DNA of 64,000 bases, taken from positions 4,301 through 68,300 of the forward strand of contig JAGOUW010000003.1 in NCBI GenBank assembly GCA_018061075.1. The letters are read 5' to 3'. Shown one piece after another: positions 1-64,000 of the stretch. The notes under the pieces are model-generated. The model worked only from the letters and a program-made list of their open reading frames with translations, was not told the origin of the DNA and did no database searches. Position 1 is the first letter of the stretch; each line of letters opens with the position of its first letter. A program made the position numbers and the translations under genes. This DNA comes from Candidatus Levyibacteriota bacterium. Its GTDB lineage: Bacteria; Patescibacteriota; Microgenomatia; Levybacterales; UBA12049.

Positions 1-394
1 CAGTTTTTATAGGCACCAATTTATTCATATAATGCGCCATAAAATCGTGATATGAATGCATTATCTGAACTTTCTTTTTTGCAGCATGTTCATATGCTTT
101 TACAGATAAATCGATCTCATACTCAGTTCTTGTAGCTACGTGGGCATTTTTAAGCTTAGTTATTCGATCAAGTCCTCTAAATTTAGGACTAATAAAATCT
201 TTATCTATATAATGAGTATCCCCGGGAATAAGATGGGCTTTTGTTTTAGTATTTTCTGATGCATAAACATAAACCTCATGTCCCCTATCTACCAAGCCAT
301 CAGCAAGATGAATAAAGAGTTCTTTAGGCGCAAAAATTTTATCCTTGTATTTGCTGCCCATATAAACTGAGGGGAGAAGTAAACCAATTCTCAT
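1..394 (-). CDS. glycosyltransferase (GT4-like), N-terminal part; gene continues past the left window edge
   Basis: Absent from the ORF track because it is open at the edge. My translation from the ATG at 394..392 reads MRIGLLLPSVYMGSKYKDKIFAPKELFIHLADGLVDRGHEVYVYASENTKTK, a typical GT4 N-terminal Rossmann start. Its ATG overlaps the TGA of the upstream gene (ATGA at 391-394). Confidence 0.6.
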   Translation of the reverse strand, partial: MRIGLLLPSVYMGSKYKDKIFAPKELFIHLADGLVDRGHEVYVYASENTKTKAHLIPGDTHYIDKDFISPKFRGLDRITKLKNAHVATRTEYEIDLSVKAYEHAAKKKVQIMHSYHDFMAHYMNKLVPIKT

Positions 395-1482
395 AAATTA
401 GTTACCTCTTTATAAACAGCCTCGTAATTATTAACCATATTTTCAATTGAGAAATTATCCAGAATGTGCTGACGACAATCTGCGGGCTTGATAGAATCCA
501 GCTTATTTAATGCTTCAGTCAAACCATCCACACCTTTTTCGGGATCGACCACAAAGCCAGTTATTCCTTCTTTTATAACTTCGGAAACTGCTCCGCGGTT
601 AAATCCAATTACTGGCGTACCCGAGCTCATCGCCTCAGCCATAACAAGCCCGAAAGGCTCATTCCAATTTATTGTCATCAAAAATACTTTTGCTCTTTGC
701 ATAATCTTTATGACTTCAGATCTCTCTAGTGATTGCTCTGGGGAAACAGGTCCATACCATCTAATATTTTCTCCTAAATTTGGCTTTATCTCTTTATCAT
801 AAAACTCCTTATCCTCAACACTTCCTGAAATTAAAAGCTTCTGTCCTGTCGCTTTGGCTAATTTTATAGCCCAACCTACCCCTTTAGGATCTAAAAATGA
901 TCCGTCATCTTTTTTGGCCTTAGAAAGACGTCCAAGCCAGAGCATATAATCTTCGCTTCCCTCATGATATGCATAAGTATTTGTGTCTACTCCGTTATAA
1001 ACGCATTTTATAAATTTAGCTTTTTTAAACTCGGACATATGAGCTTTTGAAATAGAAATTAATTTAGCTTCAGGGAAAGCTGACAAAACATCATCTAACT
1101 CAGGTGTCGCCTGGGCATGTACAGTAGTCACCATTGGAGTTTTTGTGCCCGATATCGCCATAAGATTTATAAATTCAGGGTAAGTATGGTTATGAATTAT
1201 GTCAAAATCGTTTCCGATTTCTTCAATTTTTCGAGACATTCTAACCAAATGCGAGGTTTCTGCGTAAAATGGGTTCTCGGCTTTTGGCAAATCGACGAAC
1301 GAATTGGGAATAATAGGAATTATTTCGACTCCCTCTATCTCACTGTCCCCAGTTCCAAGAAGTGAAACCTCATGTCCTTTCTTAACCAGCCCTGAAGCTA
1401 GCTGATAGATAATTCTAGATCTAGAAGCCGATACATCTTCCGCAACTCTTCTTTTTAAAACTGAGGCAAGTAAAATCTTCAT
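391..1482 (-). CDS. glycosyltransferase family 4 (Glycos_transf_1 type)
   Basis: 363 aa. The C-terminal motif EPFGLVMAEAMSSGTPVIGFNRGAVSEVIKEGITGFVV is the classic GT4 EX7E region. The N-terminal G-rich Rossmann reads SASRSRIIYQLASGLVKKGHEV. Confidence 0.85.
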   Translation of the reverse strand: MKILLASVLKRRVAEDVSASRSRIIYQLASGLVKKGHEVSLLGTGDSEIEGVEIIPIIPNSFVDLPKAENPFYAETSHLVRMSRKIEEIGNDFDIIHNHTYPEFINLMAISGTKTPMVTTVHAQATPELDDVLSAFPEAKLISISKAHMSEFKKAKFIKCVYNGVDTNTYAYHEGSEDYMLWLGRLSKAKKDDGSFLDPKGVGWAIKLAKATGQKLLISGSVEDKEFYDKEIKPNLGENIRWYGPVSPEQSLERSEVIKIMQRAKVFLMTINWNEPFGLVMAEAMSSGTPVIGFNRGAVSEVIKEGITGFVVDPEKGVDGLTEALNKLDSIKPADCRQHILDNFSIENMVNNYEAVYKEVTNL

Positions 1483-2774
1483 TTCTTCACACTATCCATC
1501 ATCTTATGATCTCCCGGCATTGCCCTATACTCTTTCCTCATAAGAATTCTCAATTTTTCTCTAATATCATCAAATTCTTGCTTTGGCATACTCACAAAAT
1601 CCATGCTTGAAACTTGAGAAAAATCTAAGCCTGCTGTATTAAAAGCAGCAACTGCAGCTTCCGAAAACTTAGGATCTGCAGAAAGTCTTTGTACAGTTTT
1701 TTGTAAAATACTTGGATCCTCAACAATCCCGATATATCCAAGCCAATAAGTTAAAAGCTCTGGATCTTGAAGTGCACCATCAAACTCTTTCTCATTTGAA
1801 GTTCTTTTACTCAAATCAGCGTTCGATGGATCATTCATCCAATCTAAAATCTCTTGATACATTACCTTATTACCAACAGGCTTTACCTCACCGGTTTTCT
1901 TATCCGCAACATCAACTCCTTCTCGCTTTTGATTTGATGCATCCAATCTTTGCTGCTGAAGTTTTTGCACTGATTCACTCTGAAAACCCTCTTCTCCTGT
2001 AAACAAAAATCCAATTCTTTCAGTTCTAGGAGCATGGAATCCTGCGGCTAGTCCTGATGCGACTCCTTTTTCTAATACGTCAGGATTAAGATTTACAGTA
2101 AGAGCAAAATTTTCCAGTGTATTTGTAGATCTATCTTCAGTTAAAATTGCATCGGTAATTGGTTTTCCATACTTCTCCTGATAAAGCCTGCCAAACCTTC
2201 TTATTATGATATCTCGCATCAAAGCAGCTTCTGAAGGCCATGCTTCTTGTCTTGCAGGAGATAATACATCTTTTGCCCAAGCTGGAATTGTTTTCCCACC
2301 ACTTAGAAGAACTCTCTCTGAGTGGCCTGAAAGAAGTGCAAAACCTGAAATAATTGCGTTCTGTCTTCCCCATCTATTGAGGCCAAGTCTACCTTGATTT
2401 TGCCATTCAATCATTTGAGTATCAATCTCAGCAGAGCTTTTACCTTGTGTGTTTTTCAAAAATGGATTAAGCTCTACGGGCGGATCATCTGATGACAAAT
2501 GACTTTCTGTTCCTAAAATCCTAAAATCAGGCTCAGCCGCATGAAGCGGGTCTTTTTTAAACTCCTCCCATTGATCAAGTCTTTTTTTATCAGCTTCTAC
2601 TTTAGGATCAAAGTCTTCTCTCCTAAAAAGTGGCTTCACTGGACCTTGACCAAATACGATTAAGAGATCTTTTGGTTGAGGCGGCCCAACTGCTTCAATC
2701 TTTCTAACTGGAGATTCAACGGTAGGAATTTCTACTTGCGGCCGGACATCCTGTGGAGGCATAATATCAGCCAT
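1479..2774 (-). CDS. DUF218/YdcF-like domain protein with long N- and C-terminal extensions
   Basis: 431 aa. The motif order LLIVFGQGPV ... LLSGGKT ... SEAALMRDII ... EDRSTNTLENFALT matches the DUF218 (SanA/YdcF/ElyC) pattern. There is a 4-nt overlap with the downstream GT gene. Confidence 0.55.
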   Translation of the reverse strand: MADIMPPQDVRPQVEIPTVESPVRKIEAVGPPQPKDLLIVFGQGPVKPLFRREDFDPKVEADKKRLDQWEEFKKDPLHAAEPDFRILGTESHLSSDDPPVELNPFLKNTQGKSSAEIDTQMIEWQNQGRLGLNRWGRQNAIISGFALLSGHSERVLLSGGKTIPAWAKDVLSPARQEAWPSEAALMRDIIIRRFGRLYQEKYGKPITDAILTEDRSTNTLENFALTVNLNPDVLEKGVASGLAAGFHAPRTERIGFLFTGEEGFQSESVQKLQQQRLDASNQKREGVDVADKKTGEVKPVGNKVMYQEILDWMNDPSNADLSKRTSNEKEFDGALQDPELLTYWLGYIGIVEDPSILQKTVQRLSADPKFSEAAVAAFNTAGLDFSQVSSMDFVSMPKQEFDDIREKLRILMRKEYRAMPGDHKMMDSVKK

Positions 2775-2795
2775 TAACTAAATGATATAGTTATT

Positions 2796-4049
2796 TTAAG
2801 GTCTTCGCAACATAGGAAGTTTTATTCCGCGATTTTCGTTCTTCCCTGCACCCTTAACAACGGCCATATATTCAGAGGTGGAGTATGTAAACTTTTTATA
2901 AATTTCCTCAAATTGTGAAGCTATTTTCTCCCAAGTGAATTTATCATCTACTGTCTTTCTTGCATTTCGAGCAGCTTTTTCTCTAAGAGCATCGTCTGAC
3001 AAAAGCAAATTAACTTTATCTGCAATTTCCTTGCTATTCCTTGCGCGTACAAAAAATCCATTCTCACCATCTTTTATAACTGAGAGCATACCGCCTTTTC
3101 TAGTAGCCACCACTGGTGTCTTTGCAGCCATAGCTTCTAGAATCGTGAGACCAAATGGTTCATCCCAAACACTAGGAGAAACATAAACATCTGCTCTTTC
3201 ATAAAAAGCATGGAAAAGCGCAGACTTCGCAGGGCTAACGTAACCCACCATAATCACATTCTTTAAGCCCAAATCCTTAATCTGTTTCTCAAGATTTTCC
3301 TTATCTACTCCGCCTCCTACTATCACAACGGTGCCATTTATTTTTTTCGCTGCATTTATTAAATACTTAACTCCTTTGTTAATAGTAAGTCTTCCAGTAA
3401 AGAGAACAACCTTCTTGTCTTTAAGCCCATATTTTTTATCAATTTCTGATATATATTTAGCATTTGCTTCATAGTTTGATATCTTTACACCCCCCATTAT
3501 TACTTTAGTTTTAGGCTTAAGGCTTGCACCAAACATTTTTAAATAATCCCCCCTAGTATGCTCACTAACAGCTGTTATGTATCTAGCGATAGCATTCGCA
3601 TCATTAATAAGTCCTATAAATCTTTTATCCTGATTTAGATATTCAAGATCGCTCCCATGAGTAGTAATAATATACTTAATTCCAAATAAAACCTTGAGTA
3701 CGCGGGCAATTCCAGGAAGAAAAGCGGTATGGAAAACGTGGATTATTTCAGGATTAAAATCCGCTGTAGCCTCAATGCTCGTTTTTAAATATGCATTGTA
3801 GATGCTACCAAGCTCCTGACCATTCATATCAAAAAACTTTCTTCCTTTTGGCCATTCGGGATGACTCACAAATACTCCATCTTGAGGCGAATTTACAACA
3901 TAATGCTTCACACCTGGGAGCTTTCTTTTATCCGGAGATACAATTGCGACCTCATGCCCTCTCTTAGACATCTCGGCAGTAAGCTCCCTTAAAAAGGCTC
4001 CGCTTCCATTTCCCCACAGAGGAAACATATAAAGGTAAAGAATTTTCAT
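2796..4049 (-). CDS. glycosyltransferase family 4
   Basis: 417 aa. The motif DEPFGLTILEAMAAKTPVVATRKGGMLSVIKDGENGFFV is GT4. The N-terminus GSGAFLRELTAEMSKRGHEV is typical. Confidence 0.85.
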   Translation of the reverse strand: MKILYLYMFPLWGNGSGAFLRELTAEMSKRGHEVAIVSPDKRKLPGVKHYVVNSPQDGVFVSHPEWPKGRKFFDMNGQELGSIYNAYLKTSIEATADFNPEIIHVFHTAFLPGIARVLKVLFGIKYIITTHGSDLEYLNQDKRFIGLINDANAIARYITAVSEHTRGDYLKMFGASLKPKTKVIMGGVKISNYEANAKYISEIDKKYGLKDKKVVLFTGRLTINKGVKYLINAAKKINGTVVIVGGGVDKENLEKQIKDLGLKNVIMVGYVSPAKSALFHAFYERADVYVSPSVWDEPFGLTILEAMAAKTPVVATRKGGMLSVIKDGENGFFVRARNSKEIADKVNLLLSDDALREKAARNARKTVDDKFTWEKIASQFEEIYKKFTYSTSEYMAVVKGAGKNENRGIKLPMLRRP

Positions 4050-4076
4050 AGGACAGGAATTATAACATATTTTATA

Positions 4077-4775
4077 CTATTTTAGCTTCTCCTGTAGTGT
4101 ATTTAAAACAAATCTAACGAGAGCAAATTGCCTCTTAATTCGCCAAGGCTGAATCATCAATCTAAACAACCATTCTAATCCCAATCGGCGTATAAATATT
4201 GGAGCTCGCATCACCTTTCCAGAGATAAAATCAAAGGCTCCACCCACTCCTATAAAAACTTTAGAATCAATTTCTTTCATATGATCAAATATCCATTCTT
4301 CTTGTTTTGGCGAGCCAAAAGCTACAAAGAGAATATCGCAACTCAAACCTTTATCATTATCAGGCCACTCCTTCAAAGCAAATGAAACCTTAAGCTCAGG
4401 ATATTTTTTCTTTAAGCAGTCTGCCGTACTTTGTGCCACGTTTTCCTCTCCACCTAAAAAGCCTACCGTTATAGGCTTTTCTGCTACCCCCTTTACTAGG
4501 CCATCTACCAAATCTACACCATGGGACCTCCCTTTAAAGCTTTTACCAAACATTTTACCCGCCCATAACACCCCAACCCCATCGGCCAAGGCTAAATCAG
4601 CTGACATCAATACCTTTTCATATTCCGCATCACTTCTCGCGAGCATGATAATTTCAGGGTTAACTGTTATCACAAAAGTCTTTTCATCCTTTTTTTGTGA
4701 TTTTTCAACAATATACTCTAGGGCTTCTTTAAAACCTAGATCTTCAATTCTAAAAACAATGTCTTTTATTTTCAT
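4077..4775 (-). CDS. WecB/TagA/CpsF-family glycosyltransferase (ManNAc-transferase-like)
   Basis: 232 aa. FVAFGSPKQEEWI ... IGVGGAFDFISGKVMRAPIFIRRLGLEWLFRLMIQPWRIKR is the family signature. Confidence 0.85.
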   Translation of the reverse strand: MKIKDIVFRIEDLGFKEALEYIVEKSQKKDEKTFVITVNPEIIMLARSDAEYEKVLMSADLALADGVGVLWAGKMFGKSFKGRSHGVDLVDGLVKGVAEKPITVGFLGGEENVAQSTADCLKKKYPELKVSFALKEWPDNDKGLSCDILFVAFGSPKQEEWIFDHMKEIDSKVFIGVGGAFDFISGKVMRAPIFIRRLGLEWLFRLMIQPWRIKRQFALVRFVLNTLQEKLK

Positions 4776-5018
4776 AATTAATTTAAACTACTATGAGACT
4801 GAAAAGTTAAAGTCCAAACTCAATTAATAATGTCTTATGGGTATAGTACTTACTCAAGTTTTGGCTTTGAATTTCAAGCACTGAGGCTAATTTAATGCTA
4901 AGTGAAGATAAAGGCGAATCTAAAAAACTATATCTAGTTTTAGTTGTGAAAAAAATGTCCCTTTTTATTGGTTTTGTAAGTAATTCCATAAAAAGACTAA
5001 ATACTCTAGGATCTTAGT

Positions 5019-6038
5019 CTATTTTCTCGATATACTACGCTTATAAAGTTCTATATTTTCTATAGCCACGCCTGTTCCCCTAACTACGCATAAAAGTGCA
5101 TCTTCAGCTACGTGACATGGTACTCCAGTTTGCTTTGTCATGAACTTATCAAAGTTATTTAATAAAGATGTTCCACCAGTCATAACTATTCCCTTATCTA
5201 TAATATCACTTGCAAGCTCCGGAGGTGTTTTTTCTAAAACTCCCTTAACTCCGTGAATTATATCATTCAAAACTGGCATTATAGCCTCATTTACCTGATC
5301 CTGAGTTAACTCAATAGTCTTTGGAAGCCCAGTTATACTATCCCTTCCTCTAATCTCTTTTTTCTTCTCTGAGGCTTCTTTTCTGTCCTCAACCAGGGCT
5401 GTTCCCAGCTCGATTTTTATCTCCTCAGCTGTTCTCTCTCCAACTAAAAGATTAAATTTCTTTTTAGTGTAGTTTGAGATAGCCTCATCAATTTTGTTTC
5501 CGCCCATTCTTACAGAATCATGAACAACTACTCCCCCCAAAGAAATAACTGCGATTTCAGTTGAACCTCCACCCATATCTACAACCATATGCCCTGCAGG
5601 CTGAGCAATTGGAATCTTAGCACCAATTGCAGCAGCAAGAGGTTCGTCAATTAAATAAGCAACCTTTGCTCCAGCAGACATGGTCGCATCTAGAACGGCG
5701 CGCCTCTCTACCTGAGTTACGCCAGAAGGAATGCAGACCATTACTTCGGGTTTAAAAAAACGTGAAGAGCCGCAAGCTTTATCTATGAAATATGAAAGCA
5801 TAGCCTCGGTTATAGTGTAATCTGCTATAACTCCGTCTCGAAGTGGCCTCATAGCAACTATATTTCCCGGAGTACGTCCAAGCATCTCCTTAGCTTCTTT
5901 TCCTACAGCGACCACTTTATTTTCTTCAGCTGTAACAGCTACTACCGTAGGCTCATTTATAACGATTCCTTCTCCGCCTAAATAAACAAGGGTGTTTGCA
6001 GTTCCGAGGTCTATGGCGATTCTTTTTGATAACATCAT
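5019..6038 (-). CDS. mreB: rod shape-determining protein MreB
   Basis: 339 aa. Actin-fold motifs IDLGTANTLVY, VVDMGGGSTEIAVISLGG and GIVMTGGTSLL are present, with full-length colinearity to MreB. Confidence 0.95.
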   Translation of the reverse strand: MMLSKRIAIDLGTANTLVYLGGEGIVINEPTVVAVTAEENKVVAVGKEAKEMLGRTPGNIVAMRPLRDGVIADYTITEAMLSYFIDKACGSSRFFKPEVMVCIPSGVTQVERRAVLDATMSAGAKVAYLIDEPLAAAIGAKIPIAQPAGHMVVDMGGGSTEIAVISLGGVVVHDSVRMGGNKIDEAISNYTKKKFNLLVGERTAEEIKIELGTALVEDRKEASEKKKEIRGRDSITGLPKTIELTQDQVNEAIMPVLNDIIHGVKGVLEKTPPELASDIIDKGIVMTGGTSLLNNFDKFMTKQTGVPCHVAEDALLCVVRGTGVAIENIELYKRSISRK

Positions 6039-6191
6039 CTTAATATATCAACATTTAAAATTTTGATTTTTAAAAAGTTGTAGTAAGCTCAAAATTATAG
6101 CGTTTAGAAAGAGTTTACTACGTCTTAATAGTAACTTAGTAGATCAAATTTAGCTTTGAGCTAAAAACCATTATAACACCCATGACTTAAC

Positions 6192-6221
6192 TTGCAAGAT
6201 ATATTAAGTAAATCGTATAAT
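6192..6221 (+). promoter_or_regulatory. sigma70-type promoter (TTGCAA-18-TATAAT) for the PEGA gene, followed by an AGGTGA SD at 6232-6237
   Basis: Hexamers read directly: TTGCAA at 6192-6197 and TATAAT at 6216-6221. The SD lies 6 nt before the TTG start at 6244. Confidence 0.55.
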
Positions 6222-6243
6222 CTCAGTTAGTAGGTGAATTTCT

Positions 6244-7458
6244 TTGAAAAAATCTAATCTTCCAAAGGTAAATAAACAGCTGGTGTTTTCCATAGTCATA
6301 TTTTTGGGTCTCGTTTTAGCTACAGTTTTAGTAGTTTTATATGGAAAGGGCTACAGGTTTGGCTTAGGTGCTGGAAAAATTGAATTTAATGGCACTGGAC
6401 TTCTTGTCGCAAAGAGCATTCCTGATGGAGCTCAAGTGTTTGTAGATGGAAAGCTTAGGACCGCCACAGACAACACTATTAATATTGCACCTGGAGAATA
6501 TGAAGTTAAAATTACTAAAGAAGGCTATTTTAATTGGAGTAAAAGAGTAAAAATCCAGACTGAAGTAGTAACAAAAGCTGAAGCGCTTCTAATTCCTACA
6601 GCACCAAAACTCGAAAGCATTACAGATATAGGTGCAAAAAGCCCGATAATTGATCCTACGCTAACTAAGATCGCATTTATAGTTTCTTCCCAATCAGCCA
6701 CAAGAAACGGAATTTATGTTTTTGATATGAAATCAAATCAGCTCTTAACTCTTCAAAGCTCTTCTACTCAAATAGTAGATGACTCAATTGATACTTTTTC
6801 TGAAGCGGAAATTTCATGGTCTGCAGATGGAAAAGATTTAATGGCTACGATTTCTGCTGGAAGAGTTACTCCTACTACCTATCTTCTAGACACAGATAGA
6901 GCAAATAATCCTCCAAATGACATTACGGAAACACTCTCAAACGTGACTACTACCTGGGCAAAAATTAAATCAAATAAAGACAAAGCGGTATTTGATTCTC
7001 TTCCTCGCGGCGTCAAGGCAGTTGTCAGAAGTCATTTTAATGTAATTTCATATTCACCAGACCAAAACAAAATCCTTTATAAAGCTTCAAGATCAGGCAA
7101 TCTTCCAATTATCATAAAACCAAGACTAATTGGAGTAAATACTACGGCTGAAAATAGAAATTTGGAAGCAGATGCCTACTATGTTTATGACATAAAGGAA
7201 GACCATAATTACAAGATTAATTCTGATAATTTTAAAGGTGCTTTTAGCTGGTTTACAGACTCAAAACATCTAATTTATGTTAAGAATAATGAGCTTCATA
7301 TGATCGAATATGACGGATTAAATGATACTGTGGTTTTTGCAGGACCTTTTATTCAAAACCATGTCTTCCCTTGGCCGGATGCTACAAGAATTGTAATTTT
7401 AACAAATCTTGGGAATTTAAATATTACGCCTAATCTCTATACAATCAGCCTCAAATAA
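6244..7458 (+). CDS. membrane-anchored PEGA-domain protein with a C-terminal TolB-like beta-propeller region
   Basis: 404 aa with a TTG start. It has an N-terminal TM helix (LVFSIVIFLGLVLATVLVVLY). The PEGA motif is PDGAQVFVDGKLRTATDNTINIAPGEYEVKITKEGY. Later repeats (SADGKDL, SPDQNKILY, FTDSKHLIY) look propeller-like. Confidence 0.65.
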   Translation: MKKSNLPKVNKQLVFSIVIFLGLVLATVLVVLYGKGYRFGLGAGKIEFNGTGLLVAKSIPDGAQVFVDGKLRTATDNTINIAPGEYEVKITKEGYFNWSKRVKIQTEVVTKAEALLIPTAPKLESITDIGAKSPIIDPTLTKIAFIVSSQSATRNGIYVFDMKSNQLLTLQSSSTQIVDDSIDTFSEAEISWSADGKDLMATISAGRVTPTTYLLDTDRANNPPNDITETLSNVTTTWAKIKSNKDKAVFDSLPRGVKAVVRSHFNVISYSPDQNKILYKASRSGNLPIIIKPRLIGVNTTAENRNLEADAYYVYDIKEDHNYKINSDNFKGAFSWFTDSKHLIYVKNNELHMIEYDGLNDTVVFAGPFIQNHVFPWPDATRIVILTNLGNLNITPNLYTISLK

Positions 7459-7463
7459 AAAGA

Positions 7464-8222
7464 CTAACTGTTTTTAAAATAAAGCTCCGAATCTAAAAGG
7501 AATACATTTCCATTCTGACCAATAAGAAACTGTGATGGATTTAAATCAGCTGGTACTAATCCCGAAGCTAACAATAGATCAACTAGACCTCCTGATAAAT
7601 GCCTAACACCTTGTTGTTCGGTTAATGATAATTCATCCATTTTCCTACCATCCGTAAATTGATAAATAAGTGTTTTACCCTGTCTATCAATTACACCAAC
7701 AAGTGGTTCAACAAATTGAATACCACTAAAGCCAGCTTCTGCCACCAATTCCTGCGCCTCATCGCCCCTAAGAACTCTCTCTACTATTGGAGCTGTAGAA
7801 ATTTCATTTGCTATACTTGACCAAGCCATATCTTGTCTAAGTTGAAATACTTTCTCGTTCTTTATTCTTAGACTTTCATCTTCCATATCTGTGTCTTCAT
7901 TTCTCTCTAAAGCTTCAGCAGCCTCTCTTACGGCTTCTCGTGAATCAGAAAGCCTATCACTAATATCCAATGGGAATGAGCCATAACGTTCTTTTACGAA
8001 AAATTTTGGGGATACTATATCATCAACCCTAAACACACCTCCCGTCTCTTCCGGGGGAAAATAAATAGGCCAATCTCGAATACTCCTTCTATCCAAAATT
8101 CCCAAGACATCTTGAATTTGTGGCTGATGAGGAGAAGCTAAGTTAACAAGAAGATCATAATTTGGCTTTCTTATTACATCTACCGTTCTGGAAGGCTCTC
8201 TTGATATCGGCTCAGGTGACAT
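7464..8222 (-). CDS. hypothetical protein, weak protein-kinase-like C-lobe resemblance
   Basis: 252 aa with no TM helix or signal peptide. The C-terminal LVPADLNPSQFLIGQNGNVFLLDSE resembles a kinase catalytic loop plus a DFG-like strand. No Gly-rich loop was seen. Confidence 0.3.
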   Translation of the reverse strand: MSPEPISREPSRTVDVIRKPNYDLLVNLASPHQPQIQDVLGILDRRSIRDWPIYFPPEETGGVFRVDDIVSPKFFVKERYGSFPLDISDRLSDSREAVREAAEALERNEDTDMEDESLRIKNEKVFQLRQDMAWSSIANEISTAPIVERVLRGDEAQELVAEAGFSGIQFVEPLVGVIDRQGKTLIYQFTDGRKMDELSLTEQQGVRHLSGGLVDLLLASGLVPADLNPSQFLIGQNGNVFLLDSELYFKNS

Positions 8223-8921
8223 TTATTGTTTAAAGATTGTATCAGTTTTTCTTGGACGAGCAAATACTAGTAGCCTTTTAAATGCGGTTCCTGGAGGCCA
8301 GCAGGTTTGAAGAATTAACTGCTCTCCCCCCTCTTGAGCATGAGTAATAAACGAAACGTCAGTTGGATCAACTATTTTAGTACCAGTTACGAAGTAATTA
8401 TGTCTTTCTCCCTTATAGAAAATCACGATCTCATCCCCTTCTTTTAAATCTTTCAAAAGGTAAAAAATTGCATTATAACGTCCTGCATCCCAGAAGTTAT
8501 CGGCAGAATGAGCAAATAAATAAACATTTCCTTGAAGACCTGGGAAAACAGATCCTTGGGCATGCGCTACTCCCTGTTGCAATGCTGGACCAAATTTACC
8601 CTCATCTGATGGATCTACGTTAGCAATAATCTTAGAAGTGGCTCCTATTTTAGGTATCAAAATGCTAAACTCTGTATCAATAGGGCTCAATTCTTGTTCT
8701 TTTGCCCCAGTTAAAAGATCCGCAAATGATGCTGTCTGCTTAGGTGCACTCGCCGATGTTTCAGATACCTCAAACGAAACACCTCTGGCCTGAATCACCC
8801 TATACTGAGCTTCGTAATATCCGGCAGGTCCAAAAGTAGCAATTACACCAAAAATAGCAAAAAGGAATAGAAAATTCCCGAATGTTCGAAGAATTAAAAA
8901 TCTGATATCTTGTTTGTTCAT
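8223..8921 (-). CDS. sortase family transpeptidase
   Basis: 232 aa with an N-terminal TM anchor. The His region is NVYLFAHSAD, followed by LKEGDEIVIFYKGERHNYFV. The catalytic Cys motif is LILQTCWPPG and the conserved Arg sits in RLLVFARP. Confidence 0.85.
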   Translation of the reverse strand: MNKQDIRFLILRTFGNFLFLFAIFGVIATFGPAGYYEAQYRVIQARGVSFEVSETSASAPKQTASFADLLTGAKEQELSPIDTEFSILIPKIGATSKIIANVDPSDEGKFGPALQQGVAHAQGSVFPGLQGNVYLFAHSADNFWDAGRYNAIFYLLKDLKEGDEIVIFYKGERHNYFVTGTKIVDPTDVSFITHAQEGGEQLILQTCWPPGTAFKRLLVFARPRKTDTIFKQ

Positions 8922-8938
8922 TTTTGGGCGCTAAAGTG

Positions 8939-9012
8939 CGTCCCCGAGAGGAGTTGAACCTCCAATCTTTCCCTTAGGACGGGACTGCTCTATCCAGTTG
9001 AGCTACGGGAAC
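8939..9012 (-). tRNA. tRNA-Arg (anticodon CCU)
   Basis: Hand-folded cloverleaf. The acceptor pairs GUUCCCG with CGGGGAC and the D arm pairs GCUC with GAGC. The anticodon loop is GUCCUAA with CCU at positions 34-36. The T arm is GGAGG-UUCAACU-CCUCU. CCA is not encoded. Confidence 0.85.
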
Positions 9013-9096
9013 ATACATGTATTTTAGCACAATAAGCTTGTGGATCTGAATTGATATATTCAGTATATCTTGACACATTAGTGAATAATCGATACG

Positions 9097-10140
9097 ATGA
9101 ACGCTATGGAACCTGTCCCGCCAATTGCCCAACCTGACGCTCAACCTGCAACTCCAGCTCGTGGACCGATTGCGAGAGTAAAAGGAGCAGTCGGAGGTTT
9201 TTTTGCAGGTGGCGGACCTGACGCATCATCACAAGTCATGGTTACTAATCCACCAGGAGAAATAGCACCTGCAACACCTGGACTTCAACCAAGACCCGAC
9301 ACTACTCCCGCTGCAGTAGTACCTAGTCCATGGGCAAATCCAGACGCCGCAGCCGCTGCCGTACCTCCATCTTTAGCAAGTATTGCAGAACCAACATTTG
9401 GAGCTGCACCTGTGGCTGAACCTGCTGCGGTTGTTCCTACCTTACCAGAAGATCCTTTCGCACCGAAAGCTACAATAGAACGAGCACCAATAACTATTCC
9501 AGAACCTATCGCTACTGCAGCACCAGAGCCAACTGTTACCCCTGATCCTTTAACTTCTCCAACCGTTGAACCTGCTCCGATTGCACCAACCCTACCAAGC
9601 GATCCTTTCGCACCGAAAGCAACAACAGAACCAGTTGCCCCAGCTCCCGTAGAACCAGCGCCCGTAATTCCTATACCAGAACCTACAGTAGTAGCCTCTC
9701 CAGTTTGGGAACAAAACCCTACTGATTCTGGAACAGATAGCATAGTTGTAGATCCTGATATGAGAACGTCCTCTACGCCATCAGTTGAACCAACTACAGG
9801 AGCAACTACTCCAGAAGATACCAGCGCTGTTGCATCCGAAGAAGCAACACCAGAGCCACCTATGTTCAGAAAAGTAGTAGACGGGGATCTTATTAGCTAT
9901 GAATTTACTCCAGAAGGCAGAGACAAAATGATGGCTGCATTTGCAAAAGCTGTTGACAGTGGTGCTTTTAATGATCTTGCAGGAATGTTCGCTAGTGGAC
10001 AAGGATCCGAGCCAGAGGCACAAAACACAGAAGCTACTGCTCCAACACCACCAACTGAATCTCTTCCAGCAACTCCTACAACTGAATTACCCCCACCACC
10101 AACCACTTCAGCATCTCCAACCTTACCAGGAACTATATAA
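9097..10140 (+). CDS. Pro/Ala/Thr-rich low-complexity protein with a 50-aa internal repeat; function unknown
   Basis: 347 aa with no TM helix or signal peptide. The repeat is LP(E/S)DPFAPKAT...IPEP. A short ordered-looking C-terminal segment reads FRKVVDGDLISYEFTPEGRDKMMAAFAKAVDSGAF. The true start may be the ATG at 9106 (see promoter geometry in findings). Confidence 0.6.
   Translation: MNAMEPVPPIAQPDAQPATPARGPIARVKGAVGGFFAGGGPDASSQVMVTNPPGEIAPATPGLQPRPDTTPAAVVPSPWANPDAAAAAVPPSLASIAEPTFGAAPVAEPAAVVPTLPEDPFAPKATIERAPITIPEPIATAAPEPTVTPDPLTSPTVEPAPIAPTLPSDPFAPKATTEPVAPAPVEPAPVIPIPEPTVVASPVWEQNPTDSGTDSIVVDPDMRTSSTPSVEPTTGATTPEDTSAVASEEATPEPPMFRKVVDGDLISYEFTPEGRDKMMAAFAKAVDSGAFNDLAGMFASGQGSEPEAQNTEATAPTPPTESLPATPTTELPPPPTTSASPTLPGTI
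9451..9620 (+). repeat. intragenic 150-bp-period direct repeat
   Basis: The exact 20-mer gatcctttcgcaccgaaagc occurs at 9451-9470 and again at 9601-9620. The flanking sequence is diverged but colinear. Confidence 0.9.
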
Positions 10141-10147
10141 TTTCCTA

Positions 10148-10176
10148 TTGCAATTTCCTCATTTCAAACTTAAAAT
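10148..10176 (+). promoter_or_regulatory. promoter TTGCAA-17-TAAAAT ending 6 nt before the ATG (leaderless geometry)
   Basis: TTGCAA at 10148-10153, TAAAAT at 10171-10176, ATG at 10183. Confidence 0.55.
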
Positions 10177-10182
10177 ATAAAA

Positions 10183-10941
10183 ATGCAGAAAAAGAATCAT
10201 AATCCCTCTGAAACCTCCTCTAATTGGCAAAATGAATTAAAAAAACAGGAAAGAGCAGACATGCTTAAGAAAATCATGATGTGGGGTGCAATACTCGGAG
10301 TCTCTATTCTAGGACTTGCTGGACTCGTATTAATTGCAGATAAAAGCACCTCTACTACTGAGACACCGATTGAAAACGCAAATCTTCCTAAGATGACAGA
10401 AAATGATATTGTCGTAGGAGAAAGAAATGCAAAAGTTACGATTACTGAATATGCAGATTTTCAATGTCCAGCTTGTGCAAGCTACAATCCTACATTAAAT
10501 AGAATAGTTGAAGAAAACCCAGACGTAAAAGTAATTTACAGATTCTTTCCCCTCAGAGGAATTCATAAAAATGCTTTAATTTCAGGTCAAGCAGGATATG
10601 CTGCGCATAAATTAGGTAATTTCTCAGAAATGAAAGATCTCTTGTATGCAAATCAGGCTGACTGGGAGAATCTAGGAGATCCAAAAGAGATTTTCGAAGG
10701 CTATGCGAGCTCAATTGGACTGGATGTCGAAGAATTTAGAACCATCATGAATAGTGAAGAAGCTAAAAAAGCAGTTGAAGATGGAGAAAAAGAAGCAATT
10801 GGCCTCGGACTTAATTCCACACCAAGCTTTTTTATAGGAAATAAGCAATTCTCAGCCTCAACCTATGATGAATTTAAGAAATTAATCGATGAAGAACTTA
10901 AAAACTCAGGCGCTAAACCTACAGTAAAACCCCTTCAATAA
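10183..10941 (+). CDS. membrane-anchored DsbA-family thiol:disulfide oxidoreductase
   Basis: 252 aa with a TM helix (IMMWGAILGVSILGLAGLVLI). The thioredoxin active site is FQCPACASYNP. The DsbA-like tail reads STPSFFIGNKQF. Confidence 0.8.
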   Translation: MQKKNHNPSETSSNWQNELKKQERADMLKKIMMWGAILGVSILGLAGLVLIADKSTSTTETPIENANLPKMTENDIVVGERNAKVTITEYADFQCPACASYNPTLNRIVEENPDVKVIYRFFPLRGIHKNALISGQAGYAAHKLGNFSEMKDLLYANQADWENLGDPKEIFEGYASSIGLDVEEFRTIMNSEEAKKAVEDGEKEAIGLGLNSTPSFFIGNKQFSASTYDEFKKLIDEELKNSGAKPTVKPLQ

Positions 10942-10983
10942 TATTCTACTTTAAATCTTAGATTACTTTTTTTAGAAGAAAAC

Positions 10984-11445
10984 TTAGCTTTCGTCTGGGA
11001 GATAAATGTGGCCGTGTTCTGTTTTTACCCAATCAAATATTTCATCTGGCTTAAACATTAATCCTTTTTCTTTATCTGCTGCTTCCTTATTTTCTGAAGC
11101 ATGAATAAGATTGTACTGCTGACTCATTCCAAAATCCCCTCGGATAGTTCCAGGTTCTGCTGCACGGGATTTAGTGACTCCTGTCATTTTTCTAATAGTC
11201 TCAATTGCCTCATATCCTTCCCAAAGCATTGCTACAACTGGATATGACTTCATATAGTCACGAAGTCCTGGAAAAAATGGCTTATCCTTGTGATGAACAT
11301 ACCATTCTTCGAGAAGTGAGTCCTGAAGCGAAATCATTTTTATTCCTACCAACTTAAGTCCTTTACGTTCAAATCTGTGAATTACTTCACCAATTAATCC
11401 TCTTTGGACTCCATCTGGTTTTACTATTACGACTGATTGTTCCAT
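10984..11445 (-). CDS. ndk: nucleoside-diphosphate kinase
   Basis: 153 aa. Motifs VVIVKPDGVQRGLIGEVIHRFERKGLKLVG and GTIRGDF are present, and NLIHASE contains the active-site His. Confidence 0.92.
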   Translation of the reverse strand: MEQSVVIVKPDGVQRGLIGEVIHRFERKGLKLVGIKMISLQDSLLEEWYVHHKDKPFFPGLRDYMKSYPVVAMLWEGYEAIETIRKMTGVTKSRAAEPGTIRGDFGMSQQYNLIHASENKEAADKEKGLMFKPDEIFDWVKTEHGHIYLPDES

Positions 11446-11469
11446 ATTCTAATTATATAACAAGAAGTT

Positions 11470-12744
11470 CTAAAGCGAAAGAAGCTTTTCAAACTTTACC
11501 TTACTCGTAAAATCTCCAATTAAAGCGAGATTTAAAGTCTTTTCAGTTATATATTTCTTAGCGACTTTCATTACTTCAGCTTCTGTTACCTTATCAATCT
11601 TCTTAAGAACCTCATCAGGATTTAAGATAGCTTCTTCTAGAATATCCTGTGTGGAATAAAAGATTGAGGCTGATCTACTATCTTCTAATTCCAAAACCAC
11701 GTGACCTTTAATATTTTCTTTGGCTTTATTAAGTTCATCCTTAGTTATTGGCTTTTTTCCATCCCTAAGATCTTTAAGCTCAGAAACTATAACCTCTATC
11801 GCTTCATGTGCTCTTTTTGGATCGACCCCTGAGTTAACAGTTAGTGAACCAGCATCAATGTACTGCTCTGAATTTGCTCTAACATAATAAGCTAATCCTC
11901 TTTTTTCCCTAACTTCTGAGAAAAGCCTTGAAGACATTCCTCCACCAAGAATATTTGCGAGTACCCAAAGCGGATATTTTTCAGGTGAATCAATTGGAAC
12001 TGTTCTAAAACCTAAAGCTAGATGAGCTTGCTCAGTCTTTTTATTTCTTAAAAGCATTTGCGGTTTCTTCTGAGCCTCTTTAATCTTTAAGAATTTTCCC
12101 GTTTTAAACGGTCTCATGTTAGAAAAGTATTTATGAACCAATTCCTCTGATTTCTTAGGCTCAATTCCACCCGCTAAAACCACGGTCATGTTTGATGGAC
12201 TGTAATATTTTTGAAGATAGCTCATGAAATCTTCTCGAGTTATACTTCTAATAATCTCTTTCTCCCCTGCAATATCCCAACCAAGCGGCGTATCTCCATA
12301 AAGAAGTCTTTCGTAAATATCTCCAATTTTTCTCATTGGAGTATCTTCGTACATATTGATTTCTTCTATGATTACACCCTTCTCTTTTTCGATTTCCCCT
12401 GGATCAAGAAGTGAATTTTGAATCATGTCTGATAACAAATCTAGACATATTTCGATATTGTTCTTAGCTGCTTTGATATAGTAACCTGTATACTCTTTAT
12501 TAGTAAAAGCATTAAACTCTCCACCAATTCCATCAATTAGTCCTGCAATATCCATAAAGGTCGGGCGAGTTCTTGTTCCCTTAAATGCCATGTGTTCCAG
12601 GAAATGAGAAATACCATTATTCTTTTTATTTTCATAACGGGAACCAGCGCCCACCATAACAAGAGCTGTTGCTGATTCAAAAGAAGGCATTGGAACTGTT
12701 ATTACCCGGAGTCCATTTGAAAGAGTTTTTTTATTATATTTCAT
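11470..12744 (-). CDS. M16-family (pitrilysin/insulinase-like) zinc peptidase
   Basis: 424 aa. The inverted zinc motif is GISHFLEHMAFKGT (HxxEH). It shows M16 N- and C-domain colinearity. Confidence 0.85.
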   Translation of the reverse strand: MKYNKKTLSNGLRVITVPMPSFESATALVMVGAGSRYENKKNNGISHFLEHMAFKGTRTRPTFMDIAGLIDGIGGEFNAFTNKEYTGYYIKAAKNNIEICLDLLSDMIQNSLLDPGEIEKEKGVIIEEINMYEDTPMRKIGDIYERLLYGDTPLGWDIAGEKEIIRSITREDFMSYLQKYYSPSNMTVVLAGGIEPKKSEELVHKYFSNMRPFKTGKFLKIKEAQKKPQMLLRNKKTEQAHLALGFRTVPIDSPEKYPLWVLANILGGGMSSRLFSEVREKRGLAYYVRANSEQYIDAGSLTVNSGVDPKRAHEAIEVIVSELKDLRDGKKPITKDELNKAKENIKGHVVLELEDSRSASIFYSTQDILEEAILNPDEVLKKIDKVTEAEVMKVAKKYITEKTLNLALIGDFTSKVKFEKLLSL

Positions 12745-12792
12745 TATTTGTTTGGGACAGGAAAATCTAGTAGTTTCTAATGTTGGATCATA

Positions 12793-14454
12793 TCAAATTT
12801 TCTTAGGCGCTTCAATTCCTAAAAGATAAAGTCCGTTTTTTAAAGTCTTCCCAACTATGTTAATTACTGCCATTTTTTCGTCTTCATTAGCACTCCCAAC
12901 CACTTTTTCTTTTTCATAAAATTGATTAAAATTTTGGGCCAAAATATATAGATAATTGGTTAAAATATTTGGTGAAAAATTCCTCGACGACTCATTTATA
13001 ACAATTTCAAATTGGCAGACAATTCTAAGTAGTGCTACCAATTCTGGCTGTATTTTTTCACGAAGTTTAGCCTCAAAATCGGCATTCGATGCTTTTTCCA
13101 ATAAACTCTGTGTTCTTGCATATGCATAAAGCATATAAGGCCCAGAATTACCCTCAATTTGTATTGATTCGTCTATAGAAAATGAAATATTTGATTCTCG
13201 TGAAAACTTTAACATGGCCCATTTCACAGATGCCACAGTTAGACCCTCTAAAACCTCCGCTGGGACCTCCCTGAACCCTTCTTTTAGCCTTTTACTAACT
13301 TCTTCGATTAACCAAAATGCTGATACTATATTTCCTGTTCTCGAGGACATCTTTCCCTCTTTAAGGTTTATAAAACCATATGAAAGATGTGAAGTTTTGG
13401 TAGCAATTTTTTCGTCAGTCAACCCTAATGCTTTTAGTAAAACTTTAAAATATTCTGTCTGTTCATTCGCTGTCATTATGATAGATTTGGCGTTTGGAAA
13501 ATCTTCATTTTTCATAACAGCAAGTGCTAAATCTTTTCCTTCATATGTAACATTTTTTTCTTTTGTTACAAAAACTCTAGTATGAAGTCCGTGGTCTTCT
13601 CCTCTAAAAATAATTGCGCCGTCATCGGTTTTAAAAACTTTTCCAACATTTTCTTCAACTATCATTTTTCCGACAGGAGCTGTTTCACTTTCAAAATAAT
13701 ATTTCTTATATTTAACTCCTAAAATCTTATAAAGCTCTTCGAAATATTCTAACGACCATTCTCTTCCCTTTTCCCAAATTTCGATCACTTGCGAGTCCTT
13801 TTGATATATTTTTATATTAATATCGGTTATTTCTTTTTTAGCATTTTCGTCTTCTTCAAATGCTTTTGCACCACTTGAATAACATCTTCCTAGATATTTT
13901 GCTCTTTCCTCTAAGCTTCTATTTTTAAATTCATCAAAATCTTTAGAATTAATAATCCCCCAGATGCATTTTGCTACGTGCATGCCTACGTCACCTTCAT
14001 AATTAGCTCGAATAACATCATTTCCCTCAGACTCCTTTAAACGCGCCAGAGATTCGCCTAAAACTAAATTTCTAACATGGCCCAAATGAGGCTCCTTAAA
14101 TGGATTTAAATCACCAAACTCTAAGATTAACTCATCTCCACTTTTCGTTTTATTTTTTGCAAACAAACTTAGACTTTGATTTATGATCTCCGAATCAAAC
14201 AAATAAAAATTAATAAATCCTGGCTTAGCAATCTCGATTTTATTAAATTTAGCAGCTATTTCGCTTTTTTCTAAAGCTTGTTTTATTTTTTCTGCGATTT
14301 CAATGGGGTTTCCACCCAATCTCATGGCTATATTCGTAGAAAAGTCGCCCTTCGTTAAATCTGTAGGCACATCAACTTTTATTTCAACGCTTTTATCACT
14401 CAATTCAGCCGTAATTTTCTGAATCTCTTTAATCAACTCGCCTCGTACTTCCAT
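12793..14454 (-). CDS. argS: arginine--tRNA ligase
   Basis: The class I HIGH motif reads PHLGHVRN and the KMSKS-like motif reads KMSSRTGN. The DALR anticodon-binding tail is present. I prefer the start at MEVRGEL (14454) because a TACAAT box at 14466-14461 ends 6 nt upstream of it. The track start at 14481 adds 9 aa. Confidence 0.9.
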   Translation of the reverse strand: MEVRGELIKEIQKITAELSDKSVEIKVDVPTDLTKGDFSTNIAMRLGGNPIEIAEKIKQALEKSEIAAKFNKIEIAKPGFINFYLFDSEIINQSLSLFAKNKTKSGDELILEFGDLNPFKEPHLGHVRNLVLGESLARLKESEGNDVIRANYEGDVGMHVAKCIWGIINSKDFDEFKNRSLEERAKYLGRCYSSGAKAFEEDENAKKEITDINIKIYQKDSQVIEIWEKGREWSLEYFEELYKILGVKYKKYYFESETAPVGKMIVEENVGKVFKTDDGAIIFRGEDHGLHTRVFVTKEKNVTYEGKDLALAVMKNEDFPNAKSIIMTANEQTEYFKVLLKALGLTDEKIATKTSHLSYGFINLKEGKMSSRTGNIVSAFWLIEEVSKRLKEGFREVPAEVLEGLTVASVKWAMLKFSRESNISFSIDESIQIEGNSGPYMLYAYARTQSLLEKASNADFEAKLREKIQPELVALLRIVCQFEIVINESSRNFSPNILTNYLYILAQNFNQFYEKEKVVGSANEDEKMAVINIVGKTLKNGLYLLGIEAPKKI

Positions 14455-14649
14455 AATTGAATTGTAGCATAGAAAATTCAAATCGTATTCTTACATCTTT
14501 TTGATCATATTAATTTTACCGATATACATAAAAAATCTAAAAAGTATAAAAACAAGACGCAATAAAACCCATGTTTTGAATTTAGCTTCAATTAGATAGG
14601 CTCAAAGCTATTGCTTTTTTGATTTTCTAGTACTACCATATAGTTAATA

Positions 14650-15048
14650 ATGAAAATTTTAATGGTTGATGACGATGAGGCGTTATTAACAGTTTTCGCT
14701 ACCACTCTAAAAAAGCATGGTTATGAAGTCATAACTGCTCCCAATGGTCAACAAGGACTAGAAAAAGCAAAAAACGAAAAGCCGGACTTCATATTTCTAG
14801 ATCAAGTTCTCCCCGATATTCAAGGAAATGAAGTTTTAAAAACCCTAAAGGATGATTTAGCTACAAAAATGATCCCGGTGGCTATGCTTTCTAACTTTGG
14901 TCAGAATGAACTTATTCAAAAAGCTATTAACACAGGGGCTGCGGATTATATCCTCAAATACCTTATTGAGCCTGATGATTTGGATGTGAAAATAAGAGAC
15001 TTAACAAAAGCGGCTCAAACTCAACCAGACAGAGAACAACCTCTCTAA
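14650..15048 (+). CDS. stand-alone receiver-domain response regulator (CheY-like, no output domain)
   Basis: 132 aa. It has MKILMVDDDE, a phospho-acceptor Asp in DFIFLDQVLPD and the conserved K in ILKYL. Confidence 0.85.
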   Translation: MKILMVDDDEALLTVFATTLKKHGYEVITAPNGQQGLEKAKNEKPDFIFLDQVLPDIQGNEVLKTLKDDLATKMIPVAMLSNFGQNELIQKAINTGAADYILKYLIEPDDLDVKIRDLTKAAQTQPDREQPL

Positions 15049-15052
15049 GTCT

Positions 15053-16228
15053 ATGATTACTGCCACTGCCCTCTTCTTAATAATAACTGCAATCTCAGTG
15101 GGCATCTCACTCCTAGTATTATTCAAATCCAGATCTGACAGCTCTAAGGTTAAAGATGTTTCAGATGAGGAAAAAAATAAGCTCCTAAGTATCATAAGCA
15201 GCCTAAATGATGGTGTTATAGTTTTAGATGACAAACTAAATCCTTGGGCAATTAACGATTCAGCCAGATCATTCCTAGGAATAACTAAAGAATCCCCAAC
15301 TTTTGAAGATATCTCTCTTTCGTTCGCAAGTGAAATGAATATCCAGGAAAAAATTAGAGAAGTCATGCAATTTGATCGAGTCACAACTCTTCATGAGGTT
15401 ATTATCACAGGTAAAACATTTCAAGTTTTCATAAATCCAATCGGAGGTAAAAATAATGTCCCAATTAGTGGGGTTTCAGTTCTGCTTCAAGATATTACGG
15501 CAGAAAAATCTGTCGAAAAAACCAAAGAAGAGTTTTCTCACTCAGTAGTCCATGAACTTCGAGCACCAGTTACAGCCATAAAAGACAGCGCATCTTTAAT
15601 GATTGCGGACGGACTAAGTGAAGAGGATGAGAAAAAGATGCTAAACCTGATTCATGACCAGGCTAAAAAAATGCTCACGCAGATTTCTACAATTCTTGAT
15701 GCAGCTAAAGTAGAAGGCGGAAAACTTATTCTAACAAAAGCTCCAGGCGACATTGGAAAAGTAGTTCAAGATGAGGTAGCGCTATTTCTCCCTGAAGCTA
15801 AAAAGAAAAATATCACCTTAGTAGCTGAAGTCGGCAATAATCTTCCAGTTGTCTCATTTGATAGCATCAGAATAGCTCAGGCTATAACAAACATCATCTC
15901 CAATAGCCTCAAATACACAAATGAAAATGGTATTATAAAAATTACAGTTGACACTGATGAAGAATATGAGAGAACAAAATCCGAGGGATTTTTAATTATC
16001 ACTGTCGCAGATAACGGAATAGGTATTCTCCCTGAAAAACAAAACATGCTATTTACTAAATTCGGGCAGTTTAATTCAAATGCAAGCAAAGAATCTCAAA
16101 AAGCCAGTAGCGGACTAGGACTTTATATAACTAAAGGTATAATAGACGCTCACGGAGGAACGATTGGAATTGAATCAGCGGTCGGAAAAGGAACAACCAC
16201 CACACTTAAGCTTCCTATTAATTCTTAA
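15053..16228 (+). CDS. sensor histidine kinase (TM - PAS-like - HisKA - HATPase_c)
   Basis: 391 aa. The H-box is FSHSVVHELRAPVTAI, the N-box is ITNIISNSLKYT and the G-boxes are DNGIGI and GLGLYITKGI. Confidence 0.88.
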   Translation: MITATALFLIITAISVGISLLVLFKSRSDSSKVKDVSDEEKNKLLSIISSLNDGVIVLDDKLNPWAINDSARSFLGITKESPTFEDISLSFASEMNIQEKIREVMQFDRVTTLHEVIITGKTFQVFINPIGGKNNVPISGVSVLLQDITAEKSVEKTKEEFSHSVVHELRAPVTAIKDSASLMIADGLSEEDEKKMLNLIHDQAKKMLTQISTILDAAKVEGGKLILTKAPGDIGKVVQDEVALFLPEAKKKNITLVAEVGNNLPVVSFDSIRIAQAITNIISNSLKYTNENGIIKITVDTDEEYERTKSEGFLIITVADNGIGILPEKQNMLFTKFGQFNSNASKESQKASSGLGLYITKGIIDAHGGTIGIESAVGKGTTTTLKLPINS

Positions 16229-16234
16229 AAGATC

Positions 16235-17101
16235 TTAATTTTTTGTTTTTAAAAAATATATCTTTCCATCACTTATTATCTCTATATCTGCCATTTGATC
16301 AGTCCGGAGCACTTTCACGTCGTGTGCTTCAAGCAAGCTCAAGCTTTCTTTCGCAGGATGACCATAGTTATTATCCTCCCCAGAAGAAATAACAGCGAGC
16401 TCAGGATTAGTTAGAGAAAGAAAGCTGTCGCTCATTCCTGTTTTTGATCCATGATGGGGAACTTTCAGAATATTTATCGAACGGGCCGGATCTGCAATCT
16501 GATTCATTACCTTATAATCGGCATCTCCCGTTAAAAGAGCTGAAAATTTACCGTAAGAAATAAGCTGTATAACTGAAACTTCATTCAAGCGCAGGTTTGC
16601 TCTCTTTTGATCTATTTCAGAAATTGCTCTCAGGCTCGGCCATAAAGTTGACATCGAAAAACCATATTTGTCATAAATTTTATCTCCCGAGTGTAAATAC
16701 TTAGCACTCAGCTTTTTCTTTGCTAAATTAGCCTCAAGACGTTTATAGACATCTGTCTTCCCTGGAACAGCTTCCGTGTAAAAACTGTCAACCTCGTACC
16801 GCTCAACCACGGAAATGAGGCCAGTGGAATGATCTGCGTCGGGATGAGTCATAATCACAAGATCAAGACTCCTATCCCAGAATGGCATGTGCCTACTCAG
16901 GCATTCCAATACCTTATCATCTGGACCTCCGTCAATCAATATGTCAACCTGCCTGGACGTTCGTATAAAAATCGCATCCCCCTGCCCCACATCACAGAAA
17001 ACGAGATGAAGCTTATCATCTTTGTATTTAAAAAAGGCGAAAAAAATAAGAAAACCCATAAAAATCAAGGCTATGAAAAATATAAAAAGAATCTTTTTCA
17101 T
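16235..17101 (-). CDS. ComEC C-terminal-type metallo-beta-lactamase domain protein encoded as a separate ORF with its own N-terminal TM helix
   Basis: 288 aa. It has a TM helix (ILFIFFIALIFMGFLIFFAFF). MBL motifs are CDVGQGDA, THPDADHSTG and KVPHHGSK. Its ATG overlaps the TGA of the upstream comEC (ATGA at 17098-17101). Confidence 0.8.
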   Translation of the reverse strand: MKKILFIFFIALIFMGFLIFFAFFKYKDDKLHLVFCDVGQGDAIFIRTSRQVDILIDGGPDDKVLECLSRHMPFWDRSLDLVIMTHPDADHSTGLISVVERYEVDSFYTEAVPGKTDVYKRLEANLAKKKLSAKYLHSGDKIYDKYGFSMSTLWPSLRAISEIDQKRANLRLNEVSVIQLISYGKFSALLTGDADYKVMNQIADPARSINILKVPHHGSKTGMSDSFLSLTNPELAVISSGEDNNYGHPAKESLSLLEAHDVKVLRTDQMADIEIISDGKIYFLKTKN

Positions 17102-18339
17102 TCTTTGCTCTTAAGATAAGTTGTTATGGAAGCAAGAATCAAATAGTAACCAACTATTACAATGAAAGGAATTCTTTCAATACTTAGACTTGAACCAAAT
17201 CCTGAAAATAAATCAACGATTTTTTCAAAATAAAGCAAGAAAGGAATACTTAAATACGACAATATATATCCTAATGGATCATAAATTAACCCCAAAACTG
17301 CAGATATTCCCCCAATAATCATAATAATAGGCACAGTCCAAAGCACTAACGCATTTACTAAAATTGAAACTATAGAATAAGATCCAAAATTAATTAAAAG
17401 AATAGGTAGCGTAAAAATCTGCGCAGAAATAGTCGTAGCTAAATCCTCACCAATAAATGATTTTTCAAGGCTCTTCTTAATCTTAAGCTTAAGAAAAAAC
17501 AAAGGTCTTAGGTAAATCAAACCCAGAGTAGCCATAAATGAAAGCTGAAAACCAATGTCATGTATGAGGCTAGGATTTTTGAAAAGCATAAGAAAAGCTG
17601 CTATAAATAGTCCGAGAAAAGCACTACTTTGTCTTCCAGTTAGTTGAGCTGAGAATACCAATATTCCCATTATGGATGCTCTGACTATAGAAGGCTCTAA
17701 TCCAGCCATGAAAGCATAAAAAACTATGCCTAGAATTGTGAAAATCAAGGCAATTTGTCTTTTCAGAAAGATCGCAAACAAAGTCATCAAAAATCCTCCC
17801 ACCATCGTAATATTCATGCCTGATGCAGCTATAACATGAAGAAGCCCTGTTTTTTCAAGCTTGTCATGAAAATCCTTAGGCATCTCCTGTTTTATACCGA
17901 AGGTTATACCTAAAACTAAAGAGGAAAATTTAGGATTAAGACTTGAATTAAAAAGAGAAATGATATCTTCTCTAACTTTTAATATCAAATTTGTGTCACT
18001 TCCTACCTCAGTCAGCTCAAATTCAGGATAACTTATTATAGCAATCTTATTTCCGTTTTCGGCCTCAAAATACTTTACTCTACCCTCAATTTTTAGCTGG
18101 TCTCCATATCCAACTTCAGGAATTAAAGCTAAACTGACTGAAACTCGCTGAGAATTTGGAAGAGTTAACGTAACCCGTTGACCCCTACTAGATACTTTAG
18201 GCTGAGAACTAACTTTGGTTTCGAAGCTAATCATTTGTCCTTCAGGATAAGGTTTAAAATTAGCAAAGAAGAAGGCTAAGCGCAAAAGCAGTATGAGTGA
18301 TAAAGAGGCTAGGACAAGAAAAATTAGCTTCGAATTCAT
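17098..18339 (-). CDS. comEC: ComEC/Rec2 competence channel protein (OB-fold DUF4131 plus the polytopic competence domain, lacking the MBL domain)
   Basis: 413 aa. An N-terminal OB-like segment is followed by many TM helices, with GLLHVIAASGMNITMVGGF typical of the competence domain. Confidence 0.8.
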   Translation of the reverse strand: MNSKLIFLVLASLSLILLLRLAFFFANFKPYPEGQMISFETKVSSQPKVSSRGQRVTLTLPNSQRVSVSLALIPEVGYGDQLKIEGRVKYFEAENGNKIAIISYPEFELTEVGSDTNLILKVREDIISLFNSSLNPKFSSLVLGITFGIKQEMPKDFHDKLEKTGLLHVIAASGMNITMVGGFLMTLFAIFLKRQIALIFTILGIVFYAFMAGLEPSIVRASIMGILVFSAQLTGRQSSAFLGLFIAAFLMLFKNPSLIHDIGFQLSFMATLGLIYLRPLFFLKLKIKKSLEKSFIGEDLATTISAQIFTLPILLINFGSYSIVSILVNALVLWTVPIIMIIGGISAVLGLIYDPLGYILSYLSIPFLLYFEKIVDLFSGFGSSLSIERIPFIVIVGYYLILASITTYLKSKE

Positions 18340-18902
18340 TAATTTGCAGATATCTTATCTTTTATTTTTTCAAATGTTGCTTCGCCAACAATCTTCCTTG
18401 ATAAAAGCTCATCGATCTGTCCAAATGGCCTAGATTCAATTATACTAGCCGCGGTAACTGCACCGATTCCTGGTAAAGATTCCAGATCTGTAGCAGAAGC
18501 TGTATTTACATTCATTACTGATCCGCTAGCTTCCCCTGCGACTTCTTCCGTAAGTATCTCCTCTCCGGTTCTAGGGATATAGATCTTAAGACCGTCTGAG
18601 ACCTTTTTAGCGAGATTTATGTTCTTTTCGATCCATTGCCTATCTGCTTGCTCACTCATCCCTCCTGCTGCTGCTAGTGCGTCTACAATGCGTGATCCTT
18701 GGGAGAGCTGATAAACGCCAGGATTAATCACAGCACCCTCTATATCTACAAGAATTTTTTGCTCAGGCGATTTAGCCTGCTCAACTATCAATGCAGGCTC
18801 ATCTGGCTTTTGAAAAATATATTGAAAAACCCCAACAACAACAAGAATGAGGCCAATCCCTCCTAGGGCAAAGGGTAGTAAATTTTCTTTGATCCTGTCC
18901 AT
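18339..18902 (-). CDS. comEA: ComEA-type DNA receptor (SLBB plus helix-hairpin-helix)
   Basis: 187 aa with an N-terminal TM helix. The SLBB-like motif is GAVINPGVYQLSQGSRIVDALAAAGG. The HhH region is NVNTASATDLESLPGIGAVTAASIIESRPF. Confidence 0.85.
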   Translation of the reverse strand: MDRIKENLLPFALGGIGLILVVVGVFQYIFQKPDEPALIVEQAKSPEQKILVDIEGAVINPGVYQLSQGSRIVDALAAAGGMSEQADRQWIEKNINLAKKVSDGLKIYIPRTGEEILTEEVAGEASGSVMNVNTASATDLESLPGIGAVTAASIIESRPFGQIDELLSRKIVGEATFEKIKDKISAN

Positions 18903-18903
18903 T

Positions 18904-21342
18904 TTATGTTACTACAAAATTAAGGATCTTACCTCGAACGTAAATGACTTTTATTATTTTCAGCCCCTCAAGATATCCGGAAATCTTCTCGTCGTTCTTA
19001 GCTAACTCTTCTATCCTTGCCTGGTCATCAGCATCACTTGAAGCTACCAAGATCAAACCCCTGAGCTTTCCGCTAATTTGAACAGCTATCTTAAATTCTT
19101 CCTCAGCTAAAGCTGATTCGCTAAATTCTGGCCATGACTGAGAATGCACAGATTCTTTTCCTCCAAGCGCCTCCCAAAGCTCTTCGGTCAAATATGGCGC
19201 GAATGGGGAAAGCATAATTACCAGCTTTTTAAGGTGATCTGAGCTTATGCTAGACTTTGATGCATTTAGATCATTTATCAGTTCCATTATTTTTGCCAAA
19301 GCTGTGTTGTAACGCAGATTTTCCACATCATTTCCCACACCCTTTATAGTTTTACTAAAACTCTTTTCAATTTTAGAATCGTCCAAAATATTAGCACTCA
19401 CTGTTTTTGACTGATTTTCTGAGGCTATATGTGATTCCACAAATCTTCTAACTCTTTTCAGGAATCTTTCCATGCCTTCTATGCCTGAGTCTCTGAAATC
19501 TCCCCCCTGATCATATGGTCCTAAAAACATCAAATAGCTTCTTAACGTATCAGCTCCGTACTTATTTATATATTCATCAGGATTAACGACGTTCCCTTTA
19601 CTTTTACTCATCTTCCCTCCGTCTTTAATCAAGAGTCCGTGAGCTCTAAATTTAGAAAATGGCTCATCAAAATCTAGAAGCTTCTGATCAAAAAGAACTT
19701 TAGTCACAAAACGAGAGTAAAGAAGATGCAAAACTGAATGCTCAGCTCCACCTATATACATATTTACCGGAAGCCACTTCTTAGTTCTTGAATCATCAAA
19801 AGGCTTATCTTCAACTTCGGTAGATGGATATCTTAAAAAGTACCACGAACTATCTAGAAATGTATCACAAACATCAGTCTCACGCTTGGCAGGCCCGCTA
19901 CAATTAGGACATTTTACATTCACAAAATCCGAATCCCCGGCTAGTGGTGCAACCCCCGTCCCTAAAGGCTTAAAGTCTTTTATGTATGGGAGAATTACAG
20001 GCAAATCAGCTTCAGGAACAGGCTGCCAGCCACACTTATCGCAATGGATCATAGGAATTGGAGCTCCCCAATATCTTTGACGAGATATAAGCCAGTCTCT
20101 CAAATGATAATGTGTCTCCTTTGTACCTATTTCTTTATCTTCTAGCCATGAAATAATCTTGTGAAAATCAAAGGCACTATCCCACCCTGTCCAATCCCCA
20201 GAATCTTTAATTTGGCCTCGATGGGTATAGCACTCAGCCTCTCTCTCTGCTCCTTCAGGCGTGGCTAAAACGTATTTAATCGGAAGTTCGTATTTTTTTG
20301 CAAATTCAAAATCTCTTTCGTCATGCGCAGGCACAGCCATTATCGCTCCGGTGCCATAACCCATCAAAACATAATCACCAATCCAGACTGGAATTTTTTC
20401 TTTTGTGGCTGGATTTATAGCATAAAAGCCAGAAAAAACTCCTGTTTTTTCCTTCTCTAGGTCAACCTCCCCTTTTTCTAAAGCCTCAGTGATATATTTT
20501 TTAACATTTTGATCTAGTTTATCTATACTAGACTTAACAAATTGATGCTCTGGAGAAAGAACCAAAAATGTGGCTCCAAATAAAGTATCAGGTCTAGTTG
20601 TAAAGACTTTTATCTCTTCTGAGTTTTCAGTTTTAAATGTTATTAGAGCTCCCTCACTCTTTCCTATCCAATTCCTCTGCGCGATTTTTACTTTTTCAGT
20701 CCAGTCAATGCGATCCAAACCCTCAAGCAAACAATCTGAATATTTTGTGATCTTAAAGAACCATTGCTCAAGCTGTTTTTGCTCAACCTTAGAATTACAT
20801 CTCTCGCACAATCCACTTAAAACCTGCTCATCAGCCAGAACTGTCTTACAAGATGGGCACCAGTTAACCTCAGCTTTCTTCTTTTCCGCAAGTCCAGCTT
20901 TAAATAATTGAATAAATAACCACTGAGTCCATTTATAATAATCAGGCTTGTAAGTTTCAACTGTTCTATCCCAATCAAAGCTATTTCCAATCATCCTTAA
21001 CTGCTCGTAAAATCTTTTTTCAGAAATTTTAGCCTGATCTGATGGATTTACTCCTATTTTTAATGCATAGTTCTCCGAATGAATTCCAAATCCATCAAGG
21101 CCAATTGGCTCAAAAACCTCATGCCCCTTTAGCCTCATAAATCTCCCGTAAACATCAGCACCAGTAAAAGCATACATATTTCCTACGTGAAGTCCTTCAG
21201 CTGAAGGATATGGGAACATCATGAGGTTATAATACGGATTTTTAGCGCCCTCCATGTCCGGGTGATAGATTTTTGACTCAGTCCATTTCTTATTCCACTT
21301 ATCCTGAATCTCTTTATGATTGTATTTTTTCTTTGCGTCCAT
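18904..21342 (-). CDS. leuS: leucine--tRNA ligase
   Basis: 812 aa. The HIGH-type motif is PSAEGLHVGN and the KMSKS motif is GKMSKSKGN. A CP1 editing domain and zinc-type CxxC clusters are present. Confidence 0.95.
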   Translation of the reverse strand: MDAKKKYNHKEIQDKWNKKWTESKIYHPDMEGAKNPYYNLMMFPYPSAEGLHVGNMYAFTGADVYGRFMRLKGHEVFEPIGLDGFGIHSENYALKIGVNPSDQAKISEKRFYEQLRMIGNSFDWDRTVETYKPDYYKWTQWLFIQLFKAGLAEKKKAEVNWCPSCKTVLADEQVLSGLCERCNSKVEQKQLEQWFFKITKYSDCLLEGLDRIDWTEKVKIAQRNWIGKSEGALITFKTENSEEIKVFTTRPDTLFGATFLVLSPEHQFVKSSIDKLDQNVKKYITEALEKGEVDLEKEKTGVFSGFYAINPATKEKIPVWIGDYVLMGYGTGAIMAVPAHDERDFEFAKKYELPIKYVLATPEGAEREAECYTHRGQIKDSGDWTGWDSAFDFHKIISWLEDKEIGTKETHYHLRDWLISRQRYWGAPIPMIHCDKCGWQPVPEADLPVILPYIKDFKPLGTGVAPLAGDSDFVNVKCPNCSGPAKRETDVCDTFLDSSWYFLRYPSTEVEDKPFDDSRTKKWLPVNMYIGGAEHSVLHLLYSRFVTKVLFDQKLLDFDEPFSKFRAHGLLIKDGGKMSKSKGNVVNPDEYINKYGADTLRSYLMFLGPYDQGGDFRDSGIEGMERFLKRVRRFVESHIASENQSKTVSANILDDSKIEKSFSKTIKGVGNDVENLRYNTALAKIMELINDLNASKSSISSDHLKKLVIMLSPFAPYLTEELWEALGGKESVHSQSWPEFSESALAEEEFKIAVQISGKLRGLILVASSDADDQARIEELAKNDEKISGYLEGLKIIKVIYVRGKILNFVVT

Positions 21343-21386
21343 TAATAGTTAGTCTTTTAATCAGGCTCAAAACAAGTATAGCACAC

Positions 21387-21415
21387 TTGTAATTTAGCAT
21401 TTATTTTCCTACCAT
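21387..21415 (+). promoter_or_regulatory. candidate promoter TTGTAA-17-TACCAT ending 6 nt before the ATG
   Basis: TTGTAA at 21387-21392, TACCAT at 21410-21415, ATG at 21422. Confidence 0.4.
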
Positions 21416-21421
21416 GGGATT

Positions 21422-22042
21422 ATGAAGTTTTATACAGATGCGCTAATTGTCTTGGGCTCATTTATACTTGTTTTTGTTTGGCAAAATAGTCAACTCGCGC
21501 AATACTCGATTCCCTTTGTTGGATTTCTGGTCTTTTTGTTCCTGCTTATCTCATTTAAAAGAAAACAAAATCTTAACCTAGGCGGACCCGTAAATTTCTT
21601 TATTCTTAACACAATACTTCTACTTTTTATATTTTCTACTGGCGGAATAGAATCAAACCTATTCTTTCTGATATATTTTCTCCTTTTCGCGGCTGCATTC
21701 ATTATGGATCCAAGAAGCGTATTTATAATTCCAATCGGGCTAATAATTATTTTCTGGTCACAAATATTTCAAGGAGATGTAGGTGCAAATATAATTAAAG
21801 TAGCTTCTATCTCAATTCTTTCTCCCCTAGCCTACTTCTTCGGAATTCAATTTAAGAAAAATGACAAGGCAGCGGATGAAATATTAAAAACAAAAGAAAG
21901 AGCCTCGTCTTCGGCTGATGAAATATCCTCGGATGTAAAGGAAGTAATTGAAAGCGGAAAAAGCAAGCTTAATCCTAAGGAACTTGGAAAACTTAAGGAA
22001 ATACTGGATGAAACTAAAGACTTAAGAGAAGAAAAGAAATAA
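21422..22042 (+). CDS. polytopic membrane protein with a charged C-terminal tail; function unknown
   Basis: 206 aa. It has about 5 hydrophobic helices followed by KNDKAADEILKTKERASSSADEISSDVKE. Confidence 0.5.
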   Translation: MKFYTDALIVLGSFILVFVWQNSQLAQYSIPFVGFLVFLFLLISFKRKQNLNLGGPVNFFILNTILLLFIFSTGGIESNLFFLIYFLLFAAAFIMDPRSVFIIPIGLIIIFWSQIFQGDVGANIIKVASISILSPLAYFFGIQFKKNDKAADEILKTKERASSSADEISSDVKEVIESGKSKLNPKELGKLKEILDETKDLREEKK

Positions 22043-22044
22043 TT

Positions 22045-22812
22045 ATGAAAACTGCTCTAGCCTCAGTGCTACTACTTTTTGTAGTCTTCTTAGGCTTATT
22101 TACTACTCAAACTTTCGCTCAAGTAATGTCTAATGGGAGCTTTAGGATTGAGATGGGAAACCTGAATTCAATTGCCGGTGAATCAAGTGGATCAAACTAT
22201 AACTTAAGCATAACCTCTGGTGAAACTGCCTCCGGTCTTTATAGCGGAACAAATTATAAAGTAAGAGCGGGTTTTCAATATATCCCGAGAGGCGCACCTT
22301 TTTCGTTATCACTCTCAAATACTCTTATAGATTTTGGAGTTCTATCGCCTACAAATCCAGTAACCAGAACTACAACTTTAACTATTTCAAACACTAAAGC
22401 ATCTTCATATCAAGTGACAGCTTCAGAAAATCATCAATTGATCGTAAATAAGACAGGAGCCATAATCCCCGACACGACTTGTGATGGTGGAAATTGCAAT
22501 CAAACAAGAGCTGGAGAGTGGTCAAACACCTTAACTTATGGCTTTGGCTACAGGTGTGATGCAGTTTCGATCGCGTCAAATGGAGGATCGAGTCCATCAT
22601 GCGTAACTGGAGATTCCTCTTTCTCATCAAATAAAAGTTATTTTAAACAATTCGCAGATGCATCAAAGAAAGAAAACTCACAGGTGGTAGTAAAAGGCGG
22701 CATGGGTAGATCTCAAAAAGCTACAGTTACTTATAAGGTTAATATCCCCTCTTCTCAAGCTACCGGAAACTACACAAATGCAGTGACATATGTGGCTACA
22801 CCAAATTTCTGA
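22045..22812 (+). CDS. secreted protein with an N-terminal S-x-NY repeat region and an Ig-like body; function unknown
   Basis: 255 aa. The signal peptide is MKTALASVLLLFVVFLGLFTTQTFAQ. Repeats are SGSNYNLSITSGETASGLYSGTNYKVRAGFQYI. The C-terminus reads TGNYTNAVTYVATPNF. Confidence 0.5.
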   Translation: MKTALASVLLLFVVFLGLFTTQTFAQVMSNGSFRIEMGNLNSIAGESSGSNYNLSITSGETASGLYSGTNYKVRAGFQYIPRGAPFSLSLSNTLIDFGVLSPTNPVTRTTTLTISNTKASSYQVTASENHQLIVNKTGAIIPDTTCDGGNCNQTRAGEWSNTLTYGFGYRCDAVSIASNGGSSPSCVTGDSSFSSNKSYFKQFADASKKENSQVVVKGGMGRSQKATVTYKVNIPSSQATGNYTNAVTYVATPNF

Positions 22813-22813
22813 T

Positions 22814-23752
22814 ATGAAAATAAAAGTTTTAATATTTACATTTCTCTTAATCCTTTTTTCTACGAATAAAGCTAATGCGCAGGAAATTTCAGTTGGAATT
22901 GATCCCTCAATACTTCAAATCGAGGCTACGGGGCCATCCCTCGTAAAAAGCCCAATTAGCATTGAAAACAAATCAGATCAAAATGTAACTTATAGCATCT
23001 TTTTGGTGCCTTTCAAGGCCAGTGATTTAGCAAATGGACAGCCGGAATTTGAAAGAGATTTATTAGATAGCTATAAAGATATTTTTGGGAGAATTAAAAT
23101 ATCTGATGAAAATGGAACACTAACTCAAATTAGCCTTGCCCCTAAGCAAAAGAAAGACCTTACGCTTTCGATCAGAGTTAATGAAGGTGAACCTCCTAAG
23201 GACTATTACTTCTCTGTCGTATTCATATCAGAAGCAATAGGCGAAGCAAACAAAGAAAGCTTTGTTGGTGCGCGGGCAGGAATAGGAACCAATGTTTTAC
23301 TCTCAATTGGACCAAAATCTCCTACAAAAGGCCATATTCAGGAATTTACAGGTAAAAAATTCCTCACACGAGGCCCTACTGAATTTAGCCTCAAAGTAAA
23401 AAATGAAAGCGCGCATTATGTTAACACAACTGGTAATGTTCTGATAAAAAATGTATTTGGACAGGCCGTTGGGAACATAAATCTCACGCCTGCAAACATT
23501 CTCTCAGGCTCAAGTAGACTCATTGCGTCCGAGAACAATGAAGACCCAAACATTCCAAAGATAATCTGGGATGAAAAATTCCTGCTAGGAATATATAGAG
23601 CCGAACTAACCCTAGCCCTATCTGAAGAAGGCCCAATCTATAAAGATTCAATTACTTTCTTTGCATTCCCCTTTGAACTTATTGGTGGCCTTCTAATCGT
23701 CATCCTCATAATCATAGGAATGATTAAGAGAGCGAGATCAAGAACTTCTTAA
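22814..23752 (+). CDS. secreted protein with two beta-sandwich-like halves and a C-terminal TM anchor; function unknown
   Basis: The start was moved to MKIKVLIFTFLLILFSTNKANAQ (a signal peptide), 1 nt after the upstream stop. The C-terminal anchor is LIGGLLIVILIIIGMIKRARSRTS. Confidence 0.5.
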   Translation: MKIKVLIFTFLLILFSTNKANAQEISVGIDPSILQIEATGPSLVKSPISIENKSDQNVTYSIFLVPFKASDLANGQPEFERDLLDSYKDIFGRIKISDENGTLTQISLAPKQKKDLTLSIRVNEGEPPKDYYFSVVFISEAIGEANKESFVGARAGIGTNVLLSIGPKSPTKGHIQEFTGKKFLTRGPTEFSLKVKNESAHYVNTTGNVLIKNVFGQAVGNINLTPANILSGSSRLIASENNEDPNIPKIIWDEKFLLGIYRAELTLALSEEGPIYKDSITFFAFPFELIGGLLIVILIIIGMIKRARSRTS

Positions 23753-23753
23753 A

Positions 23754-24551
23754 TTAGTAACCTAAGAACCAGCTGTGATGCTTGGGCGGAGCAATTTTTT
23801 TCTTAGGCATTGGCTTTCTTAGGATGATGCTTTTAAGTTTATCTCTGAGTCTCTTAGAAAGCAGTATAAGAAGTAGGATAATGCCTACTATGACAAGCAA
23901 AACGATAAGTAGAATTAACAGAAGATTTTGCTGCAATAAACCCCCTAGGGACAATGCCTCTAGATCTTTAGTTCTCGTAGGTTTCTCTGAGTCTTTTTCT
24001 TCATATCTGGCAGTCGCAAAAAGACTATATTTCCCTGCTGGAATATCTTTTATTTCATATTTATAATAACCATTCTGATCTCCCAATACTTCTATTCTTA
24101 TATCTTTTGATATATTTATTATTACTTTTGCGTTAGGCATAGAGTAGCCTGATGCAAACACTGAAGACCCGGGATTTATCTTCTGACCTGAAAGCCCAAC
24201 CGTCGGAGGTAAAAATATCTCCCCCTTGCTTGTATCTTCAAATACGGGATCAATCTTCAAACACGTATAGGAATCTCCTACTCTTTTAACATCTATAGCT
24301 TCCATGCAAAAATCAGTAAAGCCTTCGTTTACAAAAACATTATTTAGAGTAAAGTAACCTTTCGGGTCAGCCACAGTCGAAGCCATAAAAATTGAGTCCT
24401 GACTCATAACAACCGAAGCAAATGGAGAAACATAACCAGAAAAAGCAACATAATACTTACCAACTGAAGCCGAAACATTAGTCGATTGTGCGCTTATATC
24501 TCTAGGGAATATGAAAGCTAGTAAGCAGATTAAAAAAATATGCTTCCTCAT
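23754..24551 (-). CDS. secreted Ig/carboxypeptidase-regulatory-like protein with a C-terminal TM anchor and basic tail
   Basis: The likely start is MRKHIFLICLLAFIFPRDISAQ (signal peptide). The C-terminus is LLLILLIVLLVIVGIILLLILLSKRLRDKLK. The middle contains GYYKYEIKDIPAGKYSLFATARY. Confidence 0.45.
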   Translation of the reverse strand: MRKHIFLICLLAFIFPRDISAQSTNVSASVGKYYVAFSGYVSPFASVVMSQDSIFMASTVADPKGYFTLNNVFVNEGFTDFCMEAIDVKRVGDSYTCLKIDPVFEDTSKGEIFLPPTVGLSGQKINPGSSVFASGYSMPNAKVIINISKDIRIEVLGDQNGYYKYEIKDIPAGKYSLFATARYEEKDSEKPTRTKDLEALSLGGLLQQNLLLILLIVLLVIVGIILLLILLSKRLRDKLKSIILRKPMPKKKIAPPKHHSWFLGY

Positions 24552-24915
24552 TAATAAATTTATATCAGAAAAGGACTTGATGAACAAACGCAAAATCCTA
24601 TCACTTAATATTCATGATTGCTAAATCTTCGATTTTTTATTTAAAAAACCAGTGAAAACTAAATATCTGTTAAAACATCCATAAAACACCCCGTTCTTAA
24701 GTTTTCACAGAAAAACACATACGCCCATTAACTGTATCAAACTATAAAATATAGCTTCATTTTTTAAGACTCTAGGTCCTTGACAGCATAGTATATACTC
24801 ACATATTCTAATTGTATGGGTAAAAATCTTTTCACAGTTCAGATAATGCGTATAATCCGTATAATCTCGTGGCTGAACCCCTTGAAACCTAAAAAGACTT
24901 TAGGTAATTAATTTT

Positions 24916-27900
24916 ATGAATTTATCTGCCCAGTTTAAAGAATATTTAATCTCACAGAGCAACCCACCCTCTCTTGTAACCGTAAAAAATTATATTTCGG
25001 ATATAAATAAATTTATACGCTGGATTGAAGCTAAACTCGGATATGAATTTAATCCTTCAGATGTAAACCAAAACCTCATAGATAAATTTAAAGAAGAGAG
25101 TCTTAGTACATATTCCGCAAGCTCAGTAGAGCGATCACTCTCGTCACTTCGTAAATTTTTCTATTTCTTGAAGCTAGAGGGGAAAATATCTCAAACCCCT
25201 TTTGAAGTATCGACGGTTAAGACCGAAGCTCCTGATCCATGGAGGATTAAAGAGTTCAAGAATCATTTGTATGTTTTTGGTGCATCACATCTTACTATAA
25301 AGAACTATGTCATTGACGTAAAACAGTTCTTAACATGGGCAGATGAGGTCGTGAAAACGGATGAAGCTTGGGAAATAAATAAGGCAAACAACTTTAGCAA
25401 GATCACATCTGGACTGATAGAAGAATATAAAACAAGACTTCTAAATGAAGCTCACCTCTCCCCTGTCTCAGTAAACAGAAAACTCTCCTCGATCAGAAGA
25501 TTTATTTCATGGGCTACCGAAGAGGGATTAATCAAAGATCAGGCAGAGGTGATAAATCTCCAGCCAAACGACTTTGGATTCAAAACTCATTCCTCTGCAG
25601 TCTTAGCCACAACTGCTGTAGCAACTGAAGCTTTAAGCGAGATTGGGAAAGCTCAAGCTTATTCAGCCTTCCCTCCTCTCCGAGTAGCTCAAAAAACCAA
25701 AGAAAGCGCAATCGCAGCTTTCGATACGGCTCTGACAGCTCCCCTGGCTGATGCATTAGAAAAGTCCGATGAAGTCATTTGGAATTTAAAAGGTCGCCCA
25801 GTTTTTAAAGATAAAATCAAAGCTAGTTTTAAAATTCCTAGCTTCAAGATGATAGATCCTAAGAAAATAAATAATGTGCCTAAGTCTTTTTATGCGCCTG
25901 CTCTGATTTCAACAGCTAGCTTCCCTCTCCACAGGAAAGCACTACATCACGCCAGACATTCAAGACCTAAATGGTATAAAGCATATCATTCATATGCATT
26001 CGCATCTTATCTGCATTTTTCTATATTAATGCTCTTTATCTCTGCGATGGGATATATGGTATTCAACGATTTTAATACAAAAAAGCAAACTCCTATTTTC
26101 GCAGCCCTTCCAAGTGCTCCGCCAAGAATTCTCTCTTTCCAGGGAAGATTAACTGACGCGAACGATAATCCGATTACAAAAGGCACAACACTCAGAATGG
26201 CGATTTACAACAATCAGTCAGCAACTGGATCTGCACTTCTCTGGCAGGAAATTGTTAGCCCTACTCCAGACGAAGAAGGAATCTTTTCTATTCTATTAGG
26301 TAACAATAATCCAATACCTCAAAGTCTCTTTGCGCAAAACTCAGGACTTTGGCTCGGAGTTACAGTTGAAAGAACTAGTGAACTAAAACCCCGTCAGCAA
26401 ATCGCAACTGTCGCTTTCGCAGCAAATGCCGAAACACTTCAAGGCCTCCCGCCTATTACCAATACCACTGCAACTTCAAATGTAGTCCTAGCACTTAACT
26501 CATCTGGAAACCTAACAATAGGAGGCACTGCAAATCCTATTTTTCAAGCAACTGGCGGAACATTTACTGTTTCTGGTAGAACTTTAGTTCTTACAACTTC
26601 AAATAATGGAAATATTACGCTTGCTCCAAATGGAACAGGCATAATCGATATACAAAAATCGATACAAAATACATCAAACACTAGCGCACTAGTACCAGGA
26701 TCTGTGACAGTTGAAGATATATTTTCAGTCGTAGCAACTTCTTCAGGCCAAGCTGTACTTAATCTTTCCCAAGGATCCACCGGGGATCTTATTTTAGCTT
26801 CAGTTTCTGGTAGCACTAAACTCAGAATCGATAATGGTGGAAATTTGATAGCAGCCGGAAGCCTTAATGGACTAGGAGTCAGCTCCGGAACTGTTACTTC
26901 TGGAACTTGGCAAGGAACAGCAATTGGCGCACCATATGGCGGAACAGGACAGACTTCCTACTCCACTGGAGACATGCTTTACGCAAGTGACTCCACCGTA
27001 ATTTCAAAACTAAATATTGGTTCTAATGGTACCTGTTTAACTTCAAATGGCACTACTCCATCCTGGGTGTCATGTCTTACTGCAAGTGGCGGATCAGGAT
27101 ACTGGAATCAATCTGCAGGCGCAGTTTTTCCCAACAACTCAACGGTTGATTTACTTATCGGAGGCCAATCAACTGACTCAGCAAAATTCGCAATTATAAA
27201 CATAGCTGGATCACGCGGATCCCAAACAGCAAGTCTTTCTGGAAATATAGTTCTAGACACTTCTTCTGCAAGTATTGAAACAACAAACGGACAAACGCTT
27301 TCACTCGGAGGAAGCAATACTGGATTTATAAACATTGATTCTGGATCTGGCATTATAAGTCTTTTAGATAACACAACTATTACTGGAACTCTTGGAGTTT
27401 CAGGATTAGCAACATTTAATGGAGGGCTAACTGTTCCATCAGGTCAAAGTACAACTCTAGTTTCATTTACTAATAACGGAGGTATTCTATACACAAACGG
27501 AAGTGGAGTTTTAGCTCAAACAAGCGCTGGAAGCTTAGGAGAATGTTTTATCTCTAATGGCGGTGGCGCTCCAACTTGGGGCTCTTGTGTAGGCTCTGGC
27601 GGAACTAATTGGAATATTACCGACGGAGCAATTTATCCCAAATTAGCCTCAACATTAGACTTTTTAATTGGAGGAGCATCAAGTGATAGTGCTAAATTCG
27701 CTATCTTAAATGTAAATGATACGCGAGGAAATCAAACCGCTTCACTCTCAGGAGGAATTATTCTTGATTCAAGTACAGCTACAATTCAGACAACACTAAA
27801 TCAATCACTATCTCTTAATCCAAATGGCGGATACGTAGGAATTGGTACAAGTACTCCTACATATAAACTAGAAGTTGAGGGTATTCAAGATGCTGGAATA

Positions 27901-30900
27901 TTCATCGATGCCGATACAGCTAGCGGATTTGAAGGAAAAGGGCCATTCGTTAAATTTAGAAATAATGGTTCAGATTCAGAAACTGCTTATGTGGGAATTG
28001 TTGATGGATCCGGATCTGATCCTGAGGGTAACCTTGTTCCAGGTGCTCTCCCGGGCAATCTATTCTTAGGCACATTGGGAGCAAGGGGAATTGATTTATC
28101 TACAAACTCTACTCTTAGAGGAACAATAACATCTACTGGATTATTTGGTCTTGGTACATCAGCTCCAAATTCCCAGCTCTATGTAACTAGACCACTGACA
28201 TCAGGTGTTACAGGTAAAGCTCTAGCTATCTTCGATCAAATTGAGAATCAAGATATATTTACAGCTTCAGCTTCTGGAGCAACTAAGTTTGTTATAAAAA
28301 ATGATGGAAACGTAGGAATTGGGACTACCAATCCCCTTTCTCAATTAACAGTCGGAGAAATTGGAAATGGTCCATTTAATCTTTTACCAACAGGTGGTTT
28401 TTCACTGGCAGTTAGAAGCAAAGGAGATACTCTCACAACCAATGGAATGATTTTAACCGCTTCTGATTATGAATCTTATGGAGGCGCTTTATATTTTAAT
28501 GTTCCAAGTGCTTTCTCTGGCACCACCTATAAAGGCCAGATTCAAGCAAGCGGATATTCCGGAACGTTTGATCTCGTTCTTCAGCCAAATGGAAGTAATG
28601 TGGGTATCGGAACAAATACAACTACAGCAAAGCTCGATGTCGCAGGCACCGCTTCAATAGGAGGTCAATTATCTTTTAGATCAGGAACTGCTCAAATTCA
28701 ATCAACCCAAAATCAAAATATAACTATTGGAGGTAATACTACTGGGAATATCATTCTTTCTCCTCTTAACGGAAGCGGATCCCTACAATTTACAAATCTA
28801 ACAACTAACGGAGGTGTTCTATTCACAAATGGATCCGGAGTCCTTGCTCAAACCCCTGCCGGCAGCTTGGGAGAATGTTTTATTTCTGGTGGGGGTGGCG
28901 CTCCTTCCTGGGGATCCTGCGGGAGCTCTGCTGCGGCAAGTTATTGGAAGCTAAATAGTGGAGCTATCTCCCCCATTAATAGCACGCTTGATTTATTGAT
29001 TGGCGGGACAGCTACTGCTTCTTCTAAATTCGCATTTATAAATGTTAATTCTGGTACTCCAACTCTAAAAATCTTTAATTCAACAAGTGCAAATTCATTG
29101 AATCTTTATCATGATGGAACCGATGCTCACCTTGAAGCATCTTCTGGTCAAGTTGTAATTGGAAGCGGAACCGGAAATGTAGTAATTGAAGATTCCTTAG
29201 TAAATGACACAGCTAATAATTCTGGTTTCCTTAAAATTGCCGACAAACTACTGGTTCAAAATACTGAAAGCTCAGCTCTCGTAGTATTTGACAACCTTGG
29301 AAGTGGTGATATCTTCACAGGATCAGCCTCAGGAACTACAAGATTTGTAATTAATAACAGTGGAGATATTTCTGCATTCGGCGGAGATATAACAAATGGA
29401 ACAGCAAACCTGGATATTGGAGAGGCACTCTCTGGAGATATTTCTATAACAGGAGATTTCGTTCCATCAGCAGATAACTCTTATACACTTGGAAGCTCGT
29501 CAAGCTCATGGAATACTCTCTATATAAAAGGTCCATTTAATCTAAATGGTAGTAATGGATCTGCCGGTGAATGTCTTAAATCCGGAGGAAGTGGAGCTGC
29601 AACATGGGGTTCATGCGGATCTTCATCAGGATCAAGCAACTGGACTCTAAATACCACGACTGGAGTATTAAGACCAAACAACAATACTGCAGATATTCTA
29701 TTCGGTGGAGTTGCTACAGCTTCTTCTAAATTTGCTTTCCTTAATGTAGCGGGTGGAACTCCAATAGCTTCTATCTCTGCTAATTCAGGGTCTGGAGCTA
29801 CATACTTGTCAGGCACAGGACAGTTAGGAACAACAAGTAGACAGGCATTATTCTTAGGTAACTCTACAGTAAATAGCACCACTGGAGATGTATTCATTAA
29901 TTCTGATTCAAGCTCAGGACTCAGAGTAGGAATTGGCACTACAAATACTACCTCTACTAATTCACTAGCAGTTGGAGGAAATTCCGGAGACTTAATTAGA
30001 TTAATTGGAGGAACAGGAGCAATTAATGAAAGTGCATTCGTAACATTCCAGTCCAGAGGAAGATTTGGGTATGATGGTTCAGTTTCAGGTGGAGCAGTTG
30101 TTCTATCAGACGCTAATGCTTCAAAGCCAATTATCTTCATGGCTGGTGGTCCCTCAGTGGAAAAGATGAGAATTGGAGCTAACCTTACATCTGCATCAGC
30201 TTCTGTGTCAGGTTCTACATCATTCGCAGGATTAGTTGTAGATAATTCATTTGCTTCAGGAGATATATTTACAGCTTCTAAGTCTGGGAAAACTCACTTT
30301 GTAATCGATAGAAACGGAAATGTAGGAATTGGAAATTCTATGCCACGATCAAGACTTGAAGTTGGAGCAAATTTAGGAACAGGGATCGATGAAGTTATTA
30401 CAGTTAGAAGTCAAGGAAGAGCAGGACTTCATCTATTCTCTGACACAAGTGACAATGGAGCTGAACCAGGTGGCGCATATGTCTTATTTAATGATGATGG
30501 AGCAACTACTACTGGAGGAGCAATTATCGGAACTATTCAGGCTGCAAATACTGACCCATCAGGAATAGCGTTTTCAAATCTAGACACAAATTCATTTTTA
30601 ATCGGACTTAGAGAGGCTCAAGATATTCAATTCGGAACAAACTCTACAGCTAGTATGATCCTAAGCGCTACTAATCTTTTAGGTCTCGGGACCACAGCGC
30701 CCACCTCACAACTTTATGTCACTCGCCCACTTACTTTCGGAGCTACTGGAAAAGCTCTAGCGATATTCGATCAAATCGAAAATCAGGATATCTTTACAGC
30801 TTCCTCGTCCGGAACACCTAGATTTGTGATTAAAAATTCAGGAAATGTCGGTATTCAAACCAGCAGTCCAAATTATCCTCTCCAAATAGGTAACGGCTCA

Positions 30901-33738
30901 TCTAATACAAATAATTTGGCTATCTACTCACAAGATAATATGGCAGGATTTTTAGGCACTTTTACTGATAATGCAATTTTCAGTGTGAATCGTGATATTC
31001 AATCAGGCACATTTGTCGATACTGCTCAGGCACATGCTGAAATAAGACTAGAAAGCGCTGCTTCTGCATCTCAAATAAGCTTTTGGACAACTACATCAAA
31101 TAATACTTTAGCAACAGAAAGAATGAACCTAAATGAAAACGGAAGCTTGGCTATTGGCGATGTTTCTACTGCTATTCCTACTGAAACCAAACTTATGCTC
31201 GGAGGACTTACGACTACAGAGGGCGGTCAATTACAATTAAATCCAGGCTCCTCAGGCTCGACTGCATGGTTTGCTGACGTATTTAGTAATAATTTTAGGC
31301 TATTGTCCGGCACAACCACAGGCTCGAGTGTTACTAGAATGAGATTCGATAATACTGGAAAGGTTGGATTTGGAACTGAAAACGATACACTTGCATCACA
31401 CTTCGAAATCACAAGACCGCTTTCTTTCGGAGCTACAGGAAAAGCTTTACTGAACCTTAATCAAATCGAAAATCAAGATATATTTACAGCCTCAGCTTCA
31501 GGAACAGCCGTGTTTACGATTGGAAGAAACGCTGACGTAGACATTACGGGAGCAAGCCCTGTAATTTCACTTATCAATACAGATAGCGGAGAGGATGATT
31601 ATCAGTTTAGAACAGATGGCGATAATTTTTATATCGATAACACAACTAGCGGTCTGGTTTATTTAAGAAATGACTCTGCTAATACTCAATTGGAAGTTTT
31701 ATTAGATGATGATCTTGCTGCTAGAGGTGTTTGTTACTCAACTGAGATCACCTCAGGCAATAGCGAAATGAGAGCCCTAGGTGATTGTAGCGCAGCCCCA
31801 AGTGATTATGCAGAATGGTACGAAACAACTGGAGCAGAAGAAGCTGCTGATATTGTAACTATTTCTCAAGATTCAATCACTTACAATGAAGATCTTTTAG
31901 ACACTAAAACAGGTGTCAAAACAGGTATAAATAAAGATTACACAATTTCCAAAGTAAAAAAGTCAACCTCTCCATATCAGACTGGAATAATTGGAATTAT
32001 TTCAACAAATCCTCACGAAATCATTGGAGAAAATGTTCTAAAGCAAGGTCAGAATCCAAAACCTCTTGCACTAAATGGAAGAGTACCAGTTAAAGTTACA
32101 TCAGAAAATGGAGTCATAAAACCCGGAGACATGATTACCTCCTCCTCTATTCCTGGTGTTGGTATGAAAGCAACAAATGCAGGAAAAGTAGTAGGAATGG
32201 CAATTGATTCATTTTCAGGAGATGGAATTGGTCAAGTAATGGTTTATGTTAATAATCATAATTATGACCCCGATGTTCAATTAGCAGACTCAGGATACTT
32301 AACGCTAACGCCAACAATCGATGATAACTTTGAAGTAAAAAGACAAAGCGGCGAAACAGTCCAAAGAATCGGTGCTTTCTCAGAAATAATAACAGCAAAA
32401 ATTAAATCAGGATATTTTGAAACAGGAAAACTCTTAGTAACTGGTTCAGCCTCCGTGAAAAATCTCAGTACTGAAACTTTAGCTTCAACAATAGGAAATT
32501 TTTCACAGCTTAGCACAGATTCAATCGTAATTGGCAGCGAGAATATCACTATCGCAGGACAAAGCCTTAGAGAATACATAGCCTCAATTGTCGAGGATGT
32601 AGTAGGCGCTCAAGAAGAAGATACTATAATAGTAGCTCCTATTTTAGCTACGGATATAATCACTCCAAAGACTGGTAAGAACCTAACCATCAAGCTTGGA
32701 TCAGATGATTCATCTTCTACTTTTCAGATTCAAAACCTATCAGGCACAACCGTTGCTGCAATTGACGCATTGGGTAACGCTTCCCTATCCGGTGAACTTA
32801 AATCAGATAGCATAGTCACAAATAATGCATCCATCTCAGGCACACTTAGAGCAACAAAGATAATTGCAGATCAAATCGAGGGATTAAATATTCAAGCTTC
32901 GAGTGTATCCGCTAATTATATTACTAATAACTATTACCAAGAAGCGACACCTTCGGGCCAAACTTACCATGCAACTGGAAGCGCAAGCTTTGATAATCTC
33001 GTGGCTATGAGGGCTACATTTGAACAAGGACTAATGGCATTTGGACCAGCAAGCTTCTATGAAGCATCAGTCGCTGATAGATTATTTGTTGGCTCCAAAC
33101 TTTCATTAGCAGACACAAGTATTAATGTGCTAGGCGGTAATCTAGAACTACAACCGCTAAGACAAGGCGGAGTTTCATTAGTTGGCGGACAAGTAGAAAT
33201 TGATGTCGATGGAAATTTAAGAGTTGATGGCAATGCTTATTTCGCAAAAGACGTAGACATTAAAGGAAAGCTATTAGCAAGCTTTGTCTCCCCTCTTCCT
33301 GGAAGAGATTTTGTTTTGGAGTTAGGTAAAAGAGATGGCGATTCGGAAAGTGAAAATCACAACTCATCATTTATTATCAGAAACTCAAGCGCTTCTGCTC
33401 TTCTCTCAGTTAACAATCAAGGAGATCTGAACGCTTCAGGCGCAGGAACGTTTAATAAATTGAACCTTAATATTGTAAATAAAGCTTTAGCTATCTCTCC
33501 TACTGAAGTTATTGCAACTGGATCTGCTGGAACTGCTGAGATTCAGCCAAACAGAGAAGAATTAACAGTTAGAAATGCATTAGTCACTGAGGATTCTCTT
33601 ATATACATCACTACAAAGACATCTACGCAAAGTGAGAGTGTTTATTTATTAAGACAAGTGCCGGGCAAATCATTTACCGTAGGAATTTCAAATCCTATCA
33701 ACAAAAAAGTGCCTTTCAACTGGATAATCATAAATTGA
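24916..33738 (+). CDS. giant (2940 aa) single-pass membrane protein: two N-terminal integrase-type SAM-like domains, a TM helix, a tail-fibre-like repeat ectodomain and an internal peptidase-G2/IMC-like domain
   Basis: This is one uninterrupted ORF. SAM-like copy 1 reads VTVKNYISDINKFIRWIE...SASSVERSLSSLRKFFYFLKLEG. Copy 2 reads LTIKNYVIDVKQFLTWAD...SPVSVNRKLSSIRRFISWATEEG. The TM helix is FASYLHFSILMLFISAMGYMVF, preceded by basic HHARHSRPKWYK. The ectodomain is full of VGIGTTNP-type and QLYVTRPL...IENQDIFTASASG modules. SDYAEWYE...IIGIISTNPHEIIGEN resembles the phage pre-neck-appendage auto-chaperone domain. Confidence 0.75.
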   Translation: MNLSAQFKEYLISQSNPPSLVTVKNYISDINKFIRWIEAKLGYEFNPSDVNQNLIDKFKEESLSTYSASSVERSLSSLRKFFYFLKLEGKISQTPFEVSTVKTEAPDPWRIKEFKNHLYVFGASHLTIKNYVIDVKQFLTWADEVVKTDEAWEINKANNFSKITSGLIEEYKTRLLNEAHLSPVSVNRKLSSIRRFISWATEEGLIKDQAEVINLQPNDFGFKTHSSAVLATTAVATEALSEIGKAQAYSAFPPLRVAQKTKESAIAAFDTALTAPLADALEKSDEVIWNLKGRPVFKDKIKASFKIPSFKMIDPKKINNVPKSFYAPALISTASFPLHRKALHHARHSRPKWYKAYHSYAFASYLHFSILMLFISAMGYMVFNDFNTKKQTPIFAALPSAPPRILSFQGRLTDANDNPITKGTTLRMAIYNNQSATGSALLWQEIVSPTPDEEGIFSILLGNNNPIPQSLFAQNSGLWLGVTVERTSELKPRQQIATVAFAANAETLQGLPPITNTTATSNVVLALNSSGNLTIGGTANPIFQATGGTFTVSGRTLVLTTSNNGNITLAPNGTGIIDIQKSIQNTSNTSALVPGSVTVEDIFSVVATSSGQAVLNLSQGSTGDLILASVSGSTKLRIDNGGNLIAAGSLNGLGVSSGTVTSGTWQGTAIGAPYGGTGQTSYSTGDMLYASDSTVISKLNIGSNGTCLTSNGTTPSWVSCLTASGGSGYWNQSAGAVFPNNSTVDLLIGGQSTDSAKFAIINIAGSRGSQTASLSGNIVLDTSSASIETTNGQTLSLGGSNTGFINIDSGSGIISLLDNTTITGTLGVSGLATFNGGLTVPSGQSTTLVSFTNNGGILYTNGSGVLAQTSAGSLGECFISNGGGAPTWGSCVGSGGTNWNITDGAIYPKLASTLDFLIGGASSDSAKFAILNVNDTRGNQTASLSGGIILDSSTATIQTTLNQSLSLNPNGGYVGIGTSTPTYKLEVEGIQDAGIFIDADTASGFEGKGPFVKFRNNGSDSETAYVGIVDGSGSDPEGNLVPGALPGNLFLGTLGARGIDLSTNSTLRGTITSTGLFGLGTSAPNSQLYVTRPLTSGVTGKALAIFDQIENQDIFTASASGATKFVIKNDGNVGIGTTNPLSQLTVGEIGNGPFNLLPTGGFSLAVRSKGDTLTTNGMILTASDYESYGGALYFNVPSAFSGTTYKGQIQASGYSGTFDLVLQPNGSNVGIGTNTTTAKLDVAGTASIGGQLSFRSGTAQIQSTQNQNITIGGNTTGNIILSPLNGSGSLQFTNLTTNGGVLFTNGSGVLAQTPAGSLGECFISGGGGAPSWGSCGSSAAASYWKLNSGAISPINSTLDLLIGGTATASSKFAFINVNSGTPTLKIFNSTSANSLNLYHDGTDAHLEASSGQVVIGSGTGNVVIEDSLVNDTANNSGFLKIADKLLVQNTESSALVVFDNLGSGDIFTGSASGTTRFVINNSGDISAFGGDITNGTANLDIGEALSGDISITGDFVPSADNSYTLGSSSSSWNTLYIKGPFNLNGSNGSAGECLKSGGSGAATWGSCGSSSGSSNWTLNTTTGVLRPNNNTADILFGGVATASSKFAFLNVAGGTPIASISANSGSGATYLSGTGQLGTTSRQALFLGNSTVNSTTGDVFINSDSSSGLRVGIGTTNTTSTNSLAVGGNSGDLIRLIGGTGAINESAFVTFQSRGRFGYDGSVSGGAVVLSDANASKPIIFMAGGPSVEKMRIGANLTSASASVSGSTSFAGLVVDNSFASGDIFTASKSGKTHFVIDRNGNVGIGNSMPRSRLEVGANLGTGIDEVITVRSQGRAGLHLFSDTSDNGAEPGGAYVLFNDDGATTTGGAIIGTIQAANTDPSGIAFSNLDTNSFLIGLREAQDIQFGTNSTASMILSATNLLGLGTTAPTSQLYVTRPLTFGATGKALAIFDQIENQDIFTASSSGTPRFVIKNSGNVGIQTSSPNYPLQIGNGSSNTNNLAIYSQDNMAGFLGTFTDNAIFSVNRDIQSGTFVDTAQAHAEIRLESAASASQISFWTTTSNNTLATERMNLNENGSLAIGDVSTAIPTETKLMLGGLTTTEGGQLQLNPGSSGSTAWFADVFSNNFRLLSGTTTGSSVTRMRFDNTGKVGFGTENDTLASHFEITRPLSFGATGKALLNLNQIENQDIFTASASGTAVFTIGRNADVDITGASPVISLINTDSGEDDYQFRTDGDNFYIDNTTSGLVYLRNDSANTQLEVLLDDDLAARGVCYSTEITSGNSEMRALGDCSAAPSDYAEWYETTGAEEAADIVTISQDSITYNEDLLDTKTGVKTGINKDYTISKVKKSTSPYQTGIIGIISTNPHEIIGENVLKQGQNPKPLALNGRVPVKVTSENGVIKPGDMITSSSIPGVGMKATNAGKVVGMAIDSFSGDGIGQVMVYVNNHNYDPDVQLADSGYLTLTPTIDDNFEVKRQSGETVQRIGAFSEIITAKIKSGYFETGKLLVTGSASVKNLSTETLASTIGNFSQLSTDSIVIGSENITIAGQSLREYIASIVEDVVGAQEEDTIIVAPILATDIITPKTGKNLTIKLGSDDSSSTFQIQNLSGTTVAAIDALGNASLSGELKSDSIVTNNASISGTLRATKIIADQIEGLNIQASSVSANYITNNYYQEATPSGQTYHATGSASFDNLVAMRATFEQGLMAFGPASFYEASVADRLFVGSKLSLADTSINVLGGNLELQPLRQGGVSLVGGQVEIDVDGNLRVDGNAYFAKDVDIKGKLLASFVSPLPGRDFVLELGKRDGDSESENHNSSFIIRNSSASALLSVNNQGDLNASGAGTFNKLNLNIVNKALAISPTEVIATGSAGTAEIQPNREELTVRNALVTEDSLIYITTKTSTQSESVYLLRQVPGKSFTVGISNPINKKVPFNWIIIN

Positions 33739-33762
33739 TCTAGTTTTGTCCAATTTTTATTC

Positions 33763-33791
33763 TTGACATTATACTTTTACTGGAATAAAGT
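33763..33791 (+). promoter_or_regulatory. promoter TTGACA-17-TAAAGT ending 10 nt before the ATG
   Basis: TTGACA at 33763-33768, TAAAGT at 33786-33791, ATG at 33802. Confidence 0.5.
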
Positions 33792-33801
33792 AGGTTAATA
33801 A

Positions 33802-35880
33802 ATGGAAAATAGATCGCTATTATCTGCCAGAATAGAGAATTTATCAATCTTACTAATAGGAGGCTTCCTCTTTTTATTCCCTATTATAATAGTAAGCCTC
33901 ACAACTGACGCATATGTAGTTCCAAAACAAGCACTTCTCTCTATCGTGGTATTAGCTGGAATTCTTTTAATTGGCGCAAAAGGACTCATAAATAGAGCAG
34001 TTAGATTGAGAAGAACTCCCTTCGACCTGCCACTCGCTCTTTTTGGAACAGCGCTATTCCTTTCAGCTATATTTGCAGTTAACAGATTTGATTCATTAAT
34101 TTCATTTGTTCCATTCTTATTCGCTATACTATTATTCTTCTTAATAACTAACAGTGCTCGAAGACAAAAAGATTTAGTATTCCTAACTGGTGCCCTAATC
34201 TCAGGAGCAATCGCAGTCTCCGCAATAACTGTTCTTTCATATGTAAAAATCTATCCCCTACCATTCTTATTCGCTAAAAATCAGGCATTTACTCCACTCG
34301 GAAGTCTTTTCGATCAAGCAATATATCTAATAGTAATTCTTAGCATGTGTCTATTAATGGCATGGCCTGCACTTAAAAGAAGAACGGTAGAAAAAAATAG
34401 AATCATATTTGTAGCAGGATCACTATTCATACTTATTGGAGTTGCCGTAACAATTCTAGGCGTAGTTACACTCCAAAGACCAACGATCCTTCCTTACCAA
34501 ATCGGATTCCAGACAGCTTTTGCAGCAATTTCACAAGACACAGGAAGAGTTATTCAAGGATTCTTAATGGGATCAGGTCTCGGCACATATTTAACAGACT
34601 TTACTAGATTTAAACCAGCTACTATTAATTTAAATGAAACACTCTGGAGTCTTTCATTTCTTAGATCCTCAAGTTTTGCATTGGAGTTAATCGCAACAAC
34701 TGGATTACTTGGAATTCTATCTTTCTTATTCTTAGTTTACAGAATATTCAGAAGCAGACCCCTCTTCGTTCCTTTAATATTAATCGTTGGTGCAGCTTTC
34801 ATACTTCCTTTCTCTTTCTCAAGCTTAGTATTAATGTTCGTAATGTTAGGTCTTTACAGCGCACAACAAGGATTCTCTGAGAGACAAAAACACAGATTCT
34901 TTGACGTAGAGCTCAAGTTAGTTACACTTAAAAAAGGTGTGTTCGCTTTAACTGATCCAAACGCAAGAAATAATTCAGAACATGAGAATCTACTTCCAAT
35001 TGGAGTATTCGTTGGAACATTAATATTCGTAGGATTAGTTGGATTCGTTACAGTTAAGTTCTTCGTATCAGACTACCTATTTCAGCAATCATTCGTAGCA
35101 GCTGCAGCAAATGACGCTCAAAAAACATACACCCTTCAAACCAGAGCTATAAACATGTTCCCACAACGCGATGGATTCCACAGAATCTTCTCTCAGATTA
35201 ACTTAACCCTTGCTAACAATCTAGCTTTGAGTATCCCACAAGGCCAAACAGTAAGCGCAGAAACCCAGCAAACAATCTATCAACTGATCCAACAATCAAT
35301 AAATAGCGGAAGAAATGCGACTACCATCTCTCCTCAAACAGCTATAAATTGGCAGAATCTTTCATCAATCTACAGAAGTCTTATCGGATTTGGACAAAAT
35401 GCAGATCAGTTCGCAGTATTTGCTAACCAACAAGCAATATTGCTTGATCCAAACAATCCTCAGGAATACATTAACTATGGTGGAATTTTCTATCAACTTG
35501 GACAATGGGATGAAGCTATCAGACAATTCCAAATCGCAGCTCAGCTAAAACCAGACTATGCTAACGCATACTACAACTTGGGACATGCTCTAGAACAAAA
35601 AGGAGATCTTCAGAATGCATTAGTTCAATACCAAACAGTAAGAAACTTAGTAGCTGAGGACAAAGCAAGCCAAGACGTTATCAATAATGAAATCGCAGCA
35701 TTAGAAGCTAAGATAAGCTCAACTCCAGTTGCTCAATCAGGAGATTCTCAGATTGGAATTAGTCAACCACAAGCTCAATTACCAGAACAAGATCCACCTG
35801 TTCAGATTCCTGCACCACGACCATCAAATAGTCCAACACCAAGTCCAAGAACTTCTCCAGCTCCAACAAGCGCTAATTAA
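33802..35880 (+). CDS. O-antigen ligase/polymerase-like polytopic membrane protein fused to C-terminal TPR repeats and a Pro-rich tail
   Basis: 692 aa with about 10-12 TM helices and a loop motif FLMGSGLGTYLTDF. The TPR region is WDEAIRQFQIAAQLKPDYANAYYNLGHALEQKGDLQNALVQYQTV. Confidence 0.6.
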   Translation: MENRSLLSARIENLSILLIGGFLFLFPIIIVSLTTDAYVVPKQALLSIVVLAGILLIGAKGLINRAVRLRRTPFDLPLALFGTALFLSAIFAVNRFDSLISFVPFLFAILLFFLITNSARRQKDLVFLTGALISGAIAVSAITVLSYVKIYPLPFLFAKNQAFTPLGSLFDQAIYLIVILSMCLLMAWPALKRRTVEKNRIIFVAGSLFILIGVAVTILGVVTLQRPTILPYQIGFQTAFAAISQDTGRVIQGFLMGSGLGTYLTDFTRFKPATINLNETLWSLSFLRSSSFALELIATTGLLGILSFLFLVYRIFRSRPLFVPLILIVGAAFILPFSFSSLVLMFVMLGLYSAQQGFSERQKHRFFDVELKLVTLKKGVFALTDPNARNNSEHENLLPIGVFVGTLIFVGLVGFVTVKFFVSDYLFQQSFVAAAANDAQKTYTLQTRAINMFPQRDGFHRIFSQINLTLANNLALSIPQGQTVSAETQQTIYQLIQQSINSGRNATTISPQTAINWQNLSSIYRSLIGFGQNADQFAVFANQQAILLDPNNPQEYINYGGIFYQLGQWDEAIRQFQIAAQLKPDYANAYYNLGHALEQKGDLQNALVQYQTVRNLVAEDKASQDVINNEIAALEAKISSTPVAQSGDSQIGISQPQAQLPEQDPPVQIPAPRPSNSPTPSPRTSPAPTSAN

Positions 35881-35975
35881 GAACAAAATAAAACTTCAGA
35901 TATTCAAATATGCTATTTTATAGCACCAAAAAATACGCCAGCTAAGACGCTCTCGTTAATTTTTTGGAAGAGTAA

Positions 35976-36353
35976 TTACTCTTGTGGTTGCTCGTCTCTT
36001 GGAGCTTCGTCTCTAGAAGATCTAGAGTCACGAGAAGAACGACCGTCCCCCCCATTATCTCTTTGTTTTCTAAAACAATCTCCGCAAAGAACTGGTCTGT
36101 CGCCTCTCGGTTGGAAAGGAACTGAGTCTTTTCTACCGCAATTTGAACAGGTTATTTCGAACATCTCTCTTGGTCCACCACCGTTTCCACCTCGTCCGCC
36201 TTCCATTCTAGCTTTTTTAGCTTGTCTGCATGAAGGGCATCTGACAGGTGCGTTTTGGAACCCTTTAGACTGATAGAACTCTTGTTCTGATGCAGTCCAA
36301 ACGAATTGATTTCCACAATCGCGACATGTTAAATTTTGATCTTGAAATGCCAT
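35976..36353 (-). CDS. double CxxC zinc-ribbon protein with an Arg/Ser/Asp-rich tail
   Basis: 125 aa with two copies of CxxC-x17-CxxC: CRDCGNQFVWTASEQEFYQSKGFQNAPVRCPSC and CSNCGRKDSVPFQPRGDRPVLCGDC. The tail is RSSRDSRSSRDEAPRDE. Confidence 0.7.
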   Translation of the reverse strand: MAFQDQNLTCRDCGNQFVWTASEQEFYQSKGFQNAPVRCPSCRQAKKARMEGGRGGNGGGPREMFEITCSNCGRKDSVPFQPRGDRPVLCGDCFRKQRDNGGDGRSSRDSRSSRDEAPRDEQPQE

Positions 36354-36649
36354 ATGTTTACGTACTACTTACTTCTGACTTATAACTTCTAACTTTTTTG
36401 TTAGCTGTTAGTCGTAAGTTGTTAGTAGTTAATTTTTTTCACCTCCTCTTACCTTCTTTAGTCCGTCAAAAAACGAATCAAAGAAAAGTCATGATTGGAA
36501 AAAATTATATGTTTTGAGGCTCTCCTCTGGGATATGTTCATCTATTTTCCCAGAGAACTTATTTAGTTTCCATGGGCTACTAAATGGATTATATTATAAA
36601 CCACAAGAAAATAGCAAATTGTGTTCAATTTTTGAGGCTAAGTATTAAG

Positions 36650-36721
36650 TGGACCGGAAGAGATTTGAACTCTCAACCCCCTCCATGCCATGGAGGTGCT
36701 CTACCGTTGAGCCACCGGCCC
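36650..36721 (-). tRNA. tRNA-Ala (anticodon GGC)
   Basis: Hand-folded cloverleaf. The acceptor pairs GGGCCGG with CCGGUCC and includes the G3:U70 alanine identity pair. The anticodon stem pairs CCUCC with GGAGG around the loop AUGGCAU. The T arm contains GUUCAAAUC. CCA is not encoded. Confidence 0.88.
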
Positions 36722-36740
36722 GCGATACCATTTTTACGAT

Positions 36741-37865
36741 CTATTGAAGGAATCCGAGAGGATTCACGAGCACTCCATTCTGGATAACTTCGAAATGTAA
36801 ATGCGGTCCGGTTGTTCTTCCTGTAAGTCCCACTGTTCCGATCACAGTCTTTCCTGCTACAACTGACTGGCCTGGACTTACATAAATGGCTGACATGTGA
36901 GCATAGTGACTTCTATAACCATTCCCTGAGTCAATGTAAACATTATTCCCATATCCTCCGTCCCAGGTTCCAGCGATTACATTGCTTACTGTTCCTGTGT
37001 TTGCTGCGACAATTGGAGTTCCCACATCAGCAGTGATATCAAGCGCCATATGATACCAAGCTGGATACTGAGAAACTCCGCCTCTTACTGGCCATGCAAA
37101 ACCTGCTGAGGAAACAGATGAAGGACTTTGAGCAAAAATAGCTTGACGTGGTCTAACATAAGTAGACTGCTCTTCAGGCTTAACTCCATCCGGAACTATA
37201 AGGGTTTGGCCAGCGACAAGTGAAAATGTTTCTGGGTTTGCGAAATCATTAAAAGGAAAATCTACGATCTTCTGAGGCTCAGTATCTAACTTTTTAGCAA
37301 TTGTATAGATAGTTTCTCCCTGAGTAACTTTATATGAAAGTCCTGTTACAGGCAGAATTTGTAACTCGTCTCCTACCGCAATCCCCTCACCTGCCAGATC
37401 ATTTTCCCATTGGATCGTCTCAACGGACACTCCAAATTTACTTGCAATAGTTGAAAGCGTATCTCCTTTTTGAACTGTATAAGTTATAACCTTGTCTCTG
37501 GGCTTTCTCGAAATATCCGTAGAAAAAACATTATCTCCGACGATAATTGATTGTTTTTGAGGCTCTTGTGTTTCAGGATTTTGAGTTTCCTGAGAAAAAA
37601 CCGGATATGTTCCAGCAATGATTGGAGAAAAAGCCATACCAATTCCTAAAACTGCCATAGCTGAAATATGCAAAAAGGGCCGGTTGTAACGGCCTCTCTT
37701 CATCATAAAGAACTTAACGAGTATATTCTTATTCTTCTCAAAATAGACAGAAGACTTAACTACCTTTTTCTTAAGGTACTTTGAAAAAAATTCAGTAAAT
37801 TGTGTGAACTGAATGATAAATCTATCAATCGGATTCTTTGCCAAAAATGGGTGTTTTTTAAGCAT
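36741..37865 (-). CDS. LysM-domain M23 family metallopeptidase
   Basis: 374 aa. It has two LysM domains (YTVQKGDTLSTIASKFGV and YKVTQGETIYTIAKKL). M23 motifs are HMALDITADVGTPIVAANTG and GRTTGPHLHFEV. Confidence 0.88.
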   Translation of the reverse strand: MLKKHPFLAKNPIDRFIIQFTQFTEFFSKYLKKKVVKSSVYFEKNKNILVKFFMMKRGRYNRPFLHISAMAVLGIGMAFSPIIAGTYPVFSQETQNPETQEPQKQSIIVGDNVFSTDISRKPRDKVITYTVQKGDTLSTIASKFGVSVETIQWENDLAGEGIAVGDELQILPVTGLSYKVTQGETIYTIAKKLDTEPQKIVDFPFNDFANPETFSLVAGQTLIVPDGVKPEEQSTYVRPRQAIFAQSPSSVSSAGFAWPVRGGVSQYPAWYHMALDITADVGTPIVAANTGTVSNVIAGTWDGGYGNNVYIDSGNGYRSHYAHMSAIYVSPGQSVVAGKTVIGTVGLTGRTTGPHLHFEVIQNGVLVNPLGFLQ

Positions 37866-37913
37866 GAAGCAACCAAAAGTTTAACAAAAAATAGGGTCTA
37901 AAGTCAAACAAGT

Positions 37914-39317
37914 CTAACTTTTTCCGAGGCTGTCGAGGAATTCATCGTTTGTTTCAGTAGAAGGAAGTCTCTCAATCATAGTCGCTGTTCCCTCTCCATC
38001 TCCAAGCATAGAAAGCATGCGTCTAAGAGTAACGGTCTTTTTTAGCTGTTCCGGAGAAAGAATCAATTCTTCTTGTCTTGTTCCAGATCTCTCAATATCA
38101 ATTGCTGGGAAAATTCTCTTCTCAGCCAATCTTCGATCAAGATGAATTTCAGAATTTCCTGTTCCTTTAAATTCTTCATAAATAAGATCATCCATGCGTG
38201 AACCAGTGTCAACTAACGCTGTTCCAATAATTGTTAGTGATCCGCCTTCTTTACAATTTCTTGCTGCTCCGAAAAATCTTTTTGCTGGCCACAAAGCTGC
38301 CGGGTCAAATCCTCCTGAAAGAGTTCTTCCTGAAGGCGCAACTGCTAAATTATATGCGCGAGCGAGTCTAGTAATAGAATCAAGAAGAATAACTACGTCT
38401 ATTCCCATTTCGACAAGTCTCTTTGCTCTTTCAAGTGTAATTTCAGCGACACGTGTCTGATTCTCAGGCGGTTCATCGAAATTAGATGCGATAACGTCTC
38501 CTTTAACTGAACTGGAAATGTCGGTCACCTCTTCAGGGCGCTCTCCAATTAAAGCTGCCATAAGATGAGCCTTTGGAAAATTCTGAGAAATTCCAGCTGC
38601 GATTTCTTTTAGGATTGTTGTTTTTCCAGCTTTTGGAGGAGAAACTACCATTGCGCGCTGCCCAAAACCAATTGGCGCCATCAAATCAATCATTCTTGTT
38701 GAGAGTGGAGTTTTACCAGTTGTGAGAATTACCTGTTTTGCAGGATAAATTGGCGTTAAGTCATCGAAGTATTCACGTCTCATAGATTCTTCCGCTGGAA
38801 GCTCATTGACCTTTTCTACCTTAAGAAGTCCAAAGTATCTCTCTGTATCCTTTGGTGGTCTTCCAAGACCCTCTACTAGGTCTCCGGAGCGAAGCATAAA
38901 TCTTCTTATTTGAGATTGAGAAATATAGATATCTCTAGCTGATGGAATAAATTTAGGACGTAAAAATCCATGTCCTTCTGGCTGAATATCTAAGTAGCCT
39001 GAAACTTCATAGGCTTGTTCCTGACGAGGCGCTTGATATGACGAGTAATTATTATTTACTGGTCTTTGAATTGAGTTATCATTCGAATGTTGAGGCTGAT
39101 CTTGTGATGGGCTGACTGGATCAAAGGAGGTATTATCCGCATCATTTACTTGAGTATTAGGCTCCGAAGATGCGATTTCAGGCTCAGATGGAGCTTCTTG
39201 GGGCTCGCCCACTAAAGAATCGACAGATGTTGACTCTTTAGAATCACCTGTCTCTAGAATTGGATCATCCTGATTTACATCAGTAGATTCAATATGTACT
39301 TTTTTCTTTACTGGCAT
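37914..39317 (-). CDS. rho: transcription termination factor Rho with a roughly 100-aa acidic/disordered N-terminal extension
   Basis: 467 aa. The Walker A motif is GQRAMVVSPPKAGKTTILKEIA. Also present are the RNA-binding region YISQSQIRRFMLRSGD and the C-terminal KRIFPAIDIERSGTR. Confidence 0.93.
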   Translation of the reverse strand: MPVKKKVHIESTDVNQDDPILETGDSKESTSVDSLVGEPQEAPSEPEIASSEPNTQVNDADNTSFDPVSPSQDQPQHSNDNSIQRPVNNNYSSYQAPRQEQAYEVSGYLDIQPEGHGFLRPKFIPSARDIYISQSQIRRFMLRSGDLVEGLGRPPKDTERYFGLLKVEKVNELPAEESMRREYFDDLTPIYPAKQVILTTGKTPLSTRMIDLMAPIGFGQRAMVVSPPKAGKTTILKEIAAGISQNFPKAHLMAALIGERPEEVTDISSSVKGDVIASNFDEPPENQTRVAEITLERAKRLVEMGIDVVILLDSITRLARAYNLAVAPSGRTLSGGFDPAALWPAKRFFGAARNCKEGGSLTIIGTALVDTGSRMDDLIYEEFKGTGNSEIHLDRRLAEKRIFPAIDIERSGTRQEELILSPEQLKKTVTLRRMLSMLGDGEGTATMIERLPSTETNDEFLDSLGKS

Positions 39318-39428
39318 ATTGGAATTTGTTTATTTGGCAGTCTTTACTTCAATAATTTTCACACATGGAAATTTACGATTGAGATTTGAGATTTCCTTTC
39401 CCACCGCGGGCTCTTTAGAAGTAAACGT

Positions 39429-39459
39429 ATTATACATCATAATGCCCGGATATTGTCAA
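39429..39459 (-). promoter_or_regulatory. possible rho promoter (TTGACA-19-TATAAT on the minus strand)
   Basis: The reverse complement gives TTGACA at 39459-39454 and TATAAT at 39434-39429. The spacer is long at 19 nt. Confidence 0.3.
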
Positions 39460-39535
39460 TAGTTAACAAAACCTGAACAACTTCTAGCTTCTAGATAATA
39501 ACTGCTAACAAAATCTTAAAATTAATTGCTCAAGA

Positions 39536-39567
39536 GTTAGTAGCTAGTTGCTATATGTTAGTAGCTA
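39536..39567 (+). repeat. two exact 11-bp direct repeats GTTAGTAGCTA spaced 21 bp start to start, just upstream of the -35 of the 39615 gene
   Basis: Read directly at 39536-39546 and 39557-39567. Confidence 0.9.
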
Positions 39568-39573
39568 ACTGGT

Positions 39574-39602
39574 TTGACATAGGCCCAGAGTTTTGTTAAA
39601 AT
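39574..39602 (+). promoter_or_regulatory. promoter TTGACA-17-TAAAAT ending 12 nt before the ATG
   Basis: TTGACA at 39574-39579, TAAAAT at 39597-39602, ATG at 39615, with no SD in between. Confidence 0.6.
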
Positions 39603-39614
39603 GCGCTCCTTAGT

Positions 39615-40319
39615 ATGAAAAAGCTTGTGATTATAGTATTAGCAATAGTTTTTGCGCTTTTGGCGCCTATTAATGTTAATGCTGCTGGAGTAGTAGAAAA
39701 CTGCAAACCTATTTATGGTGGTGGCGAAAGCTGTCTTCCCCAGGATAAAATTTCCGTAGATAAAAAGGTTAAAGTACCTAACTCTGATAAATTCGTTGAC
39801 AACTTAACTCAAGCTCAAGCTAAATATAAAGCTGGAGACACTATCGCCTTCCAATTAACCATTACTAATAAAGGTAAAGAAACTTTAAAAGAAGTTACAG
39901 CAATCGATAAACTACCTGCATATATTATTTACACCTCGGGACCAGGTAATTTTGATGCAAAAACAAGAACTCTTAGCTTCAGATTTAATAATTTAAAACC
40001 AAATGAATCCAGAAATTTCATGATTGTAGGAACCGTTAATAACGTTGGTAAATCAACCTGCGTAGTTAATTATGCATCAGTAAGAAGTGGAAATCTAAAA
40101 GCTGATGATAACTCTAGATTTTGTCTTGAGAAAAGTGTATGCGTAGAAGGACCAGCTTCACAGACTCAACCAAATCAACCTAATACTAAAGGCGGATTCC
40201 CAGTTATGCCAGCGCCAAAGGGAATGACTCAAACTCCTGCAACGGGACCTTCTGCTTTAGCTTTACTATCTCTTTTACCTCTAGGATTAGCAGGATTCTA
40301 CATCAGAAAAAAAGTTTAA
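39615..40319 (+). CDS. secreted DUF11-type repeat-domain protein with a C-terminal cell-wall-sorting-like signal
   Basis: 234 aa. The signal peptide is MKKLVIIVLAIVFALLAPINVNA. The DUF11-like core is GDTIAFQLTITNKGKETLKEVTAIDKLPAY...LKPNESRNFMIVGTV. The C-terminus is TPATG plus hydrophobic PSALALLSLLPLGLAGFYI plus RKKV. Confidence 0.65.
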   Translation: MKKLVIIVLAIVFALLAPINVNAAGVVENCKPIYGGGESCLPQDKISVDKKVKVPNSDKFVDNLTQAQAKYKAGDTIAFQLTITNKGKETLKEVTAIDKLPAYIIYTSGPGNFDAKTRTLSFRFNNLKPNESRNFMIVGTVNNVGKSTCVVNYASVRSGNLKADDNSRFCLEKSVCVEGPASQTQPNQPNTKGGFPVMPAPKGMTQTPATGPSALALLSLLPLGLAGFYIRKKV

Positions 40320-40390
40320 CTGATATCTTCTGAATAGTTATTTAGTAGTTTGAATGCCTATGATTTTATTAAATTACACGCACAATTTAT

Positions 40391-40419
40391 TTGACTTTAC
40401 AAACTCAGAAGGATATAAT
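40391..40419 (+). promoter_or_regulatory. promoter TTGACT-17-TATAAT
   Basis: TTGACT at 40391-40396 and TATAAT at 40414-40419, about 73 nt upstream of the GT2 start. Confidence 0.55.
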
Positions 40420-40492
40420 TTATTTAAATAACAACATAACACTTCTGCTCGCCCTGTAAAGGGTCCCAATAAGTTTTTCTCCCAAAAAGAAT

Positions 40493-41257
40493 ATGAATAA
40501 AAATCCATTAGTTTCAATTGTATTACCAGTATATAAATCAGAGAAGTATCTTGAGAGCTGCTTAGAAAGCCTCTCCTCTCAAAGCTATAAGAACATTGAG
40601 ATTATCGCGGTTGTTGATTATCTTGGAGATGAAAGCCTTAAAATATTAAAACGCTATAAAAAGATCGACAAAAGACTTCGCGTCTACTCTAACCTTCAGA
40701 GATATGGCTTAGCCTCTACTCTAAATCGTTTAGTTAAACTATCTAAAGGTGATTATATAGCCTTCATGGATTCTCAGGGTGTCGCTTTAAAAACCAGAAT
40801 AAGTAAACAAGTTAAGTTCCTCATAGAAAACCCTAAAATCGCAGCTGTAGGCTCTGGGGCTATACTATTAGATGAAGATAATAAAAAGCTTTCCAAAACA
40901 GAATTCCCCCAAATTCACGACGATATCTACAGACAGTTAGTGGCTGGGGCTTCTATGAAGTTTGAAACGGCTATGGTGGATAAAACAAGACTTCCTAAAG
41001 ACATTCTTAAGTTTAAAAAGAATACTCACTACCCTTTTATGTATGTAGATGTATTCATGAAGATTGGGGTCTACAAAGAACTTGCAAATATTAAAGACCA
41101 TCTATTAAACGCACGTCAACTCAGCAAGGAAAATAAGCAGCTAATTAATTTAGAGAAGAAGCTTTCATTCATAAAAATCCTGTTTGACTCCACAACAAAT
41201 TACGAATACAAGCCTTCACTAAAAACACTCTTCTCCCCTATCCTCAGACAAGGTTAA
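40493..41257 (+). CDS. glycosyltransferase family 2
   Basis: 254 aa. VSIVLPVYKSEKYLESCLESLSSQSYKNIEIIAVVDYLGDES and the DxD-like FMDSQG are typical of GT2. Confidence 0.8.
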   Translation: MNKNPLVSIVLPVYKSEKYLESCLESLSSQSYKNIEIIAVVDYLGDESLKILKRYKKIDKRLRVYSNLQRYGLASTLNRLVKLSKGDYIAFMDSQGVALKTRISKQVKFLIENPKIAAVGSGAILLDEDNKKLSKTEFPQIHDDIYRQLVAGASMKFETAMVDKTRLPKDILKFKKNTHYPFMYVDVFMKIGVYKELANIKDHLLNARQLSKENKQLINLEKKLSFIKILFDSTTNYEYKPSLKTLFSPILRQG

Positions 41258-41475
41258 TTACACTTCATCCTCAGTTTTCTCATCAATTCCCAATCAATTT
41301 TAAGTATTAAAATTATTATTTTGTTTGTAAATATTAAGTAGTAAATTGTAATCAAAATCTTATCCCAAAGTTATCCACATATTTTTTCAAATAAAATTTA
41401 TCCCGCCAAACCAATCTAAATCATATCTTTTTTACTACGGGTCTAGAGATTTTACTACTTCTTTTTGCTATAGGT

Positions 41476-41504
41476 TTGACACTATTGACAGGGTGTGTTA
41501 AAAT
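41476..41504 (+). promoter_or_regulatory. promoter TTGACA-17-TAAAAT ending 10 nt before an ATG
   Basis: TTGACA at 41476-41481 (a second TTGACA sits at 41485-41490), TAAAAT at 41499-41504, ATG at 41515. Confidence 0.55.
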
Positions 41505-41514
41505 TCAGAGAGTT

Positions 41515-41658
41515 ATGGTTAATCAATTCTTTTCACTTTTAAGAAGAAAAAACTCAAAATCTACTAACTCTAGAGAAGAAGCTTTAATTAGACTTGGAAG
41601 AGAACAATTTAGAAAATTGACAGATAAGGGAATTGAATTACCAGTAGTACTTTTATAA
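41515..41658 (+). CDS. possible 47-aa small basic protein (or the 5-prime part of a non-coding transcript)
   Basis: The peptide is MVNQFFSLLRRKNSKSTNSREEALIRLGREQFRKLTDKGIELPVVLL. It lies right behind a consensus promoter and is followed by stem-loops at 41688-41746 and 41755-41788. The TTG start in the track at 41476 is the -35 box itself. Confidence 0.3.
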   Translation: MVNQFFSLLRRKNSKSTNSREEALIRLGREQFRKLTDKGIELPVVLL

Positions 41659-42157
41659 GTTGAGGTTTTACTCTTTTTTGACAAAAAAAGAGCATCGCTT
41701 TCGTTACTCAGGATGATAAATACAAGGTACGAAAAGCAATGCTCTTCAAAATAACATTTAGTTCTTCAGGCAGGAATAAAACTAAATGCCAAGTAAATTT
41801 TTATCAAAGAATAGAACCCTTGTCAAGAAAAATCGATGAGGCCAGAAAATGTGATTTACATTGTCACAATTGGATAATTCATCTATTTTTAATTTGATTT
41901 TTGCTTATTGGTATAGGGATACGGGCATTGGGCAGGTGCTCGTATCTCTTTACTAGTAGACAAATTTCTTTTGACTTTTCAACTTTTATTTTCCTCTAAC
42001 CATTGTCGGTTATACCCTATTTCTAAACCCTCTACGATTCAATATCCGATACATCAAAATCCAAAAGCATTATTAGTATCACTTATGGGAATTTTACTGT
42101 CTGAGACTACGCAGTAAGCTCGAGGATATCTCTTAAATCTTATCTAGGAGTGAACTT

Positions 42158-45100
42158 TTATCTTAATCTAGTACCACCTCTAAGTCTTGTTCCACCTCTC
42201 ATAGCAGGCTGGGATGTATTAGTAAACTGAGCATCAAACATATCTAAGCTAAGAGTTTCGTTTCCCGACGTTGCGGGAGCATCCTGAATAACTCTAAGAT
42301 AAACCCAGCAGTTAGCGGTGTTATTGGTACACGCGGCGTATCTGGTTCCAATTCCCGGAGACTCATTAAAGTAATGCTCTGTTAAATTAGTAGTTACTGA
42401 GGCAGTAAGCGTCAAGTCAGTGTCTGGCGAAGATGAACTATTGGAAACTAAAGTTACCCAGTTATTTGTACTGCCTCCCCTATACACCTGAAGAGAAACA
42501 GGCCGCGTACTAGTAGCCACAGATGACTTAACCACAGCCGTAGCATTAATACTATTCGTATTTAGATTATTAGGATTATTAACTTTAAATAAGAATGTTG
42601 GAGTAGCTGATGTTGAAGCATTTACATTTAAGTCTCCTGAGACTACAGCATAATTATTGTCATTACCCTCAACTCCTACATATTCAGCTGAAGAAAGTGG
42701 ATGATCCAGATCAAAATAACTTCCTGAACCAGTTGTATAAGTGAACCCTTTTGAATAATTTTTTGTTCCAACACTTGGAGTAGCTCTAGAAATATTATAA
42801 TGCCTCTGAACTTGGGTAGAACTAAGTACAACTCCCTTGTAAACTGCCACTTCATCAATTGGACCATCATAATAGCTTGAAGCAAGCCTTCGGCCAATAT
42901 AAAGAGGACTTGTGTTAGTTAAGTCAGTTGCGCTCTCTGCTGAAATATCAACTGGAGTCCCGGAAACCTGTCCATCAACATACCATGTACAGAGACCGTC
43001 TCTATCCATAGTTACAACAACATGATGCCAATTACTATCGCTAATATCTGAAGTCCCTGATTGGCAAGTTGTATTGCTTATTCTTGAAGAAAATCCATCT
43101 ATACCCCCTCGCCAGAAAAGCTCCCAATCACTTGCATTATTATCTCCGCTATGACCTAATATAAATTGCGCTGCTCCTGGAGCTGCAGCTCTATTAACCC
43201 AAACCTCTAGGCTAAAGTCACCTGTTCCAAAGTCATACGCTGCGTGATCCGGAACATTCACATATTCTAAGCTGGCCGCAGCAAATGAAGTCGAAGTGTT
43301 AGTGTCTCCAACTATCGCTCCCTGCCCTCCAAATGTAGGTGTATTTGTGTATGTTCCATCGTTATTAGTAATAGACAAATCATTGGCATTAGTACCACTT
43401 GTCTCCCCCAGCCTCCAATAACCCACCAACCCAGGAGTGCCCATGATTTCTGTGGAATATGGTGTTAGCTGATTTTGCTGCTCTATCTGCGCCTGCTCAG
43501 CGCCGATACTTACAAAAGTAGAATCTGATTTAGTATTAAGATAAGTAGCCTCAATCCAGTCAGCAGATTGATCATTATCGGTTACCCTAACTTCGTCAAT
43601 TTTTCCTGCGAGTATGTTCGACCATTGACCCATGTCAACCGCACCAGATACTGTATTTGGATTAGTCCCAGGGTTCTGATCAGAGCCCACTTCAACGCCA
43701 TCGACATATCCTTCAGCATTTGTTCCATCATAAGTAATTGCCACATGATGCCATTTTCCATCATTAACAGTTCCCGTAGATCCAAATGAAAAGAAATTGG
43801 CCCGGATTTGAAGGTTTAACTGCCCATTAACCAAAATTAAAGCGTAGTCTTGTGGATCAATTTGAGTACCATATCCAAAAATTGCACAATTTCCACACGT
43901 GCTAGTGGTTTTAACCCAAGCCTCTAAAGTTCTTGCGGCATTTCCAAGCGGAAAACCTGCATCTGCGCCGACTTTATAGAACTCGTCATCTACTCCATCA
44001 AAATCCATACTACCATCTATTTGCCCATCTACTTGATTACTAATTGTCATGGCTCCAAACATATCTAAATCTGCATTATTTAATGTAGAATCACAAATTT
44101 CGGAAGCACCTGAGCAGATAATTGCGGGGTTTTCTTTAAGATGCCAAACAGCATCAAAATTAGAGTTCCATGTACCAGCATCATCAGATCCGGCTGAGGC
44201 TTGAGAGTTGTTATAATACATCCAAACATAATCTGTGGCCACTGCTGTAGTAATCGATGGTACTTCCACCCATACTATGGACTCTCCCCCTTCATCCCAT
44301 TTTTCAATTTCATAATCAAGAAGAGTTAATCCATCTGAATCTATAAAACGCAAATCTTCAGCTGCATTTTTTACCTTAGAATAATCAATAGTACTTGAAT
44401 CAAGTCTTACTAGAACTGGGAAATTAGTTAAGTTTTCCGCTGATGCTCTATTATCAAATGTAACTTTTTTCCTGGATTTCCAATTTCCATTACAATCCGA
44501 AGCGCCGTTTGCAGTGCTACCCATATTACACCAGACAGAAGAAGGAGGATTAGAAGTAACAGCAGAAGTAGAACACGATCCTTCACAATTTATCTGAAGC
44601 GTAGGGTCAAGCATAACGGCATTTGCATCATCATATGTAACAAACTGAACGTAATTTGTTGAACCTGAGTCAACATTTGAAACTAAAAGAAGAGCTATAT
44701 TATTTCCCGATGCCCAAGTTCCAGATCCATTATAATCTCCAATACAAGGCTGAGAATCAGCTACTCCCCTACATATAACTTCCTGAATTAAATCTGTAAC
44801 ATCTAATCTATACGAAGTCCCAGTGCTACCCGATCCATTAAAATCAATTGTATATGAAGCACTGTTTGCAGTTCTTGTTCTATCGCCTACACAACTTGTG
44901 CTTAATCCAGCCGAAGGACAACTGTTCGTATAAGCATTAAACGAAGCTGCAGAATCTACATCTTCCGCATAAATAGTAAACGATATCGGGGTAGATCCAG
45001 TTCTCTCAGTAACTCTTAAGTCGACATACGCTGATGATATTTTCGCTCCTGGAGCGACAGTAACACTTGGGAAACGTAACCCAAAATTATAATCCACTAC

Positions 45101-48100
45101 CCCGGAAGCGCAATTTCCTCCACCTCCTGAAATAACTCCTATAGCATTCAAGGTACCTACTATCACCTGATCTTCCTCTGAAGCATTTGTACAATCGCTA
45201 TGCTCTGCATCATCAGCAGATGCAGCTACAGCTATCTTTTTATCTGTTAAATCAGCGAAATGACGCTCATATAAAACATCAGAATCAGTAGTATCTGTTA
45301 ACAAGAAATCTATACCAACCACATCAGATGTAGCTTTTGTAACTACGGCTGAAGGATGACTAACAGTCGTATCATTATAAATATTTACTTCACTTCCCCA
45401 GTCATTCGCATTATCACAAACTCCGTTTGAAGCTACGGCGATCCCCGAACATCTTCTAAGAACTAGGTTATTTGTACCAGGATCAAGCACATATATTAGA
45501 TATACATCTGACTCATCAGAAGAAAGATTTAGTACTAAATCCGAAGCTTCAGTGACCGTAGGAAATCCAGTGTCAGTCCAGTTCGTAGATACAGAAGGAT
45601 CTTTATTATTCGCCACATTTTTAACATGCAAAACATCTGTTGTTGTATCCTCTACATATCCTATGAATAATCTATTATTTGAATAATCTACCGTGCTGCT
45701 CAAAGGAAAATTAGTATATCCGGTCCAATTACCACCTAAATCATCTAATGCTGTTATGCCGTTTCGGAAAGATGCTCCAACCGAAGCCATATTATTTTCC
45801 CATCTGCTGTCTGTTATATCGTCCCATGGTACGTATGAAATTCCTAAATCATTAGTACTATCTACTCCCCCAGAAATTATAAGAGCATTTGAATTTCTGT
45901 CATTTACGTAAACTTCTTTTATACTAACTGGTGTAGGCAGAGCGGCGCTTGGCCTTAATCTAATCCAATATAATCCACTTGTACTATCAACTGTAGTTGT
46001 AGCCCAAGTACTAGGCTGATCAAAAAGAACTGAACCGTCATTAAAAAAAGTATAGGTCCCGTTATATGTATTATCCGTTGTATTTGAAAGACTTGTCCAT
46101 GTAGTGCCATCCCAATATTCAAGTGTAGATAAAGTTGCAGCATTAGCATTATTGACATCATTAAAATCAAATGTAGCTTTAGAAAATGGCTTACTGTCAC
46201 CAATATAAATATAATCAGTTGTAGTTAAAGCACTGACATCATCAGATGTAGTTGCTGAATTATCAATTGCGCTCGATAAATCTGTAAAAACTCCATTTGA
46301 ATCTTTTTTTATACTAGTTGGACTTCTCCTAGGTTTTCCGGGTAATTGATTTAGAGTATTCTGATGAGTCGTAGTTGCTGAAACCACCAATGAAGCATCT
46401 GTGGTTCCTTTAAGAGTAGAAGACGTTGGAAGCCCGACTCCTCCATTTTTTTCCGTATCGCTAATTGTGCCTTGTGAATATTTCTCTTCGCTCGCATTTT
46501 TCCATGTGCTTCCTAAATCCCAATGACTTTCAATCTCATCTTCAGTTAACGCTCTGTTGTATATCGCAACTTCGTCAATCGAGCTATTAAAATATGCGGA
46601 ATTATCGGGTCTTCTGCCTATATCTACAGGTGAACCGTTATTCGTAGATGTGCTTGTCCAGCTCGTATCTCTTCCCACCTCAACTCCATCCACATAAAGA
46701 ATCAATGTGTCAGTTGTATCATTCATGGTAGTTACAACATGATGCCAGGTCTCTTCTGCTGGCGTTTCATTGCCTGCTGTGGCTCTCCCTGAACCCCCTG
46801 AAGTATGCACTGCTGATTGATAAAAAATTCCGTTCCCACCTCCCCCGCCCCACTGCCATTGAAATAATTGCCATTCATAGTTAGAACCTGTTCCTTTTGC
46901 GATAATGCTTCCTCCTTCAAGACTAGTTCCCAAAGTCCAAGCTTCTATCGTCAACTCACCTGTTGTTGTGATTGAATAAGCGTCATTATCAGGAATCGTT
47001 ACATATTCACTTTGCGAAACATTAAATGATGTAGCAGTGTCACTGTCACTTGCCAGTCCTCCTGTTGCAGCTAACGTAGGAGTATTCGTATAAGTTCCAT
47101 CATTATTCGTAGAAGATTCGTCGTTTGCATTTGTTCCGCTTGGCTCTCCAAGTCTCCAATATCCGACTAATCCTGAAGTACTGTCTACTGTATTAAAATA
47201 TGTCTGACCATTAACTACATCACGCGTTAAAGTTCTAATTTCTCCTCTATTTGTTCCATTCATGTTATACGAAATAACAATCTTTTCTTTACCAAGTCCA
47301 GCACCTTTATTAGCAACAATTACTGAAGGTCTTGAAGTCAAATCTGAAGTATCTATATTTTCTACAGTTCCTTGGGCTACCGCGGTAATTAAATTATTAC
47401 TATTCCTAGTAATAGTAAGTTTGGAGTATTCAAGATCAGAATCTGTGCTATTAACCAAAGCTACATGAATATTACTTGATCCATCAATATCTGCCGCAAT
47501 TCCATTTGATGTTCCAGCGCCACCATCTAAATTAATCGCTGCATCAGTCCAGCTTCCAGAATTATAATTCTTGTAATAAACGTTATCATCTCCAGTTCCA
47601 CCATCAAATACTGTTATTAAATTCCCCCATGTGTCTCTAATTATTTTCCTAGAATTTCCATAAGCAGTTCCTGTAGTTGAAGCTGCAGAATCAATTACGA
47701 CTGGATCTACGGTAACTGGATATGATGCATTATTTAGATCTCCTTCGGAAAGATTTATTGAAAGCAAATAACCCCCCGCTTGGTTCTTTGAAAGACGGTA
47801 ACTGCTTCCAATATCATTATTTTTAGTGTCTCTTGTAACAGGCTCTGGGATAGCAAACTTCGTTGCTGCTTGTCCGCCCTCTTCCATACTCCAGGCAATT
47901 TCTCCATCTGGAAATAATTCCCCTGTTAAGTTTTGACTCGCATCCTTTTCATTTCCTGAAACAAAGCTAAACTCCAGCTTATTAGCTCTAACTGCCTCTC
48001 TATTAGCTACGACATAATCAGCTTTTACACGATCACTTAGCATTTCATAACGAGCGATAATTCCCGGTGCGATTTCCCACTCTATTTTATTTCCATTTAC

Positions 48101-48649
48101 TTTAGGTTTTACAAAACCGGTTGATCCACTTGGTACATATCTCACGAAATATCCATCTTTACTTGTGATTTTTACTGAAGGAAGTAGTCCGCCCTCTACT
48201 TGTTCTCCAAAAGAAAAAACAGTTCCGGATTTAAGATTTACACTCCATTTATAATCTCCAGTTTTATTTTCTTTTAAATCTGGTCCTTTTGTGGGAGTGC
48301 TGGCAAAAACATGACTCTGTGGATCTCGATTTCTTAAAATCCAAGCTCCATCAGCAACTTCTTCGGCGTAAGGAAGATAACTTGGAGGACGAAGTTGATA
48401 AAGAATAAGAGGAATAATTAACATGACTACGCCAATTACAAATGCACGCCGTACACCTCTACTTTTATAAACTTTATGCTCGAAATGACGAATTTTATGT
48501 CTTTTATTTTCAGGAAGCCAGGAAACTAAATAGTTATGAGTGGCGACAACTGGAAAAAAGAGAATTTTTAAACTCCGTTTTAGTGGTTTCTCTATAGGTC
48601 GATATACTTTAAGCAATTTGTGCTTAAAAAAAGATAAATTCTTTTTCAT
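42158..48649 (-). CDS. giant (2163 aa) N-terminally anchored surface protein with three LamG/concanavalin-like domains and a DUF2341 domain
   Basis: The TM helix is RRAFVIGVVMLIIPLILYQL. LamG copies span about 47175-46515, 44100-43540 and 43435-42790. They carry GLVGYWRLGE(P/T)SGTNAND...WHHVV(T/V)TM...YVDG...IDEVA(I/V)Y. The DUF2341-like segment (about 44480-44140) reads KVTFDNRASAENLTNFPVLVRLDSSTIDYSKV...LRFIDSDG...LDYEIEKWD...IVWVEVPSI. The C-terminus ends with a tandem RGGTRLRGGTRLR. Confidence 0.75.
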   Translation of the reverse strand: MKKNLSFFKHKLLKVYRPIEKPLKRSLKILFFPVVATHNYLVSWLPENKRHKIRHFEHKVYKSRGVRRAFVIGVVMLIIPLILYQLRPPSYLPYAEEVADGAWILRNRDPQSHVFASTPTKGPDLKENKTGDYKWSVNLKSGTVFSFGEQVEGGLLPSVKITSKDGYFVRYVPSGSTGFVKPKVNGNKIEWEIAPGIIARYEMLSDRVKADYVVANREAVRANKLEFSFVSGNEKDASQNLTGELFPDGEIAWSMEEGGQAATKFAIPEPVTRDTKNNDIGSSYRLSKNQAGGYLLSINLSEGDLNNASYPVTVDPVVIDSAASTTGTAYGNSRKIIRDTWGNLITVFDGGTGDDNVYYKNYNSGSWTDAAINLDGGAGTSNGIAADIDGSSNIHVALVNSTDSDLEYSKLTITRNSNNLITAVAQGTVENIDTSDLTSRPSVIVANKGAGLGKEKIVISYNMNGTNRGEIRTLTRDVVNGQTYFNTVDSTSGLVGYWRLGEPSGTNANDESSTNNDGTYTNTPTLAATGGLASDSDTATSFNVSQSEYVTIPDNDAYSITTTGELTIEAWTLGTSLEGGSIIAKGTGSNYEWQLFQWQWGGGGGNGIFYQSAVHTSGGSGRATAGNETPAEETWHHVVTTMNDTTDTLILYVDGVEVGRDTSWTSTSTNNGSPVDIGRRPDNSAYFNSSIDEVAIYNRALTEDEIESHWDLGSTWKNASEEKYSQGTISDTEKNGGVGLPTSSTLKGTTDASLVVSATTTHQNTLNQLPGKPRRSPTSIKKDSNGVFTDLSSAIDNSATTSDDVSALTTTDYIYIGDSKPFSKATFDFNDVNNANAATLSTLEYWDGTTWTSLSNTTDNTYNGTYTFFNDGSVLFDQPSTWATTTVDSTSGLYWIRLRPSAALPTPVSIKEVYVNDRNSNALIISGGVDSTNDLGISYVPWDDITDSRWENNMASVGASFRNGITALDDLGGNWTGYTNFPLSSTVDYSNNRLFIGYVEDTTTDVLHVKNVANNKDPSVSTNWTDTGFPTVTEASDLVLNLSSDESDVYLIYVLDPGTNNLVLRRCSGIAVASNGVCDNANDWGSEVNIYNDTTVSHPSAVVTKATSDVVGIDFLLTDTTDSDVLYERHFADLTDKKIAVAASADDAEHSDCTNASEEDQVIVGTLNAIGVISGGGGNCASGVVDYNFGLRFPSVTVAPGAKISSAYVDLRVTERTGSTPISFTIYAEDVDSAASFNAYTNSCPSAGLSTSCVGDRTRTANSASYTIDFNGSGSTGTSYRLDVTDLIQEVICRGVADSQPCIGDYNGSGTWASGNNIALLLVSNVDSGSTNYVQFVTYDDANAVMLDPTLQINCEGSCSTSAVTSNPPSSVWCNMGSTANGASDCNGNWKSRKKVTFDNRASAENLTNFPVLVRLDSSTIDYSKVKNAAEDLRFIDSDGLTLLDYEIEKWDEGGESIVWVEVPSITTAVATDYVWMYYNNSQASAGSDDAGTWNSNFDAVWHLKENPAIICSGASEICDSTLNNADLDMFGAMTISNQVDGQIDGSMDFDGVDDEFYKVGADAGFPLGNAARTLEAWVKTTSTCGNCAIFGYGTQIDPQDYALILVNGQLNLQIRANFFSFGSTGTVNDGKWHHVAITYDGTNAEGYVDGVEVGSDQNPGTNPNTVSGAVDMGQWSNILAGKIDEVRVTDNDQSADWIEATYLNTKSDSTFVSIGAEQAQIEQQNQLTPYSTEIMGTPGLVGYWRLGETSGTNANDLSITNNDGTYTNTPTFGGQGAIVGDTNTSTSFAAASLEYVNVPDHAAYDFGTGDFSLEVWVNRAAAPGAAQFILGHSGDNNASDWELFWRGGIDGFSSRISNTTCQSGTSDISDSNWHHVVVTMDRDGLCTWYVDGQVSGTPVDISAESATDLTNTSPLYIGRRLASSYYDGPIDEVAVYKGVVLSSTQVQRHYNISRATPSVGTKNYSKGFTYTTGSGSYFDLDHPLSSAEYVGVEGNDNNYAVVSGDLNVNASTSATPTFLFKVNNPNNLNTNSINATAVVKSSVATSTRPVSLQVYRGGSTNNWVTLVSNSSSSPDTDLTLTASVTTNLTEHYFNESPGIGTRYAACTNNTANCWVYLRVIQDAPATSGNETLSLDMFDAQFTNTSQPAMRGGTRLRGGTRLR

Positions 48650-48671
48650 TTAGGCAGTTAAAGCTTTTCTA

Positions 48672-48694
48672 CAAAAAAACCACGGCTAGTGGTT
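48672..48694 (-). terminator. short hairpin plus U-run on the minus strand, between the 208-aa gene and the giant gene
   Basis: The minus strand reads AACCAC-TAGCC-GTGGTT followed by TTTTTTT. The stem is only 6 bp. Confidence 0.35.
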
Positions 48695-48772
48695 AAGCTT
48701 TTACAACCTCAAGAATAGCTTCAAACAGAGCTAGTGTCAACGCTATAAATAGTATCTAAAACTATCAATTTA

Positions 48773-49399
48773 CTATATCGCAGGAGTTGGGGTAACAGTT
48801 ACTGCCTGAGGAGCAATTGTAGGTTGAAATGGAGGTTGAGTTGGAGCAGTCGAAGGCTTATTATCCCCTATTAAATCCTGGAGGGAAAAAGGCTTTGAGG
48901 TTGGTAACGGTGTGGGAACTACAGTAGTAGATGCTCCCGCCACTTCTTCTTGAGGCTGATTTACAACTGGTGGTTTATAAAGCGCTACCTCAATTATTTT
49001 ATTTGTAGTGGGTCTATATAAAACTGCTTTTTGTGCTGCGTTAAAAATAAGAACCTTATCACCATTCTGAGCCTTTGCGAAAAATGCCTGTCCCCTTAAT
49101 TTGGAAGCATCAGAAATACTAGCGATAGTAGGAGATTCCGTGGGAATATCCATAAGAAGTGCTACTTTTTCAGTAATACTATCAATCTCAGCTTGCGCGA
49201 CATCCTTAGGCGTTTCCGGCTTCATGCTGTAAGCTGCTACAGGAATCGCAAACAAAGCAATTACCACCACATATGCTATAAAAACACGTCTATTTCTGGT
49301 GGGTTTTGGGAGCGATTTAAGAGTTCTAATAACTTTTTTCACCCATTTAGAATAGCTTTTTAAGTACTTTTCTGTCAAGCCAAATTCAATTAAATACAA
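48773..49399 (-). CDS. single-pass membrane protein with a Pro-rich C-terminal tail; function unknown
   Basis: 208 aa. The TM helix is VFIAYVVVIALFAIPVAAY. The tail is PTPLPTSKP...PTQPPFQPTIAP. Confidence 0.45.
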   Translation of the reverse strand: MYLIEFGLTEKYLKSYSKWVKKVIRTLKSLPKPTRNRRVFIAYVVVIALFAIPVAAYSMKPETPKDVAQAEIDSITEKVALLMDIPTESPTIASISDASKLRGQAFFAKAQNGDKVLIFNAAQKAVLYRPTTNKIIEVALYKPPVVNQPQEEVAGASTTVVPTPLPTSKPFSLQDLIGDNKPSTAPTQPPFQPTIAPQAVTVTPTPAI

Positions 49400-49451
49400 A
49401 TTGGGATTAGGTTATTTGCTGAAATCTCCTAAATATAATAAGATTTATTTC

Positions 49452-50186
49452 ATGAGGAAGTTTCAGTTAGTTCTCGCCTACTATACCCTACTCGTATCCG
49501 GTGGATTATTTTTCTGGTCTATTTTTCTAGGACCAAAACCTTTTGGATTCTTAATTGCACTTTTAATGATTCCTATCGGGGTTTACTTTTGGATTATTGT
49601 ACTTGGAAAATCAAAAATCAAGGCAGTAGAATACCCTAAAGAAGCAAAAAGCGAAGCACAGCTTGCAAGACTTTCACTCGTTATACTTTTTACAATTCTA
49701 ATCAGCACTAGCAGTATGTTCGCCTTTTCATTCATAAATACCAAACTTCTTGCACCCATAACGGAAGCTCCTTCTTCTGTTTCAAGCAGGCTTAGTCTTA
49801 TCGAACAACAGGTTGAGGGATTAAGCGATGAAAAAGAAGAATCAACTGAAAAAATTCTTGATGAGCTTGAAGACCTTAAAAAAACCAGCTCCACTGAAGA
49901 TGAGGATTCGACTGAGGAAGCATTAAGCTCTATAGACAAAAGCAAGCTATTGGGCGTAAGTGAAGCAAAAATGAACGGCGTAACTATAAAAAGCAAAGAT
50001 TATTCTAATGTAAATGTATATAAAGAAAAGAATTCAACATCAGAAATCGTAGGACAAGCCGAGTTCGGTAAAACCTACACTTTTCTTGATAAATCAGGAG
50101 AGTGGTATTTGATTCTATTTACAAATAAAACTGACACTATGGAAGGATTCATAAATAGTCAGTTTGTAAAAGAAGTAGAATATTAA
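49452..50186 (+). CDS. membrane protein with a C-terminal SH3b-like domain; function unknown
   Basis: The start was moved to MRKFQLVLAYY. It has three TM helices and an acidic linker. The C-terminal VNVYKEKNSTSEIVGQAEFGKTYTFLDKSGEWYLILF resembles bacterial SH3. Confidence 0.45.
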   Translation: MRKFQLVLAYYTLLVSGGLFFWSIFLGPKPFGFLIALLMIPIGVYFWIIVLGKSKIKAVEYPKEAKSEAQLARLSLVILFTILISTSSMFAFSFINTKLLAPITEAPSSVSSRLSLIEQQVEGLSDEKEESTEKILDELEDLKKTSSTEDEDSTEEALSSIDKSKLLGVSEAKMNGVTIKSKDYSNVNVYKEKNSTSEIVGQAEFGKTYTFLDKSGEWYLILFTNKTDTMEGFINSQFVKEVEY

Positions 50187-50188
50187 AG

Positions 50189-51025
50189 ATGAAATCTGTC
50201 CAAAAAATCATCAGATTTACGCTTCTTGTTTATTCCGTAGCACTGACCATTGTTATTTTCTTAGGTTCCGCTGTATTCGGGGTATCAAATGATAATCTGA
50301 TTCTTCCAGCCTTATCACTTCCTGTAATCGCATATTTTCTAGGCAACACCTTTAAAGTTAAACGCGGTAAGAAAATCTCACTTTATTACAGCTTTATTCT
50401 TGTAACAGTAATGAACATTGCGGGGTTTGCCAGCGCCTCCTCCCCTCCTCAATTCGCTAGTGCTTTTCTTTTTGTTCCCATCACGATTTATTTCTGGTTA
50501 CAAGTTATGCCAAAAAAAAGAAAAAAACTTCCAATCAAACACGGAATGCTTTCCATAATTCCCGGTACAGAGATCTCTAAAAATGATGAGCCTGAAGAAT
50601 TGAAAAGAATAAAAGACGAATATCCAACAGACAAATTCGGAAGGGGTTTTGAACTTGACAGAAGAATGTTCCTAAAGCTTATCGGTTCAGCTGGAATTTC
50701 CGTTCTAATGCTTGCACTTTTTACTAAAAAATCACATGCTGCTTTCTTTGGAAGCGTCCCCGGTCCCGGCACAGTAGCCTTAAAAGATACAACCGGAGCA
50801 CAGGTTGATCCTGCGATCAAACATCCAACTGACGGATACAGAATAAATCAGCTTGACGATTCCAGCCCTGCCTATTATGGATTCACAGAAAAAGGCGGAG
50901 CATGGTTTATCATGAAAGAAGATTCAAGTGGTAATTATAGATATGCGAAAGGTACAAGTGATTTTTCTACAAATTGGACTGGACGAGCTGCACTTTCCTA
51001 CGATTACTACGATGTAATTTTCTAA
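50189..51025 (+). CDS. membrane protein with an internal twin-arginine-like motif and a small C-terminal globular domain; function unknown
   Basis: 278 aa with about 4 N-terminal TM helices. DRRMFLKLIGSAGISVLMLALFTKKSHAA follows (RRMFLK at 50660-50677), and then a roughly 95-aa domain (GAWFIMKEDSSGNYRYAKG). Confidence 0.45.
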   Translation: MKSVQKIIRFTLLVYSVALTIVIFLGSAVFGVSNDNLILPALSLPVIAYFLGNTFKVKRGKKISLYYSFILVTVMNIAGFASASSPPQFASAFLFVPITIYFWLQVMPKKRKKLPIKHGMLSIIPGTEISKNDEPEELKRIKDEYPTDKFGRGFELDRRMFLKLIGSAGISVLMLALFTKKSHAAFFGSVPGPGTVALKDTTGAQVDPAIKHPTDGYRINQLDDSSPAYYGFTEKGGAWFIMKEDSSGNYRYAKGTSDFSTNWTGRAALSYDYYDVIF

Positions 51026-51423
51026 AACCAGGCGGAATTTACACTTCTCTTTGTCATAGATTTTTTTATAAACCTCTGAAGAATAGTAGCAACTATCGCA
51101 ATAATTACTATCCACATCAAGTCCTGCTGAGAAAATCCAACCCAGTTATCAAAATTAGAAACACCCCAAAAAGCAAAGAAGTTTACTAGGAAAAAGAAAA
51201 TGAACGAACGATATTTTTTTGCAAGATTATATCTTCTGCCCATTGAAAAATCCCAAAATGCCCAGATGATAAATGTTATCCAAAATCCTGCATAAATTCC
51301 TGATTCGATATTGTTAAATCGGTTATTTCCTAGAGTCAAATGTTCAGGGGCAACAGCACTTGCGATAATAAGAATTAAAGTATTCGTAGCCCAGAAAGAT
51401 AAATACAAAAGATGATTGTACAT
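51022..51423 (-). CDS. small 4-TM membrane protein; function unknown
   Basis: 133 aa with four hydrophobic segments. Confidence 0.4.
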   Translation of the reverse strand: MYNHLLYLSFWATNTLILIIASAVAPEHLTLGNNRFNNIESGIYAGFWITFIIWAFWDFSMGRRYNLAKKYRSFIFFFLVNFFAFWGVSNFDNWVGFSQQDLMWIVIIAIVATILQRFIKKSMTKRSVNSAWF

Positions 51424-51477
51424 TTAGCCTCTTATAATATACACACTTTTATCCTTCTTTTGTCAACACGCATTAAC

Positions 51478-51505
51478 TTTACAGCCTAAATTTAAATGCT
51501 ATAAT
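51478..51505 (+). promoter_or_regulatory. promoter TTTACA-16-TATAAT ending 6 nt before the ATG
   Basis: TTTACA at 51478-51483, TATAAT at 51500-51505, ATG at 51512. Confidence 0.5.
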
Positions 51506-51511
51506 AATTTT

Positions 51512-51988
51512 ATGAAACAGGAATATTGGTTAGGTTTAGTTGTAGGACTTTTCATCTTTGCTTTCGTTGTGGATTCCATTGTAAGCCCTCTCCAAACAGG
51601 TGTTCTTCCTACCCCCTATCACTTTTTAAATCCTGAAATCTTCGCTGTTTTTCCACTAACTACAGCTTCAATTATAATTAAAGCCGTAGCAATTCTAATA
51701 ACACCAATTTTCCTTCTTTCATTTGCCGGATGGGCAAAACTAGTCAAAGGAATTACGATTTTTATCGTTTCAGGCGTACTTCAGCTTTATGCTCTCCAAG
51801 ATATTGCCACAGGAACAGGTTCAATTCCTCCTGAATGGGCCATTTCATTTGCACTTGGCGGACTTTTTCTTTTGATACCAGCTTTAATCTATATCCTAAT
51901 TGGGGTAATTGAGAAAACAAATGTTGCTATGAATGGAGAAGAATCTGACGACTATATCGTGAAACCTAAAGAAGAAAAAAAGGAGTAA
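51512..51988 (+). CDS. small 4-TM membrane protein with an acidic tail; function unknown
   Basis: 158 aa with hydrophobic helices. The tail is NGEESDDYIVKPKEEKKE. Confidence 0.4.
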   Translation: MKQEYWLGLVVGLFIFAFVVDSIVSPLQTGVLPTPYHFLNPEIFAVFPLTTASIIIKAVAILITPIFLLSFAGWAKLVKGITIFIVSGVLQLYALQDIATGTGSIPPEWAISFALGGLFLLIPALIYILIGVIEKTNVAMNGEESDDYIVKPKEEKKE

Positions 51989-51989
51989 T

Positions 51990-52478
51990 CTATACCTCAA
52001 CCTCTACATCAGCAGGTTCTGCTTCCAGAAAATTTTTAAGCCTTAATAATGTTTTTTCAAGCTCTTTTTTAGTATCTCTAGAAGCTACTGCGTTTAAAGA
52101 CAAAAGATTTGCGATCGGCCCGAGCTCTGTTTTTCTATATAATTTAACTGAAGTACCGTCTGCTTCCTCGCTAAAATAATATCCAGTTAAAACATGAAGT
52201 GAATTTGAATTATCCCTGTATTCAAAACTTTGATGCGCCATAGAGCCTGTTATCTCAAGCTCAATGCTTTTTTTCCCACCCAAAACAGTTTTAAAAATAA
52301 TATTATATTTTGCTCCGGGTCCTACTGCATCAGGATTTTCAGGATCTTTTTCAACACTTTTTACTCTGTCCCAAAAGTAAACCATATTCTCCATATGATT
52401 CACAAATGAATATACTTCGTTTATGGGAACTTTTATTTTTGTGGAAACTTCTGTTATTTGTGCCATAACCCTATTCAA
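51990..52478 (-). CDS. SRPBCC/START-like (polyketide-cyclase-type) small protein
   Basis: 162 aa. Its length and beta-rich pattern with a terminal helix (KKELEKTLLRLKNFLE) fit SRPBCC. No diagnostic motif was found. Confidence 0.4.
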   Translation of the reverse strand: MNRVMAQITEVSTKIKVPINEVYSFVNHMENMVYFWDRVKSVEKDPENPDAVGPGAKYNIIFKTVLGGKKSIELEITGSMAHQSFEYRDNSNSLHVLTGYYFSEEADGTSVKLYRKTELGPIANLLSLNAVASRDTKKELEKTLLRLKNFLEAEPADVEVEV

Positions 52479-52491
52479 TCAAATAATATGC

Positions 52492-52584
52492 AAATAAGCA
52501 AATAATTAAGTTCAAATAAATATTTAAATGATTAAATTATTAATGCATTAATTTGCTTATTTATCATCTGAGATTTGCTTATTA
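52492..52584. repeat. 12-bp motif ATTTGCTTATTT present three times: inverted at 52492-52503, direct at 52551-52562 and 11/12 direct at 52573-52584
   Basis: Read directly. AAATAAGCAAAT is the exact reverse complement of ATTTGCTTATTT. The site lies in the divergent intergenic region upstream of the HUH gene. Confidence 0.85.
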
Positions 52585-52589
52585 ACGTA

Positions 52590-52617
52590 TTGACACCTCC
52601 CTATTTATCATGATAAT
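52590..52617 (+). promoter_or_regulatory. promoter TTGACA-16-GATAAT ending 8 nt before the ATG
   Basis: TTGACA at 52590-52595, GATAAT at 52612-52617, ATG at 52626. Confidence 0.45.
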
Positions 52618-52625
52618 TTCAACTG

Positions 52626-53270
52626 ATGGCAGACCACAACCCCGTTTTCCAAAACAATAATTTTTATCACACAGTTAATTTTGGGATTGATAATAAGATT
52701 ATTTTTAATGACAAAAAAGACATTGACCGCTTTCTAGCACTTCTAGAATATTATAAAGCGAAAAATCCACCTGCTAGATTTGCATTCAGAAATAGACCAA
52801 TTGCTAGAGATTCGCAAGACAAACTGGAACCAATGGTAGAAATAGTTGCATTTTGTCTCATGCCAAACCATTTTCATTTACTCCTAAAACAAACGATGGA
52901 CAACGGTGTTAATTCTTTCATGAGTAAAGTCGCAAACAGTTATACGAAATACTACAACTCACGCCAAAAAAGAGTGGGAACTCTTTTTAAAGGACCTTTC
53001 AAGGCCCGGGAAATCAACCAGACAGATCTATCCGGAGTATCACGTCACATTCACTTAGACCCATTTATAAAAGGTTTAATAAGGTTCCTACCAAGTTTCC
53101 CATTCTCTTCATTCCCCCAATATTTAGGAGAAAAAGATGGCTTCTGTGTTAAAAATGACATCTTAAAAAACTTTTCAAATGCATCTGAATACAAAGAATA
53201 TGTTATGAATCAGGAGGATTATAAGCAAACGCTCCCCCAGATAAGTTCACTCATTCTCGAAAAAAGTTAA
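52626..53270 (+). CDS. HUH/Y1 transposase-like protein of the IS200-like / REP-associated tyrosine transposase (RAYT, COG1943) type
   Basis: 214 aa. The HUH motif lies in FCLMPNHFHLLLKQ. It is followed by YTKYYNSRQKRVGTLFKGPFKAREI and RHIHLDP...FPFSSFPQYLG, the typical RAYT order. Confidence 0.72.
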   Translation: MADHNPVFQNNNFYHTVNFGIDNKIIFNDKKDIDRFLALLEYYKAKNPPARFAFRNRPIARDSQDKLEPMVEIVAFCLMPNHFHLLLKQTMDNGVNSFMSKVANSYTKYYNSRQKRVGTLFKGPFKAREINQTDLSGVSRHIHLDPFIKGLIRFLPSFPFSSFPQYLGEKDGFCVKNDILKNFSNASEYKEYVMNQEDYKQTLPQISSLILEKS

Positions 53271-53289
53271 AAAATGTGTAAAATAAATT

Positions 53290-54081
53290 ATGAGCAATCG
53301 TTATGAAGAAGCGAACAAACTCCTCACTAAAGCAAGCAAACTTAACGTAAATGGATTTCCGGAAAAGTCAATCAAGGTTTATCTAGAAGCTGCCAAACTC
53401 ACACCCAAAAACCCAAATATCTACGCAGGACTTGGCACAGCTTTTTCGAGGCTTGAGAAGTGGGATGAAGCAATAACATCATATAAAAAGGCACTCTCAA
53501 TCGATCCTACGTTTTCGGACGCAGCTTATGATCTGGCGGTTTTATTTCAAAGCTTAGATAGACTGAAGGAATCTTTTGAGTATTTTAAACTTGTAATCAA
53601 ACTTTATCCCTCACATACAGATGCATATATGGGTTTAGCACAGATATCCTCCTCTCTAGGAAAAGTCGCAACTTCCATAAAAGCATATGAAAAAGTACTT
53701 TTGCTTAATCCTACAAACACAGAAATAAGACAAGAAATCGCCTCACTTTCTATGAGAAATAAAGATTTTGCTAGGGCTGAAATATATTATAAAACCGTGC
53801 TTGAGTTGACTCCAAATGACGCACGTGTCCTCACAAATCTTGCAATAATTTACAAAGAACAGGGAAATTTAGCTAAATCAGCGCAAACTTTAAAAAAAGC
53901 TATAAAAATAAATCCTGATTTAGCTCACCTGCACTATACCCTGGCAGTCATTTACCGCGAAATGAATAAGCCTACCCTAGCATTAAAACAACTTAATATT
54001 GCATACAAAATTGACCCTAGCTTAAAGGAAGAGACAATTCCCCTGCGAATTAACAAAAAGCCTAAAAAACTCCATAATTAA
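53290..54081 (+). CDS. tetratricopeptide-repeat protein
   Basis: 263 aa with about 6 TPR units, for example WDEAITSYKKALSIDPTFSDAAYDLAVLF and NLAKSAQTLKKAIKINPDLAHLHYTLAVIY. Confidence 0.8.
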   Translation: MSNRYEEANKLLTKASKLNVNGFPEKSIKVYLEAAKLTPKNPNIYAGLGTAFSRLEKWDEAITSYKKALSIDPTFSDAAYDLAVLFQSLDRLKESFEYFKLVIKLYPSHTDAYMGLAQISSSLGKVATSIKAYEKVLLLNPTNTEIRQEIASLSMRNKDFARAEIYYKTVLELTPNDARVLTNLAIIYKEQGNLAKSAQTLKKAIKINPDLAHLHYTLAVIYREMNKPTLALKQLNIAYKIDPSLKEETIPLRINKKPKKLHN

Positions 54082-54092
54082 ACTTACAACAC

Positions 54093-54121
54093 TTGAGTGA
54101 ATCCCAAATTAAATTTATACT
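54093..54121 (+). promoter_or_regulatory. promoter TTGAGT-17-TATACT ending 7 nt before the ATG
   Basis: TTGAGT at 54093-54098, TATACT at 54116-54121, ATG at 54129. Confidence 0.5.
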
Positions 54122-54128
54122 AGTCTAA

Positions 54129-57100
54129 ATGGCAACAATAACAACAGACACATATCTTGACGGAGGCGTTGCTAGATCCGCAGGCGAAGCATGGACCATA
54201 AACTCAGGCGCGATATTCACAATAAGAACTGATACTAGATGGCACGCAAATGCACCAGCCTCTATGACCGGAACTCTTGGCGCTCAAACATGCAATGAAG
54301 GAGAAATCATCTATGACGGCAGGAATATTAGGTGGCTCCCTTTTGACACAGGCTCCGGAAACGTTCCTGCAATTGGCACAGATATTACTCAGGGAGGGGT
54401 AACATCAAGTTATCTTTTAGGAGTATACGCAAATTATACCTCGGCACCCACTGCAGTTGGCAATGCAATGCCTGCAAGCGGATTTATTAAATTCAGAGAA
54501 GTTGATGGATCTTTTACAACTGGCGCATTAACTGGAATAGGCGCAAGCGCCACAGGACCCGATGTTACGGGTTGGATAGAAATAGTTGCGGATGATGCAA
54601 CTACTATCACTCTCCCCCGCTTAGGAAGCCATACTATTCGAGGTGATTGGTTTTATCTCGATGATACTGATGGTACTGTAGGTCAAGTAATCCAAATTCC
54701 TACAAACGGGGGTGGTGCAAATACTTATTGTCCAGGTCTATGGATTGAAAACAGCACTCCAAACGCTGCTACTTACACATGGTCAGTAAATATAGTTACA
54801 GTTACATTAACATCCCATGGATACAAAGTCGGACAAACCATCGAAATTGATTTCACTTCCGGTGCAGGCACACCAAACGGCGCATATGAAATAACAACTG
54901 TAGCTTCAGCAAATGAATTTACTTTTGCATTAACTGGATCAGGAACTAGCGGTAACTGCACTATAACGTCATTTGAATATTGGCCTTCATTAAATGGCGC
55001 AACTAATGGCTGGGCAAGACAACACATAGGCGGCCCTTACACCAGCACTGATGTCAGGCAAAATTTTGTAAAAAGTATAGGATCAGGTCAAATTCAGATT
55101 GGCGAGGCTTCAGATTTATCTGCTACATATGCTAATGTTGCAGCACAATCAGGAACATATGTTTCAATAAATCACACATCTACTTATACCTGGGCAGATG
55201 ACATAGTTACCGTTACATATACAACCGGACACCTTCTCACAACAGGCCAGCAGGTAGGTCTTGATTTTACCTCGGGAGACGCAACAGCAGACGGCAATTA
55301 TACTATTACTGTCATCGATGCATACACTTACACTGTTCCCCTTGCTGGAAGTGGCACGGGTGGAAATGTCACTGCAAGACCTGGATATACCATAACATTT
55401 ACGGCCCACGCGCTAGGAGTTGGAGACACCGTTTACTGTGATTTTACAACCGGCGGCGGAGTGGATGGCGAATATACAATTTATGCTGTGACAAGCGCCA
55501 ATGCATATCTTATAGAAGCTCCGCTAACCACAGCACAAACAAGCGCAAACGTTTCAGTTTACTCAAGGTATGCTATTTCTTTTACGGCACATGCACTTGC
55601 TTTAGGAAACCGAGTCTACCTAGATTTTACAACAGGCGCCGGAGTTGATGGTATTTATACTATCGTTGCAATACCCGATGCAAATACTTTTCATGTCGTA
55701 GCAAATAATGGGGCTTCTGCCGACTCCGGAAATGTAACAGTTAAACAAACCATTGGGAATATTCCTGCTTCAGGACTACGAACTAGAATTCCAAATGTTT
55801 TCCTGAGAGGATGCACTACTGCAGCTAGAGCATCAAACAATGTCCATGCAACAATTGCATCACGCGCTGAATGGGCCACTACAACAGCAGGTGCACTTGA
55901 CTTAGAATATGCTTACTCCACCTGGTATCACAACTACGCCCAAGCGTTCTCAGTAAAGCTTCATAACGGTGCTTACCTAGATTCTTTAATCATCACAGAG
56001 TGTGCATCAGCGCTTGACATAAATAATTTTAACTCAAGCATGCATGGTGGACTTGATGCAGTTACCCTAACATTAACTTCAAATTTTGCAGGTGGAAATA
56101 TAAAAAACTCAAAGTTCAAAAGAGGTAATACTCCCGGCAGTAATGATCACTGCATAAGCATTTCATTCTGCGCTAACATTACATTCAGCTTTATTGAAGC
56201 TGCCATTATTCAATATGCAAGAGGCTCAGGTAAATCCATAACTATGACCTCAAGTCTAAATCTGACATTTAATAACTGTCGAATTTTTACAAGTGATTTT
56301 CCTGTCATATCCTCTTTTGGAATTAGAGTTAATGACCTCGATATAGTGGATAGAAACATTGGATATACAAATGTTACTTCTGCATATTATTCTATAAATA
56401 TTACTGCGATGAGCGATGACATCGTAGTCGATGGCATTACCTACGGATACGAAGGTTTAATCCCAAATGTACACTCAGCTGCTGGTGTACTTGTATGCTC
56501 AGCCTCCTCGGATATAGTCATAAGAAATGTGGGCTCACATTCGAATAGAATAAGCGGAGGGTCGTGGAGACCAAATCTATATGGCATGGCTGTTGTATTT
56601 GTATCCGGCGGAAATAACAACAACATAAAACTTCAGAGAGTTTACTTAGATAAAAACAGAACGGGAGTAATTACTACAATTAACTCAGATAAGAATATGA
56701 CCTATGAATCTGTCATGGGAACTAGATACGTATATAGCGCAATGGCAACCTATCTTCAAATCGACGCAGGTCTTAATTCAAATATGAAAGGCTTTGGAGC
56801 TGGAGCAAATACAGTTACCGGACAATCATCTGTCTACGGAACACATTTCAGGGATCTATTCTTGGGAGATACCTCGGGAAGATTGGTCCTTGCGATGAAC
56901 GAATCAACCTCAGAAACAGAAAATTACTTCACGATGGTAAGTGGTACAGAAAAATTCAACTCCGCTGGTGGAATACTCATGGGCGTAATTGGCGATCAAG
57001 CTATTTGGGAGGACAGTGTTTTTCGATTAGGCCATACTGGATTTGCAAATGTAACACCAACAATGTCCGGCGGAACAATCGGAAACTACACAGTTGAGTA

Positions 57101-57785
57101 CCAAATTGATTCGGGCTCTGGATTCAGCGGTTCATGGGCTACAGCTACAGGCGCAAACCTATCTGCCGAATCCATAAGTCCATCTGGATTCAAAATGAAA
57201 GTTAGAATAACTACTACCTCAACTAATGCGACAGCTATTACCTATCTTAGATTCGATACGATTTCAAGCTCAAGTGCACAAGCTGATAATCTCTATACGC
57301 TTGATACAGCGACTATTACCTTAACTAACTTAATACCCGGCTCAAGATATGAAATCTACAACACTTCGTCTTCCACAACTATCACGAACGCAATTGCTGC
57401 TGCCAGTACTGCTACCATTACTGCATCCGCTTCGAATGGCGACAACCTTCGCATTCGAATTAGAAAATCCATAGATACTACTCAGGCGTCCACATACACA
57501 TGGTCTGCAAGTGTAGTTGAGGTCACTTTTGCTTCACATGGCCGATATGTCGGCGAGCCCGTGGATCTCGAATTCACATCAGGAGATGGAATGGGGCAAG
57601 ACGGAATCTATACTATAGCCTCTGTTCCCTCCTCATCCACATATACCGTTTCAGTCTCAGGATCAGGTACTGGAGGAAATGTTAGCGCGACACCTGTCAA
57701 ATACCTGCCTATTGAAACCGGAGCTATTATAGATAATCTTTCTGCAAGTGCTTATATTTCTCAGATAGAAGATATCATTGCATAA
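54129..57785 (+). CDS. large (1218 aa) beta-helix/tailspike-like protein with no signal peptide and five copies of a roughly 60-aa module
   Basis: Module copies start at 54774, 55185, 55386, 55569 and 57495. The pattern is YTW..(I/V)VTVT...HG...G..V.(L/I)DFT(S/T)G.G..G.YTI..V.....(F/Y)T......G(S/T)GGN(V/C)(T/S). The central region (about 55800-56700) has beta-helix-like rungs (NIKNSKFKRGN, CISISFCANITFSFIEA, LNLTFNNCRIF). No N-terminal hydrophobic segment is present. Confidence 0.65.
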   Translation: MATITTDTYLDGGVARSAGEAWTINSGAIFTIRTDTRWHANAPASMTGTLGAQTCNEGEIIYDGRNIRWLPFDTGSGNVPAIGTDITQGGVTSSYLLGVYANYTSAPTAVGNAMPASGFIKFREVDGSFTTGALTGIGASATGPDVTGWIEIVADDATTITLPRLGSHTIRGDWFYLDDTDGTVGQVIQIPTNGGGANTYCPGLWIENSTPNAATYTWSVNIVTVTLTSHGYKVGQTIEIDFTSGAGTPNGAYEITTVASANEFTFALTGSGTSGNCTITSFEYWPSLNGATNGWARQHIGGPYTSTDVRQNFVKSIGSGQIQIGEASDLSATYANVAAQSGTYVSINHTSTYTWADDIVTVTYTTGHLLTTGQQVGLDFTSGDATADGNYTITVIDAYTYTVPLAGSGTGGNVTARPGYTITFTAHALGVGDTVYCDFTTGGGVDGEYTIYAVTSANAYLIEAPLTTAQTSANVSVYSRYAISFTAHALALGNRVYLDFTTGAGVDGIYTIVAIPDANTFHVVANNGASADSGNVTVKQTIGNIPASGLRTRIPNVFLRGCTTAARASNNVHATIASRAEWATTTAGALDLEYAYSTWYHNYAQAFSVKLHNGAYLDSLIITECASALDINNFNSSMHGGLDAVTLTLTSNFAGGNIKNSKFKRGNTPGSNDHCISISFCANITFSFIEAAIIQYARGSGKSITMTSSLNLTFNNCRIFTSDFPVISSFGIRVNDLDIVDRNIGYTNVTSAYYSINITAMSDDIVVDGITYGYEGLIPNVHSAAGVLVCSASSDIVIRNVGSHSNRISGGSWRPNLYGMAVVFVSGGNNNNIKLQRVYLDKNRTGVITTINSDKNMTYESVMGTRYVYSAMATYLQIDAGLNSNMKGFGAGANTVTGQSSVYGTHFRDLFLGDTSGRLVLAMNESTSETENYFTMVSGTEKFNSAGGILMGVIGDQAIWEDSVFRLGHTGFANVTPTMSGGTIGNYTVEYQIDSGSGFSGSWATATGANLSAESISPSGFKMKVRITTTSTNATAITYLRFDTISSSSAQADNLYTLDTATITLTNLIPGSRYEIYNTSSSTTITNAIAAASTATITASASNGDNLRIRIRKSIDTTQASTYTWSASVVEVTFASHGRYVGEPVDLEFTSGDGMGQDGIYTIASVPSSSTYTVSVSGSGTGGNVSATPVKYLPIETGAIIDNLSASAYISQIEDIIA

Positions 57786-57790
57786 TATAT

Positions 57791-58174
57791 TTAATTCTTC
57801 TCAACCGCAGATCTTATTTTTTTTACTAAATCACTAAGAGATAGCTCACTTTTTAAAATATAATCATTTGCTCCCATTTCTTTAGCTTTTACAATATACT
57901 GCTCTTGACCTAAATTTGTAGCTACGAATACATGTATTTTTGATAATTTCTTGTCTTTTTTAAGCTCTTTTAGCACCTCGAAGCCATTCTTAACAGGCAT
58001 TACCAAATCCAAAATAATTACATCTGGAATAAAAGTTTTTAGAATTTCAAGCGCTTCTTCCCCATTAAATGCAAATTTACAGATAAATCCTTCGCTTTCA
58101 AACTTTGCTTGATAAGCGCCTGAAATGAATTTATCATCCTCAACTACCAATACAGATATCTTTGAAGTACTCAT
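57791..58174 (-). CDS. stand-alone receiver-domain response regulator (CheY-like)
   Basis: 127 aa. It has VLVVEDDKF, a phospho-acceptor in DVIILDLVMP and the K in ILKSE. Confidence 0.85.
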   Translation of the reverse strand: MSTSKISVLVVEDDKFISGAYQAKFESEGFICKFAFNGEEALEILKTFIPDVIILDLVMPVKNGFEVLKELKKDKKLSKIHVFVATNLGQEQYIVKAKEMGANDYILKSELSLSDLVKKIRSAVEKN

Positions 58175-58184
58175 AAAAGAGAAA

Positions 58185-58574
58185 TTAGAGTTCGTTTTTT
58201 ATTTCGTGAATTCTATTTACTAAATCCTTTAATGAAAGCCTACTTTTAACTACATATTCGTCAACATTTAAATCACGGGCTTTTAGGATATTATTCTCTC
58301 CTTCAAGATTTGTGGCCATAATCACTGGAATATCAGCCCATTTTTTGTTTTTTTGAATTTTTTTTAGAACACTGAATCCATCGCTTCTAGGCATCAGGAT
58401 ATCAAGAATAATAACATCTGGAGTATATTTTTTAAGTAAATCTATAGCCTCTACGCCATCATGAGCAAATTTTACCTTAAATCCCTCACTCTCAAATTTG
58501 GCTTGATATGCTCTGGAAATAAATTTATCATCTTCAACAGCCAAAACACGGATTGATCTTGAGGTCATATACAT
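58185..58574 (-). CDS. stand-alone receiver-domain response regulator (CheY-like), paralogue of 57791-58174
   Basis: 129 aa. It has VLAVEDDKFISRAYQAKFESEGF and DVIILDILMP. By eye it is about half identical to its neighbour. Confidence 0.85.
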   Translation of the reverse strand: MYMTSRSIRVLAVEDDKFISRAYQAKFESEGFKVKFAHDGVEAIDLLKKYTPDVIILDILMPRSDGFSVLKKIQKNKKWADIPVIMATNLEGENNILKARDLNVDEYVVKSRLSLKDLVNRIHEIKNEL

Positions 58575-58601
58575 AAAATTACCATAATTTTTTAAATAGA
58601 T

Positions 58602-60278
58602 CTAGGACTTAAAAATTGGCAGACTAATTTTAAAAGTAGTACCTTTATTCTTTTGGCTTGTAAAACTAATAAAGCCCCCGCATTCCTTCACTATACTTTT
58701 TGTAATATAAAGTCCTAACCCATTCCCCTCTATGTCCCTACTCTCAATATTATTTCCTCGATAGAACTTCTGGAACACTCTTTTTTTTTCATTTACAGAA
58801 ATCCCATATCCAAAATCAATCACTTTTATAATTACAAAAACCTCTTTATTTGTGATATTTACATTCAATTTTCCGTCTACTGGAGAATATTTAACAGCAT
58901 TATCTATTAGATTTAAAAAAGCTTGAGAAATAAATTTAGGGTCTAAATAAACTTTACCTTTAAATGTGTTTGAGTATGTCAATTTAATCTTTTTAGAATT
59001 AATTTTGGGCTTTAGATCCTCAATTACATGAGTTAAAATTTCATCCAAATCGATAATTTGAGGATTCATATTTAGCTTCCCTAGTTCGATTTTTGAAACA
59101 TCCAATAATGCATTCACAAGCCCAATCATTCTTTCGTTTGATTCGTTAATATTCTTTACGATTTCAGTTTGTTTTTTGTTTAATTTTCCAAAACTTTCAT
59201 CTAACATCAGCTCCAAAAACATTTTCATACCTGACAACGGAGTACGCAATTGATGCGAAGCAGTGGATACGAATTCTGTTTTCTGTATATCCAGATTCCG
59301 CAAAACCTCAACCTCCTTTACTAAAAAGAGATTGCCTATCTTCCATGAAATTAAAATAACAAGTCCCGATGTAATGAGTAAAAAAACTAAACTTAACACC
59401 AGTGCTTTGTTTGCATCCTGAAAAATTAAATCATATGGAATACCAACTATCACATTGGCATTTAACTCTTCAGCTTCTGCCAATCGATTCAGGGCATACA
59501 ATCTTCTCACGCCATCAACTCCTCTAACGTCAGCTGTGGTGGCATCTTCGCTTAAAGCTATTAATGACTCATCAGGAAATCTTCTGCCTACCCATTTTTC
59601 AGATTCACTACTTCTAGCAAGAATTGTTCCATTTCTATCAAGAAGTGAAAATATACTTCCCTTTTCCAGACTACTGCTTGAAATAAACTCATTTACCCAG
59701 GATAAATCCAATGAAGAAAAAACTACTCCCGTTATCAAACCATCAGAATTAGTTATGGGATGACCAAAATTTAGCACCGGTTTTTTAGAAATCTGGCCTA
59801 TTTGAAACTCCCCTACGGCAAATTTTTTCCCTGAATATGCTTTCTTAAAAAATTCCCTATTCTTTACATTTACAATTTCAGCGCTTGTTACCGAACTACA
59901 TATAACATTTCCATTTATATCAGCGACTCCAAAATTTGCATATCTTTTATAATTTAAAATTAGCTCGCTTAAATATGTATTACATGAACTTGCGTCCAGA
60001 TTCTTAATCGGAGCTGTAGAAGAAAGACTAATTAAAAGCTGTCTTGCTCCCTCAACAGTTTGACTTTGTTCAGCAGAAAAAGTATTTGTGACTTGCCTTA
60101 GATGATTCAATGAACCGTCCTTCGCGGATTTGTATTGGTTAATTATATTTAAGGAAATAATAATTATAGAAGGGATAATTATTATTAATATTAATAATCC
60201 TAGCTTAATTCGGATGTCTAGAATTTCATTCTTTAACTTTTGAAAAGATTTAAATCTTTGCATAAAACTTACGGCCAT
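58602..60278 (-). CDS. sensor histidine kinase with an extracytoplasmic Cache-like sensor between two TM helices
   Basis: 558 aa. TM1 is LGLLILIIIIPSIIIISLNII. The sensor contains VADINGNVICSS...REFFKKAYSGKKFAVGEF...VLNFGHPI. TM2 is ALVLSLVFLLITSGLVILISW. The H-box is VSTASHQLRTPLSG, followed by N and G boxes. Confidence 0.85.
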   Translation of the reverse strand: MAVSFMQRFKSFQKLKNEILDIRIKLGLLILIIIIPSIIIISLNIINQYKSAKDGSLNHLRQVTNTFSAEQSQTVEGARQLLISLSSTAPIKNLDASSCNTYLSELILNYKRYANFGVADINGNVICSSVTSAEIVNVKNREFFKKAYSGKKFAVGEFQIGQISKKPVLNFGHPITNSDGLITGVVFSSLDLSWVNEFISSSSLEKGSIFSLLDRNGTILARSSESEKWVGRRFPDESLIALSEDATTADVRGVDGVRRLYALNRLAEAEELNANVIVGIPYDLIFQDANKALVLSLVFLLITSGLVILISWKIGNLFLVKEVEVLRNLDIQKTEFVSTASHQLRTPLSGMKMFLELMLDESFGKLNKKQTEIVKNINESNERMIGLVNALLDVSKIELGKLNMNPQIIDLDEILTHVIEDLKPKINSKKIKLTYSNTFKGKVYLDPKFISQAFLNLIDNAVKYSPVDGKLNVNITNKEVFVIIKVIDFGYGISVNEKKRVFQKFYRGNNIESRDIEGNGLGLYITKSIVKECGGFISFTSQKNKGTTFKISLPIFKS

Positions 60279-60492
60279 AATAGACTAAATTTAAGACATG
60301 TTCAAGATTAACAGCGCTTTGTATATTATTTATCATGCTAGGGAAATATACCGTTTTTACCCTTAAATATCATTGACTTTTATGACTCTAAAAGGATAAA
60401 TTAGATATAATATGTCTTCATACCAGGGTATTAAGATCCCCTATCTATTTAGTGTTAAAAATCTCGGCAATTCCCTGGAGGATCTCATCTAA

Positions 60493-63400
60493 ATGGCCAG
60501 CATAACAGTCGACAGAAGCATAAATGCTGACGATGCCTTTGCAATGTCAGCAGGAATTGCCTTCGTTGCTCTTCCATCAGGATCAGCAACTTATCAAACC
60601 CAAGCAACTGGAATCACTACCTGGGTAACTGCCACAATTGTTCAGTCCTCTGCATGGCAGGCTGTTTGTTATGGAAATAATCTAGTGGTGGCTGTAAGCT
60701 CTACTTCAGGCACAATTGCTGCTTCTTCTCCCGCAGGAGCCACTACTACATGGACTCTTAGAACCATGCCTGCGACAGCCTCGTGGTACGCAGTCAAATA
60801 TGGCCTCGATAAATTTGTAGCCACTGCAGGAGGAGGCTCAACTGAAGGAGCATATTCTCCGGACGGTGCTAAATGGACATCCACTGGAGCACTGCCAGTA
60901 AGTGGCGACTGGAGAGCTTTAGAATTTGGAGGATCACGCTTTGTAACTGTTTCATATGGAAGCACTGACTCTGCATATTCTACGAATGGCACAACCTGGA
61001 CTGCAGGAGGAGCACTTCCCGCAGCGAGGAACTGGACCGACATGGTTTATGGTGAAAGTACGTTTGTGGCTATAGCATCAGGCACGGATAAGGGTGCATA
61101 TTCCACAGACGGAGGTGTCAGCTGGAATGAAATGACTATGCCCTCTTCCACCAACTGGCGATCAATTACCTATGGAAACGGTACTTTTGTAGCTGTAAGC
61201 AATACTTCAGGAACTATCGCTGCATCATCCCCTGATGGAATTACCTGGACTCCAAGAACCCTACCAGCAACTGCCGCCTGGGTGGGAGTTGCTTTTGGTA
61301 ATAATCTTTTTACCGCTGTCTCGACTTCCTCAACCAATGCAGCTACAAGTCCTGATGGATTCAATTGGGATGCTATTGCTCAGCTTTCACAGGCTGTCTC
61401 CTGTATCGCCTACACTCCTACCACGTGGAATTCAAACGACACACTCGTTATCACTAATAACGCAACAGTAACTGTAAATACTGACCAGAAGAAATTCTGG
61501 AATGCGATAACTCTTACAAACGGAAAACTTCACATCACTAATAACTCAACCAGTACAGGAATCCGCTTTACCATGGGACGCGTTACTGGTGCTGCACAAG
61601 CGGCCATCACGCCTGGATCAGGAATTGGAGATATAGAAATAACCGGAAATTGGATAGAGCTAGGTACGGGTGACGGAAGTTCAAATCAAACCATGACTGC
61701 CCCATTTACTGACTACATTCCTTGTCTTTGGGTAGAAACAGCATCGGGGTCTGGAGTATATAAAGTTTGGTTAAATATTACGAGCGCATACGGCGACACG
61801 CCTCCGATGGTTAAAAATGGCCTTGCAGCAGTCAGTAAAGATGAAAGGGGTAATTTTTTTGTTCAACAGGAAGCATCTGCGCCATACGGTCCTACTATCA
61901 TTAATTGCACAGATGGAAGTCGCGCCCAAAGACTCCTAACCGTTACCTCAACAACTGGGCTTTTTGCTGGAGCATCAGTTTTAAGTGTTTCCGGAATTCC
62001 GGTAAACACAGTAGTTAATCGTGTAGTTTCTTCTACCCAAATTGAAATTAATAATCAGACAACTACGGAAATTTCGCCAGACTGGTCAGGTGTCGCATAT
62101 GGAAATAGCACTTATGTCGCCATTTCAAAAGGATATTCAAATATAGCGGCCACCTCCTCTGATGGAGCAACCTGGACAAAAAGAACGCTTCCTTTTGTAG
62201 CTGACTGGACATCAATCACTTATGGATCTACCAGCGGACTATTTGTGGCAGTTGCTGCACACGGTGTTTACGGGACAGGATATTGCGCTACTTCAACTGA
62301 TGGAATTACCTGGACTCAGCGAGCAATGCCTGCCGTACAAAGCTGGACTTCAGTAGCAACAAACGGAACAAGTTATGTCGCTGTCGGAAGTACTGCGGCT
62401 GATGCTGCTACTACTATTGGCGCATACTCAGCAGACGGAATTACCTGGACAGCCTCCACCATGACTTCCGCAATCTGGCGCTCAGTCACTTACGGAGCAG
62501 GTGCTGCAAATAGATATGTGGCTGTCTCCTCTACTACACTTTCTAACTGGGACGCAGATGGAACAGGCACATGGACAAATGGAGGCGCAATGACTTCAGC
62601 TAATTATTTAAGTATTGCTTGGAACGGTACACGGTTTTATGCAGTATCCGGTTCAAGCACTGTATCAATGTATTCAACTAACGCTGTAGCTTGGACTACT
62701 GGCGCAGTGCTTGCAAACACTACAAGCAGAGGTGTCGCTTGGGATGGAACAAATTTTGTCATAGTCTCAACCACCAACTCTGTAAATACATCTCGAACAC
62801 CTGACGGAAGCACTGCAGTAACTAACACCACTATGGCAGCTGCAAATGCAAATAACTGGTGGGCCATCTGCGCAAATGGCTCCACATTAGTAGCTGTTTC
62901 AAGCTCTTCAAACTTAAGAAGCGCAGCTATGACCTCTACAGATTCCGGAGCCAATTGGACACTTCAGACAGGAACTCCGATGGATGTTTCGCTTACTTGC
63001 TTTAATCCGTATGTCTCTCAGTTAACAAATACCGTGGAATTTGGAGATAACATAAATGGTAATAAAGTACCAACTGGTGCAAAAGTAAGATGTCCAAATA
63101 TCATGTTTACTGCAGACACTCCCGCAAACATACAAACCTCTTCACGACTAGTAGGAGCAAATATGGTCATGAGCAATGGAGGTGCACTTACAGCCTCTAT
63201 CTGTCTTTTTGATGAATCATACAACTCATTTCTCCAGGCAGAGTCTGTATCGCTTACAAATGTCGGATTCTCACTTCCTCCCCTGCTTCAAGAGTGCTAC
63301 GGAGTAAATTTAAATAGCGTAGGATTTGCACTGGAACCCGTAAGAAGGTACTACCAATTTTCAGCTACCGTGGGCGCAAATGGATGGTTTAGTAGGGATT

Positions 63401-64000
63401 CTAGAGGCGGCGCAGGATCTACAAATGCCTGGAACTACATCAACGATGCAACAATTAATGATCTGAATATGGCCATCGGCCAACCTTTTGCCTATGTCCT
63501 CTCATCTGGAGCCGGTACTGTCTCCGCTCCTAACGCAGCGCTCTATGTTACGAATACTGAAAACTCTACCTGGACAAATATCCGCTTTTTTGGAATTTTA
63601 GTCGTTAGAAATTTTCAGGCAGCACTCAGCCTTACCTCACTTTTTAATAATAACACCATTACGAATCTTGAATCTTATGCCCTCTCGCCTTTTTTCCTAG
63701 GTGTTTCAAATGAAAACACAATCACAAACATTACTTATTCTGAGGATATGTTTAATGGATATAGAAATTTCACAACTGCAGCTAGAATCGGAATTGATCC
63801 AATTGCCGGAGCACATCTCCTAGATGACACTAAATACTATCTAAAGATCCGTACCTTCAAAGACTGGACTGATAGATCTTCAGCTTCATACACAGAAAGT
63901 CGTGTTTATTCTGCAACTCCTTATTTAGGATATAAATATCATCCTCAGTCTTTTTCAGCATATAATAGCGGTCCGAGAGCTGTTACACTTACCTGGGTCA
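60493..64000 (+). CDS. large (>1169 aa, 3-prime end outside the window) protein with two Asp-box-type beta-propellers and a beta-helix-like core; paralogue of 54129-57785
   Basis: Absent from the ORF track (open at the window edge). I translated 60493-61440 and 62041-63000 codon by codon without stops and read the remainder less rigorously. No other plus-strand ORF is listed across these 3.5 kb. It starts MASITVDRSINADD behind a GGAGGA SD. There are six blades at about 60655-61380 and seven at about 62083-62965. The blade pattern is W..(V/I).YG...FVAV......A.S.DG.(T/S)W. Confidence 0.7.
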   Translation, partial: MASITVDRSINADDAFAMSAGIAFVALPSGSATYQTQATGITTWVTATIVQSSAWQAVCYGNNLVVAVSSTSGTIAASSPAGATTTWTLRTMPATASWYAVKYGLDKFVATAGGGSTEGAYSPDGAKWTSTGALPVSGDWRALEFGGSRFVTVSYGSTDSAYSTNGTTWTAGGALPAARNWTDMVYGESTFVAIASGTDKGAYSTDGGVSWNEMTMPSSTNWRSITYGNGTFVAVSNTSGTIAASSPDGITWTPRTLPATAAWVGVAFGNNLFTAVSTSSTNAATSPDGFNWDAIAQLSQAVSCIAYTPTTWNSNDTLVITNNATVTVNTDQKKFWNAITLTNGKLHITNNSTSTGIRFTMGRVTGAAQAAITPGSGIGDIEITGNWIELGTGDGSSNQTMTAPFTDYIPCLWVETASGSGVYKVWLNITSAYGDTPPMVKNGLAAVSKDERGNFFVQQEASAPYGPTIINCTDGSRAQRLLTVTSTTGLFAGASVLSVSGIPVNTVVNRVVSSTQIEINNQTTTEISPDWSGVAYGNSTYVAISKGYSNIAATSSDGATWTKRTLPFVADWTSITYGSTSGLFVAVAAHGVYGTGYCATSTDGITWTQRAMPAVQSWTSVATNGTSYVAVGSTAADAATTIGAYSADGITWTASTMTSAIWRSVTYGAGAANRYVAVSSTTLSNWDADGTGTWTNGGAMTSANYLSIAWNGTRFYAVSGSSTVSMYSTNAVAWTTGAVLANTTSRGVAWDGTNFVIVSTTNSVNTSRTPDGSTAVTNTTMAAANANNWWAICANGSTLVAVSSSSNLRSAAMTSTDSGANWTLQTGTPMDVSLTCFNPYVSQLTNTVEFGDNINGNKVPTGAKVRCPNIMFTADTPANIQTSSRLVGANMVMSNGGALTASICLFDESYNSFLQAESVSLTNVGFSLPPLLQECYGVNLNSVGFALEPVRRYYQFSATVGANGWFSRDSRGGAGSTNAWNYINDATINDLNMAIGQPFAYVLSSGAGTVSAPNAALYVTNTENSTWTNIRFFGILVVRNFQAALSLTSLFNNNTITNLESYALSPFFLGVSNENTITNITYSEDMFNGYRNFTTAARIGIDPIAGAHLLDDTKYYLKIRTFKDWTDRSSASYTESRVYSATPYLGYKYHPQSFSAYNSGPRAVTLTWV

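Follow-up and report, generated by a model that had tools for sequence, protein, structure and literature searches.

Chromosomal relatives of phage receptor-binding proteins flank a sensor kinase and two receivers in Candidatus Levybacteria

Two long genes in a 64-kb stretch of DNA (the window), here named A and B, code for proteins of tailspike-like appearance and enclose a sensor kinase and two response regulators. The window is chromosomal DNA of the ultra-small Candidatus Levybacteria, with genes for MreB, ArgRS, LeuRS, ComEC, Rho, and others. The initial annotation reported no phage structural genes, which is upheld for the 52 kb upstream of the cassette, the side surveyed for phage genes, with the 3' end of the window falling inside B, so that a prophage may lie further downstream. 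Of all the ORFs in the window, A and B alone show clear homology to genes of the viral loci; a 2163-aa LamG protein has a single weak match there.

Protein A (54129 to 57785, plus strand) is a 1218-aa ORF, as called at the outset, and an NCBI entry for a hypothetical protein from Candidatus Levybacteria matches it at 100% identity. A very probably belongs, as a chromosomal copy, to a family of phage tailspike/receptor-binding proteins, and its AF2 model (pLDDT 86, pTM 0.84) has phage depolymerases and tailspikes as its best PDB and BFVD matches, which bears out the fold that had been anticipated. A conserved N-terminal module (residues 1-210; 54129 to 54758, plus strand) is followed by four small HG..G beta-barrel modules with a linker domain (residues 212-540; 54762 to 55748, plus strand), a right-handed beta-helix core (residues ~545-985; 55761 to 57083, plus strand), and a C-terminal beta-sandwich region (residues 986-1218; 57084 to 57785, plus strand) into which a fifth HG module is inserted. 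An HMM built from the modules located all five copies that had been described (215-279, 352-416, 421-477, 482-538, and 1122-1187). The modeled core is a regular series of short strands with pLDDT mostly >90, and only the last ~90 residues of the model are of low confidence. Foldseek places the beta-helix with Klebsiella phage depolymerases, the phi297, HK620, Sf6, and CBA120 tailspikes, and GH87/GH110 enzymes, and many of its acidic residues are invariant or nearly so throughout the family.

Protein B starts at 60493 on the plus strand, as annotated, and leaves the window after 1169 codons (60493 to 64000); its full-length orthologues in two related contigs, L001 and L012, have 2274 aa, so that the protein is of ~2270 aa rather than the ~1170 aa seen initially. 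Its N-terminal module is split (residues ~1-30 and 300-430), with one Asp-box beta-propeller at ~30-300 and another at ~520-835, and the beta-helix begins at ~850. Counting of blade motifs with SxDGxxW Asp-boxes agrees with the six and seven blades proposed. The N-terminal part was modeled with AF2 (pLDDT 82), and its Foldseek matches are tandem-propeller proteins, LRP6, megalin, and GH74 among them.

A and B are distant paralogues, as had been suspected from their N-termini (MATITTD and MASITVD) and from a W-motif and a helix-entry segment, all of which are present in both. Within the window sequence the pairwise BLASTP matches are marginal (A165-218 with B378-426, E 0.005; A543-772 with B856-1082, E 0.025), but the homology becomes firm when fuller data replace these pairs: A 900-1217 aligns with residues 1940-2272 of the 2274-aa L001 orthologue of B at 29% identity (E 3e-17), and profile-profile comparison with hhalign gives a probability of 99.7% and E 4e-27. 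Residues 300-520 of B match many A-family N-termini (E down to 1e-10), and the C-terminal region 986-1218 of A is the part most clearly common to B-family proteins.

More than 800 homologues were found, almost all of them unnamed, and at least 372 IMG/VR loci code for relatives, including those of T4-like and 180-220 kb phages. One homologue lies between the portal and prohead protease genes of a T4-like 175-kb contig, others are in phage contigs of 184-221 kb (with B-family homologues in the 221-kb contig), and in a 39.6-kb siphovirus the homologue closes the structural module. These loci show that the family is coded mainly in phage virion modules, and the presence of homologues in T4-like, jumbo, and siphovirus genomes speaks against the earlier view of A and B as cellular proteins with merely phage-like logic. 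Membership of A and B in a large, widespread, and unannotated family of phage virion modules is very probable, and it is new. The viral carriers range from 32 to 68% GC, and the family is therefore not specific to phages of these bacteria. We note that a conserved gene of ~450 aa adjoins the A-like gene in 41 of 77 IMG/VR loci, mostly directly downstream; this partner is missing from the cellular cassettes.

Members of the family share a conserved N-terminal module, variable inserts, a tailspike-type beta-helix, and a common C-terminal region. The module of A residues 1-210 occupies residues 1 to ~210 in 538 cluster representatives ranging from 844 to 2063 aa (in 212 of them at E<=1e-30), and the median identity of the window A to viral copies is 60% in this module versus 34-38% in the others. 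The first 210 residues are the best-conserved part of the family, in keeping with the proposed conserved adaptor with exchangeable distal parts, and we infer that they are a tail-docking anchor. Compared with phage tailspikes and depolymerases (P22, HK620, Sf6, CBA120 TSP2, phi297 gp61, Klebsiella phage K64-1 S2-4, and K1 lyase), A and B likewise have a right-handed beta-helix as their core (lowest Foldseek E 1e-6, probability 0.99-1.0), a build in which the N-terminal module is conserved and the distal parts vary, no signal peptide, and homologues coded in phage virion modules. They differ in having no sequence relationship to known tailspikes detectable in PDB profile search, Pfam, or PHROGs, in the HG barrels added in A and the tandem propellers added in B, and in the chromosomal position of the window copies beside a two-component system and no other phage genes. 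The K1F-type phage endosialidase is similarly assembled from an Asp-box propeller, a small beta-barrel domain, and a spike, but the Pfam End_beta_barrel match at A 482-538 is weak and below threshold (22.6 bits against a cut-off of 35), B's propellers resemble tandem propellers of a generic kind, and neither a sialidase nor a Peptidase_S74 chaperone domain was found.

Between A and B, on the minus strand, lie the Cache-type kinase and two receiver-only regulators described initially. The receivers are of 127 aa (57791 to 58174; Pfam Response_reg E 2.6e-23) and 129 aa (58185 to 58574; E 2.5e-23), and the 558-aa membrane sensor histidine kinase (58602 to 60278) has a TM-grade hydrophobic segment at ~residue 28, an extracytoplasmic dCache_1 domain, HisKA, and HATPase_c (Pfam). 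The whole A/kinase/receiver/B cassette recurs in five other contig sets (L001, L002/L003, L012, L091, and L004); L004 is from Shapirobacteria and has the same gene order, with the kinase at the same position 38% identical to that of the window (62% for L012 and 54% for L001). Orthologues of the 127-aa receiver hold the same position in L001, L002, L012, L091, and L004, and the 129-aa receiver is kept in the cassette of relatives. Pfam detects no output or DNA-binding domain in either receiver, which leaves them unable to control transcription directly. Three more contigs have partial or kinase-less variants: L093 and L094 have a truncated kinase, and in L095 two frameshifts disrupt B, next to which no kinase is present. 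Regulation by the embedded sensor, as suggested earlier, is thus not implied.

In these Microgenomates (Levybacteria relatives and Shapirobacteria) the genes form a recurring island without other phage structural genes, and the island is decaying in some relatives. No capsid, terminase, integrase, tail, or baseplate gene was seen in any cellular locus, and the receptor-binding module is the only part ever kept. In L001, B is followed by what is left (93 aa) of a third fibre-like gene, and the L095 island has further phage-module genes, one weakly glucosaminidase-like.

The A genes have also exchanged sequence with phages. The beta-helix of the window A is 62% identical to that of phage L011 versus 45% to that of the cellular L012, the A alleles of L012 and L004 have their best matches in the viral loci L039 (51%) and L048 (59%), respectively, and cell-to-cell identity of this domain is only 39-45%. 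Every cellular A allele is thus nearer to a phage than to other cellular alleles, and the relationships of B and the kinase run opposite to those of A (identity to L012 and L001 is 84% and 71% for B, 54% and 79% for A). The per-domain tree was built by neighbour joining and carries no support values. These comparisons indicate that the A slot is refilled with alleles from the phage gene pool. Such mosaic relationships, together with the decay signs in L001, L093, L094, and L095 and the additional phage-module genes of L095, would suit a functionless locus, either what remains of a prophage in decay or a passive store of tail-fibre genes that recombination with infecting phages repeatedly re-seeds. 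We consider this decidedly unlikely, given that the window and the five other contig sets retain undisrupted ORFs of 933-2274 aa, that gene order with the kinase and receivers is repeated in Shapirobacteria at 38% kinase identity, and that the receptor-binding module alone is kept. Moreover, dN/dS of A against L002/L003 is 0.043-0.047 in both halves, or ~0.045 over its whole length (similar to the 0.055 of the receiver), which points to strong purifying selection on A, and GC3 is within the host range, with codon-position GC matching the host. Cryptic prophages of E. coli K-12 carry orphan side-tail-fibre genes that can recombine with infecting phages, and their mosaic relation to phage alleles resembles that of A; those genes lie in recognisable defective prophages and are not known to be kept together as a unit in distant lineages, whereas the A/B unit is under strong purifying selection and in fixed linkage to the kinase. 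It is likely that A and B are kept for a cellular function and are not junk.

Hydrophobicity analysis confirms the reported lack of signal peptides and TM helices: neither A nor B has a hydrophobic N-terminus or a TM-grade segment, and no Sec or Tat signal or sorting motif was found, whereas neighbouring membrane proteins clearly carry signals or TM segments. An episymbiont could nonetheless display phage-derived spikes to recognise, bind, or digest partner glycans, with an unconventional export route and the dCache kinase and CheY-like receivers sensing contact. These bacteria are thought to attach to hosts via large surface proteins (PMC11310336), and such a role would fit the glycan-enzyme or receptor-binding folds, the purifying selection and conservation in reduced genomes, the LamG surface-type protein near A and B, and the TatC/TatA genes within ~7 kb of the L004 and L095 islands. 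However, the islands showed no protein bearing a twin-arginine signal and no Tat genes were detected in the window, the N-termini of A and B begin exactly like those of phage copies, and the best-conserved, phage-type module would be left unexplained; the export and adhesin role proposed initially finds no evidence in the analysis, and we regard it as rather unlikely. The depolymerase and GH87/GH110 matches and the near-invariant acidic residues could alternatively reflect a glycan hydrolase or lyase that acts on the envelope of the cell itself, an autolysin-like remodelling enzyme with the kinase and receivers sensing envelope state. This is highly improbable, as it too must contend with the missing export signal, no catalytic site is mapped, and neither retention of the N-terminal module nor allele exchange with phages is explained.

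That the genes stay intact next to a sensor kinase, in surroundings free of other phage genes, suggests instead viral host-recognition hardware put to the cell's own use. The reading we favour, at about even chances, is that A and B are domesticated chromosomal copies of a modular phage receptor-binding protein family; docking on phage-type particles, taken by itself, is a tentative and somewhat doubtful proposal. With no Sec/Tat signal and no TM segment, A and B would be made in the cytoplasm, where they probably fold as predicted trimeric spikes, with a predicted capacity to bind or cleave glycans. Because they keep the phage-type N-terminal module and have no export signal, their docking on the tail or baseplate of a phage-type particle most likely persists, and they would reach the outside only upon cell lysis. 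The particle is hypothetical, since cellular loci have no tail, baseplate, or capsid gene; it may be a domesticated one coded elsewhere, or it may be an infecting phage that A and B arm or poison. It is plausible from their conserved adjacency that the kinase and receivers tie production or use of A and B to an extracellular cue.

RcGTA, which is under cellular phosphorelay control, illustrates the first option. Its TspA tailspike, head spikes, and tail fibres are coded away from the main structural cluster, at ectopic loci that are free to evolve faster (bioRxiv 10.64898/2026.07.19.739414). As proposed for A and B, the receptor-binding genes of GTAs and tailocins are phage derived, kept by the cell, devoid of export signals, and released by lysis; the likeness drawn is one of gene organisation, and no such structural cluster is known or seen for the Levybacteria organism, whose A/B receivers have no output domain. 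For the second option, the tail-assembly interference defences Tab (PMC10884400) and Tai (PMC11364771) are a conceptual precedent only, likened by description: in them, proteins of a host or prophage target, within the cytoplasm, the assembly of an infecting phage's tail. Interference by A and B is purely hypothetical; PADLOC gave no match for A or B.

Two genes precede A on the plus strand. The first (52626 to 53270) codes for a Y1/HUH (IS200-like) protein with a visible HFH motif and Tyr helix. The initial RAYT label holds at the level of the Y1/HUH family (Pfam Y1_Tnp E 3.9e-7, 30.7 bits, above the cut-off) but not for RAYT itself (NCBIfam REP_Tyr_transpos 33.9 against a cut-off of 80). This syntenic neighbour of the cassette is also upstream of A in L001, L003, and L012 (46-73% identity), and is absent from L004 and the viral loci. 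The second gene (53290 to 54081) codes for a 263-aa TPR protein (Pfam TPR) that is probably outside the cassette unit; it is present in L001 and in L003, where ~7 kb separate it from A, and a 143-aa gene takes its place in L012.

The window codes for two giant proteins, A and B, that belong to a phage receptor-binding family with a tailspike fold; both are chromosomal and under selection, have been exchanged with phages, and lie next to a sensor system. Gene A (54129-57785, forward strand) codes for 1218 aa, and gene B begins at 60493 on the same strand and runs for 1169 codons to the window end. Between them on the reverse strand are two receiver-only genes lacking output domains (57791-58174 and 58185-58574) and a histidine kinase gene (58602-60278) coding for a TM segment and dCache_1, HisKA, and HATPase_c domains. 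Two further forward-strand genes lie upstream of A, one for a Y1/HUH protein (52626-53270), the other for a TPR protein (53290-54081). This is the layout given in the initial annotation, and the ORF listing and translation agree with it. In a Candidatus Levybacteria metagenome-assembled genome, a protein annotated as hypothetical matches A at 100% identity.

The remainder of the window is ordinary chromosome, with genes for glycosyltransferases, MreB, sortase, NDK, ArgRS, LeuRS, ComEC/ComEA, Rho, an M23 peptidase, a second kinase/receiver pair, and giant LamG and TPR proteins. The pair had been described as lacking phage structural genes nearby, and none is found in the 52 kb upstream; integrase, capsid, terminase, portal, and tail genes are absent from window positions 1-52600 and from the flanks of four other cellular contigs with homologues (L001, L004, L012, and L095). 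Within the sequence at hand downstream of B in L001 and L012 there is no prophage, and the window contains no sheath, tube, baseplate, or capsid cluster and no CRISPR array by which phages could be linked to the host. A promoter and terminator scan of 52400-60600 gives counts no better than shuffles. We note three other features of the window. A 2940-aa ORF (24916-33738, forward strand) is recognizable only through phage-integrase SAM-like domains at its N terminus (Phage_int_SAM_1, E 1.7e-18; also SAM_4 and SAM_5), with no catalytic integrase domain detected and ~2700 unassigned residues beyond them. A 2163-aa protein (42158-48649, reverse strand) has three Laminin_G_3/ConA-like domains and a DUF2341 domain and is of a type common among giant surface proteins of these bacteria. 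A further receiver-only protein and histidine kinase are paired at 14650-16228 (forward strand), without a DNA-binding output domain.

The phage origin of the A/B family is settled by the genomic context of its homologues. One lies between the portal and prohead protease genes of a T4-like 175-kb contig, another ends the structural module in the complete genome of a 39.6-kb siphovirus, a B-family homologue sits beside the capsid gene of a 221-kb phage contig, and others are carried by phage contigs of 184 to 188 kb. An IMG/VR scan finds at least 372 loci with relatives, and the viral carriers range from 32 to 68% GC, so its distribution extends beyond phages of these bacteria. Tailspike-type proteins sit in virion modules, and this is true of the homologues but not of the window copies, surrounded by cellular genes and accompanied by the kinase and receivers. 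Homologues of the kinase, receiver, Y1, and TPR proteins are absent from the viral loci fetched, and A and B are the only window ORFs with clear viral homologues, the 2163-aa LamG protein having one weak match (an ORF in viral locus L033).

A conserved gene of ~450 aa adjoins the A-like gene in 41 of the 77 IMG/VR loci fetched, mostly directly downstream, and some other viral loci carry a second fibre-like family, the 624-aa type. The partner gene is absent from the cellular cassettes. It adjoins an A/B-like gene in five very different phages and is annotated as a 'structural protein' in MW202577; copies are at 13442-14797 in L006, 14115-15542 in L005, 13268-14635 in L010, 15435-16760 in L013, and 22564-23967 in L009.

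Sequence searches give this family no name. A has over 800 homologues, almost all unnamed, and has no match in Pfam, PHROG, or PDB sequence-profile searches and no meaningful one in NCBIfam; PHROGs have nothing for B, the phage homologues, or the ~450-aa partner either, and Pfam matches neither full-length B orthologues nor 624-aa-type proteins nor that partner. Among INPHARED annotated phages there is one match only, to an unnamed protein. An endosialidase relationship was considered and rejected, with PF12195 (End_beta_barrel) scoring 22.6 bits, below the cut-off of 35, and no sialidase propeller or C-terminal S74 chaperone domain found. Structure is more informative. The initial annotation had proposed comparing predicted structures with tailspikes, and the AlphaFold model of A (a monomer model; pLDDT 86, pTM 0.84) has phage capsule depolymerases and tailspikes as its best solved-structure matches, and tail fibres, tailspikes, and pectate-lyase proteins as its matches among predicted viral structures (BFVD). 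In this AF2 model and its structure matches the core is a right-handed parallel beta-helix of the pectate-lyase-like type. A and B are thus like tailspikes or depolymerases in fold and modular logic, and membership in a named family fails by sequence. The lyase-like core and depolymerase matches could also be read as those of an envelope-remodelling enzyme, which we think unlikely.

The proposed relationship between A and B is marginal inside the window, where weak collinear alignments cover the W-motif region (E 0.005) and the helix entry (E 0.025), and becomes firm with a full-length orthologue and profile comparison. The 3' part of B was completed through orthologues in L001 and L012, and its true length of 2274 aa is read from syntenic L001, whose A orthologue is 79% identical. 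Residues 900-1217 of A align with residues 1940-2272 of the L001 B orthologue (E 3e-17), profile-profile comparison gives a probability of 99.7% (E 4e-27), and the 300-520 region of B matches many A-family N-termini. The swapped inserts are also borne out: an HMM recovers the five HG modules of A, neither B nor the full-length B orthologue yields a significant match to it, and counting of Asp-box blade motifs yields the two propellers of B (6 + 7), which appear as tandem propellers among the structural matches of the B model (pLDDT 82). Residues 1-210 of A form the extreme N terminus of 538 cluster representatives that are 844 to 2063 aa long, and this is the best conserved module, with a median of 60% identity between window A and viral copies compared with 34 to 38% for the other modules. 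An anchor with exchangeable distal parts is the classical pattern of receptor-binding proteins, and by likeness to known tailspikes we infer that the N-terminal module of A is a putative tail-docking anchor.

The cassette is conserved at other loci, as the initial reading required of a genuine unit. L001, L002/L003, L012, and L091 share the gene order A, receiver, receiver, kinase, B; in L012, ATP synthase is encoded close by and B is followed by a third fibre-like gene. A rearranged version in Candidatus Shapirobacteria (L004) groups an A-like gene with genes for a 624-aa fibre-like protein, two receivers, a kinase of only 38% identity, and a 1705-aa B-like protein. Because the cassette contigs stem from independent assemblies, chimeric assembly is unlikely. 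The kinase sensor domain adds little as a query: a metagenome scan seeded on it finds one further cassette and one irrelevant high-GC locus, and a protein search returns four matches, of which the two examined are short fragments of the cassette. Decay is evident elsewhere. The kinase is truncated in L093, a dCache fragment is all that remains of it in L094, and a 93-aa remnant of a third fibre-like gene follows B in L001. L095, a chromosomal contig with SHMT, PGM, and TsaD, has no kinase in its island (5940-20839), and its B-like gene is split by two frameshifts; the island has extra phage-module genes, which code for a 703-aa fibre-like protein 70 to 74% identical to viral ones, a 187-aa protein with 65% identity to a viral neighbour, a 319-aa protein, and a 341-aa protein with a weak glucosaminidase match. 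The island therefore does not persist intact everywhere, and its link to the kinase is not obligatory.

L003, whose A is 89% identical and which is the closest relative, has an insertion of ~7 kb (2568-9832) separating the TPR gene from A; it codes for another kinase, of larger size (843 aa), and for a receiver. The Y1/HUH (IS200-like) gene is upstream of A in the window (52626-53270, forward strand), L001 (8449-9090), L003 (1106-1750), and L012 (8793-9425), with 46 to 73% identity, and its constant position in these four contigs suggests a fixed, single-copy gene and not an active transposase. Its protein has an HFH motif and scores 30.7 bits with Pfam Y1_Tnp, above the cut-off of 23, and 33.9 with NCBIfam REP_Tyr_transpos, below the cut-off of 80, so that the RAYT assignment is supported at the Y1/HUH family level only.

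A is under strong purifying selection. Its dN/dS relative to L003/L002 is 0.047 in the N-terminal half and 0.043 in the C-terminal half (dS 1.1 to 1.3), comparable to the neighbouring receiver (0.055). Foreign composition of A and B was considered and rejected; their raised GC comes from codon position 2 (amino acid composition), and third-position GC (0.31 for A and 0.33 for B) is host-like and inside the housekeeping-gene range. The closeness of cellular alleles to phage alleles and the decayed copies in other contigs could indicate a passive prophage remnant, an explanation that is unlikely for a gene so constrained in a window lacking phage structural genes.

Domain by domain, each cellular A is nearer to viral copies than to other cellular copies, which are 39 to 45% identical to one another. 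The helix of window A is 62% identical to that of phage L011 and 45% to that of cellular L012, and the best matches of L012 and L004 are viral (L039, 51%, and L048, 59%, respectively); in a neighbour-joining anchor tree without support values, cellular and viral copies are interspersed. The cassette genes also disagree on relationships, A against B and the kinase: identity to L001 and L012, respectively, is 79% and 54% for window A, 71% and 84% for B, and 54% and 62% for the kinase. The cassette slot is stable, with the A allele replaced.

As first proposed, neither A nor B has a signal-like or TM-grade hydrophobic segment, judged by hydropathy; the maximum 19-residue values in the first 60 residues are 0.61 for A and 1.33 for B, compared with 3.05 for the kinase TM segment, and the kinase and small membrane neighbours do have such segments. 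There is no LPXTG motif at the A C terminus. A surface adhesin exported by an unconventional route, for which the receptor-binding fold would be suited, is accordingly doubtful. Tat genes near two islands (a TatC-like gene at 5104-5802 in L004, ~5 kb from the island, and TatC/TatA/TatA abutting that of L095) prompted us to consider Tat hitch-hiking export, and this was rejected with no twin-arginine partner seen.

The kinase is complete (dCache_1, HisKA, and HATPase_c), and both partners are receiver-only. A classical two-component system is rejected, since neither regulator carries an output domain; the arrangement is more like CheY-type or phosphorelay signalling, and any regulation would run via protein-protein interaction or phosphorelay and not by direct transcriptional control. 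PADLOC has no match for A, B, or the Y1 protein, and reports only generic HATPase, receiver, and TPR domain matches for the kinase, receivers, and TPR protein.

Since A and B have no export signal and the phage-type N-terminal module is the best conserved, the simplest retained activity would be cytoplasmic docking onto a phage-type tail. The target may be a domesticated particle encoded elsewhere in the genome, or it may be infecting phages, armed or disabled by A and B. The ectopic receptor-binding loci of RcGTA offer a parallel for a particle encoded elsewhere (bioRxiv 10.64898/2026.07.19.739414), and the tail-assembly interference defences Tab (PMC10884400) and Tai (PMC11364771) are a conceptual precedent for disabling phages. 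Tentatively, and with low confidence, we suggest that Microgenomates have domesticated a particle-free phage receptor-binding module of two to three giant spike/fibre genes, kept functional as an island coupled to the dCache kinase and CheY-like receivers and refreshed by allele exchange with phages. The spikes could recognize or digest partner-cell surfaces in episymbiosis; or, as a new form of immunity, host receptor-binding look-alikes could be built into progeny virions, disabling the infecting phages.

Candidate Phyla Radiation genomes are tiny, and this lineage devotes over 1% of its coding capacity to intact spike genes of phage type lying outside any recognized prophage. Phage-derived receptor-binding genes are retained by cells in tailocins, gene transfer agents, and cryptic prophages. 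In the literature searched, we found no example from reduced Microgenomates genomes of a stand-alone receptor-binding island tied to a kinase and receivers. If the genes serve the cell, they would clearly show an ultra-small symbiont reusing viral hardware for host recognition, and could bear on partner attachment or resistance to its own phages. The analysis also defines a large phage receptor-binding family annotated in no database, through its viral loci, cluster representatives, N-terminal module, and partner gene, which is useful for environmental phage genome annotation and phage-host linking, and it flags phage contigs binned into Patescibacteria genomes. The T4-like contig L006 (175 kb) is deposited as Candidatus Dojkabacteria and the jumbo-phage contig L013 (221 kb) as 'Patescibacteria group bacterium', and the Levybacteria-like cassette contigs L002/L003 are in a genome labelled uncultured Gammaproteobacteria; all three are likely binning artefacts.
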